Shown here: positions 1-64,000 of the stretch, one piece after another
Layout: each line of letters opens with the position of its first letter
Numbering within the stretch: position 1 is the stretch's first letter
Assembly (NCBI GenBank): GCA_963825525.1
Contig: CAWGTN010000003.1
Coordinates: 64,001 to 128,000, forward strand
Source: an uncultured Chloroflexia bacterium
Lineage (GTDB): Bacteria; Chloroflexota; Limnocylindria; QHBO01
DNA length: 64,000 nucleotides
Direction: 5' to 3'
Program-made: the position numbers and the translations under genes
The notes under the pieces: model-generated
What the model saw: only the letters and a program-made list of their open reading frames with translations
Database searches by the model: none
What the model was told of the DNA's origin: nothing

Positions 1-1221
1 GAGGTCGCGGAAGAGGCGGGGGCAAGCGGCGAGGTTGCCCGCGCGTACTTGAACCTCAACTACGCCCTCTGGTCGACGGGCCACGTTCACGAAGCGCTAG
101 AGATCGCGCAGGAGGGAATCCGGCACGCCCAAAGCCAGGGTGCGGAGTGGACGTGGGGCGTCACCTTGATGGCGGCCGTGGGAGAGCTCCTCTATGACCT
201 CGGTCGCTGGACGGAGGCCGAGACGATGTTCCACGCCACGGCGGAGCGCCAAGCCTCAGGCACCGCGGAGATCGATTTTAGACGTTCCCTCGCCCAGCTT
301 CGCATTGGGCAGGGCAGGCTGGACGAAGCGCGCGTGGAGATCCAACAGATGGACCGCCTGACTGAGTCGCTCGATCTGGCCGAGCACTCCACCTGGCAGG
401 GATTTCTCCATGCGTCGCTCGCGGCGTGGTCCGGGGACTGGCGGGCCGCTCGGTCAGCCGCCGACGCGGCCATGGCTCAGATGCCGCCCGATGACCTCCC
501 GTTCGAGGTTCCGCGACTTGCCGCTCTGGCCATCCGTGCCGACGCGGAGCTTGCGCTCCTTGCCGACGCGCATCGCAATCCGGGCCGTGCGGCAGAGGCA
601 CGTGAACGGGCAGCTCGAACGGTCGAGATCGTCGAGCAGCTGGCCTCCACGCCGTCGGCCGCCGGAAATGTGCGACTTGCTGCCCAGGTCGCCCTCGTCA
701 TGGCCGAGTCGTCGCGAGCCAGTGCCCTGTCCGATGCCGCCGCATGGGCTGACGCCACACGGTTGTTCGACGCGATTCCAATGCCGTTCGAAGCCGCATA
801 TTGTCGGCTTCGTCACGCGGAGGTCCTCCTCGCGGAGCGGAAGCGCATGGTGGCGAGCGAGCTCCTCCATAAGGCGCACAAAGCCGCCGCGGGGTTGGGT
901 GCAGCGGTGCTTGTTCATGAGATCAGCGGACTGGCGGCGCGTGCGAGGATCGACCTTGCGACGCAGCCGGCCCCGGAACGGGAGGTAGCGGCGGACGTGG
1001 CCAATCCGTTCGGCCTCACGGTCCGTGAGCTGGAGGTCCTTCGACTCTTGAGCCAGGGTCGTACCAATCGGCAGGTCGCGGCGGAGCTCTTCATCACCGT
1101 GAAGACCGCCAGCCTCCACGTCTCGAACATCTTGTCCAAGCTGGGCGTCGCGAACCGGGTCGAAGCGGCCGGTGTGGCCCATCGGCTGGGGCTCGACACG
1201 GCGGTCCAACTCCCGTCCTAG
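1..1221 (+). CDS. MalT/LAL-type LuxR-family regulator (TPR-like region plus C-terminal HTH), 5'-partial
   Basis: C-terminal LuxR HTH (LTVRELEVLRLLSQGRTNRQVAAELFITVKTASLHVSNILSKLGV); frame is open from base 1. Confidence 0.9.
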   Translation, partial: EVAEEAGASGEVARAYLNLNYALWSTGHVHEALEIAQEGIRHAQSQGAEWTWGVTLMAAVGELLYDLGRWTEAETMFHATAERQASGTAEIDFRRSLAQLRIGQGRLDEARVEIQQMDRLTESLDLAEHSTWQGFLHASLAAWSGDWRAARSAADAAMAQMPPDDLPFEVPRLAALAIRADAELALLADAHRNPGRAAEARERAARTVEIVEQLASTPSAAGNVRLAAQVALVMAESSRASALSDAAAWADATRLFDAIPMPFEAAYCRLRHAEVLLAERKRMVASELLHKAHKAAAGLGAAVLVHEISGLAARARIDLATQPAPEREVAADVANPFGLTVRELEVLRLLSQGRTNRQVAAELFITVKTASLHVSNILSKLGVANRVEAAGVAHRLGLDTAVQLPS

Positions 1222-1350
1222 GCATGCCCGGAGCCGAGAACTGGGCGTCGGGGCAGCCATGTTGCTGGGCATCCGCCCGAGGCGATGTCGCGTCGTTGCC
1301 GGTCCTATGGGTCTCACGCCAATCGGCGTCGTACCAATGGAGGGCTCGAC

Positions 1351-2436
1351 ATGGGCGACCGGCTTCATCGATGGCGCGGACACCGCGTCATCAGCTTCGT
1401 CTCGGCGGTGGTACTCGTGATAGTCACGGGAGGGACAGCCCTTGCCCACGCACCGATCAGCGGACAGAAGGCCTACGCGGACTATCTCGACCTGCCGTAC
1501 CGTTTCGCGACCGGCACCCCGACGTGGGTGTCTTCGACCGTCCGGACCGTCTTCGAGACCGACTACCCCGACGCGAACTACAACAACACGCGGATGCCGC
1601 AGTTCGTGTACTCCACCAGCGCTGCGGCCCACGTCTGGTTCGTCGCCGACTCGACGTCGCCATGCAGTGGGTCAGACACATGGCTCATGTGCGCGGACAA
1701 CGACTGGGACGGCGACGGCAACCGGGCCGAGCAGGATTGGCGGATCTACGTTCGCGACGTTGAGAACGCCCCGGTCTACTTCAGTGGAACGCGTGCGGCC
1801 TGGCTACAGCAGACCGGCGCGTGCCCGTCCGGGCGGTTGTGCTTCGATGCGCGCCGTGCCTTCATCCACGAGATCCTCCATGTGACGCTCAGCGCTCCGC
1901 ACAACGAACAGGGCCAGGCGTATTCCGTGATGTCGGCGGCGACGCCGAACAGCCCGAAGAGTGGGTGGAACATCCACCACATCCAGCCCTGCGACGAGGC
2001 CGCCGCACAGCTGCTGTACGACCTCTCCTACACCGGCGGGCAGTACTCCGACTGCTTCGACCACCTGGCCAATGCCGTTTCTCAGGGTCTCGACAGCAAC
2101 CTCACCGTGGGAGCATCCGGCTACGGCGACTGCCTCGGAACCGGCGTCACGGCGAGCGGACGCCTGGAGATCACCAATTACAGCAGCTACAAGTTGCTCG
2201 CCGCAAATCCACTGACAAACCGCTCGATCTCCATTGACCGACGGCTCAAGGGATCGACGACCTGGACCACCATCACGACCGCGGTGGCCTCCAGCGCCTC
2301 CGGAAACAACTGGTCCAAGGTCTTCTCGTCAACCAGCGCGGGAACCTGGGAGTACCGCGCGCGATACCTCGGAGAGTCCGGTGTTGGACCGGCCACCTCG
2401 GCGATCTTCACGATCACATGGACCAAGGCATGTTGA
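1351..2436 (+). CDS. Secreted metzincin-like zinc metalloprotease with C-terminal beta-rich domain
   Basis: GGAGG RBS before ATG 1351; signal peptide ending TALA; HEILHVTLSAPH zinc motif; Met-turn YSVMS; several Cys. Confidence 0.65.
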   Translation: MGDRLHRWRGHRVISFVSAVVLVIVTGGTALAHAPISGQKAYADYLDLPYRFATGTPTWVSSTVRTVFETDYPDANYNNTRMPQFVYSTSAAAHVWFVADSTSPCSGSDTWLMCADNDWDGDGNRAEQDWRIYVRDVENAPVYFSGTRAAWLQQTGACPSGRLCFDARRAFIHEILHVTLSAPHNEQGQAYSVMSAATPNSPKSGWNIHHIQPCDEAAAQLLYDLSYTGGQYSDCFDHLANAVSQGLDSNLTVGASGYGDCLGTGVTASGRLEITNYSSYKLLAANPLTNRSISIDRRLKGSTTWTTITTAVASSASGNNWSKVFSSTSAGTWEYRARYLGESGVGPATSAIFTITWTKAC

Positions 2437-2461
2437 TGACTCGACTCATCGACTGAACGGC

Positions 2462-2491
2462 AGACGCCCGGGGCACGCGCCTCGGGCGTCT
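2462..2491 (+). terminator. GC-rich hairpin downstream of the protease gene
   Basis: agacgcccggggc-acgc-gcctcgggcgtct; no U-tract. Confidence 0.5.
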
Positions 2492-2810
2492 CCGCGGCGC
2501 TACCTCAAGGGCGGGCACTTCTTCGACACTTCGATGAGTTTTCCACCGGGATGGGTGCCGAGGCGCGGTTCCCGCGATCTATCGAGGGCTACCGAGCGTG
2601 AGATGCGCATCGGCGTGCAGTTTCTCGCGCCACACCCACTCGATCTATCGAGGATTCGGCGCGTCCACAAGCTCCCTCAGGGAGTGCGAGATGCTCGGCT
2701 TCCTCCTGTCGGCGGGCATCTCCCGCTCTCACCAGTACCACGAACGGTCCACCACGAGATCGACATCGGTCCCATTGGACGGTCACCGGATTGAGGTTCA
2801 TGCTGGTCCA

Positions 2811-3302
2811 ATGCGCATCGGACGTGTGCTCCTCGGAGCGCTTCTTCTCACACTGACCATCGCGTCACCGGCACCGGCGCCCGTGGCCGCAGACAATGGC
2901 CTCCACGCGAAGGTGGCGGCGGCCTACTTCCCGCGGTACGCGGATTCCGAGCTCCATGCGATCGCGCACGAGCGTGTCGCAGAGCTGGCCGCGTGCCAAT
3001 GCCTCAGCCACGACGGCGCACGGGGCGGTGCGGAGGTGATCGGCTACAACAGTGGCATGCCCGATCCGGCCGGCTCCGTGGTGAGGGCGTGGCAGAACAG
3101 CGCAGGGCACCACGCGATCCTGTCGGACACCTCCTACGGACGCATCGGCTGCGCGGAGCTGAATGACGGGACGCGCCACTGGTTCGCTTGCGTGCTGGCC
3201 CGCGGACCGCTGCCGCCGGCGGTTGCAGCGGCCCCACCACCGCCAGCCACCACCAACCCCGGGCCGATCCTGCTGCCGAACACGGCGCTGCCGGCTCCCT
3301 GA
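2811..3302 (+). CDS. Secreted CAP/SCP-domain protein with Pro-rich tail
   Basis: Signal peptide; AEVIGYN...VVRAWQNSAGHHAIL...RIGCA CAP motifs. Confidence 0.8.
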   Translation: MRIGRVLLGALLLTLTIASPAPAPVAADNGLHAKVAAAYFPRYADSELHAIAHERVAELAACQCLSHDGARGGAEVIGYNSGMPDPAGSVVRAWQNSAGHHAILSDTSYGRIGCAELNDGTRHWFACVLARGPLPPAVAAAPPPPATTNPGPILLPNTALPAP

Positions 3303-3303
3303 G

Positions 3304-3669
3304 GTGACCGGATCCGAGGCGATCGACGCCTATCTGGCCGCTCAGCCGGAGCCCCAGCGCCAGGCACTCGAGCGCCTCCGCAGCCTCATTCTGTCGCTCG
3401 TTCCCGAAGCCGAGCAGACGATCAGCTACGCCATTCCGGCATTCAAGCTCAACGGCAAGGGCGTCATCTGGATTGCCGGATGGAAGGCTCACTGCAGCAT
3501 CTATCCGCTGTCCGATGCGTTTCTCGAGGCGCACCGTCGCGAGCTGGACGGATACGGCATCGGCAAGGGAACGCTGCGCTTTCCCCCGGATGGGCCTCCG
3601 CCGGATGCGCTTCTGATGGCCCTCGTGAAGGACCGACTGACGGAGATCGCTGCCGAGTCGGCAGGCTGA
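3304..3669 (+). CDS. DUF1801 (YdhG-like) protein
   Basis: IDAYLAAQP..LERLRSLILSLVPEAEQTISYAIPAFK...HCSIYP...GKGTLRFP. Confidence 0.85.
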   Translation: MTGSEAIDAYLAAQPEPQRQALERLRSLILSLVPEAEQTISYAIPAFKLNGKGVIWIAGWKAHCSIYPLSDAFLEAHRRELDGYGIGKGTLRFPPDGPPPDALLMALVKDRLTEIAAESAG

Positions 3670-3673
3670 CCGC

Positions 3674-4135
3674 CTACTCCTCGCCGATGTCCTCGTTCCA
3701 GATATCGGGGTGGGTCGCGATGAACTCGTTCATGAGGTCCACGCACTCCTGGGAGTCGAGGTTGATCACCTCCACGCCCCGCTGCCGCAGATAGTCCTCG
3801 CCGCCCACGAACGTCCGGTTCTCGCCCATCACCACGCGTGGAATCCCGTAGAGCAGGATCGCGCCGGTGCACATGTCGCACGGCGAGAGGGTCGTGTACA
3901 TCGTCGACTGCCGGTAGACCGACGCGGGCAGCCGCCCGCCATTCTCGAGGGCGTCGGTCTCGCCATGGCGGATTGCGCTGTTGTGCTGGACGCGGCGGTT
4001 GTGGCCGACGGCCAGCACGGTGCCGTCATCGGCGACCAGGGCGCCGCCGATCGGGACTCCACCCTCATCACGCCCGATCTTTGCCTGCTCAATGGCGTGC
4101 TGCAGTCCGGCATGGTCGCGGTCAACGGTCTCCAT
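3674..4135 (-). CDS. Cytosine/nucleoside deaminase (CDA fold, FCY1-like)
   Basis: EGGVPIG, HGE and PCDMC zinc motifs; AGGAGG RBS. Confidence 0.9.
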   Translation of the reverse strand: METVDRDHAGLQHAIEQAKIGRDEGGVPIGGALVADDGTVLAVGHNRRVQHNSAIRHGETDALENGGRLPASVYRQSTMYTTLSPCDMCTGAILLYGIPRVVMGENRTFVGGEDYLRQRGVEVINLDSQECVDLMNEFIATHPDIWNEDIGEE

Positions 4136-4155
4136 CGGTCCTCCTGTGGGGTTGG

Positions 4156-5070
4156 TCAGCTGCGTCGGTATGGCTTCAGATAGGCGCCGGGATAGGCGAC
4201 GTTGCGGCCCGACAGGGCCAGGGCGGCGATCACCACCAGGTAGGGGAGCGCGAGCAGCAGCTCGAAGGGCAGCGCGCTGAACTCCGGCAGGATCCTGAGG
4301 CGGAACTGCAGCGAGAAGATGAGCGAGAAGAGGAGCGCCCCGATGACGCCGCGCCCGATCCGCCAGCGGCCGAAGATGACAAGCGCCACGCACACCCAGC
4401 CGCGGCCGGCAATGATGTCCAGGGTGAAGCTGCCGAGCAGCGCCAGCGTGATGAAGGCACCGCCGACGGCCATGAGTGCTCCGCCGATCATGATCGCCAG
4501 GTAGCGCGTGCGCGTGACGTTGACGCCGGCGGCATCGGCGGCCTCTGGGTTCTCTCCAACCGCGCGGATCTCGAGCCCGAAGCTGGATCGCTGGAGCAGC
4601 CACCAGGCCGCCGGGACCACGACGAGGAATGCAACCCAGGTCAGCGCGTACTGGTCGAAGACTGCGCCGAGCTCACCCAGAGCGCCGAACGGGTTGACGA
4701 TCGACATCGGTTCGATGCGCTGGAGCTCACCCCCCTGGAAGATCAGCCGGTTCGCGAACTCGGACAGGCCGATGAGGCCGATGGTCAGGCCGATGCCCGA
4801 GACGTGCTGGTTCGCACCGAAGGTCACCGTCAGGAGCGCCATGACGGCCCCGGCGCCGATGCCCACGGCGATCGCCGCCACCAGCCCGACGAGCGGCGAC
4901 CCGGTTGCCCAGGCCGTGGCGAAGCCGGCAAAGGCTCCCGCGTACATCGTTCCCTCGATGCCGAGGTTGAGCACGCCGCTGCGCTCCGAGTAGGTCTCGC
5001 CCACGGTCCCGTACACGAGCGGGGTCGCGTTGCGAAGCGTGGCCGCAAGGAGATCGAAGAGGAAGTTCAT
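4156..5070 (-). CDS. Nucleoside ABC transporter permease (BPD_transp_2)
   Basis: SERSGVLNLGIEG; RAVGENPEAADAAG; GRGWVCVALVIFGRW. Confidence 0.9.
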   Translation of the reverse strand: MNFLFDLLAATLRNATPLVYGTVGETYSERSGVLNLGIEGTMYAGAFAGFATAWATGSPLVGLVAAIAVGIGAGAVMALLTVTFGANQHVSGIGLTIGLIGLSEFANRLIFQGGELQRIEPMSIVNPFGALGELGAVFDQYALTWVAFLVVVPAAWWLLQRSSFGLEIRAVGENPEAADAAGVNVTRTRYLAIMIGGALMAVGGAFITLALLGSFTLDIIAGRGWVCVALVIFGRWRIGRGVIGALLFSLIFSLQFRLRILPEFSALPFELLLALPYLVVIAALALSGRNVAYPGAYLKPYRRS

Positions 5071-6134
5071 CCGGATGCCACCTCGGCCGGCGCGGTGGTG
5101 GCCGCGGGTCGTCTCGTGCGGTGGCGCCGGAGGGTGAGGAGCGCGATGGTCGTGAGCAGGAGCACGCCCTGGACGACCGCACCGAGCTGGGTGGGGATTC
5201 CCATCGTCCGTGCGGCCGAGCTGGCCCCCACCGTGAGGTCGCCCAGGAACAGTCCGGCCAGCGCCACGCCCGGCATGCTGAGCGTCCCGAGCGTGGCGAC
5301 CACGATGCCCGTGTAGCCATAGCCCGGTGACAGGCCGCTGGTGAGCCGATTCTGGATACCGGCCACCTCGCTCACGCCGGCCAGGCCGGCGATGGCACCG
5401 CTCACGAGCGCCGCCCCGAGCAGTGTCCGCGAGACGTTGATCCCGGCGAACCGGGCGCCATGGGGACTCAGTCCTGCGGCTCGCAGCCGCAGGCCCGCCG
5501 GGGTGCGCGCCAGGACGTACCAGGCAACCGCGATCACAGCGATCGCGAGCACGAATCCAAGGTGGAGCCGCGACCGATCGATGAGGGTCGGGAACTCGGC
5601 CGAGGCGGCGATCCGCTCCGACTCCGGGAAGCCGGTCGCCGGGTCGCGCCACGGACCGTGGAGCAGGCCGTTGACGAAGAGCAGCGCCACCGGGTTGAGG
5701 AGCAGCGTCGTCACCACTTCGTCGATCCCGAAGCGGACGCGCAGCAGTGCGGGCACGATGGCCCACGCGGCTCCGGCCAGAGCTCCACCCACGATCATGA
5801 TCGGCAGGGCGAGCAGCGGCGGCAGATCGCCGACCAACGTCCCGATGCCCGCGGCGGCGACCGCCCCCAGCAGCAGCTGCCCCTCCGCGCCGATGTTCCA
5901 GTACCCGGCCCGGAAGGCGATCGCGACGGCGGCACCGGTCAGCAGGATCGGTGTGGCGCTGACCAGCACCTCGAGCAGCGTGAATCCGGACGTCAGCGGC
6001 ACCACCAGGTATGCCGCGTAGGCCGCGATCGGATTGGCTCCGGCAAGGAGGATCGGCCCGGCCGTGATCAGGAACGTGATGACGACGGCGCCGGCGATCA
6101 GGACCGGCGTGGACCAGGGCGAGATGCGAGTCAT
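5067..6134 (-). CDS. Nucleoside ABC transporter permease
   Basis: FRAGYWNIGAEGQ; EVVTTLLLN; GYGYTGIVVA; stop/start overlaps with neighbours. Confidence 0.9.
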   Translation of the reverse strand: MTRISPWSTPVLIAGAVVITFLITAGPILLAGANPIAAYAAYLVVPLTSGFTLLEVLVSATPILLTGAAVAIAFRAGYWNIGAEGQLLLGAVAAAGIGTLVGDLPPLLALPIMIVGGALAGAAWAIVPALLRVRFGIDEVVTTLLLNPVALLFVNGLLHGPWRDPATGFPESERIAASAEFPTLIDRSRLHLGFVLAIAVIAVAWYVLARTPAGLRLRAAGLSPHGARFAGINVSRTLLGAALVSGAIAGLAGVSEVAGIQNRLTSGLSPGYGYTGIVVATLGTLSMPGVALAGLFLGDLTVGASSAARTMGIPTQLGAVVQGVLLLTTIALLTLRRHRTRRPAATTAPAEVASG

Positions 6135-7639
6135 GCGGCCCTGCCGCGGCCGGCCATGAGCATGCCCAGCTCGGCGAGATCCGCGCCGGACACCGGCATC
6201 GCGCCCACGATGCGTCCCTCGTACAGCACCACGAGGCGATCGGCCAAGGCCAGGAGCTCGTCGAGGTCCTCGGACACCAGGAGGATGGCCGCCCCGTCCG
6301 CACGACGGGCCAGAAGCTGGGAGCGCACGTACTCGGTGGCGCCGATGTCCAGGCCCCTGGTGGGCTGCGACACGATGATGACCCTGGGATCGCGCGACAG
6401 GACGCGAGCCAGGAGCACCTTCTGGATGTTGCCGCCGGACAGGGCCGCGACCGGGTCGTCGGGCCGGGCACGGATGTCGAAGCGCGCGATGAGGTCAGCC
6501 GCATGGTCCCCGATGCGCCGCTCGTCGATACGTCCGCCCCGTCGGAAGTCGTCGAGGTGCTCGAGTACCAGGTTGTAGGCGACCGACAGATCACCCACCA
6601 GACTCGCGTGCCGGTCCTCGGGAATGCGGCCGATCCCGGCCAGCATCATGCCCCGCGGGTCCGCGCCGGTGAGATCGGTCCCGTCGACCTCGATCCGTCC
6701 AGCGGTTGACCGACGCATGCCGGCCAGCACGTCCATGAGCTCGGTCTGGCCATTGCCGGACACTCCGGCCACGCCAACGATCTCGCCGCGCCCGACCTCG
6801 AGGCTCACGTCCTTCAACGCGGCGAGCCCGTGCGCGCCCGACGCGCTCAGCCCGCTGATCCGGAGGACCGGTGGGGTGGTGGCCGGTGGCGCATCGTCCA
6901 CGCGCTTCACTCCGAAGCTCGGCCGGCCGACCATCATGCTGGCGAGCTCGCGCTCATCGGTCTGCCCGTCGACCGTCTCGACCAGGCGCCCGCGCCGCAG
7001 GACGCTGACCCGGTCGCTGATGGCGCGCACCTCGGCCAGCTTGTGGCTGATGAACACCACCGACAGCCCGTTGGCCACCAGCGAGCGCAGCGTGGCGAAG
7101 AGCGCCTCCACCTCGCCGGGAACGAGCACGGCGGTGGGCTCATCAAGGATGAGGACCCGGCAGTCACGGGACAGCGCCTTGAGGATCTCCACGCGCTGCT
7201 GCTGGCCGACCGAGAGATCCTCGATCCGGGCATCGGGATCGACGCGCATGCCGAAGCGATCCGCGGCATCGGCCGCACCGCGCCGCGCCTCCGCCAGGTC
7301 CAGCCGCAGGCTGCTGGCTCGCCCCAGCACCAGGTTCTCGGCGACCGTCATCGGGCCGACCAGGGCGAAGTGCTGGGTCACCATCCCGACCCCGGCCTCG
7401 ATCGCGTCCTTTGGAGATCGGACGTTCAGCTGCCGGCCCGCCACGAGAATCTCGCCGGCATCGGCCTGGGTCAGTCCGTAGGCGATCCGCATGACCGTCG
7501 TCTTGCCGGCGCCGTTCTCGCCGAGGAGGGCGTGGACCTCGCCGCCGCGGACGTCGAAGTCCACGGCGTCGTTGGCGACGAGGTCACCGAATCGCTTGGT
7601 GATCCCGCGCAGCTCCAGTGCCGGAGAGGTGGCGGTCAC
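6131..7639 (-). CDS. CUT2-type ABC ATP-binding protein (two NBDs)
   Basis: GENGAGKTT; LSVGQQQRVEILKAL; LSGGNIQK; QPTRGLD. Confidence 0.95.
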   Translation of the reverse strand: MTATSPALELRGITKRFGDLVANDAVDFDVRGGEVHALLGENGAGKTTVMRIAYGLTQADAGEILVAGRQLNVRSPKDAIEAGVGMVTQHFALVGPMTVAENLVLGRASSLRLDLAEARRGAADAADRFGMRVDPDARIEDLSVGQQQRVEILKALSRDCRVLILDEPTAVLVPGEVEALFATLRSLVANGLSVVFISHKLAEVRAISDRVSVLRRGRLVETVDGQTDERELASMMVGRPSFGVKRVDDAPPATTPPVLRISGLSASGAHGLAALKDVSLEVGRGEIVGVAGVSGNGQTELMDVLAGMRRSTAGRIEVDGTDLTGADPRGMMLAGIGRIPEDRHASLVGDLSVAYNLVLEHLDDFRRGGRIDERRIGDHAADLIARFDIRARPDDPVAALSGGNIQKVLLARVLSRDPRVIIVSQPTRGLDIGATEYVRSQLLARRADGAAILLVSEDLDELLALADRLVVLYEGRIVGAMPVSGADLAELGMLMAGRGRAA

Positions 7640-7650
7640 GCGGCTGCCGG

Positions 7651-8715
7651 CTACGCGTCCGGGATGGTGGAGCCCGGAGGCGTTCCCTCGTTGATGTCGA
7701 CCCGGAACGTGCCGGCCTTGATCTCGGCCTCGCGATCCGAGACCTGGGTGGCGAGCTCGTCGGGGATGCCACCCGGCACGTCGGTGTTGATCTCGGCCAG
7801 GGCGGCGCCGCCCTTGCCGACCATCGAGAAGTCCTTGAGGTCCTGCGAGGTATAAGAGCCCGCGATGACCTGGTCGATCACATAGGCCACGGTGGGTTCC
7901 ATGTTCCAGGTCACGCTGGTCGCGACGTTGCCGGGTGCCAGGTCCTTCTGGTCGCTCATGTTGCCGATGGCGACGAGGTCGCTCTCCTGCGCCGCCTCGA
8001 TGACGCCGAATCGCTCGGCATACAGGACGTCGGCGCCAGCACCGATCTGGGCCGATGCCGCCTCCTTGGCAGCGGCGGGATCAAACCAGCTGTTGAGGAA
8101 GGTGACCTTGACCTCGACGTCCGGGTTCGTCTCCTGGGCACCGGCGATGAACGCATTGACGATGCGGTTCACCTCGGGCACGGGATAGCCGCCGACGACG
8201 CCGATGACGTTGGACTCTGTGACGCCTCCGGCGAGCATGCCGGCCAGGTACGCCGGCTCATGGATCCAGTTGTCGAAGACGCTGAAGTTCGGTTCAGCGG
8301 GCCCACCGCCCGATCCGAATACGAATGCGATATCGGGGAAGTCGGCCGCAACCGCGCGCGCGGCCTCCTCGTTGCCGAAGGCGTCGCCAAAGATGATGTC
8401 GGGCTGGTCCTGCTCGGCGGTCTCGCGCAGCACGCGTTCCATGTCGCCGGAATAGCCGATGTCGTCGGTGAACGTGTACGAGATGCGGCCGGCATCGGCC
8501 TCGGCCTGGAGGGCGCTGTGGATGACGCCGTCCCAGGGTTCCTCGATCTGGGTTGCGTAGGCGCCGAAGACGGTGACGGTGTCGCCGTCACCTCCGCCCC
8601 CGCTGGATGCGGTCCCGCCGCACGCGCTCAATAGCAGCAGTGCACTGAATGCAACGGCCAGCGGTACGCTGAACCGGCTCTGATCGGGGAGTACGTGAGT
8701 GCGTGAAACGTCCAT
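7651..8715 (-). CDS. BMP-family nucleoside-binding lipoprotein
   Basis: Lipobox LSAC; EPAYLAGMLAG; SWFDPAAAKEAA. Confidence 0.9.
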   Translation of the reverse strand: MDVSRTHVLPDQSRFSVPLAVAFSALLLLSACGGTASSGGGGDGDTVTVFGAYATQIEEPWDGVIHSALQAEADAGRISYTFTDDIGYSGDMERVLRETAEQDQPDIIFGDAFGNEEAARAVAADFPDIAFVFGSGGGPAEPNFSVFDNWIHEPAYLAGMLAGGVTESNVIGVVGGYPVPEVNRIVNAFIAGAQETNPDVEVKVTFLNSWFDPAAAKEAASAQIGAGADVLYAERFGVIEAAQESDLVAIGNMSDQKDLAPGNVATSVTWNMEPTVAYVIDQVIAGSYTSQDLKDFSMVGKGGAALAEINTDVPGGIPDELATQVSDREAEIKAGTFRVDINEGTPPGSTIPDA

Positions 8716-8865
8716 GTGACCGATACCTCATGCGGAACGGCTCGGGAGCCACAGCCGGGACCAACCGTCCTAGCCTACGCCTGTCGCGCGGTGCCCCGCC
8801 AGGGAATCTCGAAGCCGGGATGTGCGAGTTGGCCGCTGACGGAATCCGTGATGTACGGTAGGACC

Positions 8866-10833
8866 ATGGCCGACCTGGGGACGGAACCAGAGCAGGGGGC
8901 ACGGGCAGCCAGGCTCGCATTCGACGAGCGGCGATGGTCCGATGCAGTGGAGCTCTACCGACAGCTGGAAGCCGTCGAGGGCCTGGAACGCGACGACCTC
9001 GATCGATATGGCGAGGCGGCCTGGTGGACGGCTGATCTCACCACGGCGATCGCAGCCCGCGAGCGGGCGTTCTCCGCCCACATGGCTGCCGGCGACTCGC
9101 TGAGCGCCGCGTCGGCCGCCTTGTCCGCCGCCAACGACTACGGGCATCGGCTGCAGAGTGCGCTGGCGAGCGGGTGGGTGAAGCGAGCTGAGCGACTGCT
9201 CGCGGACCTCCCTGAATCTCCCGTCCACGCCTATCTCGGCCGCGCCCGGCTCGGGAAGGCGCTGGGTGCCGGCGACCTGGATGAGGCACTTCGCCAGGCG
9301 GACGCGATCCTGGCCATCGGCCGGCGCACAGGCGATCACGACATCGAGGCCCTGGGCCTTCAGGATAAGGGTCGCGTGCTGGTTGCTCGCGGCGAGGTGG
9401 CGGAAGGGCTGGCGCTGCTCGACGAGGCGATGGTTGCCGCCATTGGCGGCGATCTCAATCCGTACCCGACGGCCATCGTCTACTGCAATGTCACCGTCGC
9501 CTGCCAGGATCTGGCCGATTATCGTCGCGCCGTCGAGTTCGCGGAGGCAGCGCGACAGTGGTGCGACCGGCAGGCCATCGCCGGCTTCCCCGGCATGTGC
9601 CGTGTGCGACGCGCAGAGGTCACTCGGCTGCGCGGCGGTTGGGCGGAGGCCGAATCGGAGGCGCGGCAGGCCTGCGACGAGTTGAAGGACTTCAGCCTGG
9701 ACTACGCTGCGGAGGGGTTCTACCAGGTGGGCGAGATCCGGATGCGGATGGGCGACCACGACGCGGCCGAGGAGGCATTCCGCCAGGCTCACGAGCTCGG
9801 TCGGAGCCCGCTGCCGGGGCTGGCCCTCCTGCGATCGGCCCAGGGAAAGTCCGCCGCGGGCGTCACGATGCTGGCCCGTGCACTCGATGACCCTGCCGTG
9901 ATTCCCCTGACCCGCGCCCGGATCCTGGCGGCGTACGTGGAGGTCGCGGCTCAGGAGGGCACGCTTGACGAGGCCGAGAAGCGCGCGGCCGAGCTGGAAG
10001 CGCTCTCGGCAAAGTTCGGCACCCACGCGTTGCTCGCGGCCGCGGCCATGGCCAGTGGCCAGGTTGCGCTGGCGCGAGGCGATCCGACCGCCGCCCGGCC
10101 GCACCTCGAGCGCGCCCGTCGCCTGTGGCAGGAGACGGAGGCACCGTACGAGACCGCTCGCGCTCGCGAGCTGCTCGGACAGGCCGAGGCGTCCGCGGGC
10201 GATCCCGACAATGCCGCCATGGAGTTTCAGGCCGCACTGGCCACCTATCGCCGACTCGGCGCCATGCCCGATGCCGCGCGCCTCGAGGGCGTGCTACGCA
10301 CCGCGCTGATGGACTCCCCGGCGCAAGCATTGACGCGGACGATGATGTTCACCGACATCGTTCGATCCACGCAGCTCGTCGAGGCCATCGGCGACGAGGC
10401 ATGGACTCGGCTTCTCGATTGGCACGACCGGACCATTCGGGCGCTGATTGCGGAGCGCCAGGGCGAAGAGGTCGACCATGCCGGCGACGGATTCTTCATC
10501 GTGTTCGGTGACGCCTCGCATGCCATCGAGTGTGCGCTGGCGATCCAGCGCAGTCTGCGAGAGCATCGCCGCGAACATGGTTTCGCGCCGGCCGTCCGCA
10601 TCGGCCTTCACGTCGGCGACGTGATGCGTCCGGATACGGGGTACCAGGGCAGAGCCGTCCACCTGGCCGCCAGGATCGGGGGCTTGGCCCAGCCGGACGA
10701 GATCGTGGCGAGCCGTTCGGTCGTCGACGCCGCAGGCCACGGAGTCGCCCACGGACCGGAGCGTGAGGTGGAGCTGAAGGGCATCCGCGACCGGGTGACC
10801 GTCGTGACGATCCTGGATGGCGCGCAGGCCTAG
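8866..10833 (+). CDS. TPR-repeat protein with C-terminal class III nucleotidyl cyclase domain
   Basis: MFTDIVRST, AGDGFF, VRIGLHVG, VHLAARI, VELKGI; N-terminal MalT-like TPRs. Confidence 0.85.
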   Translation: MADLGTEPEQGARAARLAFDERRWSDAVELYRQLEAVEGLERDDLDRYGEAAWWTADLTTAIAARERAFSAHMAAGDSLSAASAALSAANDYGHRLQSALASGWVKRAERLLADLPESPVHAYLGRARLGKALGAGDLDEALRQADAILAIGRRTGDHDIEALGLQDKGRVLVARGEVAEGLALLDEAMVAAIGGDLNPYPTAIVYCNVTVACQDLADYRRAVEFAEAARQWCDRQAIAGFPGMCRVRRAEVTRLRGGWAEAESEARQACDELKDFSLDYAAEGFYQVGEIRMRMGDHDAAEEAFRQAHELGRSPLPGLALLRSAQGKSAAGVTMLARALDDPAVIPLTRARILAAYVEVAAQEGTLDEAEKRAAELEALSAKFGTHALLAAAAMASGQVALARGDPTAARPHLERARRLWQETEAPYETARARELLGQAEASAGDPDNAAMEFQAALATYRRLGAMPDAARLEGVLRTALMDSPAQALTRTMMFTDIVRSTQLVEAIGDEAWTRLLDWHDRTIRALIAERQGEEVDHAGDGFFIVFGDASHAIECALAIQRSLREHRREHGFAPAVRIGLHVGDVMRPDTGYQGRAVHLAARIGGLAQPDEIVASRSVVDAAGHGVAHGPEREVELKGIRDRVTVVTILDGAQA

Positions 10834-11810
10834 GCGGCGGCATCCACGCGACGGGGTCGTCCCAGCAGGTATCCCTGCCCCAGTGTCACGCCGATCCGGA
10901 CGAGGGCCTCGCGCTCGGCATCGGTCTCGATGCCCTCGGCGATCAGAAGGGATGCCGATCCTTCCGCGTATCGCTGGAGGCCGGCCACGATCGCCTGTCT
11001 CGTCGGATCGGTCTCGACACCGTGAATGAGGTTGCGATCCAGCTTCACGATGGCTGGCCGAAGCTCGGCGAGGTGGCGCAGGCTGGCAAACCCGGCACCC
11101 GCGTCATCGACTGCCAGCCGTACCGTCCCGCCGATCGCCGCCAGCGCGGCCCGCACGGCCACGTAATCGGCCACCGGCTCATGCTCTGTCAGTTCGAGCA
11201 CGATCGGGCGTTCCGTGCGACGGAGCAGGCGGGCGAGTCGAGGGCTCACCAGCATGCTCGCCGAGGCATTGAGGCTGAGCCATAGGTCCGGCGCGAGCTT
11301 CGCCGCCGACCGCATGGCAGCCTCGATGCAGGCGGCCTCCAGTTCGACCCCGAGCTCGAGCTCAACGGCGTCGGCAAATCGATCCGACGGAGCCACGCCG
11401 TCATCGAATCGCGTGAGCGCCTCGAAACCAACGGGTCTCCCGTTCTGCAGGTCGATGATCGGTTGAAAGACGATCTCGAACCCTCGATCTCGGATGATCG
11501 CGGAGAGAATTCGCGTGCGCCGCCGCTGGAGATCTCTCGCGCGCAGCTCGCCGGAGATCCCGCGCCGATCCTGCTTGATGAGCACCACCAGGAGCAGCGA
11601 GGCCACGCCGGCGAAGGCCACGTCGATCATCGGGCGGATGCGGCTTGCCAACGCGGGATCGGCGATGGCGTTCACGGCTCGGTCGCTCAACAGCATCCAC
11701 GCGATGAGCGTCACGAACGTGAGCACGGCAATGCCTCGCGGCGACACCATGGCATCAACAACACTGCGGCTGCTCCCCCCGGGCGCAGTTCCTGCGCCGC
11801 GATCGGTCAC
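10830..11810 (-). CDS. Membrane-anchored EAL-domain c-di-GMP phosphodiesterase
   Basis: FQPIIDL, EALTR, LELTEH, DDAGAGFASL, KLDR, AEGIET, GQGY; two N-terminal TM segments; AAGGAG RBS. Confidence 0.9.
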   Translation of the reverse strand: MTDRGAGTAPGGSSRSVVDAMVSPRGIAVLTFVTLIAWMLLSDRAVNAIADPALASRIRPMIDVAFAGVASLLLVVLIKQDRRGISGELRARDLQRRRTRILSAIIRDRGFEIVFQPIIDLQNGRPVGFEALTRFDDGVAPSDRFADAVELELGVELEAACIEAAMRSAAKLAPDLWLSLNASASMLVSPRLARLLRRTERPIVLELTEHEPVADYVAVRAALAAIGGTVRLAVDDAGAGFASLRHLAELRPAIVKLDRNLIHGVETDPTRQAIVAGLQRYAEGSASLLIAEGIETDAEREALVRIGVTLGQGYLLGRPRRVDAAA

Positions 11811-11850
11811 CCGGTTGTCTCCTTCAGATCTCGGTGGGTCGTGGGAGATG

Positions 11851-11887
11851 AATAATAGTTGTTTCCGCGATCCGTCACGGGTACTAT
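11851..11887 (+). promoter_or_regulatory. Sigma70-type promoter of the small peptide gene
   Basis: TTGTTT (11859-64), 17 bp, TACTAT (11882-87), with AT-rich aataatag upstream. Confidence 0.65.
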
Positions 11888-11938
11888 CGGCGGCCTCTGG
11901 GTGGGTGCCGCGGTTGGCGGGCGGAAAGGGAACTCCTC

Positions 11939-12046
11939 ATGCTCCGAATCCGCTCGTACCTGTTCTCCGTCGCACTGTCCGCACTTCTCACGCTCCTGAC
12001 GGCAGCCGCCGTCCTGGCAGAAGGCCAGCCTCCCATTCCGCGTTGA
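11939..12046 (+). CDS. 35-aa secreted propeptide, candidate signalling peptide (MLRIRSYLFSVALSALLTLLTAAAVLA|EGQPPIPR)
   Basis: Translated by hand; GGAAAGGG RBS; basic n-region, hydrophobic h-region, VLA SPase I site, 8-aa polar tail; own promoter. Confidence 0.75.
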   Translation: MLRIRSYLFSVALSALLTLLTAAAVLAEGQPPIPR

Positions 12047-12060
12047 ACTGACCGAGCCGC

Positions 12061-13431
12061 TCAGAATCGAGAAACAGTGCCCGCCGGCCGTGCCCGCCCG
12101 TGAGAATCAGGGGTGACCTGAATGCCCGCTCCCCGGCCCATCGCGTCGGCGTAGAGCCGATTGGCTTCGGCGTGCTCACCCATGTCGGACAGGAAGCCTG
12201 CCCACTCGGCAAGGACGTCACGTCTCCTGGTCGTGGCCTGATGTGATTCGAGGAGTCCTGTCGCAGTGCGATACGAAGCCTCGGCAGCCGTTCGATCGCC
12301 TTGGCGACGCGCGACTCGAGCGAGGGTGAGATGGGCGCCGACTGCGGCCAGGTACGATCCGCCGTCGGTGCTCGCGGCGAGTGCTTCCCGGGCCAGCTGA
12401 GTCGCCGCCGCTACGTCGCCTTCCAGCAACGCAAGCTGTGCATCGGCCTCCGCCACGTCGGCAGCGAGCCGCGGGTCGTGGACGTGCCCCGTCAGTTCTC
12501 GAGCGCGCGACAGGTGTTCGCTGGCCCGGGCCAGGTTGCCCAACTCGATGAATACGAGACCGATGTTGATCTCGAGCGATGCCTCTTCTCGCTCAGACTC
12601 GGATCCTCGGTAGAGGGCCAAGCTCTCCTGCCCAGTCCGCAGGGCGCGCTCCAGGTCTCCGACGCGCCGATACTGCAGCGCCAATCCGGCAAGGAATGCG
12701 GCACGTTGCCTCAGCGACGTCTCCTGCGACAGCGCTCGTGCTTCTTCCATGTAGGTGAGCGCCCGCGCGGACTCGCCATCCCATGCTTCGACGTTTCCGA
12801 GTTGTGCCAGGAGGCGGAAGCGGAAGTCGGGTGCGACGTGGAGCCCATCGCGGTCCGCGGCGAGCAGAGCTTGCAGGATGGATCGCGCCTCTGCCGGATT
12901 GTCATCCTGGTAGTGCGCGCCGGCGAGCCAATAGCGTGACATCGCGGCATCGGCTGGGGAGCCAAGCTCGTCGAACAGTCGTGCCGCCTGCGACGCGGGC
13001 CGGATGGCGTCTCGTCCCCGGCCGAGCCGGCACAGCGCCTCTGAGCGGCCACGCAACAGCTCGGCCTGCTGTCGGCGGTCGTTGCCGGCGCGATCCAGCA
13101 GCGTGTCGTAGGCGTCGAGTGCCCGCTCCGCGTCACCGGATGCCAGCAGAAGATCGGCCTCGAGGCGCGCTGCCGCAGCTGGCTCCTCGGCGACCAGATC
13201 GGTGATCGCCACGCCGAGACGCTCGCTGAGGAATGTGAGGGCCGCCATCGATGGCTTGGCGAGGCCGCGCTCGAGCGCGCTGATGTAGGCAGCGGTGTAT
13301 CGGCCGCGCGCCACATCCGCCTGCGTCAGCTCGGCGCGGGTCCGCACCTCCCGGATGCGCTCTCCGATGCGGCGCGCGACGTGCGAGTTATCGACGACGG
13401 TGACTTGGCGACGCGCCCTTGTGGTCTTCAC
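12061..13431 (-). CDS. XRE-HTH plus TPR transcriptional regulator (RRNPP-like architecture)
   Basis: IGERIREVRTRAELTQADVARGRYTAAYISALERGLAKPS HTH followed by about 350 aa of TPR-like repeats; likely leaderless GTG start after TATCAT. Confidence 0.85.
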   Translation of the reverse strand: MKTTRARRQVTVVDNSHVARRIGERIREVRTRAELTQADVARGRYTAAYISALERGLAKPSMAALTFLSERLGVAITDLVAEEPAAAARLEADLLLASGDAERALDAYDTLLDRAGNDRRQQAELLRGRSEALCRLGRGRDAIRPASQAARLFDELGSPADAAMSRYWLAGAHYQDDNPAEARSILQALLAADRDGLHVAPDFRFRLLAQLGNVEAWDGESARALTYMEEARALSQETSLRQRAAFLAGLALQYRRVGDLERALRTGQESLALYRGSESEREEASLEINIGLVFIELGNLARASEHLSRARELTGHVHDPRLAADVAEADAQLALLEGDVAAATQLAREALAASTDGGSYLAAVGAHLTLARVARRQGDRTAAEASYRTATGLLESHQATTRRRDVLAEWAGFLSDMGEHAEANRLYADAMGRGAGIQVTPDSHGRARPAGTVSRF

Positions 13432-13504
13432 GTGTTCGATGATAGCGAGCCGTACCAACTCATAGTTGTCGGATGGGCCCGAGTTCGTAGATGAATCCGC
13501 CCGG

Positions 13505-14188
13505 TCAGAGCTGCCAGTACGCGCCGGTCAGACCCAGTTCGGCGAAGTGGGTGAGCAGGTCGTCCTTGCCCGGGCGCGCGTAGTCGATGGCGAATTTTGT
13601 CCGATAGATGGGGCCACTCAGCGCATGGGCCTCGTCGGGGGTCAGAGACGCGGCCTGGTCGGCAGGCGCGCACAGGTCGGACGCGTCGCGGTGCTCAGTC
13701 GATGAGAAGAAGACCATGGTGTTCGCGCAGGTGGTGACGATGTTCTCCCACCATTGCGTCGGCTTGAGGGCCAGGTACACCATCGCTCCGGAGGGCTGGA
13801 CGACCGTGGCTCCGCCCGCGCGCAGCTCGATGTGGATCGGCTCGGCGCAGTGATGGCATGCAGAATCAATTGTCACGTCGGCTTCGTCCAGCATCGCGTG
13901 GAAGGCGACCGCATCCCAGGCGCAGTTCGCGAAGTAGGTGCGGCCCTCGGCGGTGACCCGGAACGGCGTCGCGATGGCCGAGAACGGAAACGCCATCAGC
14001 ACGCGGGCCGTTCCCGGGACGAGTGCGATGTGCCGTGATGCGTCCAGCTCGCGGAGCGCGCCGGCTGCCTCGTCTCGGCCGAGCGAGAACTCGACCATCA
14101 GCTGCTCGACCACGGGCGGGACGGCGTGCTCACGGAAGTGTTCGAAGATGCGCAGCCGTATGCGCTGGATCAGCGTGGGCTCACTCAT
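13505..14188 (-). CDS. Organomercurial lyase MerB-family protein
   Basis: MAFPFSAIATPF, ANCAWDA, SACHHCAEPI, TTCANTMVFF. Confidence 0.8.
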   Translation of the reverse strand: MSEPTLIQRIRLRIFEHFREHAVPPVVEQLMVEFSLGRDEAAGALRELDASRHIALVPGTARVLMAFPFSAIATPFRVTAEGRTYFANCAWDAVAFHAMLDEADVTIDSACHHCAEPIHIELRAGGATVVQPSGAMVYLALKPTQWWENIVTTCANTMVFFSSTEHRDASDLCAPADQAASLTPDEAHALSGPIYRTKFAIDYARPGKDDLLTHFAELGLTGAYWQL

Positions 14189-14287
14189 GGCGGGTCCCTG
14201 CGACGACGTGTCGCGGCAGTGTAGCGACCGACGTCCGCATGCGGCATGCGCGGTTCATCACAGGCTGGAGCGGTAGCATCAGCGGCG

Positions 14288-15931
14288 ATGAATCAGTCGA
14301 GCGTCAATGGGGGGCCGGACCGCCTCGTGACCCACGCGGACCTGGCGTTCCTCGGAGGGAGCGTCGAGCCGATCGTTCGCGGCGGGCCACCGGTTGATGC
14401 CCTGGCCGTGCGGGATGGTCGCATTGTTGCGGTCGGCACAGCGACGGAGGTGCGCGACTGGATCGGTCCGCAGACCGAGGTGGTCGAGCTGGCGGGGGAG
14501 ACACTGATCCCGGGGTTCCAGGACGCCCACATTCACCCCATCGAGGGCGGGTTGTTGGCCGAACGCTGCGACCTTCATGCTCTCGCCGATGCCGACGCCT
14601 ACCTTGCGGCGATCGAGCGTTACGCCGCCGCACGACCTGATCGGCCGTGGGTCGAGGGCAGTGGGTGGTCGCTCTCTGCCTTTCCGCGAGGCGAGCCCGG
14701 CCGCGAGCTCCTGGATCGGATCGTCCCTGATCGCCCCGCGATCCTCGAGAGCAACGACGGTCACGTCGCCTGGGTCAACACGCGGGCGCTCGAGCTGGCG
14801 GGGATCACGGCGGCGACGACCGGCGTTCCGGACGGACGAATCGTGCGCGACGACCATGGTTCCCCTGCAGGGACGCTGGTCGACGGAGCAATCGACCTCG
14901 TGGCGCGACACGTACCCGCGCCGACCCACGCGGATCTGTTGGCCGGGTTGCGCACCGCCCAGGCGGAGCTGCATGGCCTTGGCATCACGGCCTGGCAGGA
15001 CGCACACGTCGAGCCGGCCAACCTGGCCGTCTACCGCGAGGCGGCGACCTCGGGCTGGCTGACGGCGCGCGTGGTGGCGGCCCTGTGGTGGGATCGCGAC
15101 CGAGGACTTGAGCAGATCGACGAGTTCGAGGACCAGCGCGCCGCCTCTCGGGTCGGTCGGCTGCGGGCCGATAGCGTGAAGCTCATGCTCGACGGCATCC
15201 TCGAGTCGCGCACCGCCCTGATGAACAGTCCCTACCTCGGTTCGGACTGGAGTGGCGTCCCGTTCATCGACCCGGAGCTTCTGCATCGGGCGGTGGTGGA
15301 GCTGGATCGGCGCGCGTTCCAGGCGCATTTCCACGCCATCGGCGATGGGGCCATTCGCTTGGCCCTGGACGCGATCGCATCGGCGCGTGCGGCGAACGGG
15401 CCGAGCGATGCGCGCCACCACATCAGCCACCTGGAGGTCATCCATCCCGATGACGTGCCACGCTTCGCCGAGCTCGACGCAGTCGCCAACATTCAGCCGT
15501 TCTGGGCGGTCGACGACGACCAGATGCAGGACCTGCGCATCCCGTCCCTCGGAGCGGAGCGCGTTGGCTGGCAGTTCGTCTTCGGCAGCCTGGTCCGTGC
15601 AGGGGCGAGGCTCGCCGCCGGTAGCGACTGGACGGTCACCACCGCCAACCCCTTGCTGGAGATCGAGGTCGCGGTGAACCGGATCGCGCCTGCCGCACGC
15701 AACGCCGCTCCATTCCTGCCCGATGAGCGCTTGAGCCTGGACGACGCGCTTGCCGCGTTCACCCGGGGCAGTGCATGGGTCAACCACCTGGATGCGGACA
15801 CCGGCAGCATCGAGGTCGGGAAGCTTGCCGATCTCGTCATCCTGGACCGGGATATCCGGGCACCCGATGCCGGGCCGATCGGCGACGCGGTGGTCCGGCA
15901 GACGTACGTCGAGGGCCAGCGGGTGTTCTGA
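14288..15931 (+). CDS. YtcJ-like amidohydrolase (Amidohydro_3)
   Basis: PGFQDAHIH, KLMLDG, HAIGDGA, AGSDWTV, GSIEVGKLADLVIL. Confidence 0.9.
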   Translation: MNQSSVNGGPDRLVTHADLAFLGGSVEPIVRGGPPVDALAVRDGRIVAVGTATEVRDWIGPQTEVVELAGETLIPGFQDAHIHPIEGGLLAERCDLHALADADAYLAAIERYAAARPDRPWVEGSGWSLSAFPRGEPGRELLDRIVPDRPAILESNDGHVAWVNTRALELAGITAATTGVPDGRIVRDDHGSPAGTLVDGAIDLVARHVPAPTHADLLAGLRTAQAELHGLGITAWQDAHVEPANLAVYREAATSGWLTARVVAALWWDRDRGLEQIDEFEDQRAASRVGRLRADSVKLMLDGILESRTALMNSPYLGSDWSGVPFIDPELLHRAVVELDRRAFQAHFHAIGDGAIRLALDAIASARAANGPSDARHHISHLEVIHPDDVPRFAELDAVANIQPFWAVDDDQMQDLRIPSLGAERVGWQFVFGSLVRAGARLAAGSDWTVTTANPLLEIEVAVNRIAPAARNAAPFLPDERLSLDDALAAFTRGSAWVNHLDADTGSIEVGKLADLVILDRDIRAPDAGPIGDAVVRQTYVEGQRVF

Positions 15932-16062
15932 GGCGTCAGGCGAGCTGGCTCATGCTGATTCCAGGGGTCGCTCGCTTGGCCACCAGCCGGTACGCTACTT
16001 GCTCATCGATCGGCCGCGTCAACTCCACAACAGATCGTTCGCGGCCGATACGGAGGTATGCC

Positions 16063-16878
16063 ATGGAAACGGATGTTCGGGCACGAAACAACGTGCGCGT
16101 CTTCGGGCGCGGAGCCCAGCCGATGCTCTTCGCGCACGGGTTCGGTTGCGACCAGAACATGTGGCGCTGGATGACGCCGGCGTTCGAGAACGACTACAAG
16201 ATCGTGCTGTTCGACTACGTCGGCAGCGGAAAGTCCGACGTGAACGCCTACGACCGTGACCGCTACGCGACCCTCGACGGCTACGCGCAGGACATCGTCG
16301 ACATCGTTCGCGAGCTCGACCTGCGCGACGTCATTCTGGTCGCGCACTCGGTGAGCAGCATGATCAGCGTTCTCGCTGCCATCGCCGAGCCGGATCGATT
16401 CTCGCGCCTGATTCTCATCGGCCCTTCGCCGAGCTACCTGAACGACGGCGACGAGTACCGCGGAGGCTTCGAGCGCGCGGACATCGAGGGACTCCTGGAC
16501 CTGATGGACAAGAACTACATCGGATGGGCCAACTTCCTCACGCCAATGATCATGAAGAACGACGAGCGGCCCGAACTCACCCGCGAGCTCAACGAGAGCT
16601 TCTGTTCGACCGATCCGGTGATCGCCCGGCAGTTCGCGGAGGTCACCTTCCTCTCCGACAATCGCTCGGACCTGCCTCGCCTCACCGTTCCGACCCTCGT
16701 CCTCCAGTGCACGGATGATGCGATCGCACCGGACGGGGTCGGGCAATTCGTGGCGGATGCCGTTCCTCAGGCAACGTTCCGCCAGCTGGCCGCCGTCGGC
16801 CATTGCCCGCACATGAGCCACCCGGAGGAGACGATCGCGGCGATTCGTGACCACCTCGCGGCCGTCGGGATCGCCTGA
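16063..16878 (+). CDS. rsbQ: RsbQ/KAI2-like alpha/beta hydrolase
   Basis: RNNVRVFG..LFAHGFGCDQNMW; AHSVS nucleophile; IGPSPSYLND; GHCPHMS. Confidence 0.9.
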   Translation: METDVRARNNVRVFGRGAQPMLFAHGFGCDQNMWRWMTPAFENDYKIVLFDYVGSGKSDVNAYDRDRYATLDGYAQDIVDIVRELDLRDVILVAHSVSSMISVLAAIAEPDRFSRLILIGPSPSYLNDGDEYRGGFERADIEGLLDLMDKNYIGWANFLTPMIMKNDERPELTRELNESFCSTDPVIARQFAEVTFLSDNRSDLPRLTVPTLVLQCTDDAIAPDGVGQFVADAVPQATFRQLAAVGHCPHMSHPEETIAAIRDHLAAVGIA

Positions 16879-16882
16879 CCCG

Positions 16883-17977
16883 ATGCCGACTCCGGCGCCG
16901 CTCGATCCCATCCTCGACGGGGCGGCGTGCGGTTACCTGTCCGTCGACGAGACCGGACTCGTCAGGACGGCCAACACGACGCTCGCGCACCTCATCGGGC
17001 GATCGCGCGAGTCGATGGAGCGCCGGCACATCGACCAGCTGCTCTCCCCGGCGGGCCGAATCTTCTATACCACCCATCTCTTCCCGCTCCTCCAGCTGCA
17101 GGGTCGGGCGGAGGAGGTCTACCTCCCACTGCAGTCAGACGACGGCGAGGACATCCCGGTCCTCGTCAATGGCCTCACCCGCCACCTCGACGGGACGACC
17201 GTGCACGAGCTCATCATCGTGCCGATGCGCCAGCGGAACGAGCTCGAGAACGAGCTGATCACCGCCCGCAAGGTCGCGGAACAGGCAGCATCGGCGAAGG
17301 ATCGATTCCTCTCGATCGTGTCGCATGAGCTTCGGACCCCGCTCGGCGCCGCACGGGGGTATGCCGAGCTTCTCCTGCGCGAGCGGAACGGGGTCCTGAC
17401 CGATGGCCAGCGCCAGTACGTGCAGCGGATTCTCGACGCGACGATCTACCAGGCGTCATTGATCGAGGACATCCTCGACTTCGCAGGTCAGCACGGTCAG
17501 CGGCGAAGGCTCGACATCTCGACGGTTGACGTCGAGGAGGTCATCGGGCGCGCGGAGACATTACTCGCGGTGCGTGCGGACGAAGAGGGACGCCGGCTGA
17601 GACGGGAGCCGATGACCGCCTCGGGGCGGGTGTCGGGTGATCCGCGGGCAATCCAGCAGATTCTCCTGAATCTGGGCACGAACGCCATCAAGTTCAGCCC
17701 GCCGGACACAGAGGTGCTTCTTACGTCGCGCGTGGCCGATGGAACCGTGGTGATCGGGGTTCGCGACCACGGTCCGGGGATTGACGCCGATCAGCTCGAG
17801 CGGATCTTCGAACCGTTCGTCCGGGTCGACACCGAGGCCGCCCGTCGCACGAAGGGGCTCGGCCTGGGCCTCGCGATCAGCCGCGACCTCGCTCGCTCGA
17901 TGAACGGCGACATCCGGGTGGAGAGTGTGATCTCGCACGGATCACTGTTCAGCCTGGAGCTGCCGGCCGCGTCCTGA
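16883..17977 (+). CDS. PAS-domain sensor histidine kinase
   Basis: RsbP-like PAS (GRIFYTTHLFPLLQLQG); SHELRTPL; NAIKFS; DHGPGI; GLGLGLAI. Confidence 0.9.
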   Translation: MPTPAPLDPILDGAACGYLSVDETGLVRTANTTLAHLIGRSRESMERRHIDQLLSPAGRIFYTTHLFPLLQLQGRAEEVYLPLQSDDGEDIPVLVNGLTRHLDGTTVHELIIVPMRQRNELENELITARKVAEQAASAKDRFLSIVSHELRTPLGAARGYAELLLRERNGVLTDGQRQYVQRILDATIYQASLIEDILDFAGQHGQRRRLDISTVDVEEVIGRAETLLAVRADEEGRRLRREPMTASGRVSGDPRAIQQILLNLGTNAIKFSPPDTEVLLTSRVADGTVVIGVRDHGPGIDADQLERIFEPFVRVDTEAARRTKGLGLGLAISRDLARSMNGDIRVESVISHGSLFSLELPAAS

Positions 17978-18013
17978 GCACGGCCCGAAGCTCGGGACCG
18001 GTATCCTTTCTCC

Positions 18014-18775
18014 ATGGACCTTGGACTCGATGGGCGCGTCGTCCTCATCACCGGAGCGGGTGGTGGCGTGGGCCCGACCCTCGCCGCCGCCTTCGCCGCG
18101 GAGGGCGCAGCCGTCGCGCTCCACGTCCGCGACGCGTCCAGGCGCGGCCGCGCACACGATACGGCGGACGAGATCCGGGCCGGCGGCGGACGCGCGGCGG
18201 TGGTCGGGGCGGACCTGCGGGCAACTGCAGCCGTGGAGGCCATGGTCGCGGACGCCACGGCTGAGCTCGGGCCGATCGGCGTGCTCGTGAACGCCACCTC
18301 CGCCTTCCGGGCCGAGGGCGTCACCGAGATCGACGACGACAGCTGGGCCTCGATGATCGGCGACATGCTGGGGGCCACCTTCCGCGTCACCCGCGCCGTC
18401 GCTCCCGGCATGCGCGACGGCGGATGGGGCCGGGTCGTGAGCTTCGCATCACGCTCGGCCATCGTCGGGGCGGGGAAGGCGGCGCACTACGCCGCCGCCA
18501 AAGCCGGCGTCATCGGGCTGACGGCCTCACTGGCCAAGGAGCTGGGGCCGGATGGCATCCTCGTCAACGCCATCGCTCCTTCGCAGATCGTGACGGAGCG
18601 TGACGGGGAGCCGTCGATTCCGGAGGAGCGCGCCGCGAAGATGGCGAAGGCAATCCCGCTGCGACGTCTCGCCACGCCGGATGACGTCGCCCCCCTGGTC
18701 GTCTGGCTCGGATCGGCGGCGAACAGCTACGTGAGCGGCGAGACGATCTCCTTCACTGGCGGCGCCCGCACCTGA
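18014..18775 (+). CDS. SDR-family oxidoreductase
   Basis: TGAGGGVG; YAAAK. Confidence 0.9.
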   Translation: MDLGLDGRVVLITGAGGGVGPTLAAAFAAEGAAVALHVRDASRRGRAHDTADEIRAGGGRAAVVGADLRATAAVEAMVADATAELGPIGVLVNATSAFRAEGVTEIDDDSWASMIGDMLGATFRVTRAVAPGMRDGGWGRVVSFASRSAIVGAGKAAHYAAAKAGVIGLTASLAKELGPDGILVNAIAPSQIVTERDGEPSIPEERAAKMAKAIPLRRLATPDDVAPLVVWLGSAANSYVSGETISFTGGART

Positions 18776-18787
18776 GGCGCGGATTGC

Positions 18788-19222
18788 CTAGCGCCAGGCT
18801 GCCACCAGCACGGAGACGATGAGCACGCCCAGGACGTGATAGCTGCCATTGATGGCGAACCACGTCCATGGCTCCGGCTTGTTCGGGTCGAAGGTCGCAT
18901 CGACCATGGTGTGCATGAGCAGGAGGCCGACGCCGGCCACGAGGCCCAGCACCACCCCTTCGCCGATGGTGTCGGTCCCCGTCGCGGCGGCGAGAAGGCC
19001 GATCGCGACCGCGATCACCAGGTAGGCGGCCAGCGGCACGATGTAGGTCATGGGGTTCATCTCGGGCGACGTCCGCTCCGAGTCCCACCCGATGGATCGC
19101 TGCCACTGGCGTCCCAGCAGCATGGGCGAGTACCACAGCGCGCCGAGGACGAAATAGATGACACCGCCAACGATCACGGCAAGCCAGTTCAGCTGGCCAA
19201 GGGCATCGAAACTCACGACCAT
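18788..19222 (-). CDS. DUF1761 membrane protein
   Basis: LNWLAVIV..LGALWYSP..GRQW; INGSYH. Confidence 0.8.
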   Translation of the reverse strand: MVVSFDALGQLNWLAVIVGGVIYFVLGALWYSPMLLGRQWQRSIGWDSERTSPEMNPMTYIVPLAAYLVIAVAIGLLAAATGTDTIGEGVVLGLVAGVGLLLMHTMVDATFDPNKPEPWTWFAINGSYHVLGVLIVSVLVAAWR

Positions 19223-19263
19223 CCTCCGTACCGCGTGACCTGGACGGTCACGTTCCGATCAGC

Positions 19264-19842
19264 CTACGCCTGCCGGTCCGTGCCGGCGACACCCGCGTCC
19301 CACTCGTCACGCAACATGGCGTAGATCAGCTCGCTGGTCCACTCGTCCTTCACCAGCTCGTTCTCGTACAGCAACGCCTCACGGCGCATCCCGAGGCGCT
19401 CGAGCAGCCGCGCCGAGGCCCGGTTCCGTGCGTCCAGCCGCGCCGCGATGCGGTGCATGCCCAGCTCGTCGAAGCCCAGGCGCAGCATGACCCGGGTCCC
19501 CTCGGTGGCGTATCCGTGGCCCTGGTGGTCGGGGTGGAGGATGTAGCCGATCTCGCCCTGCTCGTGCTCGCGGCTCGTGATCTGGAGGTTGACGTAGCCG
19601 ATGAGGTCGCCGGACGGGAGTGTCAGCGCCAGCACGAGGCCGTCGTGCTCGTCATCGATACCCGTTCGCTCGGCGATCTGCGCCAGCGCCCTGCGAGCCT
19701 CGTCCTCGTTCCGGGGCGAGGTGTAGAGGAATTCGTTGACGTCGATGCGCCCGACGATGGCGTGGAACGCGTCGAAGTCGTCCGGGGTCAGGGGTCGGAG
19801 CACGAGCCGATCGGTGGTGATGGGCTGGACAGGACGCTGCAT
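19264..19842 (-). CDS. RimJ/RimL-type GNAT acetyltransferase
   Basis: TDRLVLRP; EIGYILHPDHQGHGYATE; NRASARLLERLGMRRE. Confidence 0.9.
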   Translation of the reverse strand: MQRPVQPITTDRLVLRPLTPDDFDAFHAIVGRIDVNEFLYTSPRNEDEARRALAQIAERTGIDDEHDGLVLALTLPSGDLIGYVNLQITSREHEQGEIGYILHPDHQGHGYATEGTRVMLRLGFDELGMHRIAARLDARNRASARLLERLGMRREALLYENELVKDEWTSELIYAMLRDEWDAGVAGTDRQA

Positions 19843-19896
19843 CGTAGCGATGGTACGGGCCAGCGCGGCCACGGCGTCGCCCGTAGACTCGCGCCC

Positions 19897-20463
19897 ATGA
19901 CGGATCCGCCCGACATTCCCTGCCGAATCCTCCTGATCGGGATGATGGGCAGCGGCAAGTCGACCATTGGCCGCCTGCTCTCCGATACCACGGGCTGGAC
20001 GTACCTGGACAACGATGCCCTGGTGGCGCGCGTGCGCGGCGCTTCGGCGCGCCAGGTGCTGGCCGCCGACGGCGAGGACGACCTCCGCGCGGCCGAGGCG
20101 GAGGCCCTGGCAATCGGCCTCGAGGAGCCGACACCGAGCATCATCGGCGCGGCGGCCGGGACGGTGCTGGATCCCGCGCAGCGCCAGGCGATGCGTGATC
20201 GGGCGTTCGTGGTCTGGTTGGACGCCGATCCCGCCACGCTGGCGGCACGAGCCGTGGGTGCGTCGCATCGGCCATGGCTGGAGCATGATCCGGAGGCATG
20301 GATGCGGGAGACCCGCGCCGCACGTGAGCCGCTGTACCAGGAGATCGCGGCGGCGCGGATCGACACGACGACCGGGGGGCCGGCCGAGGCCGTGGAGGCC
20401 ATACTTGAGCGGCTGCGCGCGGTCGCCGATTGCGGGGCAGGCATGGAGGAGACGGCCAGATGA
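19897..20463 (+). CDS. aroK: Shikimate kinase
   Basis: LIGMMGSGKSTIG; HRPWL; REPLYQEIA. Confidence 0.85.
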   Translation: MTDPPDIPCRILLIGMMGSGKSTIGRLLSDTTGWTYLDNDALVARVRGASARQVLAADGEDDLRAAEAEALAIGLEEPTPSIIGAAAGTVLDPAQRQAMRDRAFVVWLDADPATLAARAVGASHRPWLEHDPEAWMRETRAAREPLYQEIAAARIDTTTGGPAEAVEAILERLRAVADCGAGMEETAR

Positions 20464-20831
20464 GAATTGCACGCACCTCGCAGACCGCGCTGGAACCGAT
20501 GGCCACCGATACGTTCAGCGGGACGGTACGGCGCCGTGACCTTGGCCGGGTCGAGACGCCGGAGGGAGCCGCGCTCCTTGTCACGTTCGAGGCCGGGGCG
20601 CGAACCGATTGGCACCGGCATGCCGGCGGGCAGATCATCCATGTGCTCGAGGGAGTCGGCCGAGTTGCGACCCGTGACTCGGCAGCCGTCGAGATCCGAC
20701 CGGGCGACATGGTTGAGGCACCGCCCGATGAGGAGCACTGGCACGGCGCGTCACCCGACGCCAGCATGACCCACCTCGCGCTGAGCTTCGGCGAGACCGT
20801 CTGGCTCGAGCCGGTCGCCGACGACAACTGA
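20460..20831 (+). CDS. Cupin-domain protein
   Basis: VTFEAGARTDWHRHAGGQ...EEHWHGA...MTHLA. Confidence 0.85.
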   Translation: MRIARTSQTALEPMATDTFSGTVRRRDLGRVETPEGAALLVTFEAGARTDWHRHAGGQIIHVLEGVGRVATRDSAAVEIRPGDMVEAPPDEEHWHGASPDASMTHLALSFGETVWLEPVADDN

Positions 20832-20837
20832 GCTCAC

Positions 20838-21815
20838 ATGCGTCTTCGCGTGCCGGGGGCGGCTGAGCCGAGCTACCCCGCACCTGATGCGGTCCTCCGC
20901 GCGGCCGGATCCGGGTGGCTCGAGCGCATCGATCCTGCCCGGCTCCAGGCAGTGGTCTCGGCCCTCCCGGGTCCCCGGAATCGGATGGACGCACGCGTGG
21001 CCATGGAGGCGACCGACGCGCTGCTGGCGGACTCGTGGCGCGCGTCCGGCTGGCGAGTCGGCCGCCAGCGCGTCGCCGGTGGTGGGAGGAACATCGTCGC
21101 CGTCCGCGACGGTGCGACGCGCGAGGCCGTGGTGGTGGTTGCCCACCATGACACGGTGTCCGGCTCGCCGGGAGCCGATGACAACGGCGCCGGCCTTGCC
21201 GCACTGATCGAGCTGGGCTCGCTCGTGGAGGGCTCGCATCGGCGCACGGTGATCCTCGCCGCGCCGGACTTCGAGGAGGTTGGCCTCATCGGGTCACGCG
21301 CGCTGGTGCGCTGGCTGCGCTCGGCGTACGACGTGCGCGGCGCGATCGTCTTCGATCCGATCGGCTTCATGGATGCTCGCCCGGGCACGCAGTCGGTCCC
21401 GCCGGGCATCGATCGGCTCTATCCCGACCAGGTCGCTCGCCTGGATGCGCGGGGGAGGGCCGGTGACACGGTCGTCGGCCTCTACCGGCACTCATCGCTG
21501 GAGCTGGTTCGAACCTGGGCCAGCTGCCTGGCAACCGTGCTCGATCCGGACCGCATCCTCCTCCTGCGAGATCCGGTTGACCTTCCGGTCCTCGGTCGCG
21601 CGCTGCTTGCCGTGCCGGCGGCGCGTCACTTCTCCCGCAGCGACCACGTCCGGTTCTGGCGCGCCGGCCTGCCCGCGATCCAGGTGACGAACACGGCGAA
21701 CTTCCGCAACCCGAACTACCACCGGCCGAGCGACACGCCCGACACGCTCGACTATCAAACGCTGGCAGTCATCACGGCCGCCACCGCCCTGGCCGTCGAG
21801 CGCCTGGCAGGCTGA
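20838..21815 (+). CDS. M28-family peptidase
   Basis: AHHDTV, PGADDNGAG, FEEVGLIGS, SRSDH, NPNYH. Confidence 0.85.
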   Translation: MRLRVPGAAEPSYPAPDAVLRAAGSGWLERIDPARLQAVVSALPGPRNRMDARVAMEATDALLADSWRASGWRVGRQRVAGGGRNIVAVRDGATREAVVVVAHHDTVSGSPGADDNGAGLAALIELGSLVEGSHRRTVILAAPDFEEVGLIGSRALVRWLRSAYDVRGAIVFDPIGFMDARPGTQSVPPGIDRLYPDQVARLDARGRAGDTVVGLYRHSSLELVRTWASCLATVLDPDRILLLRDPVDLPVLGRALLAVPAARHFSRSDHVRFWRAGLPAIQVTNTANFRNPNYHRPSDTPDTLDYQTLAVITAATALAVERLAG

Positions 21816-21850
21816 GTGGCCGCGCCGCGGCGTTGGCTACACTGCGGCCA

Positions 21851-22648
21851 ATGCTGCGCACGGTCGACATCACCCGCTATATCACGCCCCTCCGAGAGGG
21901 CAGTTCGCTGCCCGCTCTCGTCGAGGCGGATGACGGCCGCGAGTACGTCATCAAGTTCCGTGGTGCCGGGCACGGCGAGAAGGCCCTCATCGCCGAGCTG
22001 GTGGTGGGGGAGATCGGGCGGTCGCTCGGCCTTCCCGTTCCGGAGATCGTGCTCGCAACGCTGCCCGACGAGATTGCGCGCGCCGAGTCGCATGACGAGA
22101 TTCGGGATCTGCTCGGTTGGTCGGTGGGCCTCAACATCGGCCTCGCGTTCGTGCCGGGAGCGCTGGCCACCGACATGACGAAAGTGCCTCGCGAGGGACC
22201 GGGCTGGTCGGCCGATGTCGTGTGGTTCGACAGCCTGACCACGAACCCCGACCGTACGCCGCGCAACGCGAACCTCGTGATCGGCAGCGGCGGACAGACC
22301 TGGCTCATCGACCACGGGTCGGCGCTGTACGTCCACCACGCGTGGGCCGATCCCGAGGCTCACGCCGTTCGAGCCTTCGAGCGCATCGGCGAGCACATCC
22401 TGCTGCCGTTTGCCGGCTCCCTGCTCGAGGCCGACGACCGCATGGCGCCGCGGCTCGAGGCCGCGACACTGGACGGGATCGTTGACCAGGTTCCCGATGC
22501 CTGGCTCCGGGACACGCGATTCGGCGCACCCGATGAGGAGCGCCTCGCGTATCGGCGGTACCTCGCGGCACGGCTCGGAGCGCACGCCACCTGGGCCGCC
22601 ACCGCGGAGCGGCTCCGGACCGAGGTGCAGCGTGACGCCGTCGCGTAG
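21851..22648 (+). CDS. HipA-like (HipA_2) kinase
   Basis: RYITPLREGSSLP, YVIKFRGAG, NPDRTPRNANL, WLIDHG. Confidence 0.85.
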   Translation: MLRTVDITRYITPLREGSSLPALVEADDGREYVIKFRGAGHGEKALIAELVVGEIGRSLGLPVPEIVLATLPDEIARAESHDEIRDLLGWSVGLNIGLAFVPGALATDMTKVPREGPGWSADVVWFDSLTTNPDRTPRNANLVIGSGGQTWLIDHGSALYVHHAWADPEAHAVRAFERIGEHILLPFAGSLLEADDRMAPRLEAATLDGIVDQVPDAWLRDTRFGAPDEERLAYRRYLAARLGAHATWAATAERLRTEVQRDAVA

Positions 22649-23024
22649 TTCGTTCTCGTATGCCGTCGTGCGCGTCGTGCCCGACATCGAGCGCGAGGAG
22701 TTCCTGAACGCGGGCCTCATCCTGTTCTGCCGCGAGAAGAAGTATCTGCGCGCCGGTATGTCACTCGACGTCGACCGCCTTCGGGCGCTTCGCGCCGACA
22801 TCGACGCGGACGCCGTGCGTGGCCAGCTGGATCTCGTGGAGCGGATCGCGTCGGGCGCCGTCGAGCGGGGGCCGCTGGCGGGGATGTCGCAGTCCGAGCG
22901 ATTCCACTGGCTGACGACCCCGCGCAGCACGGTCGTTCAACCCGGCCCCATCCACGGCGGGATGTCGGAGGACCCGGACGCGACCTTCGATCGCCTCTTC
23001 GGCACCCTGGTGCGGGATCCATGA
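22632..23024 (+). CDS. DUF3037 protein
   Basis: FSYAVVRVVPDIEREEFLNAG; ERFHWLTTPRSTVVQ; overlaps the kinase stop. Confidence 0.85.
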   Translation: MTPSRSSFSYAVVRVVPDIEREEFLNAGLILFCREKKYLRAGMSLDVDRLRALRADIDADAVRGQLDLVERIASGAVERGPLAGMSQSERFHWLTTPRSTVVQPGPIHGGMSEDPDATFDRLFGTLVRDP

Positions 23025-23845
23025 CGCGATCGCAATGGCTGTGGCTGGCGGCGGCTGCCGGGATTGCGATCCTGGCGCTGTCCGTGGTGAACGGGTGGAT
23101 TCTCCACGACCGCGAGGTGCGCGGCGAGGGATACCGCCAGGTGCAGGTCTACCTCAGCGCCTGGCGCGGCGTCGCGATGCCGGTGACTGCCGCGGCGGCG
23201 GTCGTTGCCGGCGCCGTCGGGCTCGGCGCCGCGTGGATGGCCGTCACCCGTTCGCGCCGCGGGTTCGCGCTCCTGGCCATCGGCGCCGCGATCTCGTTCG
23301 GGCTCATCGTCGCGACCGCATGGCCGGTCGGCCAGACCGGACACGCCTCGAGCGTGACGCTCACCCCGTCATTCATCGCGCCGGTGGCGCTCGCCCTGGG
23401 CGCCGTCATGGTCGTCGGACTCGTGCGTGGGCTGCGGCCCTCGCGGCGAGTGCTCGCGGCCTCGGTGGCGGTGGCCCTGGTCGCCACCGTGGGAGGAATC
23501 GGCGGCCGTTGGCTTGGGTTGCAGTGGGCGGAGGGAACCGGCCGTCACTGGGAGGTCGGTTCGTACGCGCGACCCGCCGCCGGTGGCCAGCCTGCCGAAA
23601 CCCTCCGACTGACCGGCGATCACTACGAGGTTGTCGGGCGCTGGTCGGGTGACTTCGAGAGTTCGGGATGGACCGTCAGCCTGGACAACGACCCGGCCTG
23701 CCCCGAGGCTCGCGGGACCTACCACGTTCATGGAGAAGGCGACGAGAGCATCGAGGACCTCCGCTTCGTCATGGTGGTCGACCCGTGTCGGGACGGAGAG
23801 CGAGCGGCCGATCTCGAAGCCGGCATATGGGAGCGGCTCCCGTGA
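23021..23845 (+). CDS. Hypothetical membrane protein with C-terminal extracytoplasmic two-Cys domain
   Basis: About five hydrophobic segments; ATGA overlap with DUF3037; DPACP...DPCRD. Confidence 0.65.
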   Translation: MTRSQWLWLAAAAGIAILALSVVNGWILHDREVRGEGYRQVQVYLSAWRGVAMPVTAAAAVVAGAVGLGAAWMAVTRSRRGFALLAIGAAISFGLIVATAWPVGQTGHASSVTLTPSFIAPVALALGAVMVVGLVRGLRPSRRVLAASVAVALVATVGGIGGRWLGLQWAEGTGRHWEVGSYARPAAGGQPAETLRLTGDHYEVVGRWSGDFESSGWTVSLDNDPACPEARGTYHVHGEGDESIEDLRFVMVVDPCRDGERAADLEAGIWERLP

Positions 23846-23884
23846 GATCAAGATGAGGTACAGGACGGCGGCGAGCGCCGACGA

Positions 23885-24277
23885 CTAGGCGGCGGGCCGC
23901 TCACCCTCATCGGGCGCGCGACGGAGCGACAGCAGCAGTCGCACGGCGACGACGAGGATCAGCACGGCAAACAGCCGGCGCAGCAGACCCTCATCCAGCG
24001 ACAGCGCCGTCACGCTGCCCGCCAGCGCCCCGATGACCCCTCCGGCCGCGAGGAGTGCCGCGTCCCGGACCGTGAAGCGCCCGTGGCGGTAGTGGGTGAC
24101 CGATCCCAGGATCGCCGACGGGATGATGACAAGCAGCGAGGTTCCCTGGGCCACGTGCTGATCGAATCCGGCGAGCAGCACCATGGCCGGCACGATCACG
24201 ACGCCGCCGCCGATGCCCAGCAGGCCCGCCAGCAGCCCGGCGCTCAGACCGATTGCCAACAGCAGCCCGATCTCCAT
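23885..24277 (-). CDS. Half-size TauE/SafE (TSUP) transporter
   Basis: GLLGIGGGVVIVP; QHVAQGTSL. Confidence 0.75.
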   Translation of the reverse strand: MEIGLLLAIGLSAGLLAGLLGIGGGVVIVPAMVLLAGFDQHVAQGTSLLVIIPSAILGSVTHYRHGRFTVRDAALLAAGGVIGALAGSVTALSLDEGLLRRLFAVLILVVAVRLLLSLRRAPDEGERPAA

Positions 24278-24282
24278 GACCG

Positions 24283-24645
24283 TCACGAGACGAGCATCGC
24301 GACAGCCACGACCACCATCAGCAGGGCGAATCCCGCGCGCAGGCGATCGTCGCCCACTCGAGGCATGGCCCATGCGCCGATTTGGACGCCGACGATCGAC
24401 CCCAGGGCAACCAGCAGCCCGGCCCCAAGGTCGATGCTGTCACCGCGTCCGAAGACAATGGCACCCACGATGGCGATCGGCACGATCGCCGCAAGCGAGG
24501 TGGCCGAGCCGCGTCCCTGGGTCATGCCCGCGAGGAGCACGAGGGCGGGCACGAGGATGATCCCGCCGCCCACGCCGAAGAGCCCGCTGAGGACTCCGGC
24601 AGTCAGTCCGATCGCGGCAAGAAGCAGGGGACGCGGACGATCCAT
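24283..24645 (-). CDS. Half-size TauE/SafE (TSUP) transporter
   Basis: GLFGVGGGIILVP; ATSLAAIVP. Confidence 0.75.
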   Translation of the reverse strand: MDRPRPLLLAAIGLTAGVLSGLFGVGGGIILVPALVLLAGMTQGRGSATSLAAIVPIAIVGAIVFGRGDSIDLGAGLLVALGSIVGVQIGAWAMPRVGDDRLRAGFALLMVVVAVAMLVS

Positions 24646-24651
24646 TCCCGA

Positions 24652-25419
24652 TTACTGGGTCGTGCGTCGCGTGTAGAGCCACAGCCCGAGCGGGAATGCG
24701 ACGACCAGCGTCCCCAGCGACCACAGGATGGCCGGGATCGCGGCCGGCCCCGGCTCGCCGCTCAGGGTGAGACTGCGGACGGCGTCAATGACCAGGGTCA
24801 TCGGCTGCCGATCCGCGAACCAGCCGAGCCAGTCCGGCATCGTTTCGGTGGGGACAAAGGCGCTGCTCACGAACGTCAGGGGGAAGACCACCGCGAAGAT
24901 GATTCCCTGGAGTGCCTCGGGCGTTCGTACCAGCGACCCGGCGGCCACCCCGATCCAGGACAGCGCGAAGCCGAAGAGCAGCATCAGTCCGACGGCAGCG
25001 GCGCTCGCCACGATTCCGCCATCGGGCCGGAAACCGACGAGCAGGCCGACGACCCACATGATCGCGATCGCCAGCAGCGCTCGCAGGAGGTCGGTCAGGG
25101 TGCGGCCGGTGAGCACGGAGGACTGGTTCATCGGCAGCGAGCGGAAGCGGTCGATCATGCCCTTCTGCAGGTCGTTCGCCAGCAGCACCGACGTGTAGAT
25201 CCCGGCGAAGGCGATCGTCTGCACGAAGATGCCGGCCATGAGGAAGCTGGCGTAGTCACCCGGAACGTCGATCGCACCTCCGAAGACGAGGCTGAAGAGC
25301 ACCACGAACATGATCGGGCTGAGCGTCACATCCAGCAGGAGCTCGGGCGTGCGCTTGATGTGGATGAGGTTGCGCTTCACCATCTGCCACGAGTCGCGGA
25401 ACCACCATGCGGCGCTCAT
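24652..25419 (-). CDS. ABC-2 permease (DrrB-like)
   Basis: RNLIHIKRTPE; GMIDRFRSLPM; SSAFVPTETMP. Confidence 0.9.
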   Translation of the reverse strand: MSAAWWFRDSWQMVKRNLIHIKRTPELLLDVTLSPIMFVVLFSLVFGGAIDVPGDYASFLMAGIFVQTIAFAGIYTSVLLANDLQKGMIDRFRSLPMNQSSVLTGRTLTDLLRALLAIAIMWVVGLLVGFRPDGGIVASAAAVGLMLLFGFALSWIGVAAGSLVRTPEALQGIIFAVVFPLTFVSSAFVPTETMPDWLGWFADRQPMTLVIDAVRSLTLSGEPGPAAIPAILWSLGTLVVAFPLGLWLYTRRTTQ

Positions 25420-26381
25420 GCCGGCACCTCTGCGGCGTCCTCTGCCGGGCTGCCGGTCAGCGACAGGAAGACCTCATCGAGCGTTGGCCGCCGGAAGCCG
25501 ATGTCCTCGACCTCCACCTTCGCGCGATCCAGCTCGCGAATGGCGTGCGTCAGCAGCGCGCCGTGCGACGCGACCGCAACGCTCACCTGCCGTGATCCCG
25601 CGTCGGCTCGTGCCTCGCCCTCTCCGATCTGCTCGAGCACGCGCCGCGCCGCGTCCATCGCCGACCCCTCGCCGATAGTCACCTCGAGCCGCTCACCGCC
25701 GACCTGTGTCTTCAGCTCGTCCGCCGTGCCGCGCGCGATGACCCGTCCGTGGTCGATGACCGCGATGTCATCGGCCAGCCGATCGGCCTCCTCCAGGTAC
25801 TGAGTGGTCATGAGCACCGTCGTCCCGCCTCGGGCCAGCTCGGCGATGAGGTCCCACATCGAGAGCCGGCCCTTCGGATCGAGGCCAGTGGTCGGCTCAT
25901 CGAGGAAGATGACCGGTGGCTCGGCAATCAGAGCAGCCCCGAGGTCGAGCCGGCGGCGCATCCCGCCCGAGTAGGTCTTGACCGGCCGGTTTGCGGCATC
26001 GCTCAGCTCGAAGTGCTCGATGAGGTCACCGGCGCGCTGTCGAACCACGCCCGGCGCGACCCGATACAGGCGTCCGACCATCTCGAGATTCTCGTAGCCG
26101 GTCAGGAGCTCGTCGAGTGCCGCGTACTGCCCCGCCACGCCGATCTTGGCGCGGACCTCCGCCGGATGCCGGAGGACATCGATGCCGGCGACCGTTGCCT
26201 GGCCCGCATCGGGTCGGGTGAGCGTGGTGAGCACGCGGACCGCGGTGGTCTTGCCGGCCCCGTTCGGTCCCAGCACACCGAGGATGGTCCCCTCGGCCAC
26301 GTCCAGGTCCAGGCCCGCCAGCGCGTGCGTGTCGCCGAAGGACTTGTGCAGGCCGGTGGCCTCGATCATCGATCTGCTCAT
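25416..26381 (-). CDS. DrrA-like ABC ATP-binding protein
   Basis: GPNGAGKTT; YSGGMRRRLDL; DEPTTGLDP; TTQYLEEAD. Confidence 0.95.
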   Translation of the reverse strand: MSRSMIEATGLHKSFGDTHALAGLDLDVAEGTILGVLGPNGAGKTTAVRVLTTLTRPDAGQATVAGIDVLRHPAEVRAKIGVAGQYAALDELLTGYENLEMVGRLYRVAPGVVRQRAGDLIEHFELSDAANRPVKTYSGGMRRRLDLGAALIAEPPVIFLDEPTTGLDPKGRLSMWDLIAELARGGTTVLMTTQYLEEADRLADDIAVIDHGRVIARGTADELKTQVGGERLEVTIGEGSAMDAARRVLEQIGEGEARADAGSRQVSVAVASHGALLTHAIRELDRAKVEVEDIGFRRPTLDEVFLSLTGSPAEDAAEVPA

Positions 26382-26440
26382 GTGACCGCAAGCGTACTCG
26401 ACTTTCCTTTTCGGGTCGGGTAGCGCATTCTCCGCGGCAC

Positions 26441-28012
26441 ATGGAACCATCGATGATCGAGGGCCTCACCGGGATCGCTTCGCTGCACTGGCAGTCGGGC
26501 TTCACGCGTGACAGCGATATCGAGTTCCGCGAGCTCCTGGAGCAGCTGCCGGCCGCCGCGTACACGACGGACGCGGACGGGCTGATCACGTACTACAACC
26601 GGCCCGCGCTCGAGCTGTGGGGCCGGGCACCGGTGCTGCGCGACGCGGTCGATCGCTGGTGTGGCTCATTCCGCCTCTTCGAACCCGCCGGCGACCCGAT
26701 CCCGCACGATCGATGCTGGATGGCGCTTGCCATCCAGGAGGACCGCTCCTACAACGGCAAGGAGATCGTCATCGAACGCGGCGACGGCAGCCGTCGCACC
26801 GTCCTGGCCCATGCGAACCCGATTCATGATGACGATGGCGCCGTCCGTGCCGCGGTCAACGTCCTGGTGGACATCACCGAACGCAAGCTCGCCGAGCTCA
26901 GGCTCCAGGAAGCCGATGAGGCCAAGACCGAGTTCCTCGCCATGCTGGCGCACGAGCTCCGCAACCCCCTCGCCGCCATGCAGAGCTCGGTCGAGGTCGC
27001 GATGCGGAGCGAGGACGACGCGACGCGCGTCCGTGCCGAGGCCGTGGTCGGGCGCCAGCTCCATCACCTGGGCCGCATCGTCGGCGACCTCGTGGACGTC
27101 GCTCGAATCACCCGCCGCACGCTCGAGCTGCGCCGGGAATCGATCGAGCTCGACGAGGTCATCGGCCAGGCCATCGAAACCAGCAGGACAGCGCTGGACG
27201 CGGCGGGACAGCGCCTCGAGATCACGCTTCCGGACGAGCCGATCCACCTGGACGCGGATCGGGTGCGATTGGCACAGCTCTTCAGCAATCTCCTGCTCAA
27301 CGCCTCCAAGTACAGCTCACCCGGCGACGCAATCAGCATTGATGCGGCGCGACGGGGGAGCGAGGTCATGGTCACCGTCCGCGACCGTGGGATCGGCGTG
27401 CCCCCCGAGCTGCAGGCCTCGATCTTCGAGATGTTCGCGCGCGCTCCGGCGGTGAAGCAGGACGGCCTCGGGGTCGGGCTCACGTTGGCGGCGCATCTTG
27501 CCCACCTGCACGGCGGCTCGATCGAGGTCCAGAGCGACGGCCCGGGTCACGGAAGCGCGTTCAGCGTGCGCCTGCCGATCGAGGCAGCGGCTCCGGGGAC
27601 AACGCGTGCTCCCGATGACGTCGCGGGCCCGGCCGCAGCGCAGCGGATCCTGGTCGTCGACGACAACCACGACGCCGGGGATGCGCTGGCTGCGCTGCTG
27701 GAGCTCGACGGGAACGAGGTGCACGTGGCGCACGATGGCGAGGCGGCCCTCAGGCTCGCGGATCGCATCCGGCCGCAGGTCGTCCTGCTTGATATCGGGC
27801 TTCCCGGCATGAGCGGCTACGAGGTCGCGGAGCGCATGCGGACCACGGACTGGGGCGCATCGGCGCTGCTGCTGGCTGTCACCGGCTGGGGCCATCCCGA
27901 CGATCGCCAACGATCTGAGCGCGCCGGGTTCGATGAGCACCTCATCAAGCCGATCGAGATCGAAGCCCTCGAGGCCCTCGTGGCTCGCCACGCGGCCCGA
28001 TCGGGCGACTGA
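26441..28012 (+). CDS. Hybrid PAS histidine kinase with receiver domain
   Basis: PAS; AHELRNPL; NASKYS; GLGVGL; ILVVDDN..LLDIGLP..KP; start uncertain. Confidence 0.9.
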   Translation: MEPSMIEGLTGIASLHWQSGFTRDSDIEFRELLEQLPAAAYTTDADGLITYYNRPALELWGRAPVLRDAVDRWCGSFRLFEPAGDPIPHDRCWMALAIQEDRSYNGKEIVIERGDGSRRTVLAHANPIHDDDGAVRAAVNVLVDITERKLAELRLQEADEAKTEFLAMLAHELRNPLAAMQSSVEVAMRSEDDATRVRAEAVVGRQLHHLGRIVGDLVDVARITRRTLELRRESIELDEVIGQAIETSRTALDAAGQRLEITLPDEPIHLDADRVRLAQLFSNLLLNASKYSSPGDAISIDAARRGSEVMVTVRDRGIGVPPELQASIFEMFARAPAVKQDGLGVGLTLAAHLAHLHGGSIEVQSDGPGHGSAFSVRLPIEAAAPGTTRAPDDVAGPAAAQRILVVDDNHDAGDALAALLELDGNEVHVAHDGEAALRLADRIRPQVVLLDIGLPGMSGYEVAERMRTTDWGASALLLAVTGWGHPDDRQRSERAGFDEHLIKPIEIEALEALVARHAARSGD

Positions 28013-28038
28013 GGCAGGCGGGCCGCCATACTGGCGCC

Positions 28039-29022
28039 ATGGCACGCGTCGCGGTCGTCTTCACCGGCGGCACCATCTCGATGCGCAGCGACGCCGGCGC
28101 ATCGGGCAACATTCCAACCCTGCGAGCCGATGACCTCCTCGCCTCGGTTCCGGGCCTTGACGCCATCGCGGACATCGAGCCGATCGACTGGGGCCTGGTT
28201 CCCGCGTCCCACCTGACCTTCGCCCAGGTCCTCGAGATCGGCGCGATCCTCGGTGAACAGCTGGCCCGTCCGGATATCGACGGCGCCGTGATCGTGCAGG
28301 GGACCGACGTGATCGAGGAGACGGCCTTCGCCTGGGACCTGCTCCCGCTTCCGGCCAAGCCGATCATCGTGGTCGGCGCCATGAGGTCGGCCAGCCAGGA
28401 CGCGTACGACGGGCCGGAGAACCTGCGGAGCGCCGTGGTCGCGGCTGCGGACCCCGAGCTTGCGGACCAGGGAGTGGTCGTCGCCATGGCCGGCGAGCTG
28501 CACGGCGCGGACGACGTCCGCAAGACCCACACCCACGCGCATGCAACCTTCCAGAGCCCGAATGCGGGCCGCCTGGGCATCGTGGCCGATGGTGCCGTCA
28601 GGCTCATGCGCCGCCGGCGGCCCGTGCACCTTGCGCGCATCCCCGAGCGGGCTGCCCTGCCCGTCCCGCTGCTCAGCGTGGTGCTCGACGCCGAACCGAT
28701 GCTGCCGGTCGCGCCGCAGGGCATGGTGGTCGCGGCGGCCGGCGGCGGCAACAGTCCGCTCGCCTACCTCGAGCTCGCGCGGAGGCTCATCGATGACGAC
28801 GTGCCGGTGGTGCTGACGACGCGCGCCGCGTCCGGCCAGCCGCTCCCGGGATACGCGTTCCCCGGTGGCAGCAGCGAGTGGTGGGATGCCGGCGCCATCT
28901 TCTCGGGGACGCTCGATGGGCTGAAGAGCCGGGTCGCCGTGGTCCTCGGACGGGGCGCCGGACTGTCCATGTCGGAGCTCGCCGACCTGTTCGAGCACCA
29001 CGGTGGGGGGCGCCGGGCCTGA
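28039..29022 (+). CDS. L-asparaginase
   Basis: TGGTISM; QGTDVIEETA; VGAMRS; DGPENL; VRKTHT. Confidence 0.9.
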   Translation: MARVAVVFTGGTISMRSDAGASGNIPTLRADDLLASVPGLDAIADIEPIDWGLVPASHLTFAQVLEIGAILGEQLARPDIDGAVIVQGTDVIEETAFAWDLLPLPAKPIIVVGAMRSASQDAYDGPENLRSAVVAAADPELADQGVVVAMAGELHGADDVRKTHTHAHATFQSPNAGRLGIVADGAVRLMRRRRPVHLARIPERAALPVPLLSVVLDAEPMLPVAPQGMVVAAAGGGNSPLAYLELARRLIDDDVPVVLTTRAASGQPLPGYAFPGGSSEWWDAGAIFSGTLDGLKSRVAVVLGRGAGLSMSELADLFEHHGGGRRA

Positions 29023-29033
29023 CGGCACCGCCG

Positions 29034-30431
29034 TCAACCGGGAACGCGGTGGACCTCGAGCAGGTTCGGCCCGCTTCCGGGACGCGCGGTCGACGCCACG
29101 AGCACGACCGCTGAGCCCGCCTCGAGCGTGGTGTCCTCCCCGAGCAACCACGCCATGAGTCCCAGCCGCTCACCCTCGTCGCCCGGCGGGACGCAGGCTC
29201 GAGCCCGCACGCCGTGGATCAGGGCGAGCCTCGAGACCACGGCCGGATCGGGGGAGAACGCGTGGATCGGCACCTTCGGGCGCAGTCCGGCCAGGATCCT
29301 CGCGGTCCGACCGGTCCGCGTGTAGCAGGCAATCGCGGACACGTCCCGATCGGCGCTGGCCAGTGTCACCGCCGCGAAGGCGAGGGCATCGGCGTCCGTC
29401 TCCCCACTCGCCGGCGCCCCGACGGCCAGGTACTCGGCGCCCTGCTCCTCGCACAGGCGGCAGATGCGAACGGCGGCCTCGGCGGCCAGGATCGGGTGCT
29501 GGCCGATGGCGGTTTCGCCGGAAAGCATGATCGCGTCGGTGCCGTCGAAGATCGCGTTTGCAACGTCGCTCGCCTCCGCACGGGTCGGGCGGGGTGAGCC
29601 GATCATCGACTCGAGCATCTGGGTGGCGACGATGGTGGGCACGCCGCGATCCAGCGCTCGCCGCACCAGTTGCTTCTGGAGCAGCGGCACCTCCTCGTAC
29701 GGCAGCTCGACCCCCAGGTCGCCACGCGCGATCATCACGGCATCCGCCACGTCGCAGATGGCCTCGAAGTCGTCGATTGCCGGGCGCGTCTCGATCTTCG
29801 CCACGATGGGTGGGCCGTCCTCACCCAGCAGGGTTCGGAGCTCGGACACGTCCGTCGCGCGACGGACGAACGATTGGGCGATGTAGTCGGCGCCCAGCGC
29901 CAGCGCGTGGGGGAGGTCGGCGCGGTCACGGTCGGTGAGGGCGGGGATCGAAAGGCGCTCGGCGGGAATGCTGACGCCCGCCCCGGATCGGATCAACCCG
30001 CCGCGCACCACCTCGGCATGAATCGTGTCCGAATCGACGCGCGAGACCCGCAGCTCGGCGGCGCCATCCGCCAGCAGGATGCGGTCGCCGGCGCGCACGT
30101 CGTGCGCAAGGGCCGCATACCGGACGCTGACTCCGTGTTCGTCACCCGGTCGCCCGCTGCCGGGCTCGAGACGAAACTCGGTGCCGGTGGTCAGCTCCAC
30201 CTCGCCGTCTCGGAGCTCCCCCAGTCGGATCTTGGGACCCGACAGGTCCGTCATGATCGCGACGGTCCGTTCGGGATCGGCGTCGCGGATGCGCTGGGCC
30301 GCCAGCGAGCGCGTTTCCGTCGTGCCGTGCGAGAAGTTGAGGCGAGCGACGTTCATGCCGGCCGATACGAGCTCGTCCACGCGGCCGATCGAGGCCGGCC
30401 CGATGGTGCAGACGAGCTTCGTCCGCCGCAT
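29034..30431 (-). CDS. pyk: Pyruvate kinase
   Basis: RRTKLVCTIGPAS; RLNFSHG; AKIET; MIARGDLGVE; ATQMLESM; MLSGETA. Confidence 0.97.
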   Translation of the reverse strand: MRRTKLVCTIGPASIGRVDELVSAGMNVARLNFSHGTTETRSLAAQRIRDADPERTVAIMTDLSGPKIRLGELRDGEVELTTGTEFRLEPGSGRPGDEHGVSVRYAALAHDVRAGDRILLADGAAELRVSRVDSDTIHAEVVRGGLIRSGAGVSIPAERLSIPALTDRDRADLPHALALGADYIAQSFVRRATDVSELRTLLGEDGPPIVAKIETRPAIDDFEAICDVADAVMIARGDLGVELPYEEVPLLQKQLVRRALDRGVPTIVATQMLESMIGSPRPTRAEASDVANAIFDGTDAIMLSGETAIGQHPILAAEAAVRICRLCEEQGAEYLAVGAPASGETDADALAFAAVTLASADRDVSAIACYTRTGRTARILAGLRPKVPIHAFSPDPAVVSRLALIHGVRARACVPPGDEGERLGLMAWLLGEDTTLEAGSAVVLVASTARPGSGPNLLEVHRVPG

Positions 30432-32318
30432 CAGCTGACGGTCGCCCCGGACTTGTAGGCAGCGCCTGCCGCTCGCCGGCGCTCGTGCTGTCCGAGCAGT
30501 CGCTTGCGAAGGCGAATGGCCGTCGGCGTCACCTCCACCAGCTCATCGGCGGCTATGAACTCGATGGCCGACTCGAGGGTGAGGACTCGCGGCGGTGTGT
30601 GGATGCGATAGTCGCCGTCCGTCGCCTGGGTGCGCATCTTCGAGAGCGCCTTCGACTTCGTGGGATTCACGTCCATGTCCCCGGGGCGCGCGTTCTCACC
30701 GATGATCATGCCCTCGTACACCTCGGTCGACGGCCCGACGAAGAGCTCGCTGCGCTCGACCAGCGATGAAAGCGCATAGGCCCGCGTCTCGCCGGCGCGA
30801 TCCGAGACGAGCACGCCGCTCGTCCGATGCGTGACCTCCCCGGCCCAGGGCCCGTACCCCTCGCCGATCTGGTGGAGGAGTGCCGTGCCTCGTGTGTCCG
30901 ACAGCAGCTGGCCGCGATAGCCGATGAGTCCGCGCGTCGGAATGATGAATTCCATCCGCACCCGACCGTCGGCATCGGTGCTCATCTGCTCGAGTCGGCC
31001 GCGGCGTCCGGCCAGGGCCTGCTGGACGACGCCGATGTAGTCGGGCGGGATGTCGATGGTCGCCCGCTCGTAGGGCTCCATCGTCTTGCCGCCCTCCTGG
31101 CGAAGGATGACCTCGGGGCGGCTGATCGTGAGCTCGAACCCCTCGCGCCGCATCTGCTCGATCAGGACGGCCAGCTGGAGCTCGCCGCGGCCGCGCACCT
31201 CGAACGTCTCACCCGACTCGGTGGGGTGGATCTCGATGGCCACGTTGCCGAGGACCTCGCGATCCAGCCGGGCGCGGATCTGGCGGGAGGTGAGGAACGT
31301 CCCGTCGCGCCCCGCCATGGGGGACGAGTTCACGCCGAATGTCATGCGCAGCGTGGGCGCGTCGACGTCGAGGCGGGGGAGCGGCCGAGGGTCGGCCGGA
31401 TCGGTCAGATGTATCGCCGATCGTGACCTCCGGCAGGCCGGCCACCGACACGATGTCGCCGGCCACGGCCTCGGTGATGTCGACGCGCTCGATGCCGTGG
31501 GCCGTCTGGAGCGCGGTCACCGTGCCGGTCAGGGTCATGCTGCGCCCCGGCTCCACCGTGCCATCGGTGTCTTCCGCCTCTTCCCGCACGATCGTCACCC
31601 GCTGCCCGACGCGGATGGTGCCGTTGTGGATTCGGCCGACCGCCATCCGTCCCACGTAGTCGTTCGCCGACAGGTTGGTGACCAGCAGCTGGAGCGGATG
31701 GCCTTCCTCGTGGGTCGGCGGCGGCGTTACGCGGACCAGGATGTCGAGCAGTGGCCTGAGGTCCGTGCCCGGCTGCGCGAGGTCCGTCGTCGCGGTGCCG
31801 GCCTTTGCGTTGGTGTAGACGACCGGGAACTCGATCTGGTGCTCGTCGGCTCCCAGGTCGATGAACAGCTCGTAGACCTCGTCCAGCACTTCGGCGGGGC
31901 GCGCATCGGAGCGGTCGATCTTGTTCAGGGCGACCACGACCGGCAGGTGGCGTTGCATCGCCTTCTGGAGCACGTAGCGTGTCTGGGGCAGCGGACCCTC
32001 GGCCGCGTCGACCAGCAGCAGCACGGCGTCGACCATGAGCAGCGACCGCTCGACCTCGCCGCCGAAGTCGGCATGGCCGGGGGTGTCGACGATGTTGAGA
32101 CGCACCCCGTCCACGTCCACCGTGGTCTGCTTCGCCAGGATGGTGATGCCCTTCTCGCGCTCGAGATCGCCCGAGTCGAGCACCCGATCCACCAGGGCCT
32201 CGTTGGCGCGAAACGTGCCGGTCTGCCGCAGCATGCCGTCGACCAGGGTCGTCTTGCCGTGGTCGACGTGGGCGATGATCGCGAGATTGCGCAGATCGTG
32301 TCGGGTGGCGGTCGTCAT
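30431..32318 (-). CDS. typA: Translational GTPase TypA/BipA, one frameshift near 31410
   Basis: [23 protein letters not shown] and NKID in the first frame; GRGELQL and EPYE in the second; an extra base in acatctgacc breaks IGDTLTDPADP. Confidence 0.9.
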
Positions 32319-32470
32319 CGGCCCCATCGTGGCAGATGCGCGTACATGGCGCAGTTTGGGGTGAGGGTGCTCGGCGGAATGACGTACGGCGGAACAGGAC
32401 GGGTGCTTGATCCGTCCTTCTCATCACGCGCGTAGCGTGTCGTCAACAGACTCCCCAGGAGTGCACCCGA

Positions 32471-32587
32471 ATGCTCCGGCACGAACCAACTCGAACATCC
32501 GTTGCCGATTGGGAGCTCGGCATCGCCGCCATCCTGCTCCTCATCGGGGTGGTCCTCACCACCCTCGTGGTCCCTGCCCTCGTCTGA
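32471..32587 (+). CDS. 38-aa single-TM small protein (MLRHEPTRTSVADWELGIAAILLLIGVVLTTLVVPALV)
   Basis: Translated by hand; AGGAG upstream; GC3-rich hydrophobic C-terminal half. Confidence 0.55.
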   Translation: MLRHEPTRTSVADWELGIAAILLLIGVVLTTLVVPALV

Positions 32588-32592
32588 GTCCG

Positions 32593-33648
32593 TCAGGGAC
32601 GCAGCCGGTAGAAGCGGAAGAAGTCGTTCTCGATCGGCAGGATCTCGAAACCGCCGAACCCCGCTCGCTTCGCGTAGCCGCGGAGCGTGTCGGGACGCAT
32701 CACCGTCCCCGTCGCGACACTCGGTGCGCGGGATCGCCCGTCCGGCAGGCAGGTCGTGATGCTCCAGCCGTACATGAAACGTTCGATGTCGTCGCCGGGC
32801 GGCGCGAAGGACTCGGCCACTCGCTCATCGACCACGATCAGGGATCCGCTCGGGCCAAGGGCCTTCCTGACCGCGTCCAGCACGGGCACCGGGTTCGCCA
32901 TGTCATGCACCGCTTCGATGATGATCGCGGCGTCATAGCCGTCTCCCAGGGTCGCCGCCGCGTCGGCATGACGGAACTCCACGCGATCGCCCACGCCGGC
33001 GGCCGCCGCGTTGGCGCGTGCCGCATCGATGGAGGGGCCGTCCAGGTCCACGCCCACGATCCGTGCCCGCGGGTAGGCCCGCGCGATGGCGATCGTCGAC
33101 CAGCCCTCCCCACACCCGACGTCCAGCACGGTCGCCGCCGGGGCGGAACTCAGTCGCTCGTGCAGGTCGGGGATCGCACCCAGCCACTCCGGGCCGAGAA
33201 GATGCGTGAACGGCGGCCGGTTGAGCGCCGCCTGTCCCTCGCGCATGTCCGTGCCGTACCGCTCCCATCCGACGCCGTCGCCGGTCCGGTAGGCGTCGAC
33301 CAGCTCCGGTAGGCGGCCGAAGGCCGCGACCATCATGCGAGCGATGGGCGCCATGAGGTTCAGGCTCTCCGGATCCACCAGGACCGCGGCGTGGTCGGCG
33401 CTCAGGCGGAAGCGGCCGTCGGCATCGACCTCGAGGATCGACCCCGTGGCCTGCTGCTCGAGCCACTCACGCGCGTAGCGCTCGTCGATGCCCGCGCGGG
33501 ACGCGAGCTCGGACGGGCTCGCCGGTCCGTCATCGACCAGGGCCCGATACAGCCCAAGTCGATCGCCCAGGTACACCCCGGCGAGGTCGAACGCGCCGAG
33601 GGCAGAGGCAAACAAGCGCTCGCTGAGCGCATCGGCGGAGGCAGTCAC
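32593..33648 (-). CDS. Class I SAM methyltransferase with N-terminal wHTH (Rv2258c-like)
   Basis: YLGDRLGLY; ERYAREWL; LDVGCGEGW; EAVHDMANPV; GTVMRP. Confidence 0.9.
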   Translation of the reverse strand: MTASADALSERLFASALGAFDLAGVYLGDRLGLYRALVDDGPASPSELASRAGIDERYAREWLEQQATGSILEVDADGRFRLSADHAAVLVDPESLNLMAPIARMMVAAFGRLPELVDAYRTGDGVGWERYGTDMREGQAALNRPPFTHLLGPEWLGAIPDLHERLSSAPAATVLDVGCGEGWSTIAIARAYPRARIVGVDLDGPSIDAARANAAAAGVGDRVEFRHADAAATLGDGYDAAIIIEAVHDMANPVPVLDAVRKALGPSGSLIVVDERVAESFAPPGDDIERFMYGWSITTCLPDGRSRAPSVATGTVMRPDTLRGYAKRAGFGGFEILPIENDFFRFYRLRP

Positions 33649-33763
33649 TGGTCTTCTCCGTTGAGGGTGATGGGTGACAAGTATTGCGTCCCAACCCCGC
33701 CACCCGCGACGGTCATCCGATCGGTTGGCCCATGCGTCATTCGGACCGGCAGCCGTGCCATCC

Positions 33764-34060
33764 TCAGCCGATGTCGGTGGTGCCCCCGGGACGCGGTGAC
33801 GATCGCTGAAATCGGACGGCGATGACGAGCGTGGCGGCTCCGATGAGCAGCGCGACGCTGTTCGGCACGAAGATCGCCGGGTTCCCGAGCGAGATGCCGT
33901 ACGCGACCCACAGGCTGAACCCGATCTCCAACACGCCGAGGTAGGCGATCGAGATGTCCGCCGACGATCGACGCCTGAGCATCCGGCGAATCTGGAGCAG
34001 GGGCGCCAGCGCCATCAGCACTCCCCAGCTGGCGGCAGTCACGGCAAGCGCATCGGTCAT
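33764..34060 (-). CDS. SemiSWEET/PQ-loop family protein
   Basis: 98 aa with three TMs; APLLQIRRMLRRRSSADIS; LWVAYG; PN motif. Confidence 0.75.
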   Translation of the reverse strand: MTDALAVTAASWGVLMALAPLLQIRRMLRRRSSADISIAYLGVLEIGFSLWVAYGISLGNPAIFVPNSVALLIGAATLVIAVRFQRSSPRPGGTTDIG

Positions 34061-34151
34061 GGGAACTCCTCGTGTCGAAGCGCTCAGGACCGATCGGGCC
34101 GCGTTCGCTGGACAGGCGACCACCGAGGAGCGCGCGCGCGGCCCGACAATG

Positions 34152-35797
34152 CTACTCCGGAACGCGGATCGGCTGGCTCGGCGCTGGGTCCGTCGTGGCC
34201 GCGGGCCGCCGGAAAAGCTCGAGCTCGGGGACCAGCAGGATCACGATCGCCGCTGCACCTGCGGCGCCCGCCACGGCGAGCCACATCGCAGTCGCGATGG
34301 CCTGGTGGATGGCATCCACGATCTGTCCGATGAGTGGCTCGACGGTCGGCCGCGCCGCGGCCGGGACGCTCGAGAGGATCTGCTGTCCGAGGTCCACGCC
34401 GACGCCGGTCAGGTTGGCGTCGGCAGCGGCGCCGCCGGACGCGAAGCGATCTACGATCGGCTGCGGAACGCCGCCCGCCGCCAGCTGGCGCGGGATCTCG
34501 TTGGCCAGCGAGGTACCGAAGATCGTGCCGGCCAGTGCGAGGCCGACGGATCCGCCGACCTGCCGGAAGAAGGTCAGCGCGCTGGTTGCGGTTCCGAGCA
34601 TTCGCGGTGCGACCGCGCTCTGGACCACGATCGTGAAGACGGTGAAGGACGGGCCGATGCCGAGCCCGGCGATGAACATCCAGAGCCAGACGGTGGTGAT
34701 GGGCGTATCGGATCGGATGCCCGTCATCAGGAACAGCCCCACCGTGCCGACCGCCATGGCCCCGGCCGTCAACCACTTGTAGCGCCCGGTGCGGGCCACG
34801 ATGAAGCCGGAGGCGATCGAGCTGCCGATGACGCCGGCGATGAGCGGCAGCATCTGATAGCCGGACTCGGTCGCGCTCGAGCCCAGCACGAACTGGAACC
34901 AGCGGGGGATGAAGATGACGGCGCCGAAGAATCCGAACGTGATGAGGAACGTCGCGATGATCGAGGCGGTGACGGTTCGGTTGCGGAACAGGCTGAGTGG
35001 CAGGATCGGCTCAGCGGCGCGCGATTCGATCCATACGAAGAGCCCACCGAGCAGGGCACCGATGAGCATGAGGCCGCCGACCTGCGGGTCTGCCCATTCA
35101 CCGGTCTGCTTGTTCGTCAGGCCGAGGAGGAACGGGATGAGGGCTGCCGCGAACACCGAGGCACCGAGGTAGTCGATGGACCGAACGGCTTCGGGATGAC
35201 GAACGGGCGGCAGGAGGCGCCACAGGACCGCGAGCGCCACGATGCCGACCGGGAGGTTGACGAGGAAGACCCAATGCCAGCTGATCGTGTCGGTGAGGAA
35301 GCCGCCGAGCGCGGGGCCGAGGATCGAGGCGATGGCAAAGACGGCACCGAACAGACCCTGGTACTTCCCACGCTCGCGCGGGCTGAAGAGGTCGCCGATG
35401 ACGGCGAGGGCGATCGGGAAGATGGCACCCGCGCCAGTCCCTGGATGCCACGGAAGGCGATGAGCTGGACGATCGACTGGGACAGTCCGGCAAGGAGCGA
35501 CCCGACCAGGAACAGGCTGACGCCGAACATGATCATGGGCCTGCGGCCGAACTGGTCGGAGAGCTTGCCGTAGATAGGCCCGGTCACCGTTGCGGCGAGG
35601 AGGTAGATCGTGACGACCCACACGTAGAGCTCATTGCCGGAGAGATCGGTGACGATGCGCGGCAACGCGGTCCCGACAATGGTCTGGTCGAGCGCGCTGA
35701 GGAAGATGGTGAGAAGGACGGCGCCAAGGATCTCCATCCTGGCGCGCTGGGTGACGTGAACGGGTGCCTGGTCGGGTGCGGGTGATGCGCTGGTCAT
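34152..35797 (-). CDS. DHA2 (EmrB/QacA-like) MFS efflux pump, frameshift near 35435
   Basis: LDQTIVGTALPRI; GKLSDQFGRR; WHWVFLVNLPVG; one G missing at GIQGLG. Confidence 0.85.
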
Positions 35798-36265
35798 GCG
35801 GTTGCTTCCTCGGATGACGCTGATCGCGCGCGCCGCGGCGTTGAGATCCCTGACCGACGCGGCCAGGCGTTCCTGTTGGGTCGCGTGAGCGACTCGATGA
35901 GCCGAGCGATGCGGTCGCGCCGGCTCTGCTCCATTCTCGGATGAGCTGGCGGCCCTGCTCGGTGAGGGTGACGAACACGACGCGCCGATCGACGGTGTCG
36001 TGCGTTCGCTCGACGATGCCGCGCTCGGCGAGCCTGCCGATGATCCCGGTCGCGTTGGGGAGCGCCACGTCCAGGCGTTCGGCGATGCGACTCATCGGCA
36101 CTGCTCCTCGATCTCGAGGAGTGCGAGCACGCCGAAGCCGACCATGGAGAGGCCGTGCTCCTGGCAGCGAGCGGCCCACGCACGGCGATGCTGGGCCAGG
36201 AGCGGAACGAGCGCGTCGATGATTTCGGCCGCCCGCGATAGGGTGGCGCGCGAGGTTCGAGTCAT
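35794..36265 (-). CDS. MarR-family regulator, three to four frameshifts
   Basis: Pieced across frames: GLSMVGFGVLALLE/GAVPMSRIAERLDVALPNATGIIGRLAERGIVERTHDTVDRRVVFVTLTEQG. Confidence 0.75.
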
Positions 36266-36272
36266 CGAGTTA

Positions 36273-36312
36273 ATTATGGTGACATGAATGATTATGTCAA
36301 TCGGAATGATTA
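36273..36312 (-). promoter_or_regulatory. marR-MFS promoter with palindromic operator
   Basis: TTGACA (36300-36295), 16 bp, CATAAT (36278-36273), 7 nt, ATG; TGACAT-N8-ATGTCA overlaps it; gaatgatta occurs twice. Confidence 0.7.
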
Positions 36313-36338
36313 GCCTTGGAAATCGATGCCCCCCGACT

Positions 36339-36425
36339 CGTGGACGCCGTGTGGATAGCTTCGGAATCCGACCGAAAGTTCGGGGATAAGTGGGCTTGCG
36401 CAGCGCCGGCCCGCGACCCGATACT
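36339..36425 (+). promoter_or_regulatory. Three DnaA-box-like motifs plus sigma70 promoter (copy 1)
   Basis: CGTGGACGC 36339, TGTGGATAG 36350, CGGGGATAA 36381; TTGCGC 36396, 18 bp, GATACT 36420. Confidence 0.6.
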
Positions 36426-36431
36426 GAGGTC

Positions 36432-36570
36432 GTCCCGAAGGGGCAAGCGACCGGATCACAAGATTTCGATCATGAGTTCCGGCAGCGGGTTTGGAGGCTT
36501 CGGCCAAAGATCCTGACGGCAGCGGTGGCTTCGGTCACCGAGGTCGGACGCCTGTTCCTTCGGGACATTT
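36432..36570 (+). ncRNA. Structured RNA of unrecognised family, copy 1 (three UUCG hairpins)
   Basis: 5' gtcccgaaggggcaagcg pairs with 3' cgcctgttccttcgggac (17 of 18 pairs including G-U); homolog at 49243. Confidence 0.7.
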
Positions 36571-36590
36571 CGCATGCCCGCGGAGGATCG

Positions 36591-37352
36591 ATGAGCGTGA
36601 CACCGGACGTCGGGCCCGGCGCCCGCGTCCACGACATTCGCGTCGCGGATGACGCCGAGGCCTTCCTGGTCGAGCCCGAAGAGGGCGGACGCGGGCCAGC
36701 GGTGCTCTTCCTCCACTGGTTCGACACCGAAGCGACCGATGGAAACCGCACGCAGTTCCTGGACGAGGCTGCGCACCTTGCGCGCGACCGCGGCGTCGTC
36801 TCCATCCTGCCGCAGGGTCGCTTCCCATGGGCCGGGGATCCTTCCGACGCAGCCAGCGACATCGAGCGCATCGGCGCGGAAGTCGCGGCCCATCGGGCGG
36901 CCGTGGATCTCCTCAGCGCCCGTGACGATGTCGATCCATCGCGCATCGGCCTTGTCGGGCACGATTTCGGGGCCATGCACGGCGTGCTGCTGGCGGCCGA
37001 CGACACGCGCATCTCGGCCATGGTCATCATCGCCGCCACGCCCCGCTGGGGGGATTGGTTCCTTCCGTTCTGGGCGATCGATGGCGATCGGCACGACTAC
37101 CTCCGCGCGCTGGCTCCGGTTGACCCGATCTCGCGGATCGCCGACGTGGCGCCCCGGCCGATCTACCTGCAGTTCGCCCGCAACGACTTCTTCATTGCCG
37201 CCATGACCGGGCTGGAGCTGCACCGTGCCGCCGCCGAGCCCAAGGAGATGCGCGCGTACGACGCCGACCATGGGATGCGCGTGAGCGAAGCGCGCGACGA
37301 CAGGGTCGCGTTCTTCGACCGCACGATCCTCTCGGAGCGCCCGACCGGCTGA
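36591..37352 (+). CDS. Alpha/beta hydrolase (DLH/peptidase S9-like fold)
   Basis: GPAVLFLHW; DVDPSRIGLVGHDFG; YDADH; GGAGG RBS. Confidence 0.8.
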   Translation: MSVTPDVGPGARVHDIRVADDAEAFLVEPEEGGRGPAVLFLHWFDTEATDGNRTQFLDEAAHLARDRGVVSILPQGRFPWAGDPSDAASDIERIGAEVAAHRAAVDLLSARDDVDPSRIGLVGHDFGAMHGVLLAADDTRISAMVIIAATPRWGDWFLPFWAIDGDRHDYLRALAPVDPISRIADVAPRPIYLQFARNDFFIAAMTGLELHRAAAEPKEMRAYDADHGMRVSEARDDRVAFFDRTILSERPTG

Positions 37353-37451
37353 GTGCCGGCTTCAGGGGTTGCGCCCCGCGGTATCCTCAGCGGGCCGTCA
37401 TGCCCTTCGGCACCTCAGGGGGTTCGCGATACGTTGGCCGGAGGTGCGCAC

Positions 37452-37625
37452 GTGGAATTGGCAACCGGGCGCGACATGCTCGTCATCGCTCTGCTCGTGG
37501 CGGCGGTCCTGAGCACGATGTGGATTCTGTCCGCGACGCGCCGGCATCCCGCCGAAATCGGCCGCGCCGAGGACGCCCGTCGGACCCCTGAGGCGCGAAG
37601 GGACCAGACGCCTCGAGTGCGATGA
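37452..37625 (+). CDS. 57-aa single-TM small protein
   Basis: GGAGG RBS before GTG; hydrophobic MLVIALLVAAVLSTMWILS. Confidence 0.55.
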   Translation: MELATGRDMLVIALLVAAVLSTMWILSATRRHPAEIGRAEDARRTPEARRDQTPRVR

Positions 37626-37635
37626 CGCTGCCACC

Positions 37636-38358
37636 TCACGTGTCGGTCGGGTAGTTCCAGCGGCCCACCTGTGAGGCGAGCGTGACCGGGTCGAGAATCA
37701 CGATCGATCCGGCCGACGTCGTGACGATGCCCTCGCTTCGGAGTTCGCGAAGCACGCGGGCCACGACTTCTCTCACGGTGCCGACGCCGTCCGCGAGCTG
37801 CTGCTGCGTGACAGGCACCGTGAGACGCTGAGGCTCATCGGTGGGATGGGCCAGGTCCAGCAGGTGGCCCGCGACGCGCTCCCGCATGGTGCCGAAAGCA
37901 TGGGCGGCCAGGCTTGCGTACGAGTCCTCCAGCCGCTGGCTCAGAGCGTGGACGACCTGCGTCGCGGCGCTCGCGTCGGTCTCGATGATCTCGCGCAGAT
38001 GTCGGATGTTGAACTCCACGACCGTGCAGTCCGTTACGGCCGAAATGCCAAGCGGTGCCCGGTCGCCGACCAGGGGAAACACGCTGCCGATCAGCTCACC
38101 CGGACGAGCGTATCGAACGGTCAGCATCCGACCGTCCCCGGCACCGATGTACGCTCGCGCGACGCCAGACTCGACGACGCCGGCCCGCGTCCACTCGGCG
38201 CGCGGCGGGAAGATGGCCGCCCCGGCGCCGACACGCGTGGTGGTCGCGCTGTCGAGGATCTGTTGGCGGAGCGATTCGCTCAGACCCGGAAGGAAGCCTG
38301 CGCCGATGAGGGGCGCGTCGCTCGTCTCGTCCGTGGCATCCGCCTCCGCTTGGTGCAC
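37636..38358 (-). CDS. Crp/Fnr-family regulator
   Basis: cNMP-binding barrel (VVESGVAR..PGELIG); HTH VTQQQLADGVGTVREVVARVL; start chosen at GTG 38358. Confidence 0.9.
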   Translation of the reverse strand: MHQAEADATDETSDAPLIGAGFLPGLSESLRQQILDSATTTRVGAGAAIFPPRAEWTRAGVVESGVARAYIGAGDGRMLTVRYARPGELIGSVFPLVGDRAPLGISAVTDCTVVEFNIRHLREIIETDASAATQVVHALSQRLEDSYASLAAHAFGTMRERVAGHLLDLAHPTDEPQRLTVPVTQQQLADGVGTVREVVARVLRELRSEGIVTTSAGSIVILDPVTLASQVGRWNYPTDT

Positions 38359-38378
38359 TCTCGTCGCCGTCGCGGAAG

Positions 38379-38394
38379 CGTGACCTACGTCACG
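38379..38394. promoter_or_regulatory. CRP/GlxR-type binding site
   Basis: CGTGA-CCTACG-TCACG, matching GTGA-N6-TCAC, between crp and the divergent secreted-protein operon. Confidence 0.7.
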
Positions 38395-38516
38395 GACTAC
38401 CGTCGCGGGCACGATCCGATCGGTCGATGGTAGTCGGGCGGACGATCGGGTGTCATGCACACATTCCCACGCATTTGACGCCCACGTCATTCAATCTCTC
38501 GACGGAGTTCTTGATC

Positions 38517-38906
38517 ATGAAGCGCATCCTGTTCGTCGCGCTTGCCGGCCTCTTCACCTTCGGCGGTGTCTACGGCCTCGCGGCAAGCCTCAACCTCACC
38601 TCGGACGGGCTCGGTGCTGCGACGCAGGTCGTCGCAGGCTGCCAGGCCGGGACCCTCACTGCGACCTATACCTCGTCCTACTCGTCGTCGACTCCGGGCT
38701 ACACCGTCCCGACGGTCAACGTGACCGGCCTCGCGGCGTCGTGCTACAGCAAGGCATACCGGATCACCCTGACCGGCGCCGGCAACGCATCACTCGGGGA
38801 AGCGACCGGTACCACGCCGGCCAGCGGCACGACCTTCGCGGCGACATTCACGCCAGCGATCAGCGCGACCTCGATCACGGGCATCTCGGTCGTCATCAGC
38901 GGCTGA
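38517..38906 (+). CDS. Secreted Ser/Thr-rich pilin-like protein (putative major fibre subunit)
   Basis: MKRILF signal peptide, AASLNLTSDGLGAA, two Cys, C-terminal beta strand ISVVISG. Confidence 0.75.
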   Translation: MKRILFVALAGLFTFGGVYGLAASLNLTSDGLGAATQVVAGCQAGTLTATYTSSYSSSTPGYTVPTVNVTGLAASCYSKAYRITLTGAGNASLGEATGTTPASGTTFAATFTPAISATSITGISVVISG

Positions 38907-38913
38907 CCTCGAT

Positions 38914-38952
38914 CCCCGGGTCGCCGTCCGAGTCATCGGCGGCGGCCCTGGG
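38914..38952 (+). other. Intercistronic hairpin after the first subunit gene
   Basis: cccgggtcgccgtccga-gtca-tcggcggcggccctggg. Confidence 0.5.
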
Positions 38953-38976
38953 TGATCCGCAGCAAGAGACGTGCGC

Positions 38977-39349
38977 ATGAGTCCCTGGCGATCCGCCGCG
39001 ATCACCCTGCTGGCAACGATCGCCGGGGCCAGCGTTGGCGCCGCCGCGTCCCTTGCCCTCTCGGCCGGGAGCCTCGGTTTCGCAACCGCCAGCGTGCCGC
39101 AGGTGCACGAATGCGGGATTGACGGTCACGCCGATCCTCACCGTGAGCACGGTGACGAGCGTCACCGTGAGCACGTTGCCGCCGGCATGCGGAGGAGCAA
39201 CCATGGCGGTGACCGTCGATGACGGCACGACGACCGGCAGCGGCTCCGTCGTCATTCCGGGTGGCGGAGGGTCGGTGAGCGTGCCGATTACCGGGACCGC
39301 CGCCCTGCTGGCCTCGGTCCGGATCGATCTCGTGATCCTGGGACCGTGA
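38977..39349 (+). CDS. Second pilin-like paralog, frameshift near 39100
   Basis: AASLALSAGSLGFATASVP/RCTNAG...VTVSTLPPACGG...IDLVILGP; same Cys spacing as gene 38517. Confidence 0.7.
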
Positions 39350-40080
39350 GCCGACCCGTCGTTCGTCATCTCTCGAGTGTCGTGGCGATCCTCACGGCCG
39401 TGGCGCTCGGTGGTTCGTGGGGCCCGGCCAACGCCGCCAGCCTGTCGTTCAGCTCGCAGCTGCTCACGCCATATCGCACCTGCGTCCTCAGCGGGACGCC
39501 GGCAACGACGACGGTCGTCGCTGATGCGGAGGTCAGGCAGGCAACCGCCGGGACCAACTATGGCACCGCGACCACGCTGGTCGTCACCTCGAGCGGGACC
39601 GCCAACCGCCGGATCTACCTGCGGTTCGACCTCGCCGCCTGCGTTCCCGCCATCCCCGTCCACGGCGACTGTCCGGCTCGCGACGCTCCGGCTGTATGCC
39701 AGCGCCCTGCCGGCCGCCTGCCGCACACTCGATGTGTTTCGCCTCACCACCGCCTGGACGGAGGCGGCGATCACCTGGACCAATCAACCGTCGGGAACGG
39801 TGCTCAACACGCCCGCCGCTTGCCACCCGCTCGGACTCATTCGATGTCGGCACTCCGGTCGGCTGCCTCAACCGAACGGCGGGGGCCTACGTCAACGGGG
39901 TGGACCTCACCGCGGACGTGGCCGGCTTCGTGTCCGGGGCGTACCACCAATCGCGGGTGGATGATCCGTGACGATGTCGAGGGCTCGGCGACGGCTCGCA
40001 CCGTCACCTTCTCGGCCAAGAACCTGGGAACGCCCGCCCAGGCTCCGCAGCTGATCGTCACCTACGTCGTGGTGCCATGA
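39346..40080 (+). CDS. Secreted DNRLRE-like domain protein (putative tip or adhesin), three compensating frameshifts
   Basis: AASLSFSSQLL; ADAEVRQ..TNYG; RIYLRFDL; ATLRLY; WTEAAITWTNQP; NRGWMIR; PQLIVTY. Confidence 0.7.
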   Translation: MSRPVVRHLSSVVAILTAVALGGSWGPANAASLSFSSQLLTPYRTCVLSGTPATTTVVADAEVRQATAGTNYGTATTLVVTSSGTANRRIYLRFDLAACVPAIPVHGDCPARDAPAVCQRPAGRLPHTRCVSPHHRLDGGGDHLDQSTVGNGAQHARRLPPARTHSMSALRSAASTERRGPTSTGWTSPRTWPASCPGRTTNRGWMIRDDVEGSATARTVTFSAKNLGTPAQAPQLIVTYVVVP

Positions 40081-40638
40081 GCCTTCGTCCCTCGAGCATC
40101 TTCGGCACGATCGTGCTCGTCGTCCTGTTCGGTGCGTGGTTCGGCCTGTTCCGTCCCGTCAGCCTGGGCGGGCCGGCGACCTGGGTGGTCATCCGCGGGA
40201 GCTCGATGCAACCGACCTACGACACCGGCGATCTCGTGGTCATGCACGCGTCGGACGCGTACGCGTCAGGAGACGTCGTCGCGTACCGCGTTCCGGAAGG
40301 CCAGATCGGAGAGGGACACGTCGTTGTGCACCGGCTGGCAGGGGGCAACAACGGGGCGTGGGATGTCCTGGGCGACAACAACGACTCACTCGACCCGTGG
40401 CACCCGTCTAACGCACGACATCCTGGGCAAACCATGGATCACGGTCCCCGGGGCTGGACGGGTGGTGGCGTGGCTCCATCAGCCGGCGGTCCTGGCGGCT
40501 CTGGCATCGGCGATCGTCGTTTCGCTGCTCGTGGGATCGGAGACACCGCGCGCTGTTCCGGATCGCCGCCGCTCCACCATCACCTACGCCTGGTCGAAGG
40601 GGTCTAGACCTGCTCCATCGGAACAGCCGATGCGCTGA
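40077..40638 (+). CDS. sipW: SipW/ER-type signal peptidase I, frameshift near 40410
   Basis: IRGSSMQPT (Ser), VVVHR (His), GDNNDSLDPW, then ILGKPWITVPGAG and a TM segment in another frame. Confidence 0.8.
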
Positions 40639-41281
40639 CGCCGAGGCCGACCGGGCAGGCGACGCCGGTCGAGTGGTCCGGGCAGTACCCGCTCGGGTTC
40701 TTGGCGAGGTACTGCTGGTGGTAGTCCTCCGCGAAGTAGAACTCGGGCGCCGGCTGGATCTGGGTCGCGATGCGCCCGAAGCCGGCCTTGGTCAGCTCCG
40801 CCTGGTACATCTCGCGAGACGATTCGGCGGCGGCCCGCTGCGCGTCGTTCTGCGTGAAGATCACCGATCGATACTGCGTGCCGACGTCGTTGCCCTGCCG
40901 CATCTCCTGGGTCGGATCATGCTCCTCCCAGAAGGCCTTGAGGATCTCGGGATATGAGACCCGGGACGGATCGAAGACGACGCGGACCACCTCGGCGTGC
41001 CCGGTGCGGCTGCTGCAGACTTCCTCGTAGGTCGGGTTCGGCGTGTGCCCGCCCTGGTAGCCGACCGCGGTAACCAGGACGCCGGGCAGCTGCCAAAAGG
41101 TCTTCTCGACGCCCCAGAAGCACCCGGCGCCGAACTCGGCGATCTCGGACCCGGACGGATAGGGGCCCTTCAATGACGCGTCGTTGACGAAATGGCGCTC
41201 CGCGGTCGGAAGCGCGGCGGGGCGACCTGGGAGTGCGTCGCCCGGATCGACCATCTTGGTCTTATTGCCGAAGAGGAACAT
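40604..41281 (-). CDS. msrA: Peptide methionine sulfoxide reductase A
   Basis: GAGCFWGVE; NPTYEEVC; GNDVGTQYRS; AEDYHQQYL. Confidence 0.97.
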   Translation of the reverse strand: MFLFGNKTKMVDPGDALPGRPAALPTAERHFVNDASLKGPYPSGSEIAEFGAGCFWGVEKTFWQLPGVLVTAVGYQGGHTPNPTYEEVCSSRTGHAEVVRVVFDPSRVSYPEILKAFWEEHDPTQEMRQGNDVGTQYRSVIFTQNDAQRAAAESSREMYQAELTKAGFGRIATQIQPAPEFYFAEDYHQQYLAKNPSGYCPDHSTGVACPVGLGVSASAVPMEQV

Positions 41282-41408
41282 GAATGAAGTCTACGCCCGA
41301 TTCATGACGGTTGCGTGAAGGTGAACAGGCGCGGCGGGCGGTCGCGGCGTCGCCGACCGGGGCGGGTCAGGAGGTGCGACTTCGGCACGAGCCCGATACC
41401 ATCCATCC

Positions 41409-41795
41409 ATGACGCATGACCCAGCCGACTATCCCGAGGTCCGCCTGGCCGAGCTCGTGATGCCGAACCGAACGAACCATCACGGGACCCTGTTCGGCGG
41501 ACATGCGCTCGGGTTGATGGATCATGCCGGCTGGGTGGCAGCCACCCGATGTGCGCGTCGGACCATGGTCACGGTCGCGTCCGATCGGGTGGAGTTCAAG
41601 GTCCCGGTCCGCGCCGGACAGCTGGTGGAGCTGGTGGCGCGGGTCACGGCGGTGGGGCGCACGTCGGTGACGGTCGGCGTCGACATGTTCTCGGAGGACG
41701 TGGCGACCGGCGAGCGGCGACTCGCGACCTCGGGGAGCTTCGTGTTCGTTGCCATCGATGACGCGGGGGCTCCGACGCCGATTGCCGGCCGCTGA
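41409..41795 (+). CDS. Hotdog acyl-CoA thioesterase
   Basis: MPNRTNHHGTLFGG; VGRTSVTV; FVFVAIDDAG. Confidence 0.9.
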   Translation: MTHDPADYPEVRLAELVMPNRTNHHGTLFGGHALGLMDHAGWVAATRCARRTMVTVASDRVEFKVPVRAGQLVELVARVTAVGRTSVTVGVDMFSEDVATGERRLATSGSFVFVAIDDAGAPTPIAGR

Positions 41796-41844
41796 CGCGG
41801 CGCCTCCCGGGTTGAACGTTTCGCAGGGTCGCCGCGTATCCATG

Positions 41845-41964
41845 TCACGAGGCGGGTGGGTGCGATGCGGACCCGACGCACGGCCGGCACGGATCGCGAC
41901 ACGGAGCGTCGCAGTGGCCTGAGCGATCCGCGACCACCGGTCGTCGACGGGCCCGGGACGCCAT
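41845..41964 (-). CDS. Possible 39-aa Cys-rich peptide
   Basis: GAGGAGG RBS; MASRARRRPVVADRSGHCDAPCRDPCRPCVGSASHPPAS. Confidence 0.3.
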   Translation of the reverse strand: MASRARRRPVVADRSGHCDAPCRDPCRPCVGSASHPPAS

Positions 41965-42040
41965 CGCAACCCTCCTCGTCCGTTCGCCTGTTCATGCGCG
42001 GCGCGACCCAGGGGCGTGGGTCGCGCCGCACCTCGCCCGG

Positions 42041-42649
42041 TCAGCTCTCGAGGGAGCCGTGGGACGCGGTGTCGCCGACCACCAGCACGATCGCGCGGGC
42101 CAGGCTCGCGCCCTCGTTTCGCAGCTGGTGGGGCTGGTGGTCACCGAAGCCGATCGAGTCGCCCGCGGCAAGTCGATGCTCACCGAACCCGACCCGGAAC
42201 GTGAGCTCTCCCTCCAGCACGAGAAACAGGTCGCGCCCCGAGTGCCTGAGGAACTCCTCGCCGCTGGTGGCGCCGGGTTCGTATCGGATCTCCATGAACC
42301 GAGTTCCAGGCTCGTCGCGCGGCAGCAGGTTCTCCCAGGTCACGCCCCCGTTCAGCTGGATTCGCTGCCGATCGGCCGAACGAACCACCCAGGCGGTTTC
42401 ACCGAGCACGGCCTGGATATGCGACGGCACGTCGCCGAAGAACGACGCGACGGGCACGTCCAGGGCCGCCGCCAGCAGGTAGAGGGTGTCCACCGACGGC
42501 GTGACCTTGCCGTTCTCTACCTGGCTGAGAAGGCTGGGACTGGCGCCGATGGCTCGCGCCAGCTGACGCAAGGACAGCTCCCTCGAGGCGCGCAGCGCCC
42601 GCAACCGTGCGCCGATCTCCGTGGCATTCGGTGCCCGCCGGTCGGTCAT
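42041..42649 (-). CDS. XRE-cupin regulator (PuuR-like)
   Basis: LSLRQLARAIGASPSLLSQVENGKVTPS plus a cupin domain. Confidence 0.9.
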   Translation of the reverse strand: MTDRRAPNATEIGARLRALRASRELSLRQLARAIGASPSLLSQVENGKVTPSVDTLYLLAAALDVPVASFFGDVPSHIQAVLGETAWVVRSADRQRIQLNGGVTWENLLPRDEPGTRFMEIRYEPGATSGEEFLRHSGRDLFLVLEGELTFRVGFGEHRLAAGDSIGFGDHQPHQLRNEGASLARAIVLVVGDTASHGSLES

Positions 42650-42662
42650 CGGACAGGCGGCC

Positions 42663-42721
42663 GTTCAGTAGCAATGAACTTACTGCCCGAATGCCCCGTA
42701 TTGTGTTCAGCCTGACTGATG
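42663..42721. promoter_or_regulatory. Candidate operator sites for the XRE-cupin regulator
   Basis: GTTCA-N7-TGAAC (42663-79) and degenerate GTTCA-N7-TGATG (42705-21) in the divergent intergenic region. Confidence 0.5.
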
Positions 42722-42847
42722 AAATGGGCAGGCAATGGCACTACGCCGGTCGGGCGAGTCATCGGCAGGGAGTCCTGGTCCGTCTCGTCTTCGCCGATCA
42801 CTCGCTCGGCCGCGCGCCATCGGGGAATCATGGAGGAACGCGCTGTC

Positions 42848-44824
42848 ATGCAACCACGCACGTGGCGATACGCCGCGATGGTCACGACGCTCGGCTTGGT
42901 GCTCGCCGCCTGCGGGGGAGCGGGCACGAATTCGTCGGGTGGGGCCACAGGATCCGATTCGCCCTCCACTGGTCCGGGGTCCTCAGGGGATCCTGGCGGT
43001 GAATCCGGCTATCGCGATGCTATCACCTGGGTCCTGGACGGCCAGCCCGGGAAGATCAGCAACGGCGCCGATGATGATCCCACCGCCGACCTGGCGGCGT
43101 TCATCTACGACGGGCTCTATCAGTACAACGACAAGATCGAGCCGGTCCCGAACCTCGCGACCTGCGAGCCAGACGCGGATGAGTTGGTGTGGACCTGCTC
43201 CCTTGGGGAAGCCACGTTCCACAACGGCGACCCGATGACGGCCGAGGACGTGAAGTACAGCTACGACCTCGCCATCAGCGAGAACTGCACGTACAACCCC
43301 TCGATCTGCCTCGCCGGGTTCGTGGAGTCGGTCGACGTCATCGACGACCAGACGATCGCCTTCACCCTGCCGCAGGCGTACTCACCGTTCCTCACGCTGA
43401 TCCTGCCAACCCTCGGCATCGAGTCGAAGGCCGTGATCGAGGATGCGTATGCGGAGTTCACCGGCGCTGCCGGATCGATTGACCCGACCGACGTCCGCGA
43501 TGCGGCGGCGGCGATCGACGAGCCGGCGGGGGCCGACGAGCCTGATGCTGCGGGCTGCGAGGCGGCCCTGGCGGATGCCGAGGCTCTGCTCACGCAGGCT
43601 GGCGTGGAGCTGCCGCGACGCGAGGACCACACCTTCGACGGTGCCTTCGATCCATGCAGCTACGGGACGACGCTGTCCACCGACCTGCTGGGGGTTGCCA
43701 CCTCGCTCGAGGCCGATGGCCTGGATGCCGTGGCTGCGGTCTACAGCCTCCTGCCGTTCAACCGCGCGCCGGTCGGCACCGGCCCGTACAAGCTCGTCGA
43801 GTTCGAGGTCGGCCAGAGCGTCGTTCTCGAGGCGCACGAGGACTACCACGACGGGACGCCCGCCACGCCACGGATGAACTTCGTGATCATCACCGACCTG
43901 GTCGCCGCCGCCAGCGCGCTGGCCGCCGGGCAGGTCGACTACGTCGAGGAGATGACGCCCGACGCGTACGAGGCGGTTCGCAATGCCTCGAACGTGAAGG
44001 TCGCCGAGTACCCCGGATTCCTGCACCTCGAGTTGCAGTTCAACGTGCGTGAGGGACGGATCTTCGGCGACATCAACCTGCGCAAGGCGCTGCAGCTGTG
44101 CATCGACAAGGCGGGGCTGGTGAGTGCGGCAACCAATGGGACCGCGCTGCCGACGGAGTCGGAGACGCCTCCGGCATCGTGGGCCTTCAACCCGGACGTG
44201 CAGGGCGTCGAGCGCGACGTCGACGCAGCCAAGGCGCTCATCGAGGAGTCCGGCTGGACCATGGGCGACGACGACTTCTACCAGCAGGACGGTCGTCGGC
44301 TGGAGGCCACCGTCCTCGTCAGGGCCGGCCAGAGCGACCGGATCAACTTCATGCAGCTCTTCGCGGAGCAGGTCCGAGAGTGCGGCGTGGACATCACGGT
44401 CAATCCCGCCGACTTCCAGACCGTGCTGCTGCCGGCCCTCGATCGGGCATGGGCCGCGGATGGGTTCGACGCCTACTTCGGCGGATGGTCCGCCGCGGTC
44501 GACCCCGACCCGTTCAGCCTCTGGCACTGCAGCCAGGTCAGCACGGAAGAGCGACCGGAGCAGTTCAACTACATCGGCTACTGCAACGAGGAGGTCGACG
44601 AGATCATCGAGGCAGGCCTGGCCACGAGTGACCAGGCGGAGCGCAAGGAGCTGTACTTCCGCTTCCAGGAGATCCTTGCCGAGGAGCAACCGTACCTGTT
44701 CGCCTACGCGCCCCTCGTGCGGGACGGGATGGACGTCGGTCTCACGTTCACCGACGGCGAGCTGAACCTCGAGTCGCCGACCTGGCTGTGGCAGCGCCAC
44801 AAGGTCGTGATCCCGGAGTCCTGA
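42848..44824 (+). CDS. Family 5 (Dpp/Opp) substrate-binding lipoprotein
   Basis: Lipobox LAAC; FHNGDPMTAEDVKYS; PVGTGPYK. Confidence 0.9.
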   Translation: MQPRTWRYAAMVTTLGLVLAACGGAGTNSSGGATGSDSPSTGPGSSGDPGGESGYRDAITWVLDGQPGKISNGADDDPTADLAAFIYDGLYQYNDKIEPVPNLATCEPDADELVWTCSLGEATFHNGDPMTAEDVKYSYDLAISENCTYNPSICLAGFVESVDVIDDQTIAFTLPQAYSPFLTLILPTLGIESKAVIEDAYAEFTGAAGSIDPTDVRDAAAAIDEPAGADEPDAAGCEAALADAEALLTQAGVELPRREDHTFDGAFDPCSYGTTLSTDLLGVATSLEADGLDAVAAVYSLLPFNRAPVGTGPYKLVEFEVGQSVVLEAHEDYHDGTPATPRMNFVIITDLVAAASALAAGQVDYVEEMTPDAYEAVRNASNVKVAEYPGFLHLELQFNVREGRIFGDINLRKALQLCIDKAGLVSAATNGTALPTESETPPASWAFNPDVQGVERDVDAAKALIEESGWTMGDDDFYQQDGRRLEATVLVRAGQSDRINFMQLFAEQVRECGVDITVNPADFQTVLLPALDRAWAADGFDAYFGGWSAAVDPDPFSLWHCSQVSTEERPEQFNYIGYCNEEVDEIIEAGLATSDQAERKELYFRFQEILAEEQPYLFAYAPLVRDGMDVGLTFTDGELNLESPTWLWQRHKVVIPES

Positions 44825-44841
44825 GACCGGGAAGACCCGAT

Positions 44842-44876
44842 GCCGATGGCGTCCGCCGAGCGCGGGCGCCATCGGC
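44842..44876 (+). other. Hairpin after the SBP gene
   Basis: gccgatggcgtccgc-cgagc-gcgggcgccatcggc. Confidence 0.5.
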
Positions 44877-44906
44877 CATCCCATCCGCTGAACGAGAGGC
44901 TTGGAC

Positions 44907-45869
44907 ATGACGGGCTACATCGCGAGACGCTTGCTGCAGGCCGTCCCCATCCTGTTCGGCGTCGCGATCATCAGCTTCGGGCTGGTCCACCTGGCGCCCG
45001 GTGACCCCATCGATCGATTCCGGACTCCGACCGTCCGTCCCGACCAGCTCGAGGGCCTCATCCGGCTCTACGGCCTCGACCGGCCGATCCACGAGCAGTT
45101 CTGGAGCTGGATCAGCACGTACGTCCAGATCTGGCGACCGGAGGCGTGGGGCTATTCGTTCCTCGACGGCCAGCCGGTCATCTACAAGATCGCCGAGCGC
45201 CTTCCGGCGACCCTGCTGCTGGGTGGGACCGCCCTGCTCGTCACGGTGCTGGTCGCGATCCCGCTCGGGATTCTCGCCGCCGTGCGCCAGTACAGCTGGG
45301 CCGATCGGCTCATCAGCAGCCTTGCCACCGTCGGCTACGCCATCCCGTCCTTCCTGCTCGGGCTCTACCTGCTCTTCTTCGGCGGCGTGGTCTTCGGGTG
45401 GTTCCCGCTGTTCGGCATGGAGAGCTTCGGCAACGAGGGCGATCCGCTGGACATCGCGTGGCACCTCGTCCTGCCCGTCGCGAGCCTCGCGATCCAGCAG
45501 ATCGCCGGCTGGTCGCGCTACGTTCGTGCGGCGATGCTCGAGGTCCTGCACCAGGACTACGTCCGGACGGCGCACGCCAAGGGCCTGCCCGCACGCCGCG
45601 TGACCTTCAAGCACGCCCTCCGCAACGCGATCATCCCGGTGATCACGCTGCTGGGCCTGACGATCCCGACGCTGCTCGGCGGCGCGGCGATCACCGAGGC
45701 GATCTTCAGCTGGCCCGGAGTCGGCCAGATGGGCGTCGACGCGGTCGCCAACCGTGACTACCCGGTGGTCCTGGCCTTCGTGATGATCGGTGGCATCGGG
45801 GTGGTGATCGGCAACCTGCTGGCGGACATCTTCTACGCGGTCGCCGATCCGCGCATCAAGCTCGGCTGA
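44907..45869 (+). CDS. Peptide ABC permease, DppB/OppB-like
   Basis: YIARRLLQAVP; DYVRTAHAKGL; KHALRNA; DPRIK. Confidence 0.93.
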   Translation: MTGYIARRLLQAVPILFGVAIISFGLVHLAPGDPIDRFRTPTVRPDQLEGLIRLYGLDRPIHEQFWSWISTYVQIWRPEAWGYSFLDGQPVIYKIAERLPATLLLGGTALLVTVLVAIPLGILAAVRQYSWADRLISSLATVGYAIPSFLLGLYLLFFGGVVFGWFPLFGMESFGNEGDPLDIAWHLVLPVASLAIQQIAGWSRYVRAAMLEVLHQDYVRTAHAKGLPARRVTFKHALRNAIIPVITLLGLTIPTLLGGAAITEAIFSWPGVGQMGVDAVANRDYPVVLAFVMIGGIGVVIGNLLADIFYAVADPRIKLG

Positions 45870-45881
45870 AGGAGCGATCTC

Positions 45882-46826
45882 ATGACCAATGTCGATGTTC
45901 TCGTGCCCCGTCCGCAGGATCATGACGTCGACGCCGACCTGCTCGACCAATCACCGGTGCGCACCTACTGGCAGCTGGCGCGGGCGCGATTCGTCCGGAA
46001 CCGGCTGGCGCTCATCGGCCTGGTCGCCCTCGCCGTCCTGGTTGTCGGCTCGCTCGTGCTGCCGGCCGTGACCGGCGACGCGTGGCGCGCCGCGGTGTTG
46101 GCGAAGGTCAACGCACCGCCCGAGATCGGCACCGACGCGGCGGGCGAGTTCCGATTCGCGCCGCTCGGCTACAGCGACATCGGCCAGAACATCCTCGCGC
46201 GCCTGGCCAAGGCGACCGGCACCAGCCTGTCGATCGGAAGCGCTGCCGTGCTCATCATCGTGGCGCTCGGCATCGGCGTCGGGTCAGTGGCGGGCTACGT
46301 GGGCGGCTGGGTCGACAACCTGCTCATGAGATTCGTCGACATCGTGCTCAGCCTGCCGGCCCTGTTCATCATCCTGGCCCTGGTCAGCTTCTGGGGCGGC
46401 GGAAGCGTGTGGGTCATCATCATCGCCATCGGCATCACCAGCTGGACGCTCGCCGCCCGACTGGTGCGTGCCGAGTTCCTCCGCCTGCGAGAGGTCGACT
46501 ACGTCGCCGCCGCTCGAGCCCTGGGTGCCAGCCCGCTGCGCATCATGCTCCGGCACATGCTGCCGCCGGCCATGGCCCCGATCATCGTGGCCGCAACTCT
46601 GGGTGTGGCGGACTCGGTGGTCATCGAGGCGGCCCTCAGCTTCCTGGGCTTCGGCATCAGCCAGCCGGAGGCCAGCCTGGGCAACATGCTGACCGAGGCC
46701 CAGACCTACTTCTTCCGGAACCCATGGCTCGTGGCGTGGCCGGGGATCGTGCTCATCACGATCGTCATGAGCGCCTCGTTCCTGGGCGACGGGCTGCGCG
46801 ACGCGCTCGACCCGCGCCAGCGCTGA
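45882..46826 (+). CDS. Peptide ABC permease, DppC/OppC-like
   Basis: DYVAAARALGA; EAALSFLGFG; GDGLRDALDPR. Confidence 0.93.
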   Translation: MTNVDVLVPRPQDHDVDADLLDQSPVRTYWQLARARFVRNRLALIGLVALAVLVVGSLVLPAVTGDAWRAAVLAKVNAPPEIGTDAAGEFRFAPLGYSDIGQNILARLAKATGTSLSIGSAAVLIIVALGIGVGSVAGYVGGWVDNLLMRFVDIVLSLPALFIILALVSFWGGGSVWVIIIAIGITSWTLAARLVRAEFLRLREVDYVAAARALGASPLRIMLRHMLPPAMAPIIVAATLGVADSVVIEAALSFLGFGISQPEASLGNMLTEAQTYFFRNPWLVAWPGIVLITIVMSASFLGDGLRDALDPRQR

Positions 46827-46841
46827 CGGAGGAAGACAAAC

Positions 46842-46872
46842 GCCCCGATCGGGCTCGGAGTCCGATCGGGGC
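46842..46872. terminator. Hairpin between convergent genes
   Basis: gccccgatcgggct-cgg-agtccgatcggggc; T-rich tail on the minus strand. Confidence 0.6.
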
Positions 46873-46984
46873 ATCTGCCTGGAGGGTATTGGGTTGCCAG
46901 GATGATCCCTCTTCCCGGGCCAGACGACCAGCGACGTTGGACTCACGCGGCGCCTACGTCAAGCGACGTAGCCGATGCGTTCGG

Positions 46985-48103
46985 TCAGGTTCGGAGGCGG
47001 TCTCCCATGAGCGCTCGGAGGCGCTCGTGGTCCAGGGCATGGGCCGTGATGCCGTCACGCCCGACCATCGTCTCGGCCGCCAGCAGCGCGTTGGTGATCG
47101 ATTCCTCGGTCGCCTCGACGGTGGCCTCGAGGAGCGGGTTGATCTGCTCGTCGACGACCATGCGCAGGGAGACGGGAGCTCTCGGATCGTCCTCCCCGGC
47201 CCGGTGCGACAGCCCGCGGTTGCCGGTCGAGAAGGCCAGGAACAGATCGCCCGAGCCATGCGAGGCGTAGCTCCCCATGCGCGCGACGCCCATGCCGACC
47301 CGCTGCGCCAGGCGCGCGCACTGGTGGGGGAGGAGCGGCGCGTCGGTTGCCACGATGCCGATGATCGAGCCTCCCTCCGGACCGATGCGGTTGCCGAGCC
47401 GTTCGACCGCGTCCCAGGGCGACGCGACCTCGTCACGTGGGATCGCGGCACCCACCGGGACGCCGTCGATGCGCAGCAACCCGCGTTCTCCGTAGTTGGC
47501 CTGCACCAGGACGCCGACCGTCCACGCACCCGCCCTCCGCGATGCGGTTCCGATCCCACCCTTGAACTCGTGGCAGATCATGCCGGTGCCGCCGCCCACG
47601 TTGCCCTCGGCCACCACGCCGCCGCTCGCCGAGGCAAGCGCCGTCTCGACGTGCTCGGGCCGGACGTGGAAGCCGTTGATGTCGTTGAGCCCGCCGTCGT
47701 ACGTCTCGCCGACCACCGGCAGCGACCAGAACGTCTCGTTCGGGCCGTGAGCGGCAGCCGCGGCCGCGATCAGAGCGTCGTGAACGACCCCGACGCTGTG
47801 CGTGTTCGTGATCCCGATGGCTCCGGCCAGCATCCCCGACTCGCGGATCCACTCGAGCCCGGTCAGCTCTCCGTTGCCGTTGAGCCGATGGGCGCCGGCG
47901 AAGACCGGCTCGGTCCAGATATCGCCCTCGTGCGGCACCACCACCGTGACCCCGGTTCGAACCGGCCCGTGGCCAGGCGTCAGCGGGCCATCGCCCGAGA
48001 TGAGCGTCGTGTGGCCGACCCGGACGCCGGCCACATCGGTGATCGCATTGAGTTCGCCCGGCGGCATCCGGCCGATGCGGATGCCAAGGTCACGTGCGCG
48101 CAT
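46985..48103 (-). CDS. dmpA: DmpA/P1 (S58) aminopeptidase
   Basis: NAITDVAGVRVGH; EGNVGGGTGM; GGSIIG autoprocessing site; GSGDLFLAFST. Confidence 0.9.
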   Translation of the reverse strand: MRARDLGIRIGRMPPGELNAITDVAGVRVGHTTLISGDGPLTPGHGPVRTGVTVVVPHEGDIWTEPVFAGAHRLNGNGELTGLEWIRESGMLAGAIGITNTHSVGVVHDALIAAAAAAHGPNETFWSLPVVGETYDGGLNDINGFHVRPEHVETALASASGGVVAEGNVGGGTGMICHEFKGGIGTASRRAGAWTVGVLVQANYGERGLLRIDGVPVGAAIPRDEVASPWDAVERLGNRIGPEGGSIIGIVATDAPLLPHQCARLAQRVGMGVARMGSYASHGSGDLFLAFSTGNRGLSHRAGEDDPRAPVSLRMVVDEQINPLLEATVEATEESITNALLAAETMVGRDGITAHALDHERLRALMGDRLRT

Positions 48104-48134
48104 CGGCGCAGTCTACCGGGGCGGCGCGGCCGCC

Positions 48135-49076
48135 TCAGGCGCGGCTGGGGTCCGCGTTCGACGGGTTCGGGTGCGCGGACGACGGCTGGCGTGGGGCTCC
48201 TCGGTGCTCGACGATCCACAGGCCCACCAGCACGATGATCCCGCCCAGCAGGGTGAACGGCCCAAGCTCCTCGTCGAGCAACGCCACCGAGGACAGCACC
48301 CCGATGATCGGCACCAGGAGCGCGAACGCGCTTGCGCGTGCCGCGCCGATGCGGGCGACGCCCATGTTGAACAGGACGAACGCGGCGACCGTGCCGAAGA
48401 CCGCCAGGTAGCCGATGCCGGCGAGCGCTCCGGGCGGCGCGGCCCAGACCCTGGCCAGCCCTCCCTCCGCCAGCGCCGGGGGAACCAGGACCACGGTGCC
48501 GAGTGCCGTCCCGTACAGCGTGGTGCTGACCGCGTCGAAGCGGCCATGCGCGATCCTCGCCAGCACCGAGTACACGCCCCAGAAGGCGGCACCGGTGATG
48601 AACAGCACGTCGCCGAGCAGCCGTCGGTCGTCGGTTGCGCCGGTGGGCGTGACCACCAGCAGGAGGCCGACCGCCGCGACGCCGAGGCCGATGATCCCGC
48701 GCGTGCCGAGGCGCTCGCGCAGGAAGAGGCCGGCCAGGATCAGCGTGAAGACGGGCGCGAGTCCCGGCACGATGATCGCGCCGTCGGACGCGGGTGCCAG
48801 CGTGAGGCCGGTGAGGAAGAGCCAGTTGTAGCCGGCGACCGCCGTCAGGGCCAGGCCCAGGATCAACGGAACGTCGCGCCAGTGGATCGGCGAGAGGGGA
48901 CGGTTCGAGAGCCGGGCCCAGCCGAACAGCAGGAGGGAAGCGACGCCGAACCGAATCGCCGCGATGGTGAACGGCGGCGCGGCGTCGACGGCCACCGCGG
49001 CGGCCACCCAGGTGCCCCCGAACGCCACGGCCATGCCGATGAGCATCAGGTACGCGGTGCGGTCGGATGGTGTCAT
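48135..49076 (-). CDS. DMT/EamA transporter
   Basis: Two EamA repeats, about ten TMs; FLRERLG; GAARAS. Confidence 0.9.
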   Translation of the reverse strand: MTPSDRTAYLMLIGMAVAFGGTWVAAAVAVDAAPPFTIAAIRFGVASLLLFGWARLSNRPLSPIHWRDVPLILGLALTAVAGYNWLFLTGLTLAPASDGAIIVPGLAPVFTLILAGLFLRERLGTRGIIGLGVAAVGLLLVVTPTGATDDRRLLGDVLFITGAAFWGVYSVLARIAHGRFDAVSTTLYGTALGTVVLVPPALAEGGLARVWAAPPGALAGIGYLAVFGTVAAFVLFNMGVARIGAARASAFALLVPIIGVLSSVALLDEELGPFTLLGGIIVLVGLWIVEHRGAPRQPSSAHPNPSNADPSRA

Positions 49077-49150
49077 GAGGCCTTCACCTTGTCATCGGGC
49101 GGCGTGTCGTTGCATCGGTCAAACGTCGCAGGGCCGCCAGCCGTGAGAAA

Positions 49151-49236
49151 CGTGGATGGGGTGTGGATAGCCCGCGCCTGACGTCATGGATTCGGGGATA
49201 AGGGGGATTGTTTCGTCAGCGGAGGGCAGAGATACT
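49151..49236 (+). promoter_or_regulatory. Three DnaA-box-like motifs plus sigma70 promoter (copy 2)
   Basis: CGTGGATGG 49151, TGTGGATAG 49162, CGGGGATAA 49193; TTGTTT 49208, 17 bp, GATACT 49231. Confidence 0.6.
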
Positions 49237-49242
49237 TTGGTC

Positions 49243-49353
49243 GTCCCGAAGGGGCAAGCGACACCGGATCACACGGCTTCGGTCATGGGTTTCGGTGCCG
49301 GCAACGGAGGCTTCGGCCGCCGAGGTCGGGCGCCTGTTCCTCCGGGGCATTTT
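49243..49353 (+). ncRNA. Structured RNA of unrecognised family, copy 2 (two UUCG hairpins)
   Basis: Same 5' 18-mer as copy 1, pairing with cgcctgttcctccggggc; flanked by minus-strand genes. Confidence 0.7.
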
Positions 49354-49362
49354 CGTGCCCGG

Positions 49363-49920
49363 TCAGCCAACCTCGACCCGCACCGCCTCGATCTCGTCGT
49401 CCGACGCAAGGCGATGCACCGCGCTCAGGCCCCCCGAATCGAGCGATCGGAGGCTGTCGCTCAGCATGCGATGCTGGCGTCGCAGGGCCGCCGGCGGCGG
49501 ACGTGGTGCCGCTCGGGTGGCATTCCGCTCCAGGGCGGTCGCCAGCGACACGTCAAGGACGATCCCGACCACAGGACGGCGGTGCCGCCGCGCGATGGCG
49601 ATCAGCTGCTCGCGCGCCCACGCCTCCACGTTCGTTGCGTCGACCACGGTCAGACGTCCGCGACGCAACCGCATGGCGAGCAACCGGTGCAGCAGGTCGA
49701 ACGCGTCGTCCGTCGCCTCCTGGGCCGTCGGGTCGTCGGTGATCATGGCCCGCAGGTTGTCCGATGACAGAACCTGGCTCGTGCGGAAATGGCGAGTGGC
49801 GAACGTGGTCTTGCCACTCGCCGAAATGCCGATGAGGATCACGAGCGCATCGGCAGGCAGTGCGATGAGCCGAGAAACAGACCGGCCGCCGTTGGTGTCG
49901 GCGGCCGGTGGCGTGGTCAT
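49363..49920 (-). CDS. AAA_33 P-loop kinase (resembles the Pnkp kinase domain)
   Basis: LIGISASGKTTFA; LSSDNLR; RLRRGRLTVVDATN. Confidence 0.85.
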   Translation of the reverse strand: MTTPPAADTNGGRSVSRLIALPADALVILIGISASGKTTFATRHFRTSQVLSSDNLRAMITDDPTAQEATDDAFDLLHRLLAMRLRRGRLTVVDATNVEAWAREQLIAIARRHRRPVVGIVLDVSLATALERNATRAAPRPPPAALRRQHRMLSDSLRSLDSGGLSAVHRLASDDEIEAVRVEVG

Positions 49921-49930
49921 GAGTCCCGTG

Positions 49931-50122
49931 TCAGCCGTGGGCGTCGCAGTCCGGGCACATCTCGGAGTCGGGAATCGGCGCCTTGGGCTGGCCGATGGCA
50001 CGCGGCAGCGCGCGGCCGCAGATGGTCGAACCGGGCTCGCCGACGAGGTGAACCTTGCTGAAGTGGCGATCGGGCAGCCGCCACGTCACGTAGCGACGCT
50101 GGCGCGTGGGGGTCGAGGACAC
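49931..50122 (-). CDS. 63-aa putative zinc-binding protein
   Basis: GGAG RBS before GTG; KVHLVGEPGSTICG...MCPDC (His plus three Cys). Confidence 0.6.
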   Translation of the reverse strand: MSSTPTRQRRYVTWRLPDRHFSKVHLVGEPGSTICGRALPRAIGQPKAPIPDSEMCPDCDAHG

Positions 50123-50212
50123 AGGGCGGGACTCCGTTTGCGGGGCCCAATTGTGCCAGATTTCGCCCCTTTTCACAAACGGTCCCATGATCTGGCAGCA
50201 TGGACGCACACC

Positions 50213-51388
50213 ATGAAACGCATTGGAATTCTCACCGGCGGCGGCGACGTCCCGGGACTCAACTCGGTCATCAAGAGCGTCGTGTATCGGTCCAGCGAGG
50301 TCGGCTGGGAGGCGATCGGCATTCGTCGCGGATGGCAGGGGCTCACGCACGTTGACACGTCCCGTCCCGATGGCGGCGGCTTCCTGCGCCCGCTCGATCG
50401 GGTGAGCACGCGGGCCATCGACCGCACCGGCGGCACCGTGCTCCACACCTCGCGGACCAGCCCATCGTCGATGGGCCAGTCGGCGCTGCCGCCGGGGCTG
50501 GATGCGGCCCGTCTGCCTCAGCTGGAGATCGACGGCGGACGGTACGACCTCACCCCGCTGGTCCTTGAGAACCTGGAGCAGCTGGGCATCGATGCACTGG
50601 TCGCCATCGGCGGTGACGACACGTTGAGCTACGCGGCTCGTCTCGGTCGCGAGGGGTTTCCCGTCATCGCCATTCCGAAGACGATGGACAACGACGTCCA
50701 TGGCACGGAGTACTGCATCGGCTTCTCGACCGCCGTGACGCGCGCCAAGGAACTCATCAACCGCCAGCGCACCACGCTGGGCAGCCATGAGCGCATCGGC
50801 GTCTTCCGCATCTTCGGCCGCAATGCCGGCTACACGGCCTGGTATGCCGCCTATGTCACGAGCGCCCGCTGCGTGATCCCCGAGGCGCCGTTCGATCTCG
50901 AGGCCCTGTCCGCCATCCTCGCCGACGACCGGCAGCTCAACCCATCGGGCTATGCGTTCGTGATCGCCAGCGAGGGCGCCATCTGGAAGGGCGGGCAGCT
51001 GCGCGAGGTCGGCGACCCGGACGCCTACGGCCATCGGCACAAGGCCGATGTCGGCGAGGCGCTCGCCGATGAGCTTCACCGGCGCACCGGCGTCGAGACG
51101 GTGCATGCGGACCTGACGTACGACCTCCGTTCCGGTGACCCGGACGCCCTGGACCAGATGGTCGCGATCACGTTCGCCAACGTGGCAGTCGATCTGCTGG
51201 CCGACGGGCAGTTCGGGCGCATGGTGGCAATCCGGGATGGCAAGTACTCGCACGCTCCGCTGCCCGAGCGCTCCCTCGGCGCGCGCATCATCGATGTCGA
51301 CGCCATGTACAACGTGGAGCGGTTCCGTCCGCGCTACGAGGCGAAGCTCGGCTCTCCGCTGCTGTTGGGACCGGCAGTCATCGGGTGA
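50213..51388 (+). CDS. pfkA: 6-phosphofructokinase (group III; PPi-type signature)
   Basis: ILTGGGDVPGLN; GGTVLHTSR; IGGDDT; PKTMDND. Confidence 0.9.
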   Translation: MKRIGILTGGGDVPGLNSVIKSVVYRSSEVGWEAIGIRRGWQGLTHVDTSRPDGGGFLRPLDRVSTRAIDRTGGTVLHTSRTSPSSMGQSALPPGLDAARLPQLEIDGGRYDLTPLVLENLEQLGIDALVAIGGDDTLSYAARLGREGFPVIAIPKTMDNDVHGTEYCIGFSTAVTRAKELINRQRTTLGSHERIGVFRIFGRNAGYTAWYAAYVTSARCVIPEAPFDLEALSAILADDRQLNPSGYAFVIASEGAIWKGGQLREVGDPDAYGHRHKADVGEALADELHRRTGVETVHADLTYDLRSGDPDALDQMVAITFANVAVDLLADGQFGRMVAIRDGKYSHAPLPERSLGARIIDVDAMYNVERFRPRYEAKLGSPLLLGPAVIG

Positions 51389-52851
51389 CCGGCGGGGAGG
51401 GAGCGTTCGCGCCCGAGCGACGCCTGCTGACGATCGGCCTCATCGGGCTCGTCACAACGGCTGCCTTCGAGGGGATGGCCGTGCCGACGGTCCTGCCGGC
51501 CCTGGTCGGCGAGCTTGGCGGCCTGGACCGCTATGGCTGGGCATTCAGCGCCTTCTGGCTCACGAACATCATCGGGATCACGCTCGCCGGGCTGGATGCG
51601 GATCGGCGCGGACCGGGCCGGGCACTGGCCGCAGGCGTCGTGCTCTTCGCCGCCGGCATGCTGGTCTCGGGGGTCGCCACCGACATGTCAATCGTCATCG
51701 CCGGGCGGGCGATCCAGGGATTCGGGTCCGGTGCCCTGGGCTCGGTCGTGTACGCCTCCATCGCACGGGCGTACCCGGCATCCACGACGCCCCGCATGAT
51801 CGCGCTCATCTCCAGCGCGTGGATCGTCCCCGGGCTCGTGGGACCGGCATTGGCCGGGTGGGTCGCCGACACAGTCGGATGGCGGTGGGTCTTTCTCGGC
51901 ATCGTGGGGCCGGTGCTGGTGATGGGCATTGCCGTCTATCCGCAGCTTGCCCGCCTCCGCGCCGCGTCGCGCCCTGGACGGGCCGGCCGCAGTGACGCCC
52001 GGCGTGGTTTCGACGCGCTGCGCCTGGCGATCGGTTCCACGCTCCTGCTCGCCGCGCTGTCGGTCGGATCGATTCGCATTCCGGGTCTCGATCTCGAGCT
52101 CCCGCGAGTGATCGTGGGCCTCCTTCTCGCCGCGGCGGGCTTGGGGCTGGCCGTCACCTCCCTGCGTCACCTGCTTCCCGCCGGCACCCTGCGGCTGCGC
52201 CGTGGGCGTCCGTCCGTGTTCGCCAGCGTGTTCGCCATCGCGTTCGCCTTCTTCGGCACGGAGGCCTTCGTCCCGCTCACCGTGGTCGAAGTGCGCGGCG
52301 AGAGCGTGACCATCGGCGGCCTCGCGCTTTCTGCGGCCGCCGTGACGTGGACAACCGGCTCGTGGCTCCAGGCACGTGCTGCGGGCCTGGGCGTGCGGCG
52401 CACCCTGGCCACGACCGGCGCGGTGCTGATCGGCATCGGGATCGTGGTGAGCGCCCTCGTGCTCCTGCCGGACGTTCCGCTGGTGACGGTCGGGTTGGGA
52501 TGGGCGATCGCGGGGCTGGGCATGGGGCTGGCGTATTCGATGCTCGCGCTGCTGGTGCTCGAGACTGCGACCCCGGGCGAGGAGGGATTCAGCTCGTCCG
52601 GCCTCCAGCTCATGTTCACGCTTGGGACGGCGTTCGGCGCCGGCGCCGGCGGCTCGATCGTTGCGCTGGCGGAGTCGGGGATGCTCAGCCTGCCGACGGC
52701 CATCGGCATCGTGGACGTCCTGATGCTCATGCTCGCGACCCTTGCCGTCGTCGTGACGCTGCGGGTGCCGCGCCGCCCACCCAGCCGCGACGCGGTGCCA
52801 AACACCCGCGCCGCTGCTGCGACGCCGATCGAACCGCTGGTCCGGGGCTGA
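51385..52851 (+). CDS. MFS transporter
   Basis: ADRRGPGR; GRAIQGFG; GWRWVFLG. Confidence 0.88.
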   Translation: MTGGEGAFAPERRLLTIGLIGLVTTAAFEGMAVPTVLPALVGELGGLDRYGWAFSAFWLTNIIGITLAGLDADRRGPGRALAAGVVLFAAGMLVSGVATDMSIVIAGRAIQGFGSGALGSVVYASIARAYPASTTPRMIALISSAWIVPGLVGPALAGWVADTVGWRWVFLGIVGPVLVMGIAVYPQLARLRAASRPGRAGRSDARRGFDALRLAIGSTLLLAALSVGSIRIPGLDLELPRVIVGLLLAAAGLGLAVTSLRHLLPAGTLRLRRGRPSVFASVFAIAFAFFGTEAFVPLTVVEVRGESVTIGGLALSAAAVTWTTGSWLQARAAGLGVRRTLATTGAVLIGIGIVVSALVLLPDVPLVTVGLGWAIAGLGMGLAYSMLALLVLETATPGEEGFSSSGLQLMFTLGTAFGAGAGGSIVALAESGMLSLPTAIGIVDVLMLMLATLAVVVTLRVPRRPPSRDAVPNTRAAAATPIEPLVRG

Positions 52852-52954
52852 GCGACCGGGGGCCGGTCCCGCCTGACCCGGGACATTCGACCCTTGCCCG
52901 TCGAGCGAACAAGGCGCCTGATGGCTCGGAACACGTCGATGTGGAGACCGGCCG

Positions 52955-53539
52955 ATGCTCGAGCCCAGCGTCCTCAGCCGTCGATCGTTCATGCGGCGCA
53001 CGCTCGGCGTCGGCGTGGGTCTGCTCTCGCTCGAATTCGTGGGCGGCACGCTCGCATTCCTGTGGCCGAACCTGACCGAGGGTCTGGGTTCGAGGCTGCG
53101 CGTCGGGCGGCTCGCCGAGGTCTCCGCGGCGAATCCTCGCTTCGCCGAGGGTTACCCGCTGAACGTGGCGATCGCGCGCAGCTTCCTCGTCAACGTTCCG
53201 GCGGCCCGTGCGCTGGCGGGTGGCACACCCATCAGCAATCCTGCTCCGGCCGCTGGCGAGATGATCGCCCTGTGGCGGAAGTGCCCCCACCTCGGCTGCA
53301 TGGTCCCCGAGCTGTGTGAGTCGGTGAAGCGCTTCGAATGCCGGTGCCATGGCAGCACGTACAACATCCTGGGCGAGAAGCTCGAGAAGGGGCCGGCGGC
53401 GCGCGGCATGGATCGCTTTGCGGTCGTCCTCGAGGATGACGGGATGATCGTCATCGACACGCGCGAGATCCTGAAAGGCGCGCCGGAAGGCCAGCTGACG
53501 TTCAGCGACCCGCATCCTGCGGACGCCGGGTGCAGCTGA
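52955..53539 (+). CDS. Tat-exported Rieske 2Fe-2S protein
   Basis: SRRSFMR plus TM; CPHLGC and CRCHGS; GPAARGM. Confidence 0.9.
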   Translation: MLEPSVLSRRSFMRRTLGVGVGLLSLEFVGGTLAFLWPNLTEGLGSRLRVGRLAEVSAANPRFAEGYPLNVAIARSFLVNVPAARALAGGTPISNPAPAAGEMIALWRKCPHLGCMVPELCESVKRFECRCHGSTYNILGEKLEKGPAARGMDRFAVVLEDDGMIVIDTREILKGAPEGQLTFSDPHPADAGCS

Positions 53540-53557
53540 CCGGAAGGGATCGGCCGT

Positions 53558-54745
53558 TCAGACGACGTTGATCTCGGGGCTCAGCCGCGACTCGGTGAGC
53601 CGATCCCAGCCGAACGGGGACAGGTCGAGGGTCTCGTAGCCTCCGGTGACGATCCATTCGGCCAGCCCGCGGCCCACGGCCGGGGCCTGCTGGAGCCCGT
53701 GGCCCGAGAAGCCATTCGCGAACAGGAGGTTGGGCAGGGACGGATGAGGCCCGATGATCGCGTTGGCGTCGAGCGTGTTCACCTCGTAGTGGCCGGCCCA
53801 GGTGTCGAGCAGACGCACCTCGTCGAAGGCCGGAACCCGATGCGCCATGGCCGGCCAGACGAACGACTCGAACGGGCGACGGTCGGCGGTGAGGTCGAAC
53901 GTGTCGGGGTCCGGCTCGCCGGGGCGCGGCGAAAAGCCCACCAGGTATCCCGGCCCCTCGGGGCGGAAGTAGATGCCGGATGGGTCGATGATCAATGGTG
54001 CGGCCCCCAGCCTGGCCGGCGACTCCAGGTGGTAGACGAGCCGTTTTCGGGGGCGGACCGGGAGCTCGATTCCGGCCATGGCCGCGAGCTCGGCCGCACG
54101 AGGACCGGTGGCGTTCACGAAGCAGCCGGCCTCGATGGTCGTGCCGTCTGCCAGGCCGACCGAGCGGATCTCCGGCCCGTCACGATTCAGGCGGACCACC
54201 TCGCCGATGCGCTCGACGACGCCGAGCGAGCGCGCGCGGCGCCGAAAGCCCTGGAGCAGCGCGTAGGCGTCGAACCAGCCCTCGTCCGAGAGCCCCAGCG
54301 ATCCGCCGGCCAGGTCCTCGGTGTACAGCCAGGGAAACCGCCGGCCGAGCGCGCCGACATCCAGGAGCTCGACCGGCACGTCGAGCCGCCGCTGGATCGC
54401 ATGGTTGCGTTCGAGGATCGGCATCTCGCTGCTGGTCGCCAGGAAGAGGTAACCGTTCTCGACGAAATCGATCTCCGGGACCTCGCCGTCCACCGCCAGG
54501 TAGCGGTCCGGATGCTTGATGACGTCCACGCCGAAGCGACTGATCTCGATGTTGAGTGGCGTGCTGAACTGGAGCCGGATGCTGGCAGCCGACAGCGTGG
54601 TCGACGAGGTGCGAAACGTCGGATCACGCTCGATGACCACGATCCGGCCATCGAAGTCGGCCCGCGCGGCAAGAAACGTCGCGACCGCGGTGCCGATGAT
54701 TGCGCCACCCACGATCACGACGTCCGCGCGCTCCACCTGGCTCAT
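53558..54745 (-). CDS. DAO-family FAD oxidoreductase (FOXRED1-like)
   Basis: VVIVGGAIIG; SAASIRLQFS; WAGHYEVN; GFSGHGLQQAP. Confidence 0.88.
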   Translation of the reverse strand: MSQVERADVVIVGGAIIGTAVATFLAARADFDGRIVVIERDPTFRTSSTTLSAASIRLQFSTPLNIEISRFGVDVIKHPDRYLAVDGEVPEIDFVENGYLFLATSSEMPILERNHAIQRRLDVPVELLDVGALGRRFPWLYTEDLAGGSLGLSDEGWFDAYALLQGFRRRARSLGVVERIGEVVRLNRDGPEIRSVGLADGTTIEAGCFVNATGPRAAELAAMAGIELPVRPRKRLVYHLESPARLGAAPLIIDPSGIYFRPEGPGYLVGFSPRPGEPDPDTFDLTADRRPFESFVWPAMAHRVPAFDEVRLLDTWAGHYEVNTLDANAIIGPHPSLPNLLFANGFSGHGLQQAPAVGRGLAEWIVTGGYETLDLSPFGWDRLTESRLSPEINVV

Positions 54746-54775
54746 CGGTCCGATCCTAGCGGCTAGCATGCGGAC

Positions 54776-56023
54776 ATGCCCGAGCCGAGCGTCCGCCTCG
54801 CGCACGCCCTCCCGCCCACGGCCGACCTGGTGGTGATCGGCGGCGGGATCGTCGGCTGCGCCACGGCCTTCTTTGCCGCGCGCGCCGGGCTCCGCGTGGT
54901 CGTGCTCGAACGGCGGGCCGCGCTCGGAACGTTGACCACCCCGGTGTCGACCGGTGCCTTCCGTCTCCAGTTCGACAATCCGGAGGAGATCGCCACGGTC
55001 CGCGAGGGGATCGAGCTGTTCGATGCGTTTGCCGAGCGGACCGGGCTCAGCGGCTGGGATATCGGCCTGCGCCACGGCGGATACCTGTTCTGCTCGCTGA
55101 CCGATGAGACGGTCGAGCGCTCACGAACCCTGGTCCGGCGCCAGCGGGAGTGGGGACTCACCGACGTCGAGCTGCTCAGCGGCGACGACGCGAGGGCTCG
55201 CTGGCCGTGGCTGGCGCCAACGGTCCGTGGGGCGCGCTACCGGGCGGGCGACGGCTGGCTGGACGTCAAGCGCCTGACCGTGGGCTACGCGACGGCGGCA
55301 TCGAACGCATCGGCCATTCCGGACGCCGTGCCGGGAGGCGGCGCAACATTCGTGACGGGTGTGGGCGTGGAGTCCATCGAGGTGGCGGGGGACCGCGTCA
55401 CCGGCGTGCGCACGGACCGCGGGTCCGTCTCGACGCGGACCGTGATCGTCGCCGCCGGACCGTACAGCGGGGCGCTGGCGGCGACGGCCGGCGTCGAGGT
55501 CGTGCTGGAGCCGACTCGTCGACAGAAGCTCGTGATCCCCGACCTGCCCCTCGTGCCGGCGGATGCGCCGATGACGATCGAGGAGGAGTCAGCGGCCCAC
55601 TGGCGGCCCGCCATGCGCGGTTGCCTGGCGCTGTTCACGGATCCGCTGGCTCCGCCCGGTGAGCCGATGGACCCGGTGCCGGTGGATCACGACTGGGCAT
55701 TCGGCCTGCTCGATCCGGCATCGGACCATGCGCTCGCTCGCGTTGCACCCTTCTGGCGCGAGGCGTGGGCCGATGGTGCGCCAACCGTCCACTGGTTCCT
55801 CCAGGCCGGGCAATACGAGTACACGCCGGACCGGCGCCCGTACCTGGGCCCGGTGGGGCCGGAGGGTCTGTCGCTCAATGCCGGCTACTCCGGCCACGGG
55901 ATCATGGCGGGCGCGGGGGGCAGCCGCCTGGTGGTCGACCTGCTCACCGGGCACTCGGATGTCGCCGACAACCCGTACCGACCGGACCGCACGTTCGCCG
56001 AGCGGGAGCACGACATCCTGTAG
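54776..56023 (+). CDS. DAO-family FAD oxidoreductase (sarcosine oxidase beta-like)
   Basis: VVIGGGIVG; YEYTPD; GYSGHGIM. Confidence 0.88.
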   Translation: MPEPSVRLAHALPPTADLVVIGGGIVGCATAFFAARAGLRVVVLERRAALGTLTTPVSTGAFRLQFDNPEEIATVREGIELFDAFAERTGLSGWDIGLRHGGYLFCSLTDETVERSRTLVRRQREWGLTDVELLSGDDARARWPWLAPTVRGARYRAGDGWLDVKRLTVGYATAASNASAIPDAVPGGGATFVTGVGVESIEVAGDRVTGVRTDRGSVSTRTVIVAAGPYSGALAATAGVEVVLEPTRRQKLVIPDLPLVPADAPMTIEEESAAHWRPAMRGCLALFTDPLAPPGEPMDPVPVDHDWAFGLLDPASDHALARVAPFWREAWADGAPTVHWFLQAGQYEYTPDRRPYLGPVGPEGLSLNAGYSGHGIMAGAGGSRLVVDLLTGHSDVADNPYRPDRTFAEREHDIL

Positions 56024-56078
56024 TCGAACAGGACCATGGTGGCATTGAGGTCCCCGGCCCAGGTCCCACCATGGAATC

Positions 56079-57281
56079 GTGCTTTCGCCTTCGTGGCCCA
56101 ACCCGGCTGACGCACGTCGCTTCGTCCCGCCCCAGATTCGGCGGCGGGTCCGGGCGGCGGAGCGTCGTGCTGTGCGTCGGGCGGTCTCGCTGAGCGCCGG
56201 GCTGATGGCCACGCTGGTAGCCCTCGACCTGGCGGCTGCTCTCGCAGTCGGCACCGACGGGGTCATGGCGCTGGCGCCGTTCTCGATCGGTGCGGCGAGC
56301 CTGGCATTCCTGGCCGGCGCGCTCGCCCATCGGGGTGTGCGTGCCGAGCCCCTGGCCCTCGTCGCGCTGCTGGCAGTATTCGGGGCTGGTCTCATCGGGC
56401 ACGGGATCATGCCGGCCGGCCGGCTGCTGGGGACCGCCGAGCTCGCCATCATCCTGGTGGGCGCGGGGCTGTTCCTGCCCTGGCATCAGCGCTGGCATGT
56501 CTCGGCGCTGCTGTTGGCATTCGGGCTGGCATCGGCATTCGTGCTGAGCCCGATGGCGTCCTCGCTGAGCACGACCGATCGTGGAAACCTGATCGTCGCG
56601 GTCGCCATGGCCGGTGTCACGAGCGCCATCGGCCACCAGCTGTGGCAGCGCCGCCTGCGATCCATGCTCGAGCAGCAGTTCGCGCTGCGCCAGCTCAGCC
56701 GCTATGCCCAGCGGCAGGAGGCGCACGTCACCGAGCTCAACCGCGAGCTGAACCACGTAGCCCGACACGACTCGTTGACCGGCGTCGGCAACCGCCTGGC
56801 GCTCGATGAGGCGGTGGCACGCCTCCTGGACCAGGGCGATCGGCTTCGGCCACTTCCGTTCGCGCTCGTCCTGTTCGACATCGACCACTTCAAGGCCTAC
56901 AACGATGCACATGGCCACCTTGCCGGCGATGCCGCCCTCGGGCGGCTGGGGGAGATCCTTCGCCGCGCCACGCGTGGTTCGGACCTCGCGTTCCGCTACG
57001 GCGGCGAGGAGTTCCTCCTCCTGCTGCCGGAGGTGGACCTGCCCGGGGCCATGGCGGCCGCCGAACGGGTGCGTGTCGCGGCAGTCGAAGCTCGTGACCT
57101 CCCGCCCTTCACCGTCTCGGGTGGCGTTGCGCTGTGTGACCCGGCCGACGGCCGCGATCCGCAACCGCTCCTCCGTCGGGCGGATACGGCGCTCTACCTT
57201 GCCAAGCGCGCGGGCCGAGATCGCATCGCCGCCGACGAGCTGTCCGTCGCGATGCAGCGGCACGAGATCGCCCTCGCCTGA
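56079..57281 (+). CDS. Membrane diguanylate cyclase
   Basis: About six TMs; HDSLTG; DIDHFKAYND; RGSD I-site; RYGGEEF. Confidence 0.92.
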   Translation: MLSPSWPNPADARRFVPPQIRRRVRAAERRAVRRAVSLSAGLMATLVALDLAAALAVGTDGVMALAPFSIGAASLAFLAGALAHRGVRAEPLALVALLAVFGAGLIGHGIMPAGRLLGTAELAIILVGAGLFLPWHQRWHVSALLLAFGLASAFVLSPMASSLSTTDRGNLIVAVAMAGVTSAIGHQLWQRRLRSMLEQQFALRQLSRYAQRQEAHVTELNRELNHVARHDSLTGVGNRLALDEAVARLLDQGDRLRPLPFALVLFDIDHFKAYNDAHGHLAGDAALGRLGEILRRATRGSDLAFRYGGEEFLLLLPEVDLPGAMAAAERVRVAAVEARDLPPFTVSGGVALCDPADGRDPQPLLRRADTALYLAKRAGRDRIAADELSVAMQRHEIALA

Positions 57282-57355
57282 CCCGCCTCCCGACGGCGAG
57301 CTCCGGCCTCCGCCGTATAGTGGCCAGCGGCACGCACGCCGAGCCAGGAGCACAC

Positions 57356-58231
57356 ATGAAGGTCGGCCTGCAGATCAACCAGTTCACGTGGCCCGGTGGA
57401 GCGGCGAACATCGGACCGATGCTGGCGCGCATCGGGCGGGCAGCCGATGACGTCGGCTTCGACTCGATCTGGGTCATGGACCACTTCTTCCAGATTCGCG
57501 GGCTCGGGCCGCCGGAGGCGCCGATGCTCGAGGGCCAGACCGCGCTCGGCTTCCTTGCCGCCCACACCAAACGTGCCCGTTTGGGCCTCATGGTGGGCGG
57601 CGTGCACTATCGGAGTCCGGGCCTGTGGATCAAGGCCACCACCACGCTCGACGTGCTCAGCGGCGGGCGGGCCTGGTTCGGGATCGGCGCCGCGTGGAAC
57701 GTGCACGAGTCGAAGGGCCTGGGGTTCGAGTTCCCGTCATTGAACGCGCGCTTCGAGTGGCTCGAGGACACGCTCGAGATGGCCCACGCCATGTGGAGCG
57801 GCGGGAGCGGAAGCGGCGAGGGATTCGAAGGCCGCCGGGTGACGGCCACCCACCTCATCAACTCCCCGCAGTCGATCAGCCGCCCGCGCGTGCCCATTCT
57901 CGTCGGCGGTGGGGGAGAGCGGAAGACGCTGCGCCTGGCCGCCCAGTACGCCGATGCGTGCAACATCTTCGGCCGCTCGCCGGAGTTCGTGCGAGGGAAG
58001 TTCGATGTCCTGCGGGAGCATTGCGATCGACTCGGCCGGCCGTTCGAGGAGATCGAGCGAACCGTCCTGACGTCCGTCGACCTCGAGGCCGAATCGCCAT
58101 CCCAGATCGTCGAGCGATTCGGCGGACTTGCCGAGGCCGGCGCCCAGCACATGATCTTCAGCGTGCGCGGGATTGCCGACCCGTCACGCCTCGAGCGGAT
58201 CGGCGCGGAGGTCCTGCCCCAGCTCAGCTGA
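57356..58231 (+). CDS. LLM-class putative F420-dependent oxidoreductase (Rv1855c-like)
   Basis: FDSIWVMDHFFQI; TTLDVLSGGRA; GGGGERKTL. Confidence 0.9.
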   Translation: MKVGLQINQFTWPGGAANIGPMLARIGRAADDVGFDSIWVMDHFFQIRGLGPPEAPMLEGQTALGFLAAHTKRARLGLMVGGVHYRSPGLWIKATTTLDVLSGGRAWFGIGAAWNVHESKGLGFEFPSLNARFEWLEDTLEMAHAMWSGGSGSGEGFEGRRVTATHLINSPQSISRPRVPILVGGGGERKTLRLAAQYADACNIFGRSPEFVRGKFDVLREHCDRLGRPFEEIERTVLTSVDLEAESPSQIVERFGGLAEAGAQHMIFSVRGIADPSRLERIGAEVLPQLS

Positions 58232-58274
58232 ACCGCGCACCGTTCTCCCGACCGGATGGCCCGCGAACGAGCGT

Positions 58275-59594
58275 TCAGCCGGAGGCGGCCGTGGGCAGCC
58301 CGCCGCGCACGCCGACCAGGTGCTCCGATCCTCGCAGCCAGCGCAGCGGAACCAGGGCCATCACCAGCAGTCCCGCCGACACGATCAACAGTCCGTCCAC
58401 GCCGAGCAGCTCGGCCGCCCCGCCACCCGCCAGCGATCCGACCACCTGGCCCACCGCCAGGAAGACGGAGTACAGCCCCATGATCGCGCCGCGATGGGAG
58501 GGGTGCTCCTCGCTGATATCGGCCAGCATGCCGAGCGCCGCCGGCGTTGCCCCGGCCAGGACGAAGAGCCCACCGGCGGCCACCAGCGCCAGCCCGATCT
58601 CACCGGGCGGTCCCCAACCGAGATCATGGTTGAGCCCGAATGCGGCGCCCACCATGAACAGACCGCCGATGATCCCGATCGCCATGATCGTGGTCCGGCG
58701 GTAGCGCTTGAAGCGATTGCCCCAGTAGACCAAGCCGGCAAAGAAGACGACCATCGCCACCGCCAGGCCGATGCTGATCTGGATCGGCGCGAAGCCTCCC
58801 ATCAGCAGCTGGTCCTCGAACCCTGGCTTTGGCTCATTGACGAGCTGGAAGATCGACTGGCTGGTCCACGCCCCGATGAAGGCGTTCACCGCGATCCAGG
58901 TCGGGGCCAGCAGCCAGACCGATGGGCTCGAGAGGACGGAACGGTACTCCGCGAGGTTGAAGCCCTTGGCCAGGGCGCCGACGCCGCCGGCTCCCAGGTC
59001 TGCATCGGACTCTGCACTCGGGGCCGGATGCGCGCTGACGCCATAGCGATAGATGAGAAAGCTGACGCCGTACAGCACCGCATTCAGGTAGAACGCGTTG
59101 CGATCCAGGAGTGCCCACAGACCGCCGCCGGCAACCAGGCCACCGCCAAGGCCCGCCAGCGTGGCCGCCTCGAAGCGGGCCACCGTCCGGCCGCGCAGGC
59201 CCTCATCGCCCGATGTCGCGAGCGCGATGAATCCCAGGATGGACGGAATGCTGGCCGCCGCCGCGGCGCCTTCCAGCCAGCGCGTGCCACCCAGGAGGAA
59301 CATGTCCGTCGTGAGCGCTGTCATCACGACGGCCACTGCCCCGAAGATCGGCCCGAGCTGCATGATCGACCGCGCTCCGAAGCGATCCGACATGACGCCG
59401 AAGATCGGCGACAGGACGAGCTCGGCAACGAAGAAGGCGGCCGTCAGGAGGCCCACCTCGAACGCCGTCACCTTTGGCCCGCCGCCGAAGGTGTGCAGCT
59501 CGGTCAGGTAGAACACCAGCAGCGCCCCGGTGAGACCCGTGCTGAATCGGAGCGTGAAGGTGCCGATGAGGACGGCGTTGAGAGAGCGGTGCAT
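58275..59594 (-). CDS. MFS transporter
   Basis: GVMSDRFGAR; about twelve TMs; RGAIMGLYS. Confidence 0.85.
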   Translation of the reverse strand: MHRSLNAVLIGTFTLRFSTGLTGALLVFYLTELHTFGGGPKVTAFEVGLLTAAFFVAELVLSPIFGVMSDRFGARSIMQLGPIFGAVAVVMTALTTDMFLLGGTRWLEGAAAAASIPSILGFIALATSGDEGLRGRTVARFEAATLAGLGGGLVAGGGLWALLDRNAFYLNAVLYGVSFLIYRYGVSAHPAPSAESDADLGAGGVGALAKGFNLAEYRSVLSSPSVWLLAPTWIAVNAFIGAWTSQSIFQLVNEPKPGFEDQLLMGGFAPIQISIGLAVAMVVFFAGLVYWGNRFKRYRRTTIMAIGIIGGLFMVGAAFGLNHDLGWGPPGEIGLALVAAGGLFVLAGATPAALGMLADISEEHPSHRGAIMGLYSVFLAVGQVVGSLAGGGAAELLGVDGLLIVSAGLLVMALVPLRWLRGSEHLVGVRGGLPTAASG

Positions 59595-59646
59595 GAGCGC
59601 GCAGTATGCCGCGCCGGGGTCGTGCCGCGCAGGACCCCGGGAAATG

Positions 59647-59684
59647 CACACGACCCCCGCTCCGGTGGGAGCGAGGGTCGTGTG
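59647..59684 (-). terminator. Terminator-like hairpin after trxA
   Basis: cacacgacccccgctcc-ggtg-ggagcgagggtcgtgtg followed by cattt on the minus strand. Confidence 0.6.
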
Positions 59685-59696
59685 GTCGTGAGCGGG

Positions 59697-60044
59697 TCAG
59701 GCGGTGGCGCCTGTCCCCAGGGACGGAAGCCCGAAGGCCTCCTCGAGTGCCTCGGCCGGTCGGAATCCGACCGCAGCCTTGGGTGCCTCGCCGGGTGCGA
59801 AGAGGGCGACGGTCGGAATGCTCATGATTCCGTACTTCATTGCCGTCTGCGGATTGGCGTCGACGTCGAGCTTGCGAACCTCGACCTTGCCCTCGTACTT
59901 CGCTGCCAGCTTCTCGATCTCCGGGGCGACCATGCGGCAGGGGCCACACCATTCGGCCCAGAAGTCGACGACGACGGGCTTGTCGCTCTGGAGAACATCG
60001 GTCTCGAACGTGGCGTCGGTGACTTCACGAACATTTGCGGACAT
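59697..60044 (-). CDS. trxA: Thioredoxin
   Basis: VDFWAEWCGPC; SIPT. Confidence 0.96.
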   Translation of the reverse strand: MSANVREVTDATFETDVLQSDKPVVVDFWAEWCGPCRMVAPEIEKLAAKYEGKVEVRKLDVDANPQTAMKYGIMSIPTVALFAPGEAPKAAVGFRPAEALEEAFGLPSLGTGATA

Positions 60045-60055
60045 GGGGTTCCTTT

Positions 60056-60370
60056 CTAGGAGGATCGCGCGCCGGTCGAGCCGGCGACGGCTTGGATTGC
60101 TCGGTATGCATCGAGGACGCGCTCATCGGCCAGGCGGTACATGACGGTGTTGCCGTCGCGCCGGCTGGCCACCAGGCCCGCCGAGCGCAGCACGCTGAGA
60201 TGCTGGCTCATGTTCGGCACCTGGCAACCGACGTCATGCGAGAGCTCACTCACGCTCCGCTCGCCCGCGGCGAGCTGCTCGAGCACGCAGAGCCGCTTCG
60301 GATCTGCAAGGGCCCGAGCGATGAGCGCTGCTCGCGCCCGCGACGCATCGGCGGTCAATGTCGTGTCCAT
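60056..60370 (-). CDS. ArsR/SmtB-family regulator
   Basis: ALADPKRL..SVSEL..MSQHLSVLRSAGLV..RRDG..YRL. Confidence 0.92.
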   Translation of the reverse strand: MDTTLTADASRARAALIARALADPKRLCVLEQLAAGERSVSELSHDVGCQVPNMSQHLSVLRSAGLVASRRDGNTVMYRLADERVLDAYRAIQAVAGSTGARSS

Positions 60371-60424
60371 CGCCCGAATCATCTCACAACTTGCGCAAAC
60401 GCGCAAACGATTCGGCGCCCGATA

Positions 60425-61723
60425 TCAGGCGGCGATGGCTCCTGCCTCGACCGGTGCCTCACGCGGCCGGGCGACCTCGGTGGCGCGTGCGGCGGTGAAG
60501 CGGCCCAGCCCGGCACCGACGAACAGGATCGCGAAGGCGGGATAGCCACCCAGCAGCATGACGAGCGAGGAGATGGCCACCCCGCCGGTGTAGGCGCCGA
60601 CATTGCGAGCGACGAAATGACTCTGGAAGGCAAGCACGCCCGGGCCGGTCGCGAGCCGGAAGAGCCGCTCGTTGGCTGCCAGCTGGCCCGCAGTGTCGCC
60701 GGCCGCCATGAGCACCGCCACCAGGACGAGCACCAGCGGCGCCGCCGGATTCACCGGGTGCGCCGCAAGGCCCAGGAGGAGTGCGACGCCCCGCAGCAGG
60801 AACGACCGTCGCAGCAGCTGCGACGACGATCCGCCGCGCAGGTGCGAGCTCACGTACAGCGATGCCAGGACGAGCGTGCCGGAGCTCACCGCGCTGATGG
60901 CGATGGCGAAGCCGGCGCCCGTGTGGAGAACGCTGATGGCATACACCGACAGGAAGGGGGAGAGGCCGGCGGACAGCAGGGCGAGGGACATGACGTTGCC
61001 ATGCCGGCGGAGCCGAGCCTGCTCGTCACTCTTCCACGCCGTCTGCCGCGGAACCCGGATGCGACCGGGCGCCGGGAGCCGCCGGAGGATGACGAGCGGG
61101 ACGAGGCCGGCGATGCCTGAGATGGCGAGGGGTGCCGCGTAGGCCCACAGGCCGACGGACTGCACCAGGCCGTCGATGGTGAACGCAATCGGCAGGAGGA
61201 TCACCGAACCGATGCCGAGAGCAATGCCGCCCAGGCGCGGTGCGACGAGGCGACGCTCGTCATCGGCCAGGATGATCTGGTACCACGATTGCTGGAGGCT
61301 GTAGGCGGTGGCCCCCAGCGCTCCAAGCAGGCCGCTGATGATGCCGATGAGCACGATTGTCACGCCGGCTGGGATCAGGCCGATGGCGGCGAGTCCAACG
61401 ACTCCGGCCAGCAGCAGGCCGCGAGGCTCACCGATCGTCGCGAAGAGCACGACCAGGCCCCGAAGGTTGCCGTTGGTACGGTCGAGCCAGCTGGGCAACC
61501 AGCGCTGCGACATGGTGCCGACCGCCGGAAGCACGGCCAGCGCGGTGGCCAGGGCCGGGTGGGCGCCAAGTGCAAGCAGGAGTGGGATCGTGATTGCCGG
61601 CCCGGTGAGCGCCCCGATGAAGCCCTGGGCGACGGCGAGGGTCCGGAACGGCCGGTACTGCCGGCCGGCGAAGATGCGCCAGTCGGCGATGGTCGGATGA
61701 TGGGACAGAGAAGACGCGCGCAC
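60425..61723 (-). CDS. MFS-like 12-TM membrane protein
   Basis: Two-times-six hydrophobic pattern; divergent sequence; start uncertain. Confidence 0.65.
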   Translation of the reverse strand: MRASSLSHHPTIADWRIFAGRQYRPFRTLAVAQGFIGALTGPAITIPLLLALGAHPALATALAVLPAVGTMSQRWLPSWLDRTNGNLRGLVVLFATIGEPRGLLLAGVVGLAAIGLIPAGVTIVLIGIISGLLGALGATAYSLQQSWYQIILADDERRLVAPRLGGIALGIGSVILLPIAFTIDGLVQSVGLWAYAAPLAISGIAGLVPLVILRRLPAPGRIRVPRQTAWKSDEQARLRRHGNVMSLALLSAGLSPFLSVYAISVLHTGAGFAIAISAVSSGTLVLASLYVSSHLRGGSSSQLLRRSFLLRGVALLLGLAAHPVNPAAPLVLVLVAVLMAAGDTAGQLAANERLFRLATGPGVLAFQSHFVARNVGAYTGGVAISSLVMLLGGYPAFAILFVGAGLGRFTAARATEVARPREAPVEAGAIAA

Positions 61724-61880
61724 GTTGAAGAATGAACCTTGTCCGGGAGCGCGCGTACTCCGGCCGGACCCGCTCCGACCGACGTCGGTGCAGGGCGTCC
61801 CAGCCGGGCAACCGACGCCCCTAGGTTACGACATCGCGCCGGGTTCGCGACATGGCCGATTCGTCCCATTCGGGCTTGGC

Positions 61881-61911
61881 CCGGTTGCGACAGCCAAGTT
61901 GTCGCAACCGG
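61881..61911. promoter_or_regulatory. Perfect 12-bp inverted repeat upstream of the Zn-ribbon gene
   Basis: ccggttgcgaca-gccaagt-tgtcgcaaccgg. Confidence 0.55.
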
Positions 61912-61928
61912 AGCTCATCGTGCGTCGC

Positions 61929-62093
61929 ATGAACATTCTTCTCGACTGCGCATCGTGTGGCGACGAGGTCGTCTTCTCGGTCAACGAGACCGATGAGGAG
62001 CTCGTCTGCTCGGCCTGCAATACCCGCATGGCGTTCGCGCCGGATCCGATGATCACGTTCGGGCTCCTGTACGACACCGCACAGGCCGCCTGA
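61929..62093 (+). CDS. 54-aa Zn-ribbon protein
   Basis: MNILLDCASCG...LVCSACN (two CxxC). Confidence 0.7.
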   Translation: MNILLDCASCGDEVVFSVNETDEELVCSACNTRMAFAPDPMITFGLLYDTAQAA

Positions 62094-62142
62094 AACTCAT
62101 CTCCCAGTGCGGCGAAGTCGCACATATGGCAGGCTCAGCCCG

Positions 62143-62835
62143 ATGGCACGTGCTCGGGCCGCGTCGACCTGGCGACGCGTTGGATCGACGCTGCTGGCCG
62201 CCGCCATCCTCATCGGGCTGGGTGCCGTGGCGGCGTACTCGCTGGCGCGGCTCGACATCGGCCCGCCGTTCGGAGGGCGCATCCCCGCCGTCGCGTACGA
62301 CGCCTACCTATCGGCCGAGGAATCGGCGCCCGACATCACCGCATCCTGCCGCGTGGAGTGGGAAGTGGTCGCCGCCATCGCCCAGGTGGAATCGCGGCAC
62401 GGGCGCATCGACAGCGAGCACCGGCTGGACAGCGATGGGACGGTCGAGCCGCCGATCCGTGGGCAGCAGCTCGACGGGACTCGTGGTACGCAGACCATCG
62501 TCGACACGGACGAGGGAACGCTCGACGGCGATCCCGACTTCGATCGCGCCATGGGGCCGCTCCAGTTCATCCCCACCACCTGGCGCGAGCTGGGTCGCGA
62601 TGGGAACGGCGACGGGTCCGTGGATCCGGACAACCTGTACGACGCGGCGCTGACCGCCGTCGCCCACCTGTGCCTTCGCGAGCCGGGGGATTACACCGCT
62701 CGTGCCGAGCTGCGGCGCGCGCTCATCGCCTACAACGCATCGGGCCCGTATGCGGACGACGTTCTGCGCTGGGTTGATCGCTACCGGGCCGAGCCGCTGG
62801 ACTCCATCCTGGAGCCGTCCCCCGACGGAGTCTGA
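62143..62835 (+). CDS. Membrane-anchored lytic transglycosylase (SLT_2-like)
   Basis: AAIAQVESRHG; AMGPLQFIPTTW; DGNGDG; AYNAS. Confidence 0.88.
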   Translation: MARARAASTWRRVGSTLLAAAILIGLGAVAAYSLARLDIGPPFGGRIPAVAYDAYLSAEESAPDITASCRVEWEVVAAIAQVESRHGRIDSEHRLDSDGTVEPPIRGQQLDGTRGTQTIVDTDEGTLDGDPDFDRAMGPLQFIPTTWRELGRDGNGDGSVDPDNLYDAALTAVAHLCLREPGDYTARAELRRALIAYNASGPYADDVLRWVDRYRAEPLDSILEPSPDGV

Positions 62836-62842
62836 CCGCGGG

Positions 62843-63349
62843 TCAGCTCTCGCTGATCTCGATGGCGTCGATGCGGTCGCCCGGATTCCTGTCACGCTGC
62901 GGATCGCGCTCGCGCAGGGCGCTGACGACGTCCATGCCCTCGGTCACGCGGCCGAAGACGCTGTGCTTGTTGTCCAGGTGCGGCGTCGGGCCGAAGGTGA
63001 TGAAGAACTGGCTTCCATTGGTTCCGGGGCCGGCGTTGGCCATGGAGAGCGTGCCCGCGCTGTCGTGACGAAGCGACGAGTGGAACTCGTCACCGAACTG
63101 GTAGCCGGGGCCGCCGGTGCCGGTGCCGGTCGGATCGCCGCCCTGGGCCATGAACCCGCCGATGACCCGATGAAAGGTCGTGCCGTCGTAGAAGCCTGAG
63201 CGGGCGAGGTTCACGAAGTTCTCAACGGTGAGCGGGGCGCGGTCCGCGTAGAGCTCGACAACGAATTCGCCCCTCTCCGTCTTGAAGCGAGCCGAGTACT
63301 GCTTCGTGAGGTCGAGGTCGCCTGACGGCGGGCTGGGTCGGTCGGCCAT
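62843..63349 (-). CDS. Cyclophilin peptidyl-prolyl isomerase
   Basis: [16 protein letters not shown]; [17 protein letters not shown]; HSVFG. Confidence 0.95.
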
Positions 63350-63414
63350 CGGTTCTCCTGGTGAGGTGGTGTGCCCCCCGATGCTACCGGACATTCCGGA
63401 CGGGGGGCACGCGC

Positions 63415-63999
63415 CTAGTGCTCGACGTCGATGACGAGTCGTTCCGGACCGTCCTCGGACAGCGGCACGACGCGAACGCAGGCCTCGTGGGTCAGCCCCA
63501 GGTACCAGGTGGACTGCGCCTCGAAATCACCGCCCTCGACGAGGTGCACGAGGGTCGGGAAGTCGCGCGCGAAGCTGGTCGGACCGTTGTAGCTGCTGGT
63601 GTTCTCGAGGGTCTGCTTGGTGCCGCCGCGCAGCGTCAGCCGCAGGAAACTGGTACCGGCGACCTCGATCGGCATCCCCGATGCATCGTGGGTGAACGGC
63701 GGCGTCGCGCGGTCGAGCGTCACCTCCGGCAGGCCGTCGGCGAACTCGAAGACGACGCGGTCATAGTCGGCGTGCGACCCGACCCGGACATCGGTGATGT
63801 TGGCTCGGGCAACGGTGGCCGCCTCGACGATCGGCAGCTCGCAGGAGAAATCGGCGAGGGCGTCTGAAGGGATCGGCTCATCGGTCGATGTCGATGTCGA
63901 TGCCGTTGCCGATGCTGATGGAACTCCCGTCGCATCGGGTGACCTGGACGCCGCGCTCGACGATGGGCTGGCAGCCGTGCCGCCGCATGCGGCCAGGAG
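63415..63999 (-). CDS. AMIN-like domain lipoprotein, 5'-partial
   Basis: Open frame from the window end: LLAAC lipobox, S/T linker, [30 protein letters not shown]. Confidence 0.8.
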
Positions 64000-64000
64000 T

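What the first reader, a model, noticed from the sequence alone, without database searches (positions are those of the whole stretch)
36432..49353. Multicopy structured ncRNA with modular UUCG hairpins
Seen: two intergenic elements 12.8 kb apart (36432-36570, 49243-49353) begin with the identical GTCCCGAAGGGGCAAGCGAC exactly 7 nt after a GATACT -10 box. In each, the 5' and 3' ends pair into an 18-bp closing stem with G-U pairs, followed by ATTT. Inside are UUCG-capped hairpins with internal loops, three in copy 1 and two in copy 2, with compensatory changes (gat-TTCG-atc versus ggc-TTCG-gtc). Copy 2 is followed by a convergent gene, so it cannot be a cis leader. I do not recognise it as tRNA, SRP, 6S, tmRNA or a riboswitch. 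Inference: a stand-alone sRNA family, perhaps a protein sponge or scaffold with variable valency.
Basis: partly seen in the sequence, partly recalled or inferred. Interest (0 to 1): 0.85.

Follow-up and report, generated by a model that had tools for sequence, protein, structure and literature searches.

The report
DnaA-box-driven small hairpin RNA family
The two elements are real, separate genes for small folded RNAs from an undescribed family of four to eight genes per genome in one group of uncultured Chloroflexota, and each gene sits behind the same promoter carrying three sites that look like binding sites for the replication initiator DnaA.

Summary
Window 36432-36566 (135 nt, three hairpins) and 49243-49348 (106 nt, two hairpins) are + strand paralogues. 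They share a 17-18 bp closing stem and match no Rfam family.

They are the two long members of a larger family. This genome has five genes; three short ones of 61-66 nt lie outside the window.

All five share one cassette:
- three G[G/T]GGA boxes at about -92, -81 and -50, with the middle one matching the DnaA box;
- a TTGnnn -35 and a TAnnnT -10;
- a +1 G, the invariant stem, then a U-rich tail.

A short-form model found matches in 50/50 sampled genomes of the family, 31/44 of a sister family, 1/49 of a third family and 0/136 outside the class, Candidatus Limnocylindria.

Copy 2 sits at the ancestral locus. Copy 1 is a genus-specific duplicate.

Best reading: stand-alone, self-terminating small RNAs under a shared, probably DnaA-dependent, promoter. 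What they bind is unknown. It is not a MITE, a Y RNA or a riboswitch.

No transcript data could be obtained. This scan had already noted the family on other DNA (e1-2804597).

The parts
36339..36347 (+). Copy 1, upstream box 1 (CGTGGACGC), at -93 to -85
   Evidence: The position is fixed across the family. Box 1 averages 2.60 mismatches to TGTGGA[T/C/A]AA over 115 cassettes, against 4.3-6.0 at control positions.
36350..36358 (+). Copy 1, box 2 (TGTGGATAG), at -82 to -74. It is the reverse complement of a DnaA box with one mismatch, and lies 2 bp after box 1.
   Evidence: Box 2 has 0 mismatches in 47, 1 in 67 and 2 in 1 of 115 cassettes.
36381..36389 (+). Copy 1, box 3 (CGGGGATAA), at -51 to -43, next to the -35
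   Evidence: CGGGGATAA occurs 3 times in the whole genome, and 2 of those are these two promoters.
36396..36425 (+). Copy 1 core promoter: TTGCGC, 18-nt spacer, GATACT
   Evidence: The family consensus is TTGc at -36 and TAnnnT at -12 to -7. The generic scan did not flag it.
36432..36566 (+). Copy 1 RNA, 135 nt. Closing stem P1 is 36432-36449 with 36549-36566. Hairpin A is 36451-36482, B 36487-36513, C 36517-36546.
   Evidence: model R1, 132.4 bits.
36567..36575 (+). Copy 1 U-rich tail (ATTTCGCAT), the probable 3' end
   Evidence: Over 111 cassettes the tail consensus is AUUUCGUUG. 86 of 111 have at least 4 T in the first 8 nt; the genome T frequency is 0.156.
36591..37352 (+). alpha/beta (dienelactone-type) hydrolase gene. 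It starts 25 nt after copy 1 on the same strand, with GGAGGA before the ATG.
   Evidence: Abhydrolase_1 3.9e-6, DLH 2.2e-5.
35631..36179 (-). MarR-family regulator gene, divergent from copy 1
   Evidence: MarR 1.2e-9. A TTGACA-16-CATAAT promoter lies at 36300-36273 on the - strand.
49151..49159 (+). Copy 2, box 1 (CGTGGATGG)
49162..49170 (+). Copy 2, box 2 (TGTGGATAG), 2 bp after box 1
49193..49201 (+). Copy 2, box 3 (CGGGGATAA)
49208..49236 (+). Copy 2 core promoter: TTGTTT, 17-nt spacer, GATACT
49243..49348 (+). Copy 2 RNA, 106 nt, at the ancestral locus. P1 closes it; hairpin A is 49262-49297 and hairpin C 49298-49329.
   Evidence: 100.7 bits; synteny with the single copy of other genera.
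49349..49357 (+). Copy 2 U-rich tail (ATTTTCGTG)
   Evidence: flags 49335-49349 plus TTTTCGTGCC as terminator-like.
49363..50001 (-). Convergent stand-alone kinase resembling the kinase domain of polynucleotide kinase-phosphatase (Pnkp). It neighbours the long-form RNA across genera.
   Evidence: AAA_33 6.2e-29; TIGR04075 1.2e-49, profile positions 3-167 of 851; the score is below the whole-protein cut-off.
48135..49076 (-). EamA-family transporter gene, upstream of and divergent from copy 2
   Evidence: EamA 2.2e-43.

Best explanation
The two elements are independent genes for small, almost fully base-paired RNAs. They belong to a lineage-specific family of paralogues found in Candidatus Limnocylindria (Chloroflexota), with about 4-8 genes per genome.

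Every gene is one cassette, in this order:
- three same-oriented DnaA-box-like 9-mers: a pair 2 bp apart at -93 to -74, and a third at -51 to -43 beside the -35;
- a sigma-70-type promoter;
- transcription starting at the G of GUCCCG;
- an RNA whose first 13-14 nt pair with its last 13-14 nt;
- a U-rich tract, so the closing stem probably also acts as the terminator.

I infer that the RNAs are released as 61-140 nt hairpins or three-way junctions, and that all genes are co-regulated by one factor bound at the boxes, most probably DnaA. That would tie their level to the replication-initiation state.

I infer, more weakly, that they act in trans by binding a protein through the invariant basal helix and the apical GA-flanked hairpin, rather than by base-pairing with mRNAs.

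Shown here: the family, its structure, the promoter architecture, the distribution and the synteny.
Inferred: the transcript ends, DnaA as the factor, activation rather than repression, and the trans protein-binding mode.
For: **Family and structure**
- No Rfam match at gathering thresholds. The best chance hits have E 2.3 and 3.3.
- The long-form model R1 matched 37/50 genomes of family f1 and 0/100 in f2-f5.
- An exact short-form pattern matched 91/101 f1 genomes, 44/45 of the high-quality ones. The backwards control gave 0.
- The short-form model R2 matched f1 50/50, f3 31/44, f2 1/49, f4 0/6, f5 0/1, and 0/136 genomes outside the class.
- P1 is 100% paired in 24 short forms. Its only variation keeps the pair, A-U to G-U.
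- Between families the second P1 pair changes from U-A to G-U or G-C.
- Hairpins A to C show changes on both sides.
- Strand: the two invariant G-U pairs would be C/A mismatches on the other strand. R1 scores copy 2 at 100.7 bits on + and 38.1 bits on -.

**Cassette**
- The upstream 93 nt align without gaps across 21 loci.
- The pattern GKGGA-N6-GKGGA-N25-27-GKGGA occurs 4 times in this genome, each time directly before one of these RNAs. The reversed-genome control gave 0.
- It occurs in 61/61 f1 genomes, 1-8 hits each, with 3 control hits in all. In family f2 it occurs in 3/41 genomes, 4 hits against 4 control hits.
- Box 2 matches TGTGGA[T/C/A]AA with at most 1 mismatch in 114/115 cassettes.
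- The same 9-mers, including GTGGATAAG and GTGGACAAG, fill the dnaA-dnaN gap of this genome and lie upstream of ftsZ.
- E. coli DnaA binds preferentially to box pairs spaced 2-3 bp apart (PMC11317965, abstract and passages). Boxes 1 and 2 here have that spacing.

**Independence from downstream genes**
- Copy 2 faces a convergent gene.
- The flanks downstream of the three short types are not conserved between genera.
- A U-rich tail follows P1 in 86/111 cassettes.
- Several genera have lost the ORF downstream of the long form yet keep the RNA and its promoter.
Against: - No transcript evidence of any kind. No RNA run was listed, so the start, the end and expression itself rest on sequence logic alone.
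- The generic promoter scan did not flag either RNA promoter, and it flagged a terminator-like site only at copy 2.
- Boxes 1 and 3 are often GGGGA rather than GTGGA. CGGGGATAA fills box 3 in 70/115 cassettes. That changes positions normally important for DnaA, so another factor, or deliberately weak sites, remains possible.
- The cassette is confined to two families although DnaA is universal.
- Copy 1 is followed 25 nt later by a same-strand gene with a ribosome-binding site. In 7 of 12 other-genus loci examined, an arrestin-like ORF starts 10-35 nt after the RNA. At least some members therefore may also serve as leaders.
- No binding partner was identified.
- The window's two copies lack the apical motif that most of the family keeps.
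Confidence: 0.6

Rival explanations
1. The cassette is a cis-acting module: a shared promoter plus a 5' leader or attenuator hairpin that controls whichever gene lies downstream. There is no free RNA product.
For: - Copy 1 ends 25 nt before a same-strand hydrolase gene with GGAGGA before its ATG.
- In 7 of 12 other-genus long-form loci examined, a ~300-aa arrestin-N-like ORF starts 10-35 nt after the RNA.
- In 2 of 8 loci of short type S2, tRNA-Pro(CGG) lies 45-75 nt downstream on the same strand.
Against: - Copy 2 and its orthologues in several genera run straight into a convergent gene.
- Downstream flanks of the short types are not conserved between genera.
- The downstream ORFs of two short types match no Pfam family and may not be genes.
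- A U-rich tract follows the stem.
- The RNA and promoter persist where the downstream ORF has been lost or has decayed.
Confidence: 0.15
2. The functional unit is DNA: scattered three-box DnaA sites that titrate or recycle DnaA, like datA or DARS. The adjacent promoter modulates occupancy and the RNA is a short, quickly terminated by-product.
For: - There are 12-24 well-placed boxes per genome outside oriC, in fixed register.
- Of the 23 strong TGTGGA[T/A/C]A[A/G] sites in this genome, 5 lie in these cassettes.
- The RNA ends almost as soon as it begins.
Against: - Selection acts on the RNA itself. There are compensatory changes in hairpins A to C, pair-preserving changes in P1, and an apical motif kept across three old paralogue types.
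- All boxes point the same way. As I recall, DARS needs opposed boxes; this was not checked here.
Confidence: 0.1
3. It is a Y-RNA-like (YrlA-type) RNA that works with a Ro protein or an RNA-repair system.
For: - A long stem forms from the 5' and 3' ends.
- The 5' GUCCCGAAGG loosely recalls the GGUCCGA of Y RNAs (recalled, not tested).
- A Pnkp-like kinase gene is a conserved neighbour of the long form.
Against: - No Rfam Y RNA or YrlA match, even at E up to 10.
- No TROVE (Ro) gene in this 92%-complete genome, while the control genomes gave hits.
- P1 has no bulge.
- The short forms are not next to the kinase.
Confidence: 0.03
4. It is a MITE or other mobile repeat whose terminal inverted repeats mimic a closing stem.
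For: - It is multicopy and its ends are complementary.
- Several hits sit at contig ends in draft genomes.
Against: - Copy number is low and stable.
- Each paralogue type sits at orthologous, syntenic positions across genera.
- The conserved unit is asymmetric: a 95-nt promoter on one side only.
- The strand-specific G-U pairs argue against it. No target-site duplication was seen in the flanks read.
Confidence: 0.02

Closest known systems
Multi-paralogue small RNAs that share one regulator's upstream sites (Qrr1-5 of Vibrio, LhrC1-5 of Listeria, RsmX/Y/Z); recalled, not read here
   Same: Several paralogous small RNA genes per genome. Each has the same promoter and upstream binding sites, and the RNAs share a conserved segment, so all respond to one signal.
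   Different: - Here the promoter is sigma-70-type with DnaA-box-like sites, not sigma-54/LuxO or GacA sites.
- The RNAs are almost entirely helical, with no obvious single-stranded seed or repeated GGA motif.
- No target or partner was found.
- The number of hairpins varies between paralogues.
CcnA, the cell-cycle noncoding RNA of Caulobacter crescentus (PMC8959179; abstract read)
   Same: A small RNA wired to a master regulator of replication and the cell cycle.
   Different: [quoted passage not shown] Here there are 4-8 genes, at least the three on dnaA's contig 230-570 kb from dnaA, with DnaA-type boxes and no sign of base-pairing targets.
DnaA as a transcription factor at paired DnaA boxes (E. 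coli ChIP-seq, PMC11317965; abstract and passages read)
   Same: 9-mers matching TTATCCACA, in pairs separated by 2 bp and placed upstream of a promoter.
   Different: - The known targets listed there are protein-coding genes (nucleotide synthesis, replication, repair, RNA metabolism); the terms 'sRNA' and 'small RNA' do not occur in its main text.
- Here a third box sits at -50.
- Two of the three boxes often read GGGGA.
- Binding was not tested.
datA and DARS, non-coding DnaA-box clusters outside oriC (recalled)
   Same: Clusters of about three DnaA boxes at several chromosomal sites away from the origin.
   Different: Here all boxes point one way, are fused in fixed register to a promoter, and are followed by an RNA that is itself under selection.
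Y RNA / YrlA (recalled; tested)
   Same: A long stem formed by the two ends, with a variable structured module inside.
   Different: No Rfam match, no Ro (TROVE) gene and no bulged helix.

Membership tests
Any Rfam 15 family | Covariance-model score at or above the family's gathering threshold | tested here: not met
   There were 0 matches in the 64-kb window. In E-value mode the best hits were P26 at 13.8 bits (threshold 36, E 2.3) and mir-4523 at 18.2 bits (threshold 96, E 3.3).
Y RNA / YrlA | A Ro (TROVE-domain) protein encoded in the genome | tested here: not met
   PF05731 gave 0 matches in G000, which is 91.84% complete. The control rang in Deinococcus and Bacteroides.
Y RNA / YrlA | A conserved basal helix with a bulged nucleotide that Ro binds | tested here: not met
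   P1 pairs continuously for 13-14 bp with no bulge. That a bulge defines the family is recalled, not checked.
DnaA-regulated promoter | 9-mers matching the DnaA box TTATCCACA (reverse complement TGTGGATAA) | tested here: met
   Box 2 has at most 1 mismatch in 114/115 cassettes. Mean mismatches are 0.60 for box 2, 1.69 for box 3 and 2.60 for box 1, against 4.3-6.0 at control positions. The same 9-mers occur in this genome's dnaA-dnaN gap.
DnaA-regulated promoter | Boxes in pairs spaced 2-3 bp apart (PMC11317965) | tested here: met
   Box 1 lies at -93 to -85 and box 2 at -82 to -74, a 2-bp gap, fixed across genera.
DnaA-regulated promoter | DnaA binds the site and changes transcription | not testable with these tools
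   This needs EMSA, footprinting or ChIP, plus reporter or in-vitro transcription assays.
Multi-paralogue regulator-controlled small RNAs (Qrr-like) | Several paralogues per genome that share promoter sites and a conserved RNA segment | tested here: met
   There are five genes in G000. R2 gave 1-7 matches per f1 genome, 3-7 in 47 of the 51.
Multi-paralogue regulator-controlled small RNAs (Qrr-like) | A conserved single-stranded seed that pairs with mRNA targets | tested here: inconclusive
   The only candidate is the 13-nt apex. A genome scan for its complement, allowing up to 2 mismatches, gave nothing convincing at gene starts. No proper target prediction was run.
Rho-independent terminator | A G+C-rich stem followed directly by a U-tract | tested here: inconclusive
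   The tail consensus is AUUUCGUUG, and 86/111 cassettes have at least 4 T in 8 nt against a genome T frequency of 0.156. The scan flagged copy 2 only. The U-tract is interrupted.
MITE | Terminal inverted repeats, target-site duplication and variable insertion sites | tested here: not met
   Orthologous syntenic loci occur across genera. The conserved unit is asymmetric. No search for empty sites was made.
Riboswitch / cis leader | A conserved downstream gene, or gene class, on the same strand | tested here: not met
   Copy 2 faces a convergent gene. Downstream flanks of the short types are not conserved between genera. Copy 1 and some long-form loci do have a same-strand gene close by.

The most novel reading that the evidence does not exclude
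The hairpin RNAs are the output arm of a DnaA-centred timing circuit. DnaA-ATP, assembling on the three-box cassettes, switches on 4-8 RNA genes at once. The RNAs then feed back on replication initiation or cell division by binding DnaA itself, one of its regulators, or the division machinery. This would be an RNA-based counterpart of datA/DARS/Hda-type control, in a lineage where ftsZ also carries DnaA boxes.
Probability: 0.15. Interest if true: 0.9.

Novelty: new variant of a known kind. Interest (0 to 1): 0.7.

Why it matters
DnaA is known as a regulator of a small set of protein-coding genes. A whole family of small RNA genes all placed behind DnaA-type box arrays would be a new link between replication initiation and RNA-based regulation.

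- I found no such case among the 15 listed of the 31 papers that matched the DnaA-box, small-RNA and promoter terms.
- No paper held these RNAs' conserved 13-mers.
- No paper mentioned both Limnocylindria and DnaA.

The cassette is unusually well defined, with fixed register over about 95 nt across two bacterial families. That makes it directly testable with purified DnaA and RNA polymerase even though the organisms are uncultured.

It also gives these abundant soil and freshwater Chloroflexota a clean, lineage-specific RNA marker. And it shows how an RNA can grow by tandem duplication of a hairpin while keeping its closing stem.

Tried and rejected
- **RNA evidence.** No RNA holder was listed for window 39500-49400, so no reads were laid. 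This says nothing about expression.
- **Base-pairing targets.** A genome scan for complements of the two apex 13-mers, allowing up to 2 mismatches, gave only the RNAs themselves and scattered sites with no pattern at gene starts.
- **Mimicry of, or pairing with, rRNA.** A short-word BLAST of all five RNAs against the rRNA region of contig C1 gave only 7-13 nt chance matches; the lowest E in the part of the output shown was 0.3.
- **Downstream ORFs of short types S1 and S3.** No Pfam family matched, so they may be shadow ORFs.
- **First neighbour clustering by six-frame ORFs.** Uninterpretable in 69% G+C DNA. Replaced by tblastn with window proteins and tblastx of flanks.
- **A loose single-box scan.** It gave 992 hits and was useless. 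Replaced by the three-box pattern.
- **Strict TTATCCACA clusters.** No cluster of 3 or more was found at 1 mismatch or fewer. A looser core then found the dnaA-dnaN gap and ftsZ.
- **BLAST among relatives.** One search reported '61/61 genomes' at E up to 1. That count is meaningless. Only genus-level hits were strong.
- **Alignments of the 2-hairpin form.** The MAFFT and model-fitted alignments (A5, A6) placed hairpin C inconsistently, so they were not used for pair counts. Each hairpin C was folded on its own instead.
- **A tail hairpin pairing with the 3' strand of P1.** No consistent covariation by eye in the sequences. Dropped.
- **The literature query.** It was badly framed and gave nothing usable.

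Full report
**1. The observation**

- Each starts with GTCCCGAAGGGGCAAGCGAC, and that G is the seventh base after a GATACT hexamer.
- As RNA the + strand folds as described. A closing stem (P1) of 14 + 3 bp has one A/C mismatch and two G-U pairs. It encloses three UUCG-capped hairpins in copy 1 and two in copy 2.
- Energies are -69.7 kcal/mol (z -4.78) for copy 1 and -58.7 kcal/mol (z -3.58) for copy 2. No shuffle of 200 folded as well.
- No Rfam 15 family matches at gathering thresholds anywhere in the window. With E up to 10, only chance hits appear.

**2. It is a conserved RNA gene, and copy 2 is the ancestral one**

BLAST found strong matches only in the same genus. There were usually two per genome, 7-27 kb apart.

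I built model R1 from 17 genus-level three-hairpin sequences.
- It found the RNA in 37 of 50 sampled genomes of the family (f1) and in 0 of 100 genomes of the other four families of the class.
- Other genera mostly have one copy of 100-107 nt with two hairpins.
- tblastn with the window's proteins shows that this single copy is syntenic with copy 2. The order is EamA transporter, RNA, sometimes a ~300-aa arrestin-N-like ORF, a convergent kinase, then phosphofructokinase.
- The MarR and hydrolase neighbours of copy 1 were found only within the genus. Copy 1 is therefore a genus-specific duplicate.
- The middle hairpin of copy 1 is a tandem copy of the last hairpin.
- Within a genome the two long copies are often alike, both with three or both with two hairpins. 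That suggests gene conversion. In this genome they differ.

Record titles of exact 17-mer matches place the lineage in Candidatus Limnocylindria, Chloroflexota. Many other matches in that scan are the chance hits expected for a 17-mer.

**3. Structure and strand**

On the 17 three-hairpin sequences:
- 94.4% of cells pair, against 30-50% with slid partners.
- 7 of 50 pairs change on both sides, against a shuffle mean of 2.9; 1 of 500 shuffles reached 7.

Related sequences can inflate such counts. However, all 19 distinct hairpin-C sequences from the 20 two-hairpin loci examined (18 from other genera) fold into a 10-13 bp hairpin despite quite different stems.

P1 hardly varies. Where it does, the change keeps the pair: A-U to G-U, or G-U to G-C.

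The invariant G-U pairs, and R1 scores of 100.7 bits on + against 38.1 bits on - for copy 2, fix the strand.

**4.

The upstream regions of 21 loci align without gaps over 93 nt. Three G[G/T]GGA boxes sit at -92, -81 and -50. TTGc is at -36, TAnnnT at -12 to -7, then nnGGTC and the +1 G.

Searching this genome for that three-box spacing gave four hits. All four lie directly in front of an RNA beginning GUCCCG. The reversed genome gave none.

Together with a P1-based search, this shows five genes in G000:
- the window's two;
- three short ones of 66, 62 and 61 nt, at C2:1752446 (+), C2:1064762 (-) and C2:947014 (+).

The short forms are P1 plus one irregular hairpin whose tip reads GAGAU-NNC-AUCAA. 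Hairpin A of the long form in other genera has the same tip, but the window's two copies have lost it.

Distribution:
- An exact pattern for the short forms matched 91 of 101 f1 genomes, 44 of 45 high-quality ones, with 0 control hits. It resolves three old paralogue types.
- Short-form model R2 matched 50/50 f1 genomes, with 1-7 matches each (3-7 in 47 of the 51 counting G000). It matched 31/44 of f3 (one weak match each), 1/49 of f2, 0/6 of f4 and 0/1 of f5. Outside the class it matched 0 of 136.
- Two f3 matches that I read have the same three boxes, the same tip, and a compensated change in P1.

**5. The boxes look like DnaA boxes**

- Box 2 is TGTGGA[T/C/A]AA, the reverse complement of TTATCCACA. 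It has 0 mismatches in 47 and 1 in 67 of 115 distinct cassettes. Control positions average 4.3-6.0 mismatches.
- Boxes 1 and 2 are 2 bp apart. That is the spacing E. coli DnaA prefers (PMC11317965, abstract and passages).
- In the promoters of one short type, all three boxes are near-perfect.
- The same 9-mers, with the same flanking G, fill this genome's dnaA-dnaN gap. Two more sit about 110-130 nt upstream of ftsZ.
- The three-box pattern occurs in 61/61 f1 genomes, with 3 control hits in all. In family f2 it is at background: 4 hits against 4 control hits in 41 genomes.

Caveats:
- Boxes 1 and 3 are often GGGGA.
- Binding is untested.
- Another factor that recognises G[G/T]GGAWAA cannot be excluded.
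- The boxes lie upstream of the -35, which fits activation better than repression. That is inference.

**6. Stand-alone RNA or leader?**

For a stand-alone RNA:
- After P1 comes AUUUCGUUG. 86 of 111 cassettes have at least 4 T in 8 nt, in a genome with 15.6% T.
- The scan flags a terminator-like site at copy 2.
- Copy 2 runs into a convergent gene.
- Flanks downstream of the short types are not conserved between genera.
- Several genera keep the RNA and promoter after losing the downstream ORF.

For a leader:
- Copy 1 is followed after 25 nt by a same-strand hydrolase gene with a ribosome-binding site.
- 7 of 12 other-genus loci examined have an ORF starting 10-35 nt after the RNA.

I conclude the RNAs are primarily free products. 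Read-through into whatever follows is possible at some loci.

**7. What they do**

I could not determine this.
- The RNAs are almost fully helical.
- I found no convincing complementary targets and no resemblance to rRNA.
- There is no Ro gene.
- The kinase beside the long form resembles the kinase domain of Pnkp. It is not near the short forms, so I treat it as synteny only.

My committed guess is co-regulated, trans-acting, protein-binding RNAs whose level reports DnaA status. I rate the odds at about 0.85 that these are real small RNA genes, 0.6 that the factor is DnaA, and 0.4 that they bind protein rather than pair with mRNA.

**8. Comparison and novelty**

The architecture works like Qrr1-5 and similar multi-paralogue small RNAs (recalled). 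The wiring to a replication regulator recalls CcnA (abstract).

I found no described DnaA-controlled small RNA family:
- none among the 15 listed of the 31 papers matching the terms;
- no paper holding the conserved 13-mers;
- no paper naming both Limnocylindria and DnaA.

Supplements were not available and could hold such sequences.

Earlier unchecked notes of this scan describe the same family on other DNA (e1-2804597), and similar box-bearing RNA cassettes (e1-4853006, e1-758787, e1-4534306). I reached the box reading before seeing them.

**9. Unpublished genomes**

The tallies include genomes that the tools flag as unpublished: G006, G034, G116, G125, G151, G181 and G186. Alignments A2, A3, A5, A6 and A7, and so models R1 and R2, include rows from G034, G125, G116 and G181.

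Noticed in passing
G000 contig C2:1752446-1752511 (+), C2:1064701-1064762 (-), C2:947014-947074 (+) (loci L038, L039, L218); outside the window: Three short paralogues of 66, 62 and 61 nt with the same promoter cassette and closing stem. Each is conserved as a distinct type across the family.
   Followed up: yes
G000 contig C1:266098-266127 (L231 about 710-739): Two DnaA-box 9-mers, TGTGGATAA and TGTGGAAAA, lie 21 nt apart about 110-130 nt upstream of ftsZ. The FtsZ_C domain maps to C1:266889-267173. This suggests DnaA also controls cell division here.
   Followed up: partly
L187 2518-2908 (G000 C2:1521199-1521589): The dnaA-dnaN intergenic region of about 390 bp carries at least seven GTGGA / TCCAC box-like sites in both orientations. 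It is the probable oriC.
   Followed up: partly
window 49363-50001 (-): A stand-alone 212-aa kinase resembles only the kinase domain of bacterial polynucleotide kinase-phosphatase (TIGR04075 1.2e-49). It stays convergent to the long-form RNA across genera. No phosphatase or ligase part was seen.
   Followed up: partly
L064:585-1466 (-), and the same position in six other genera: A ~300-aa arrestin-N-like ORF (Arrestin_N 3.5e-9) starts 10-35 nt after the long-form RNA in 7 of 12 other-genus loci examined. It has decayed in two further loci and is absent from G000.
   Followed up: partly
window 36273-36300 (-): A near-consensus promoter, TTGACA-16-CATAAT, faces the MarR gene and diverges from the promoter of copy 1.
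   Followed up: no
L039 1353-1428 (-); L196 1609-1685 (+): tRNA-Pro(CGG) lies 45-75 nt downstream of short type S2 on the same strand in 2 of 8 loci, and 1.3 kb away in a third.
   Followed up: partly
G000 contig C1, about 233225-233320: TTGTCCACA-type boxes in the opposite orientation lie just upstream of what looks like a tRNA gene, judged by eye from the output.
   Followed up: no
Genus-level loci (for example the pairs in G016, G025, G020, G029): The two long copies within one genome are often identical in score and hairpin number, while they differ between genomes. Several hits sit at contig ends. This points to gene conversion between paralogues.
   Followed up: no
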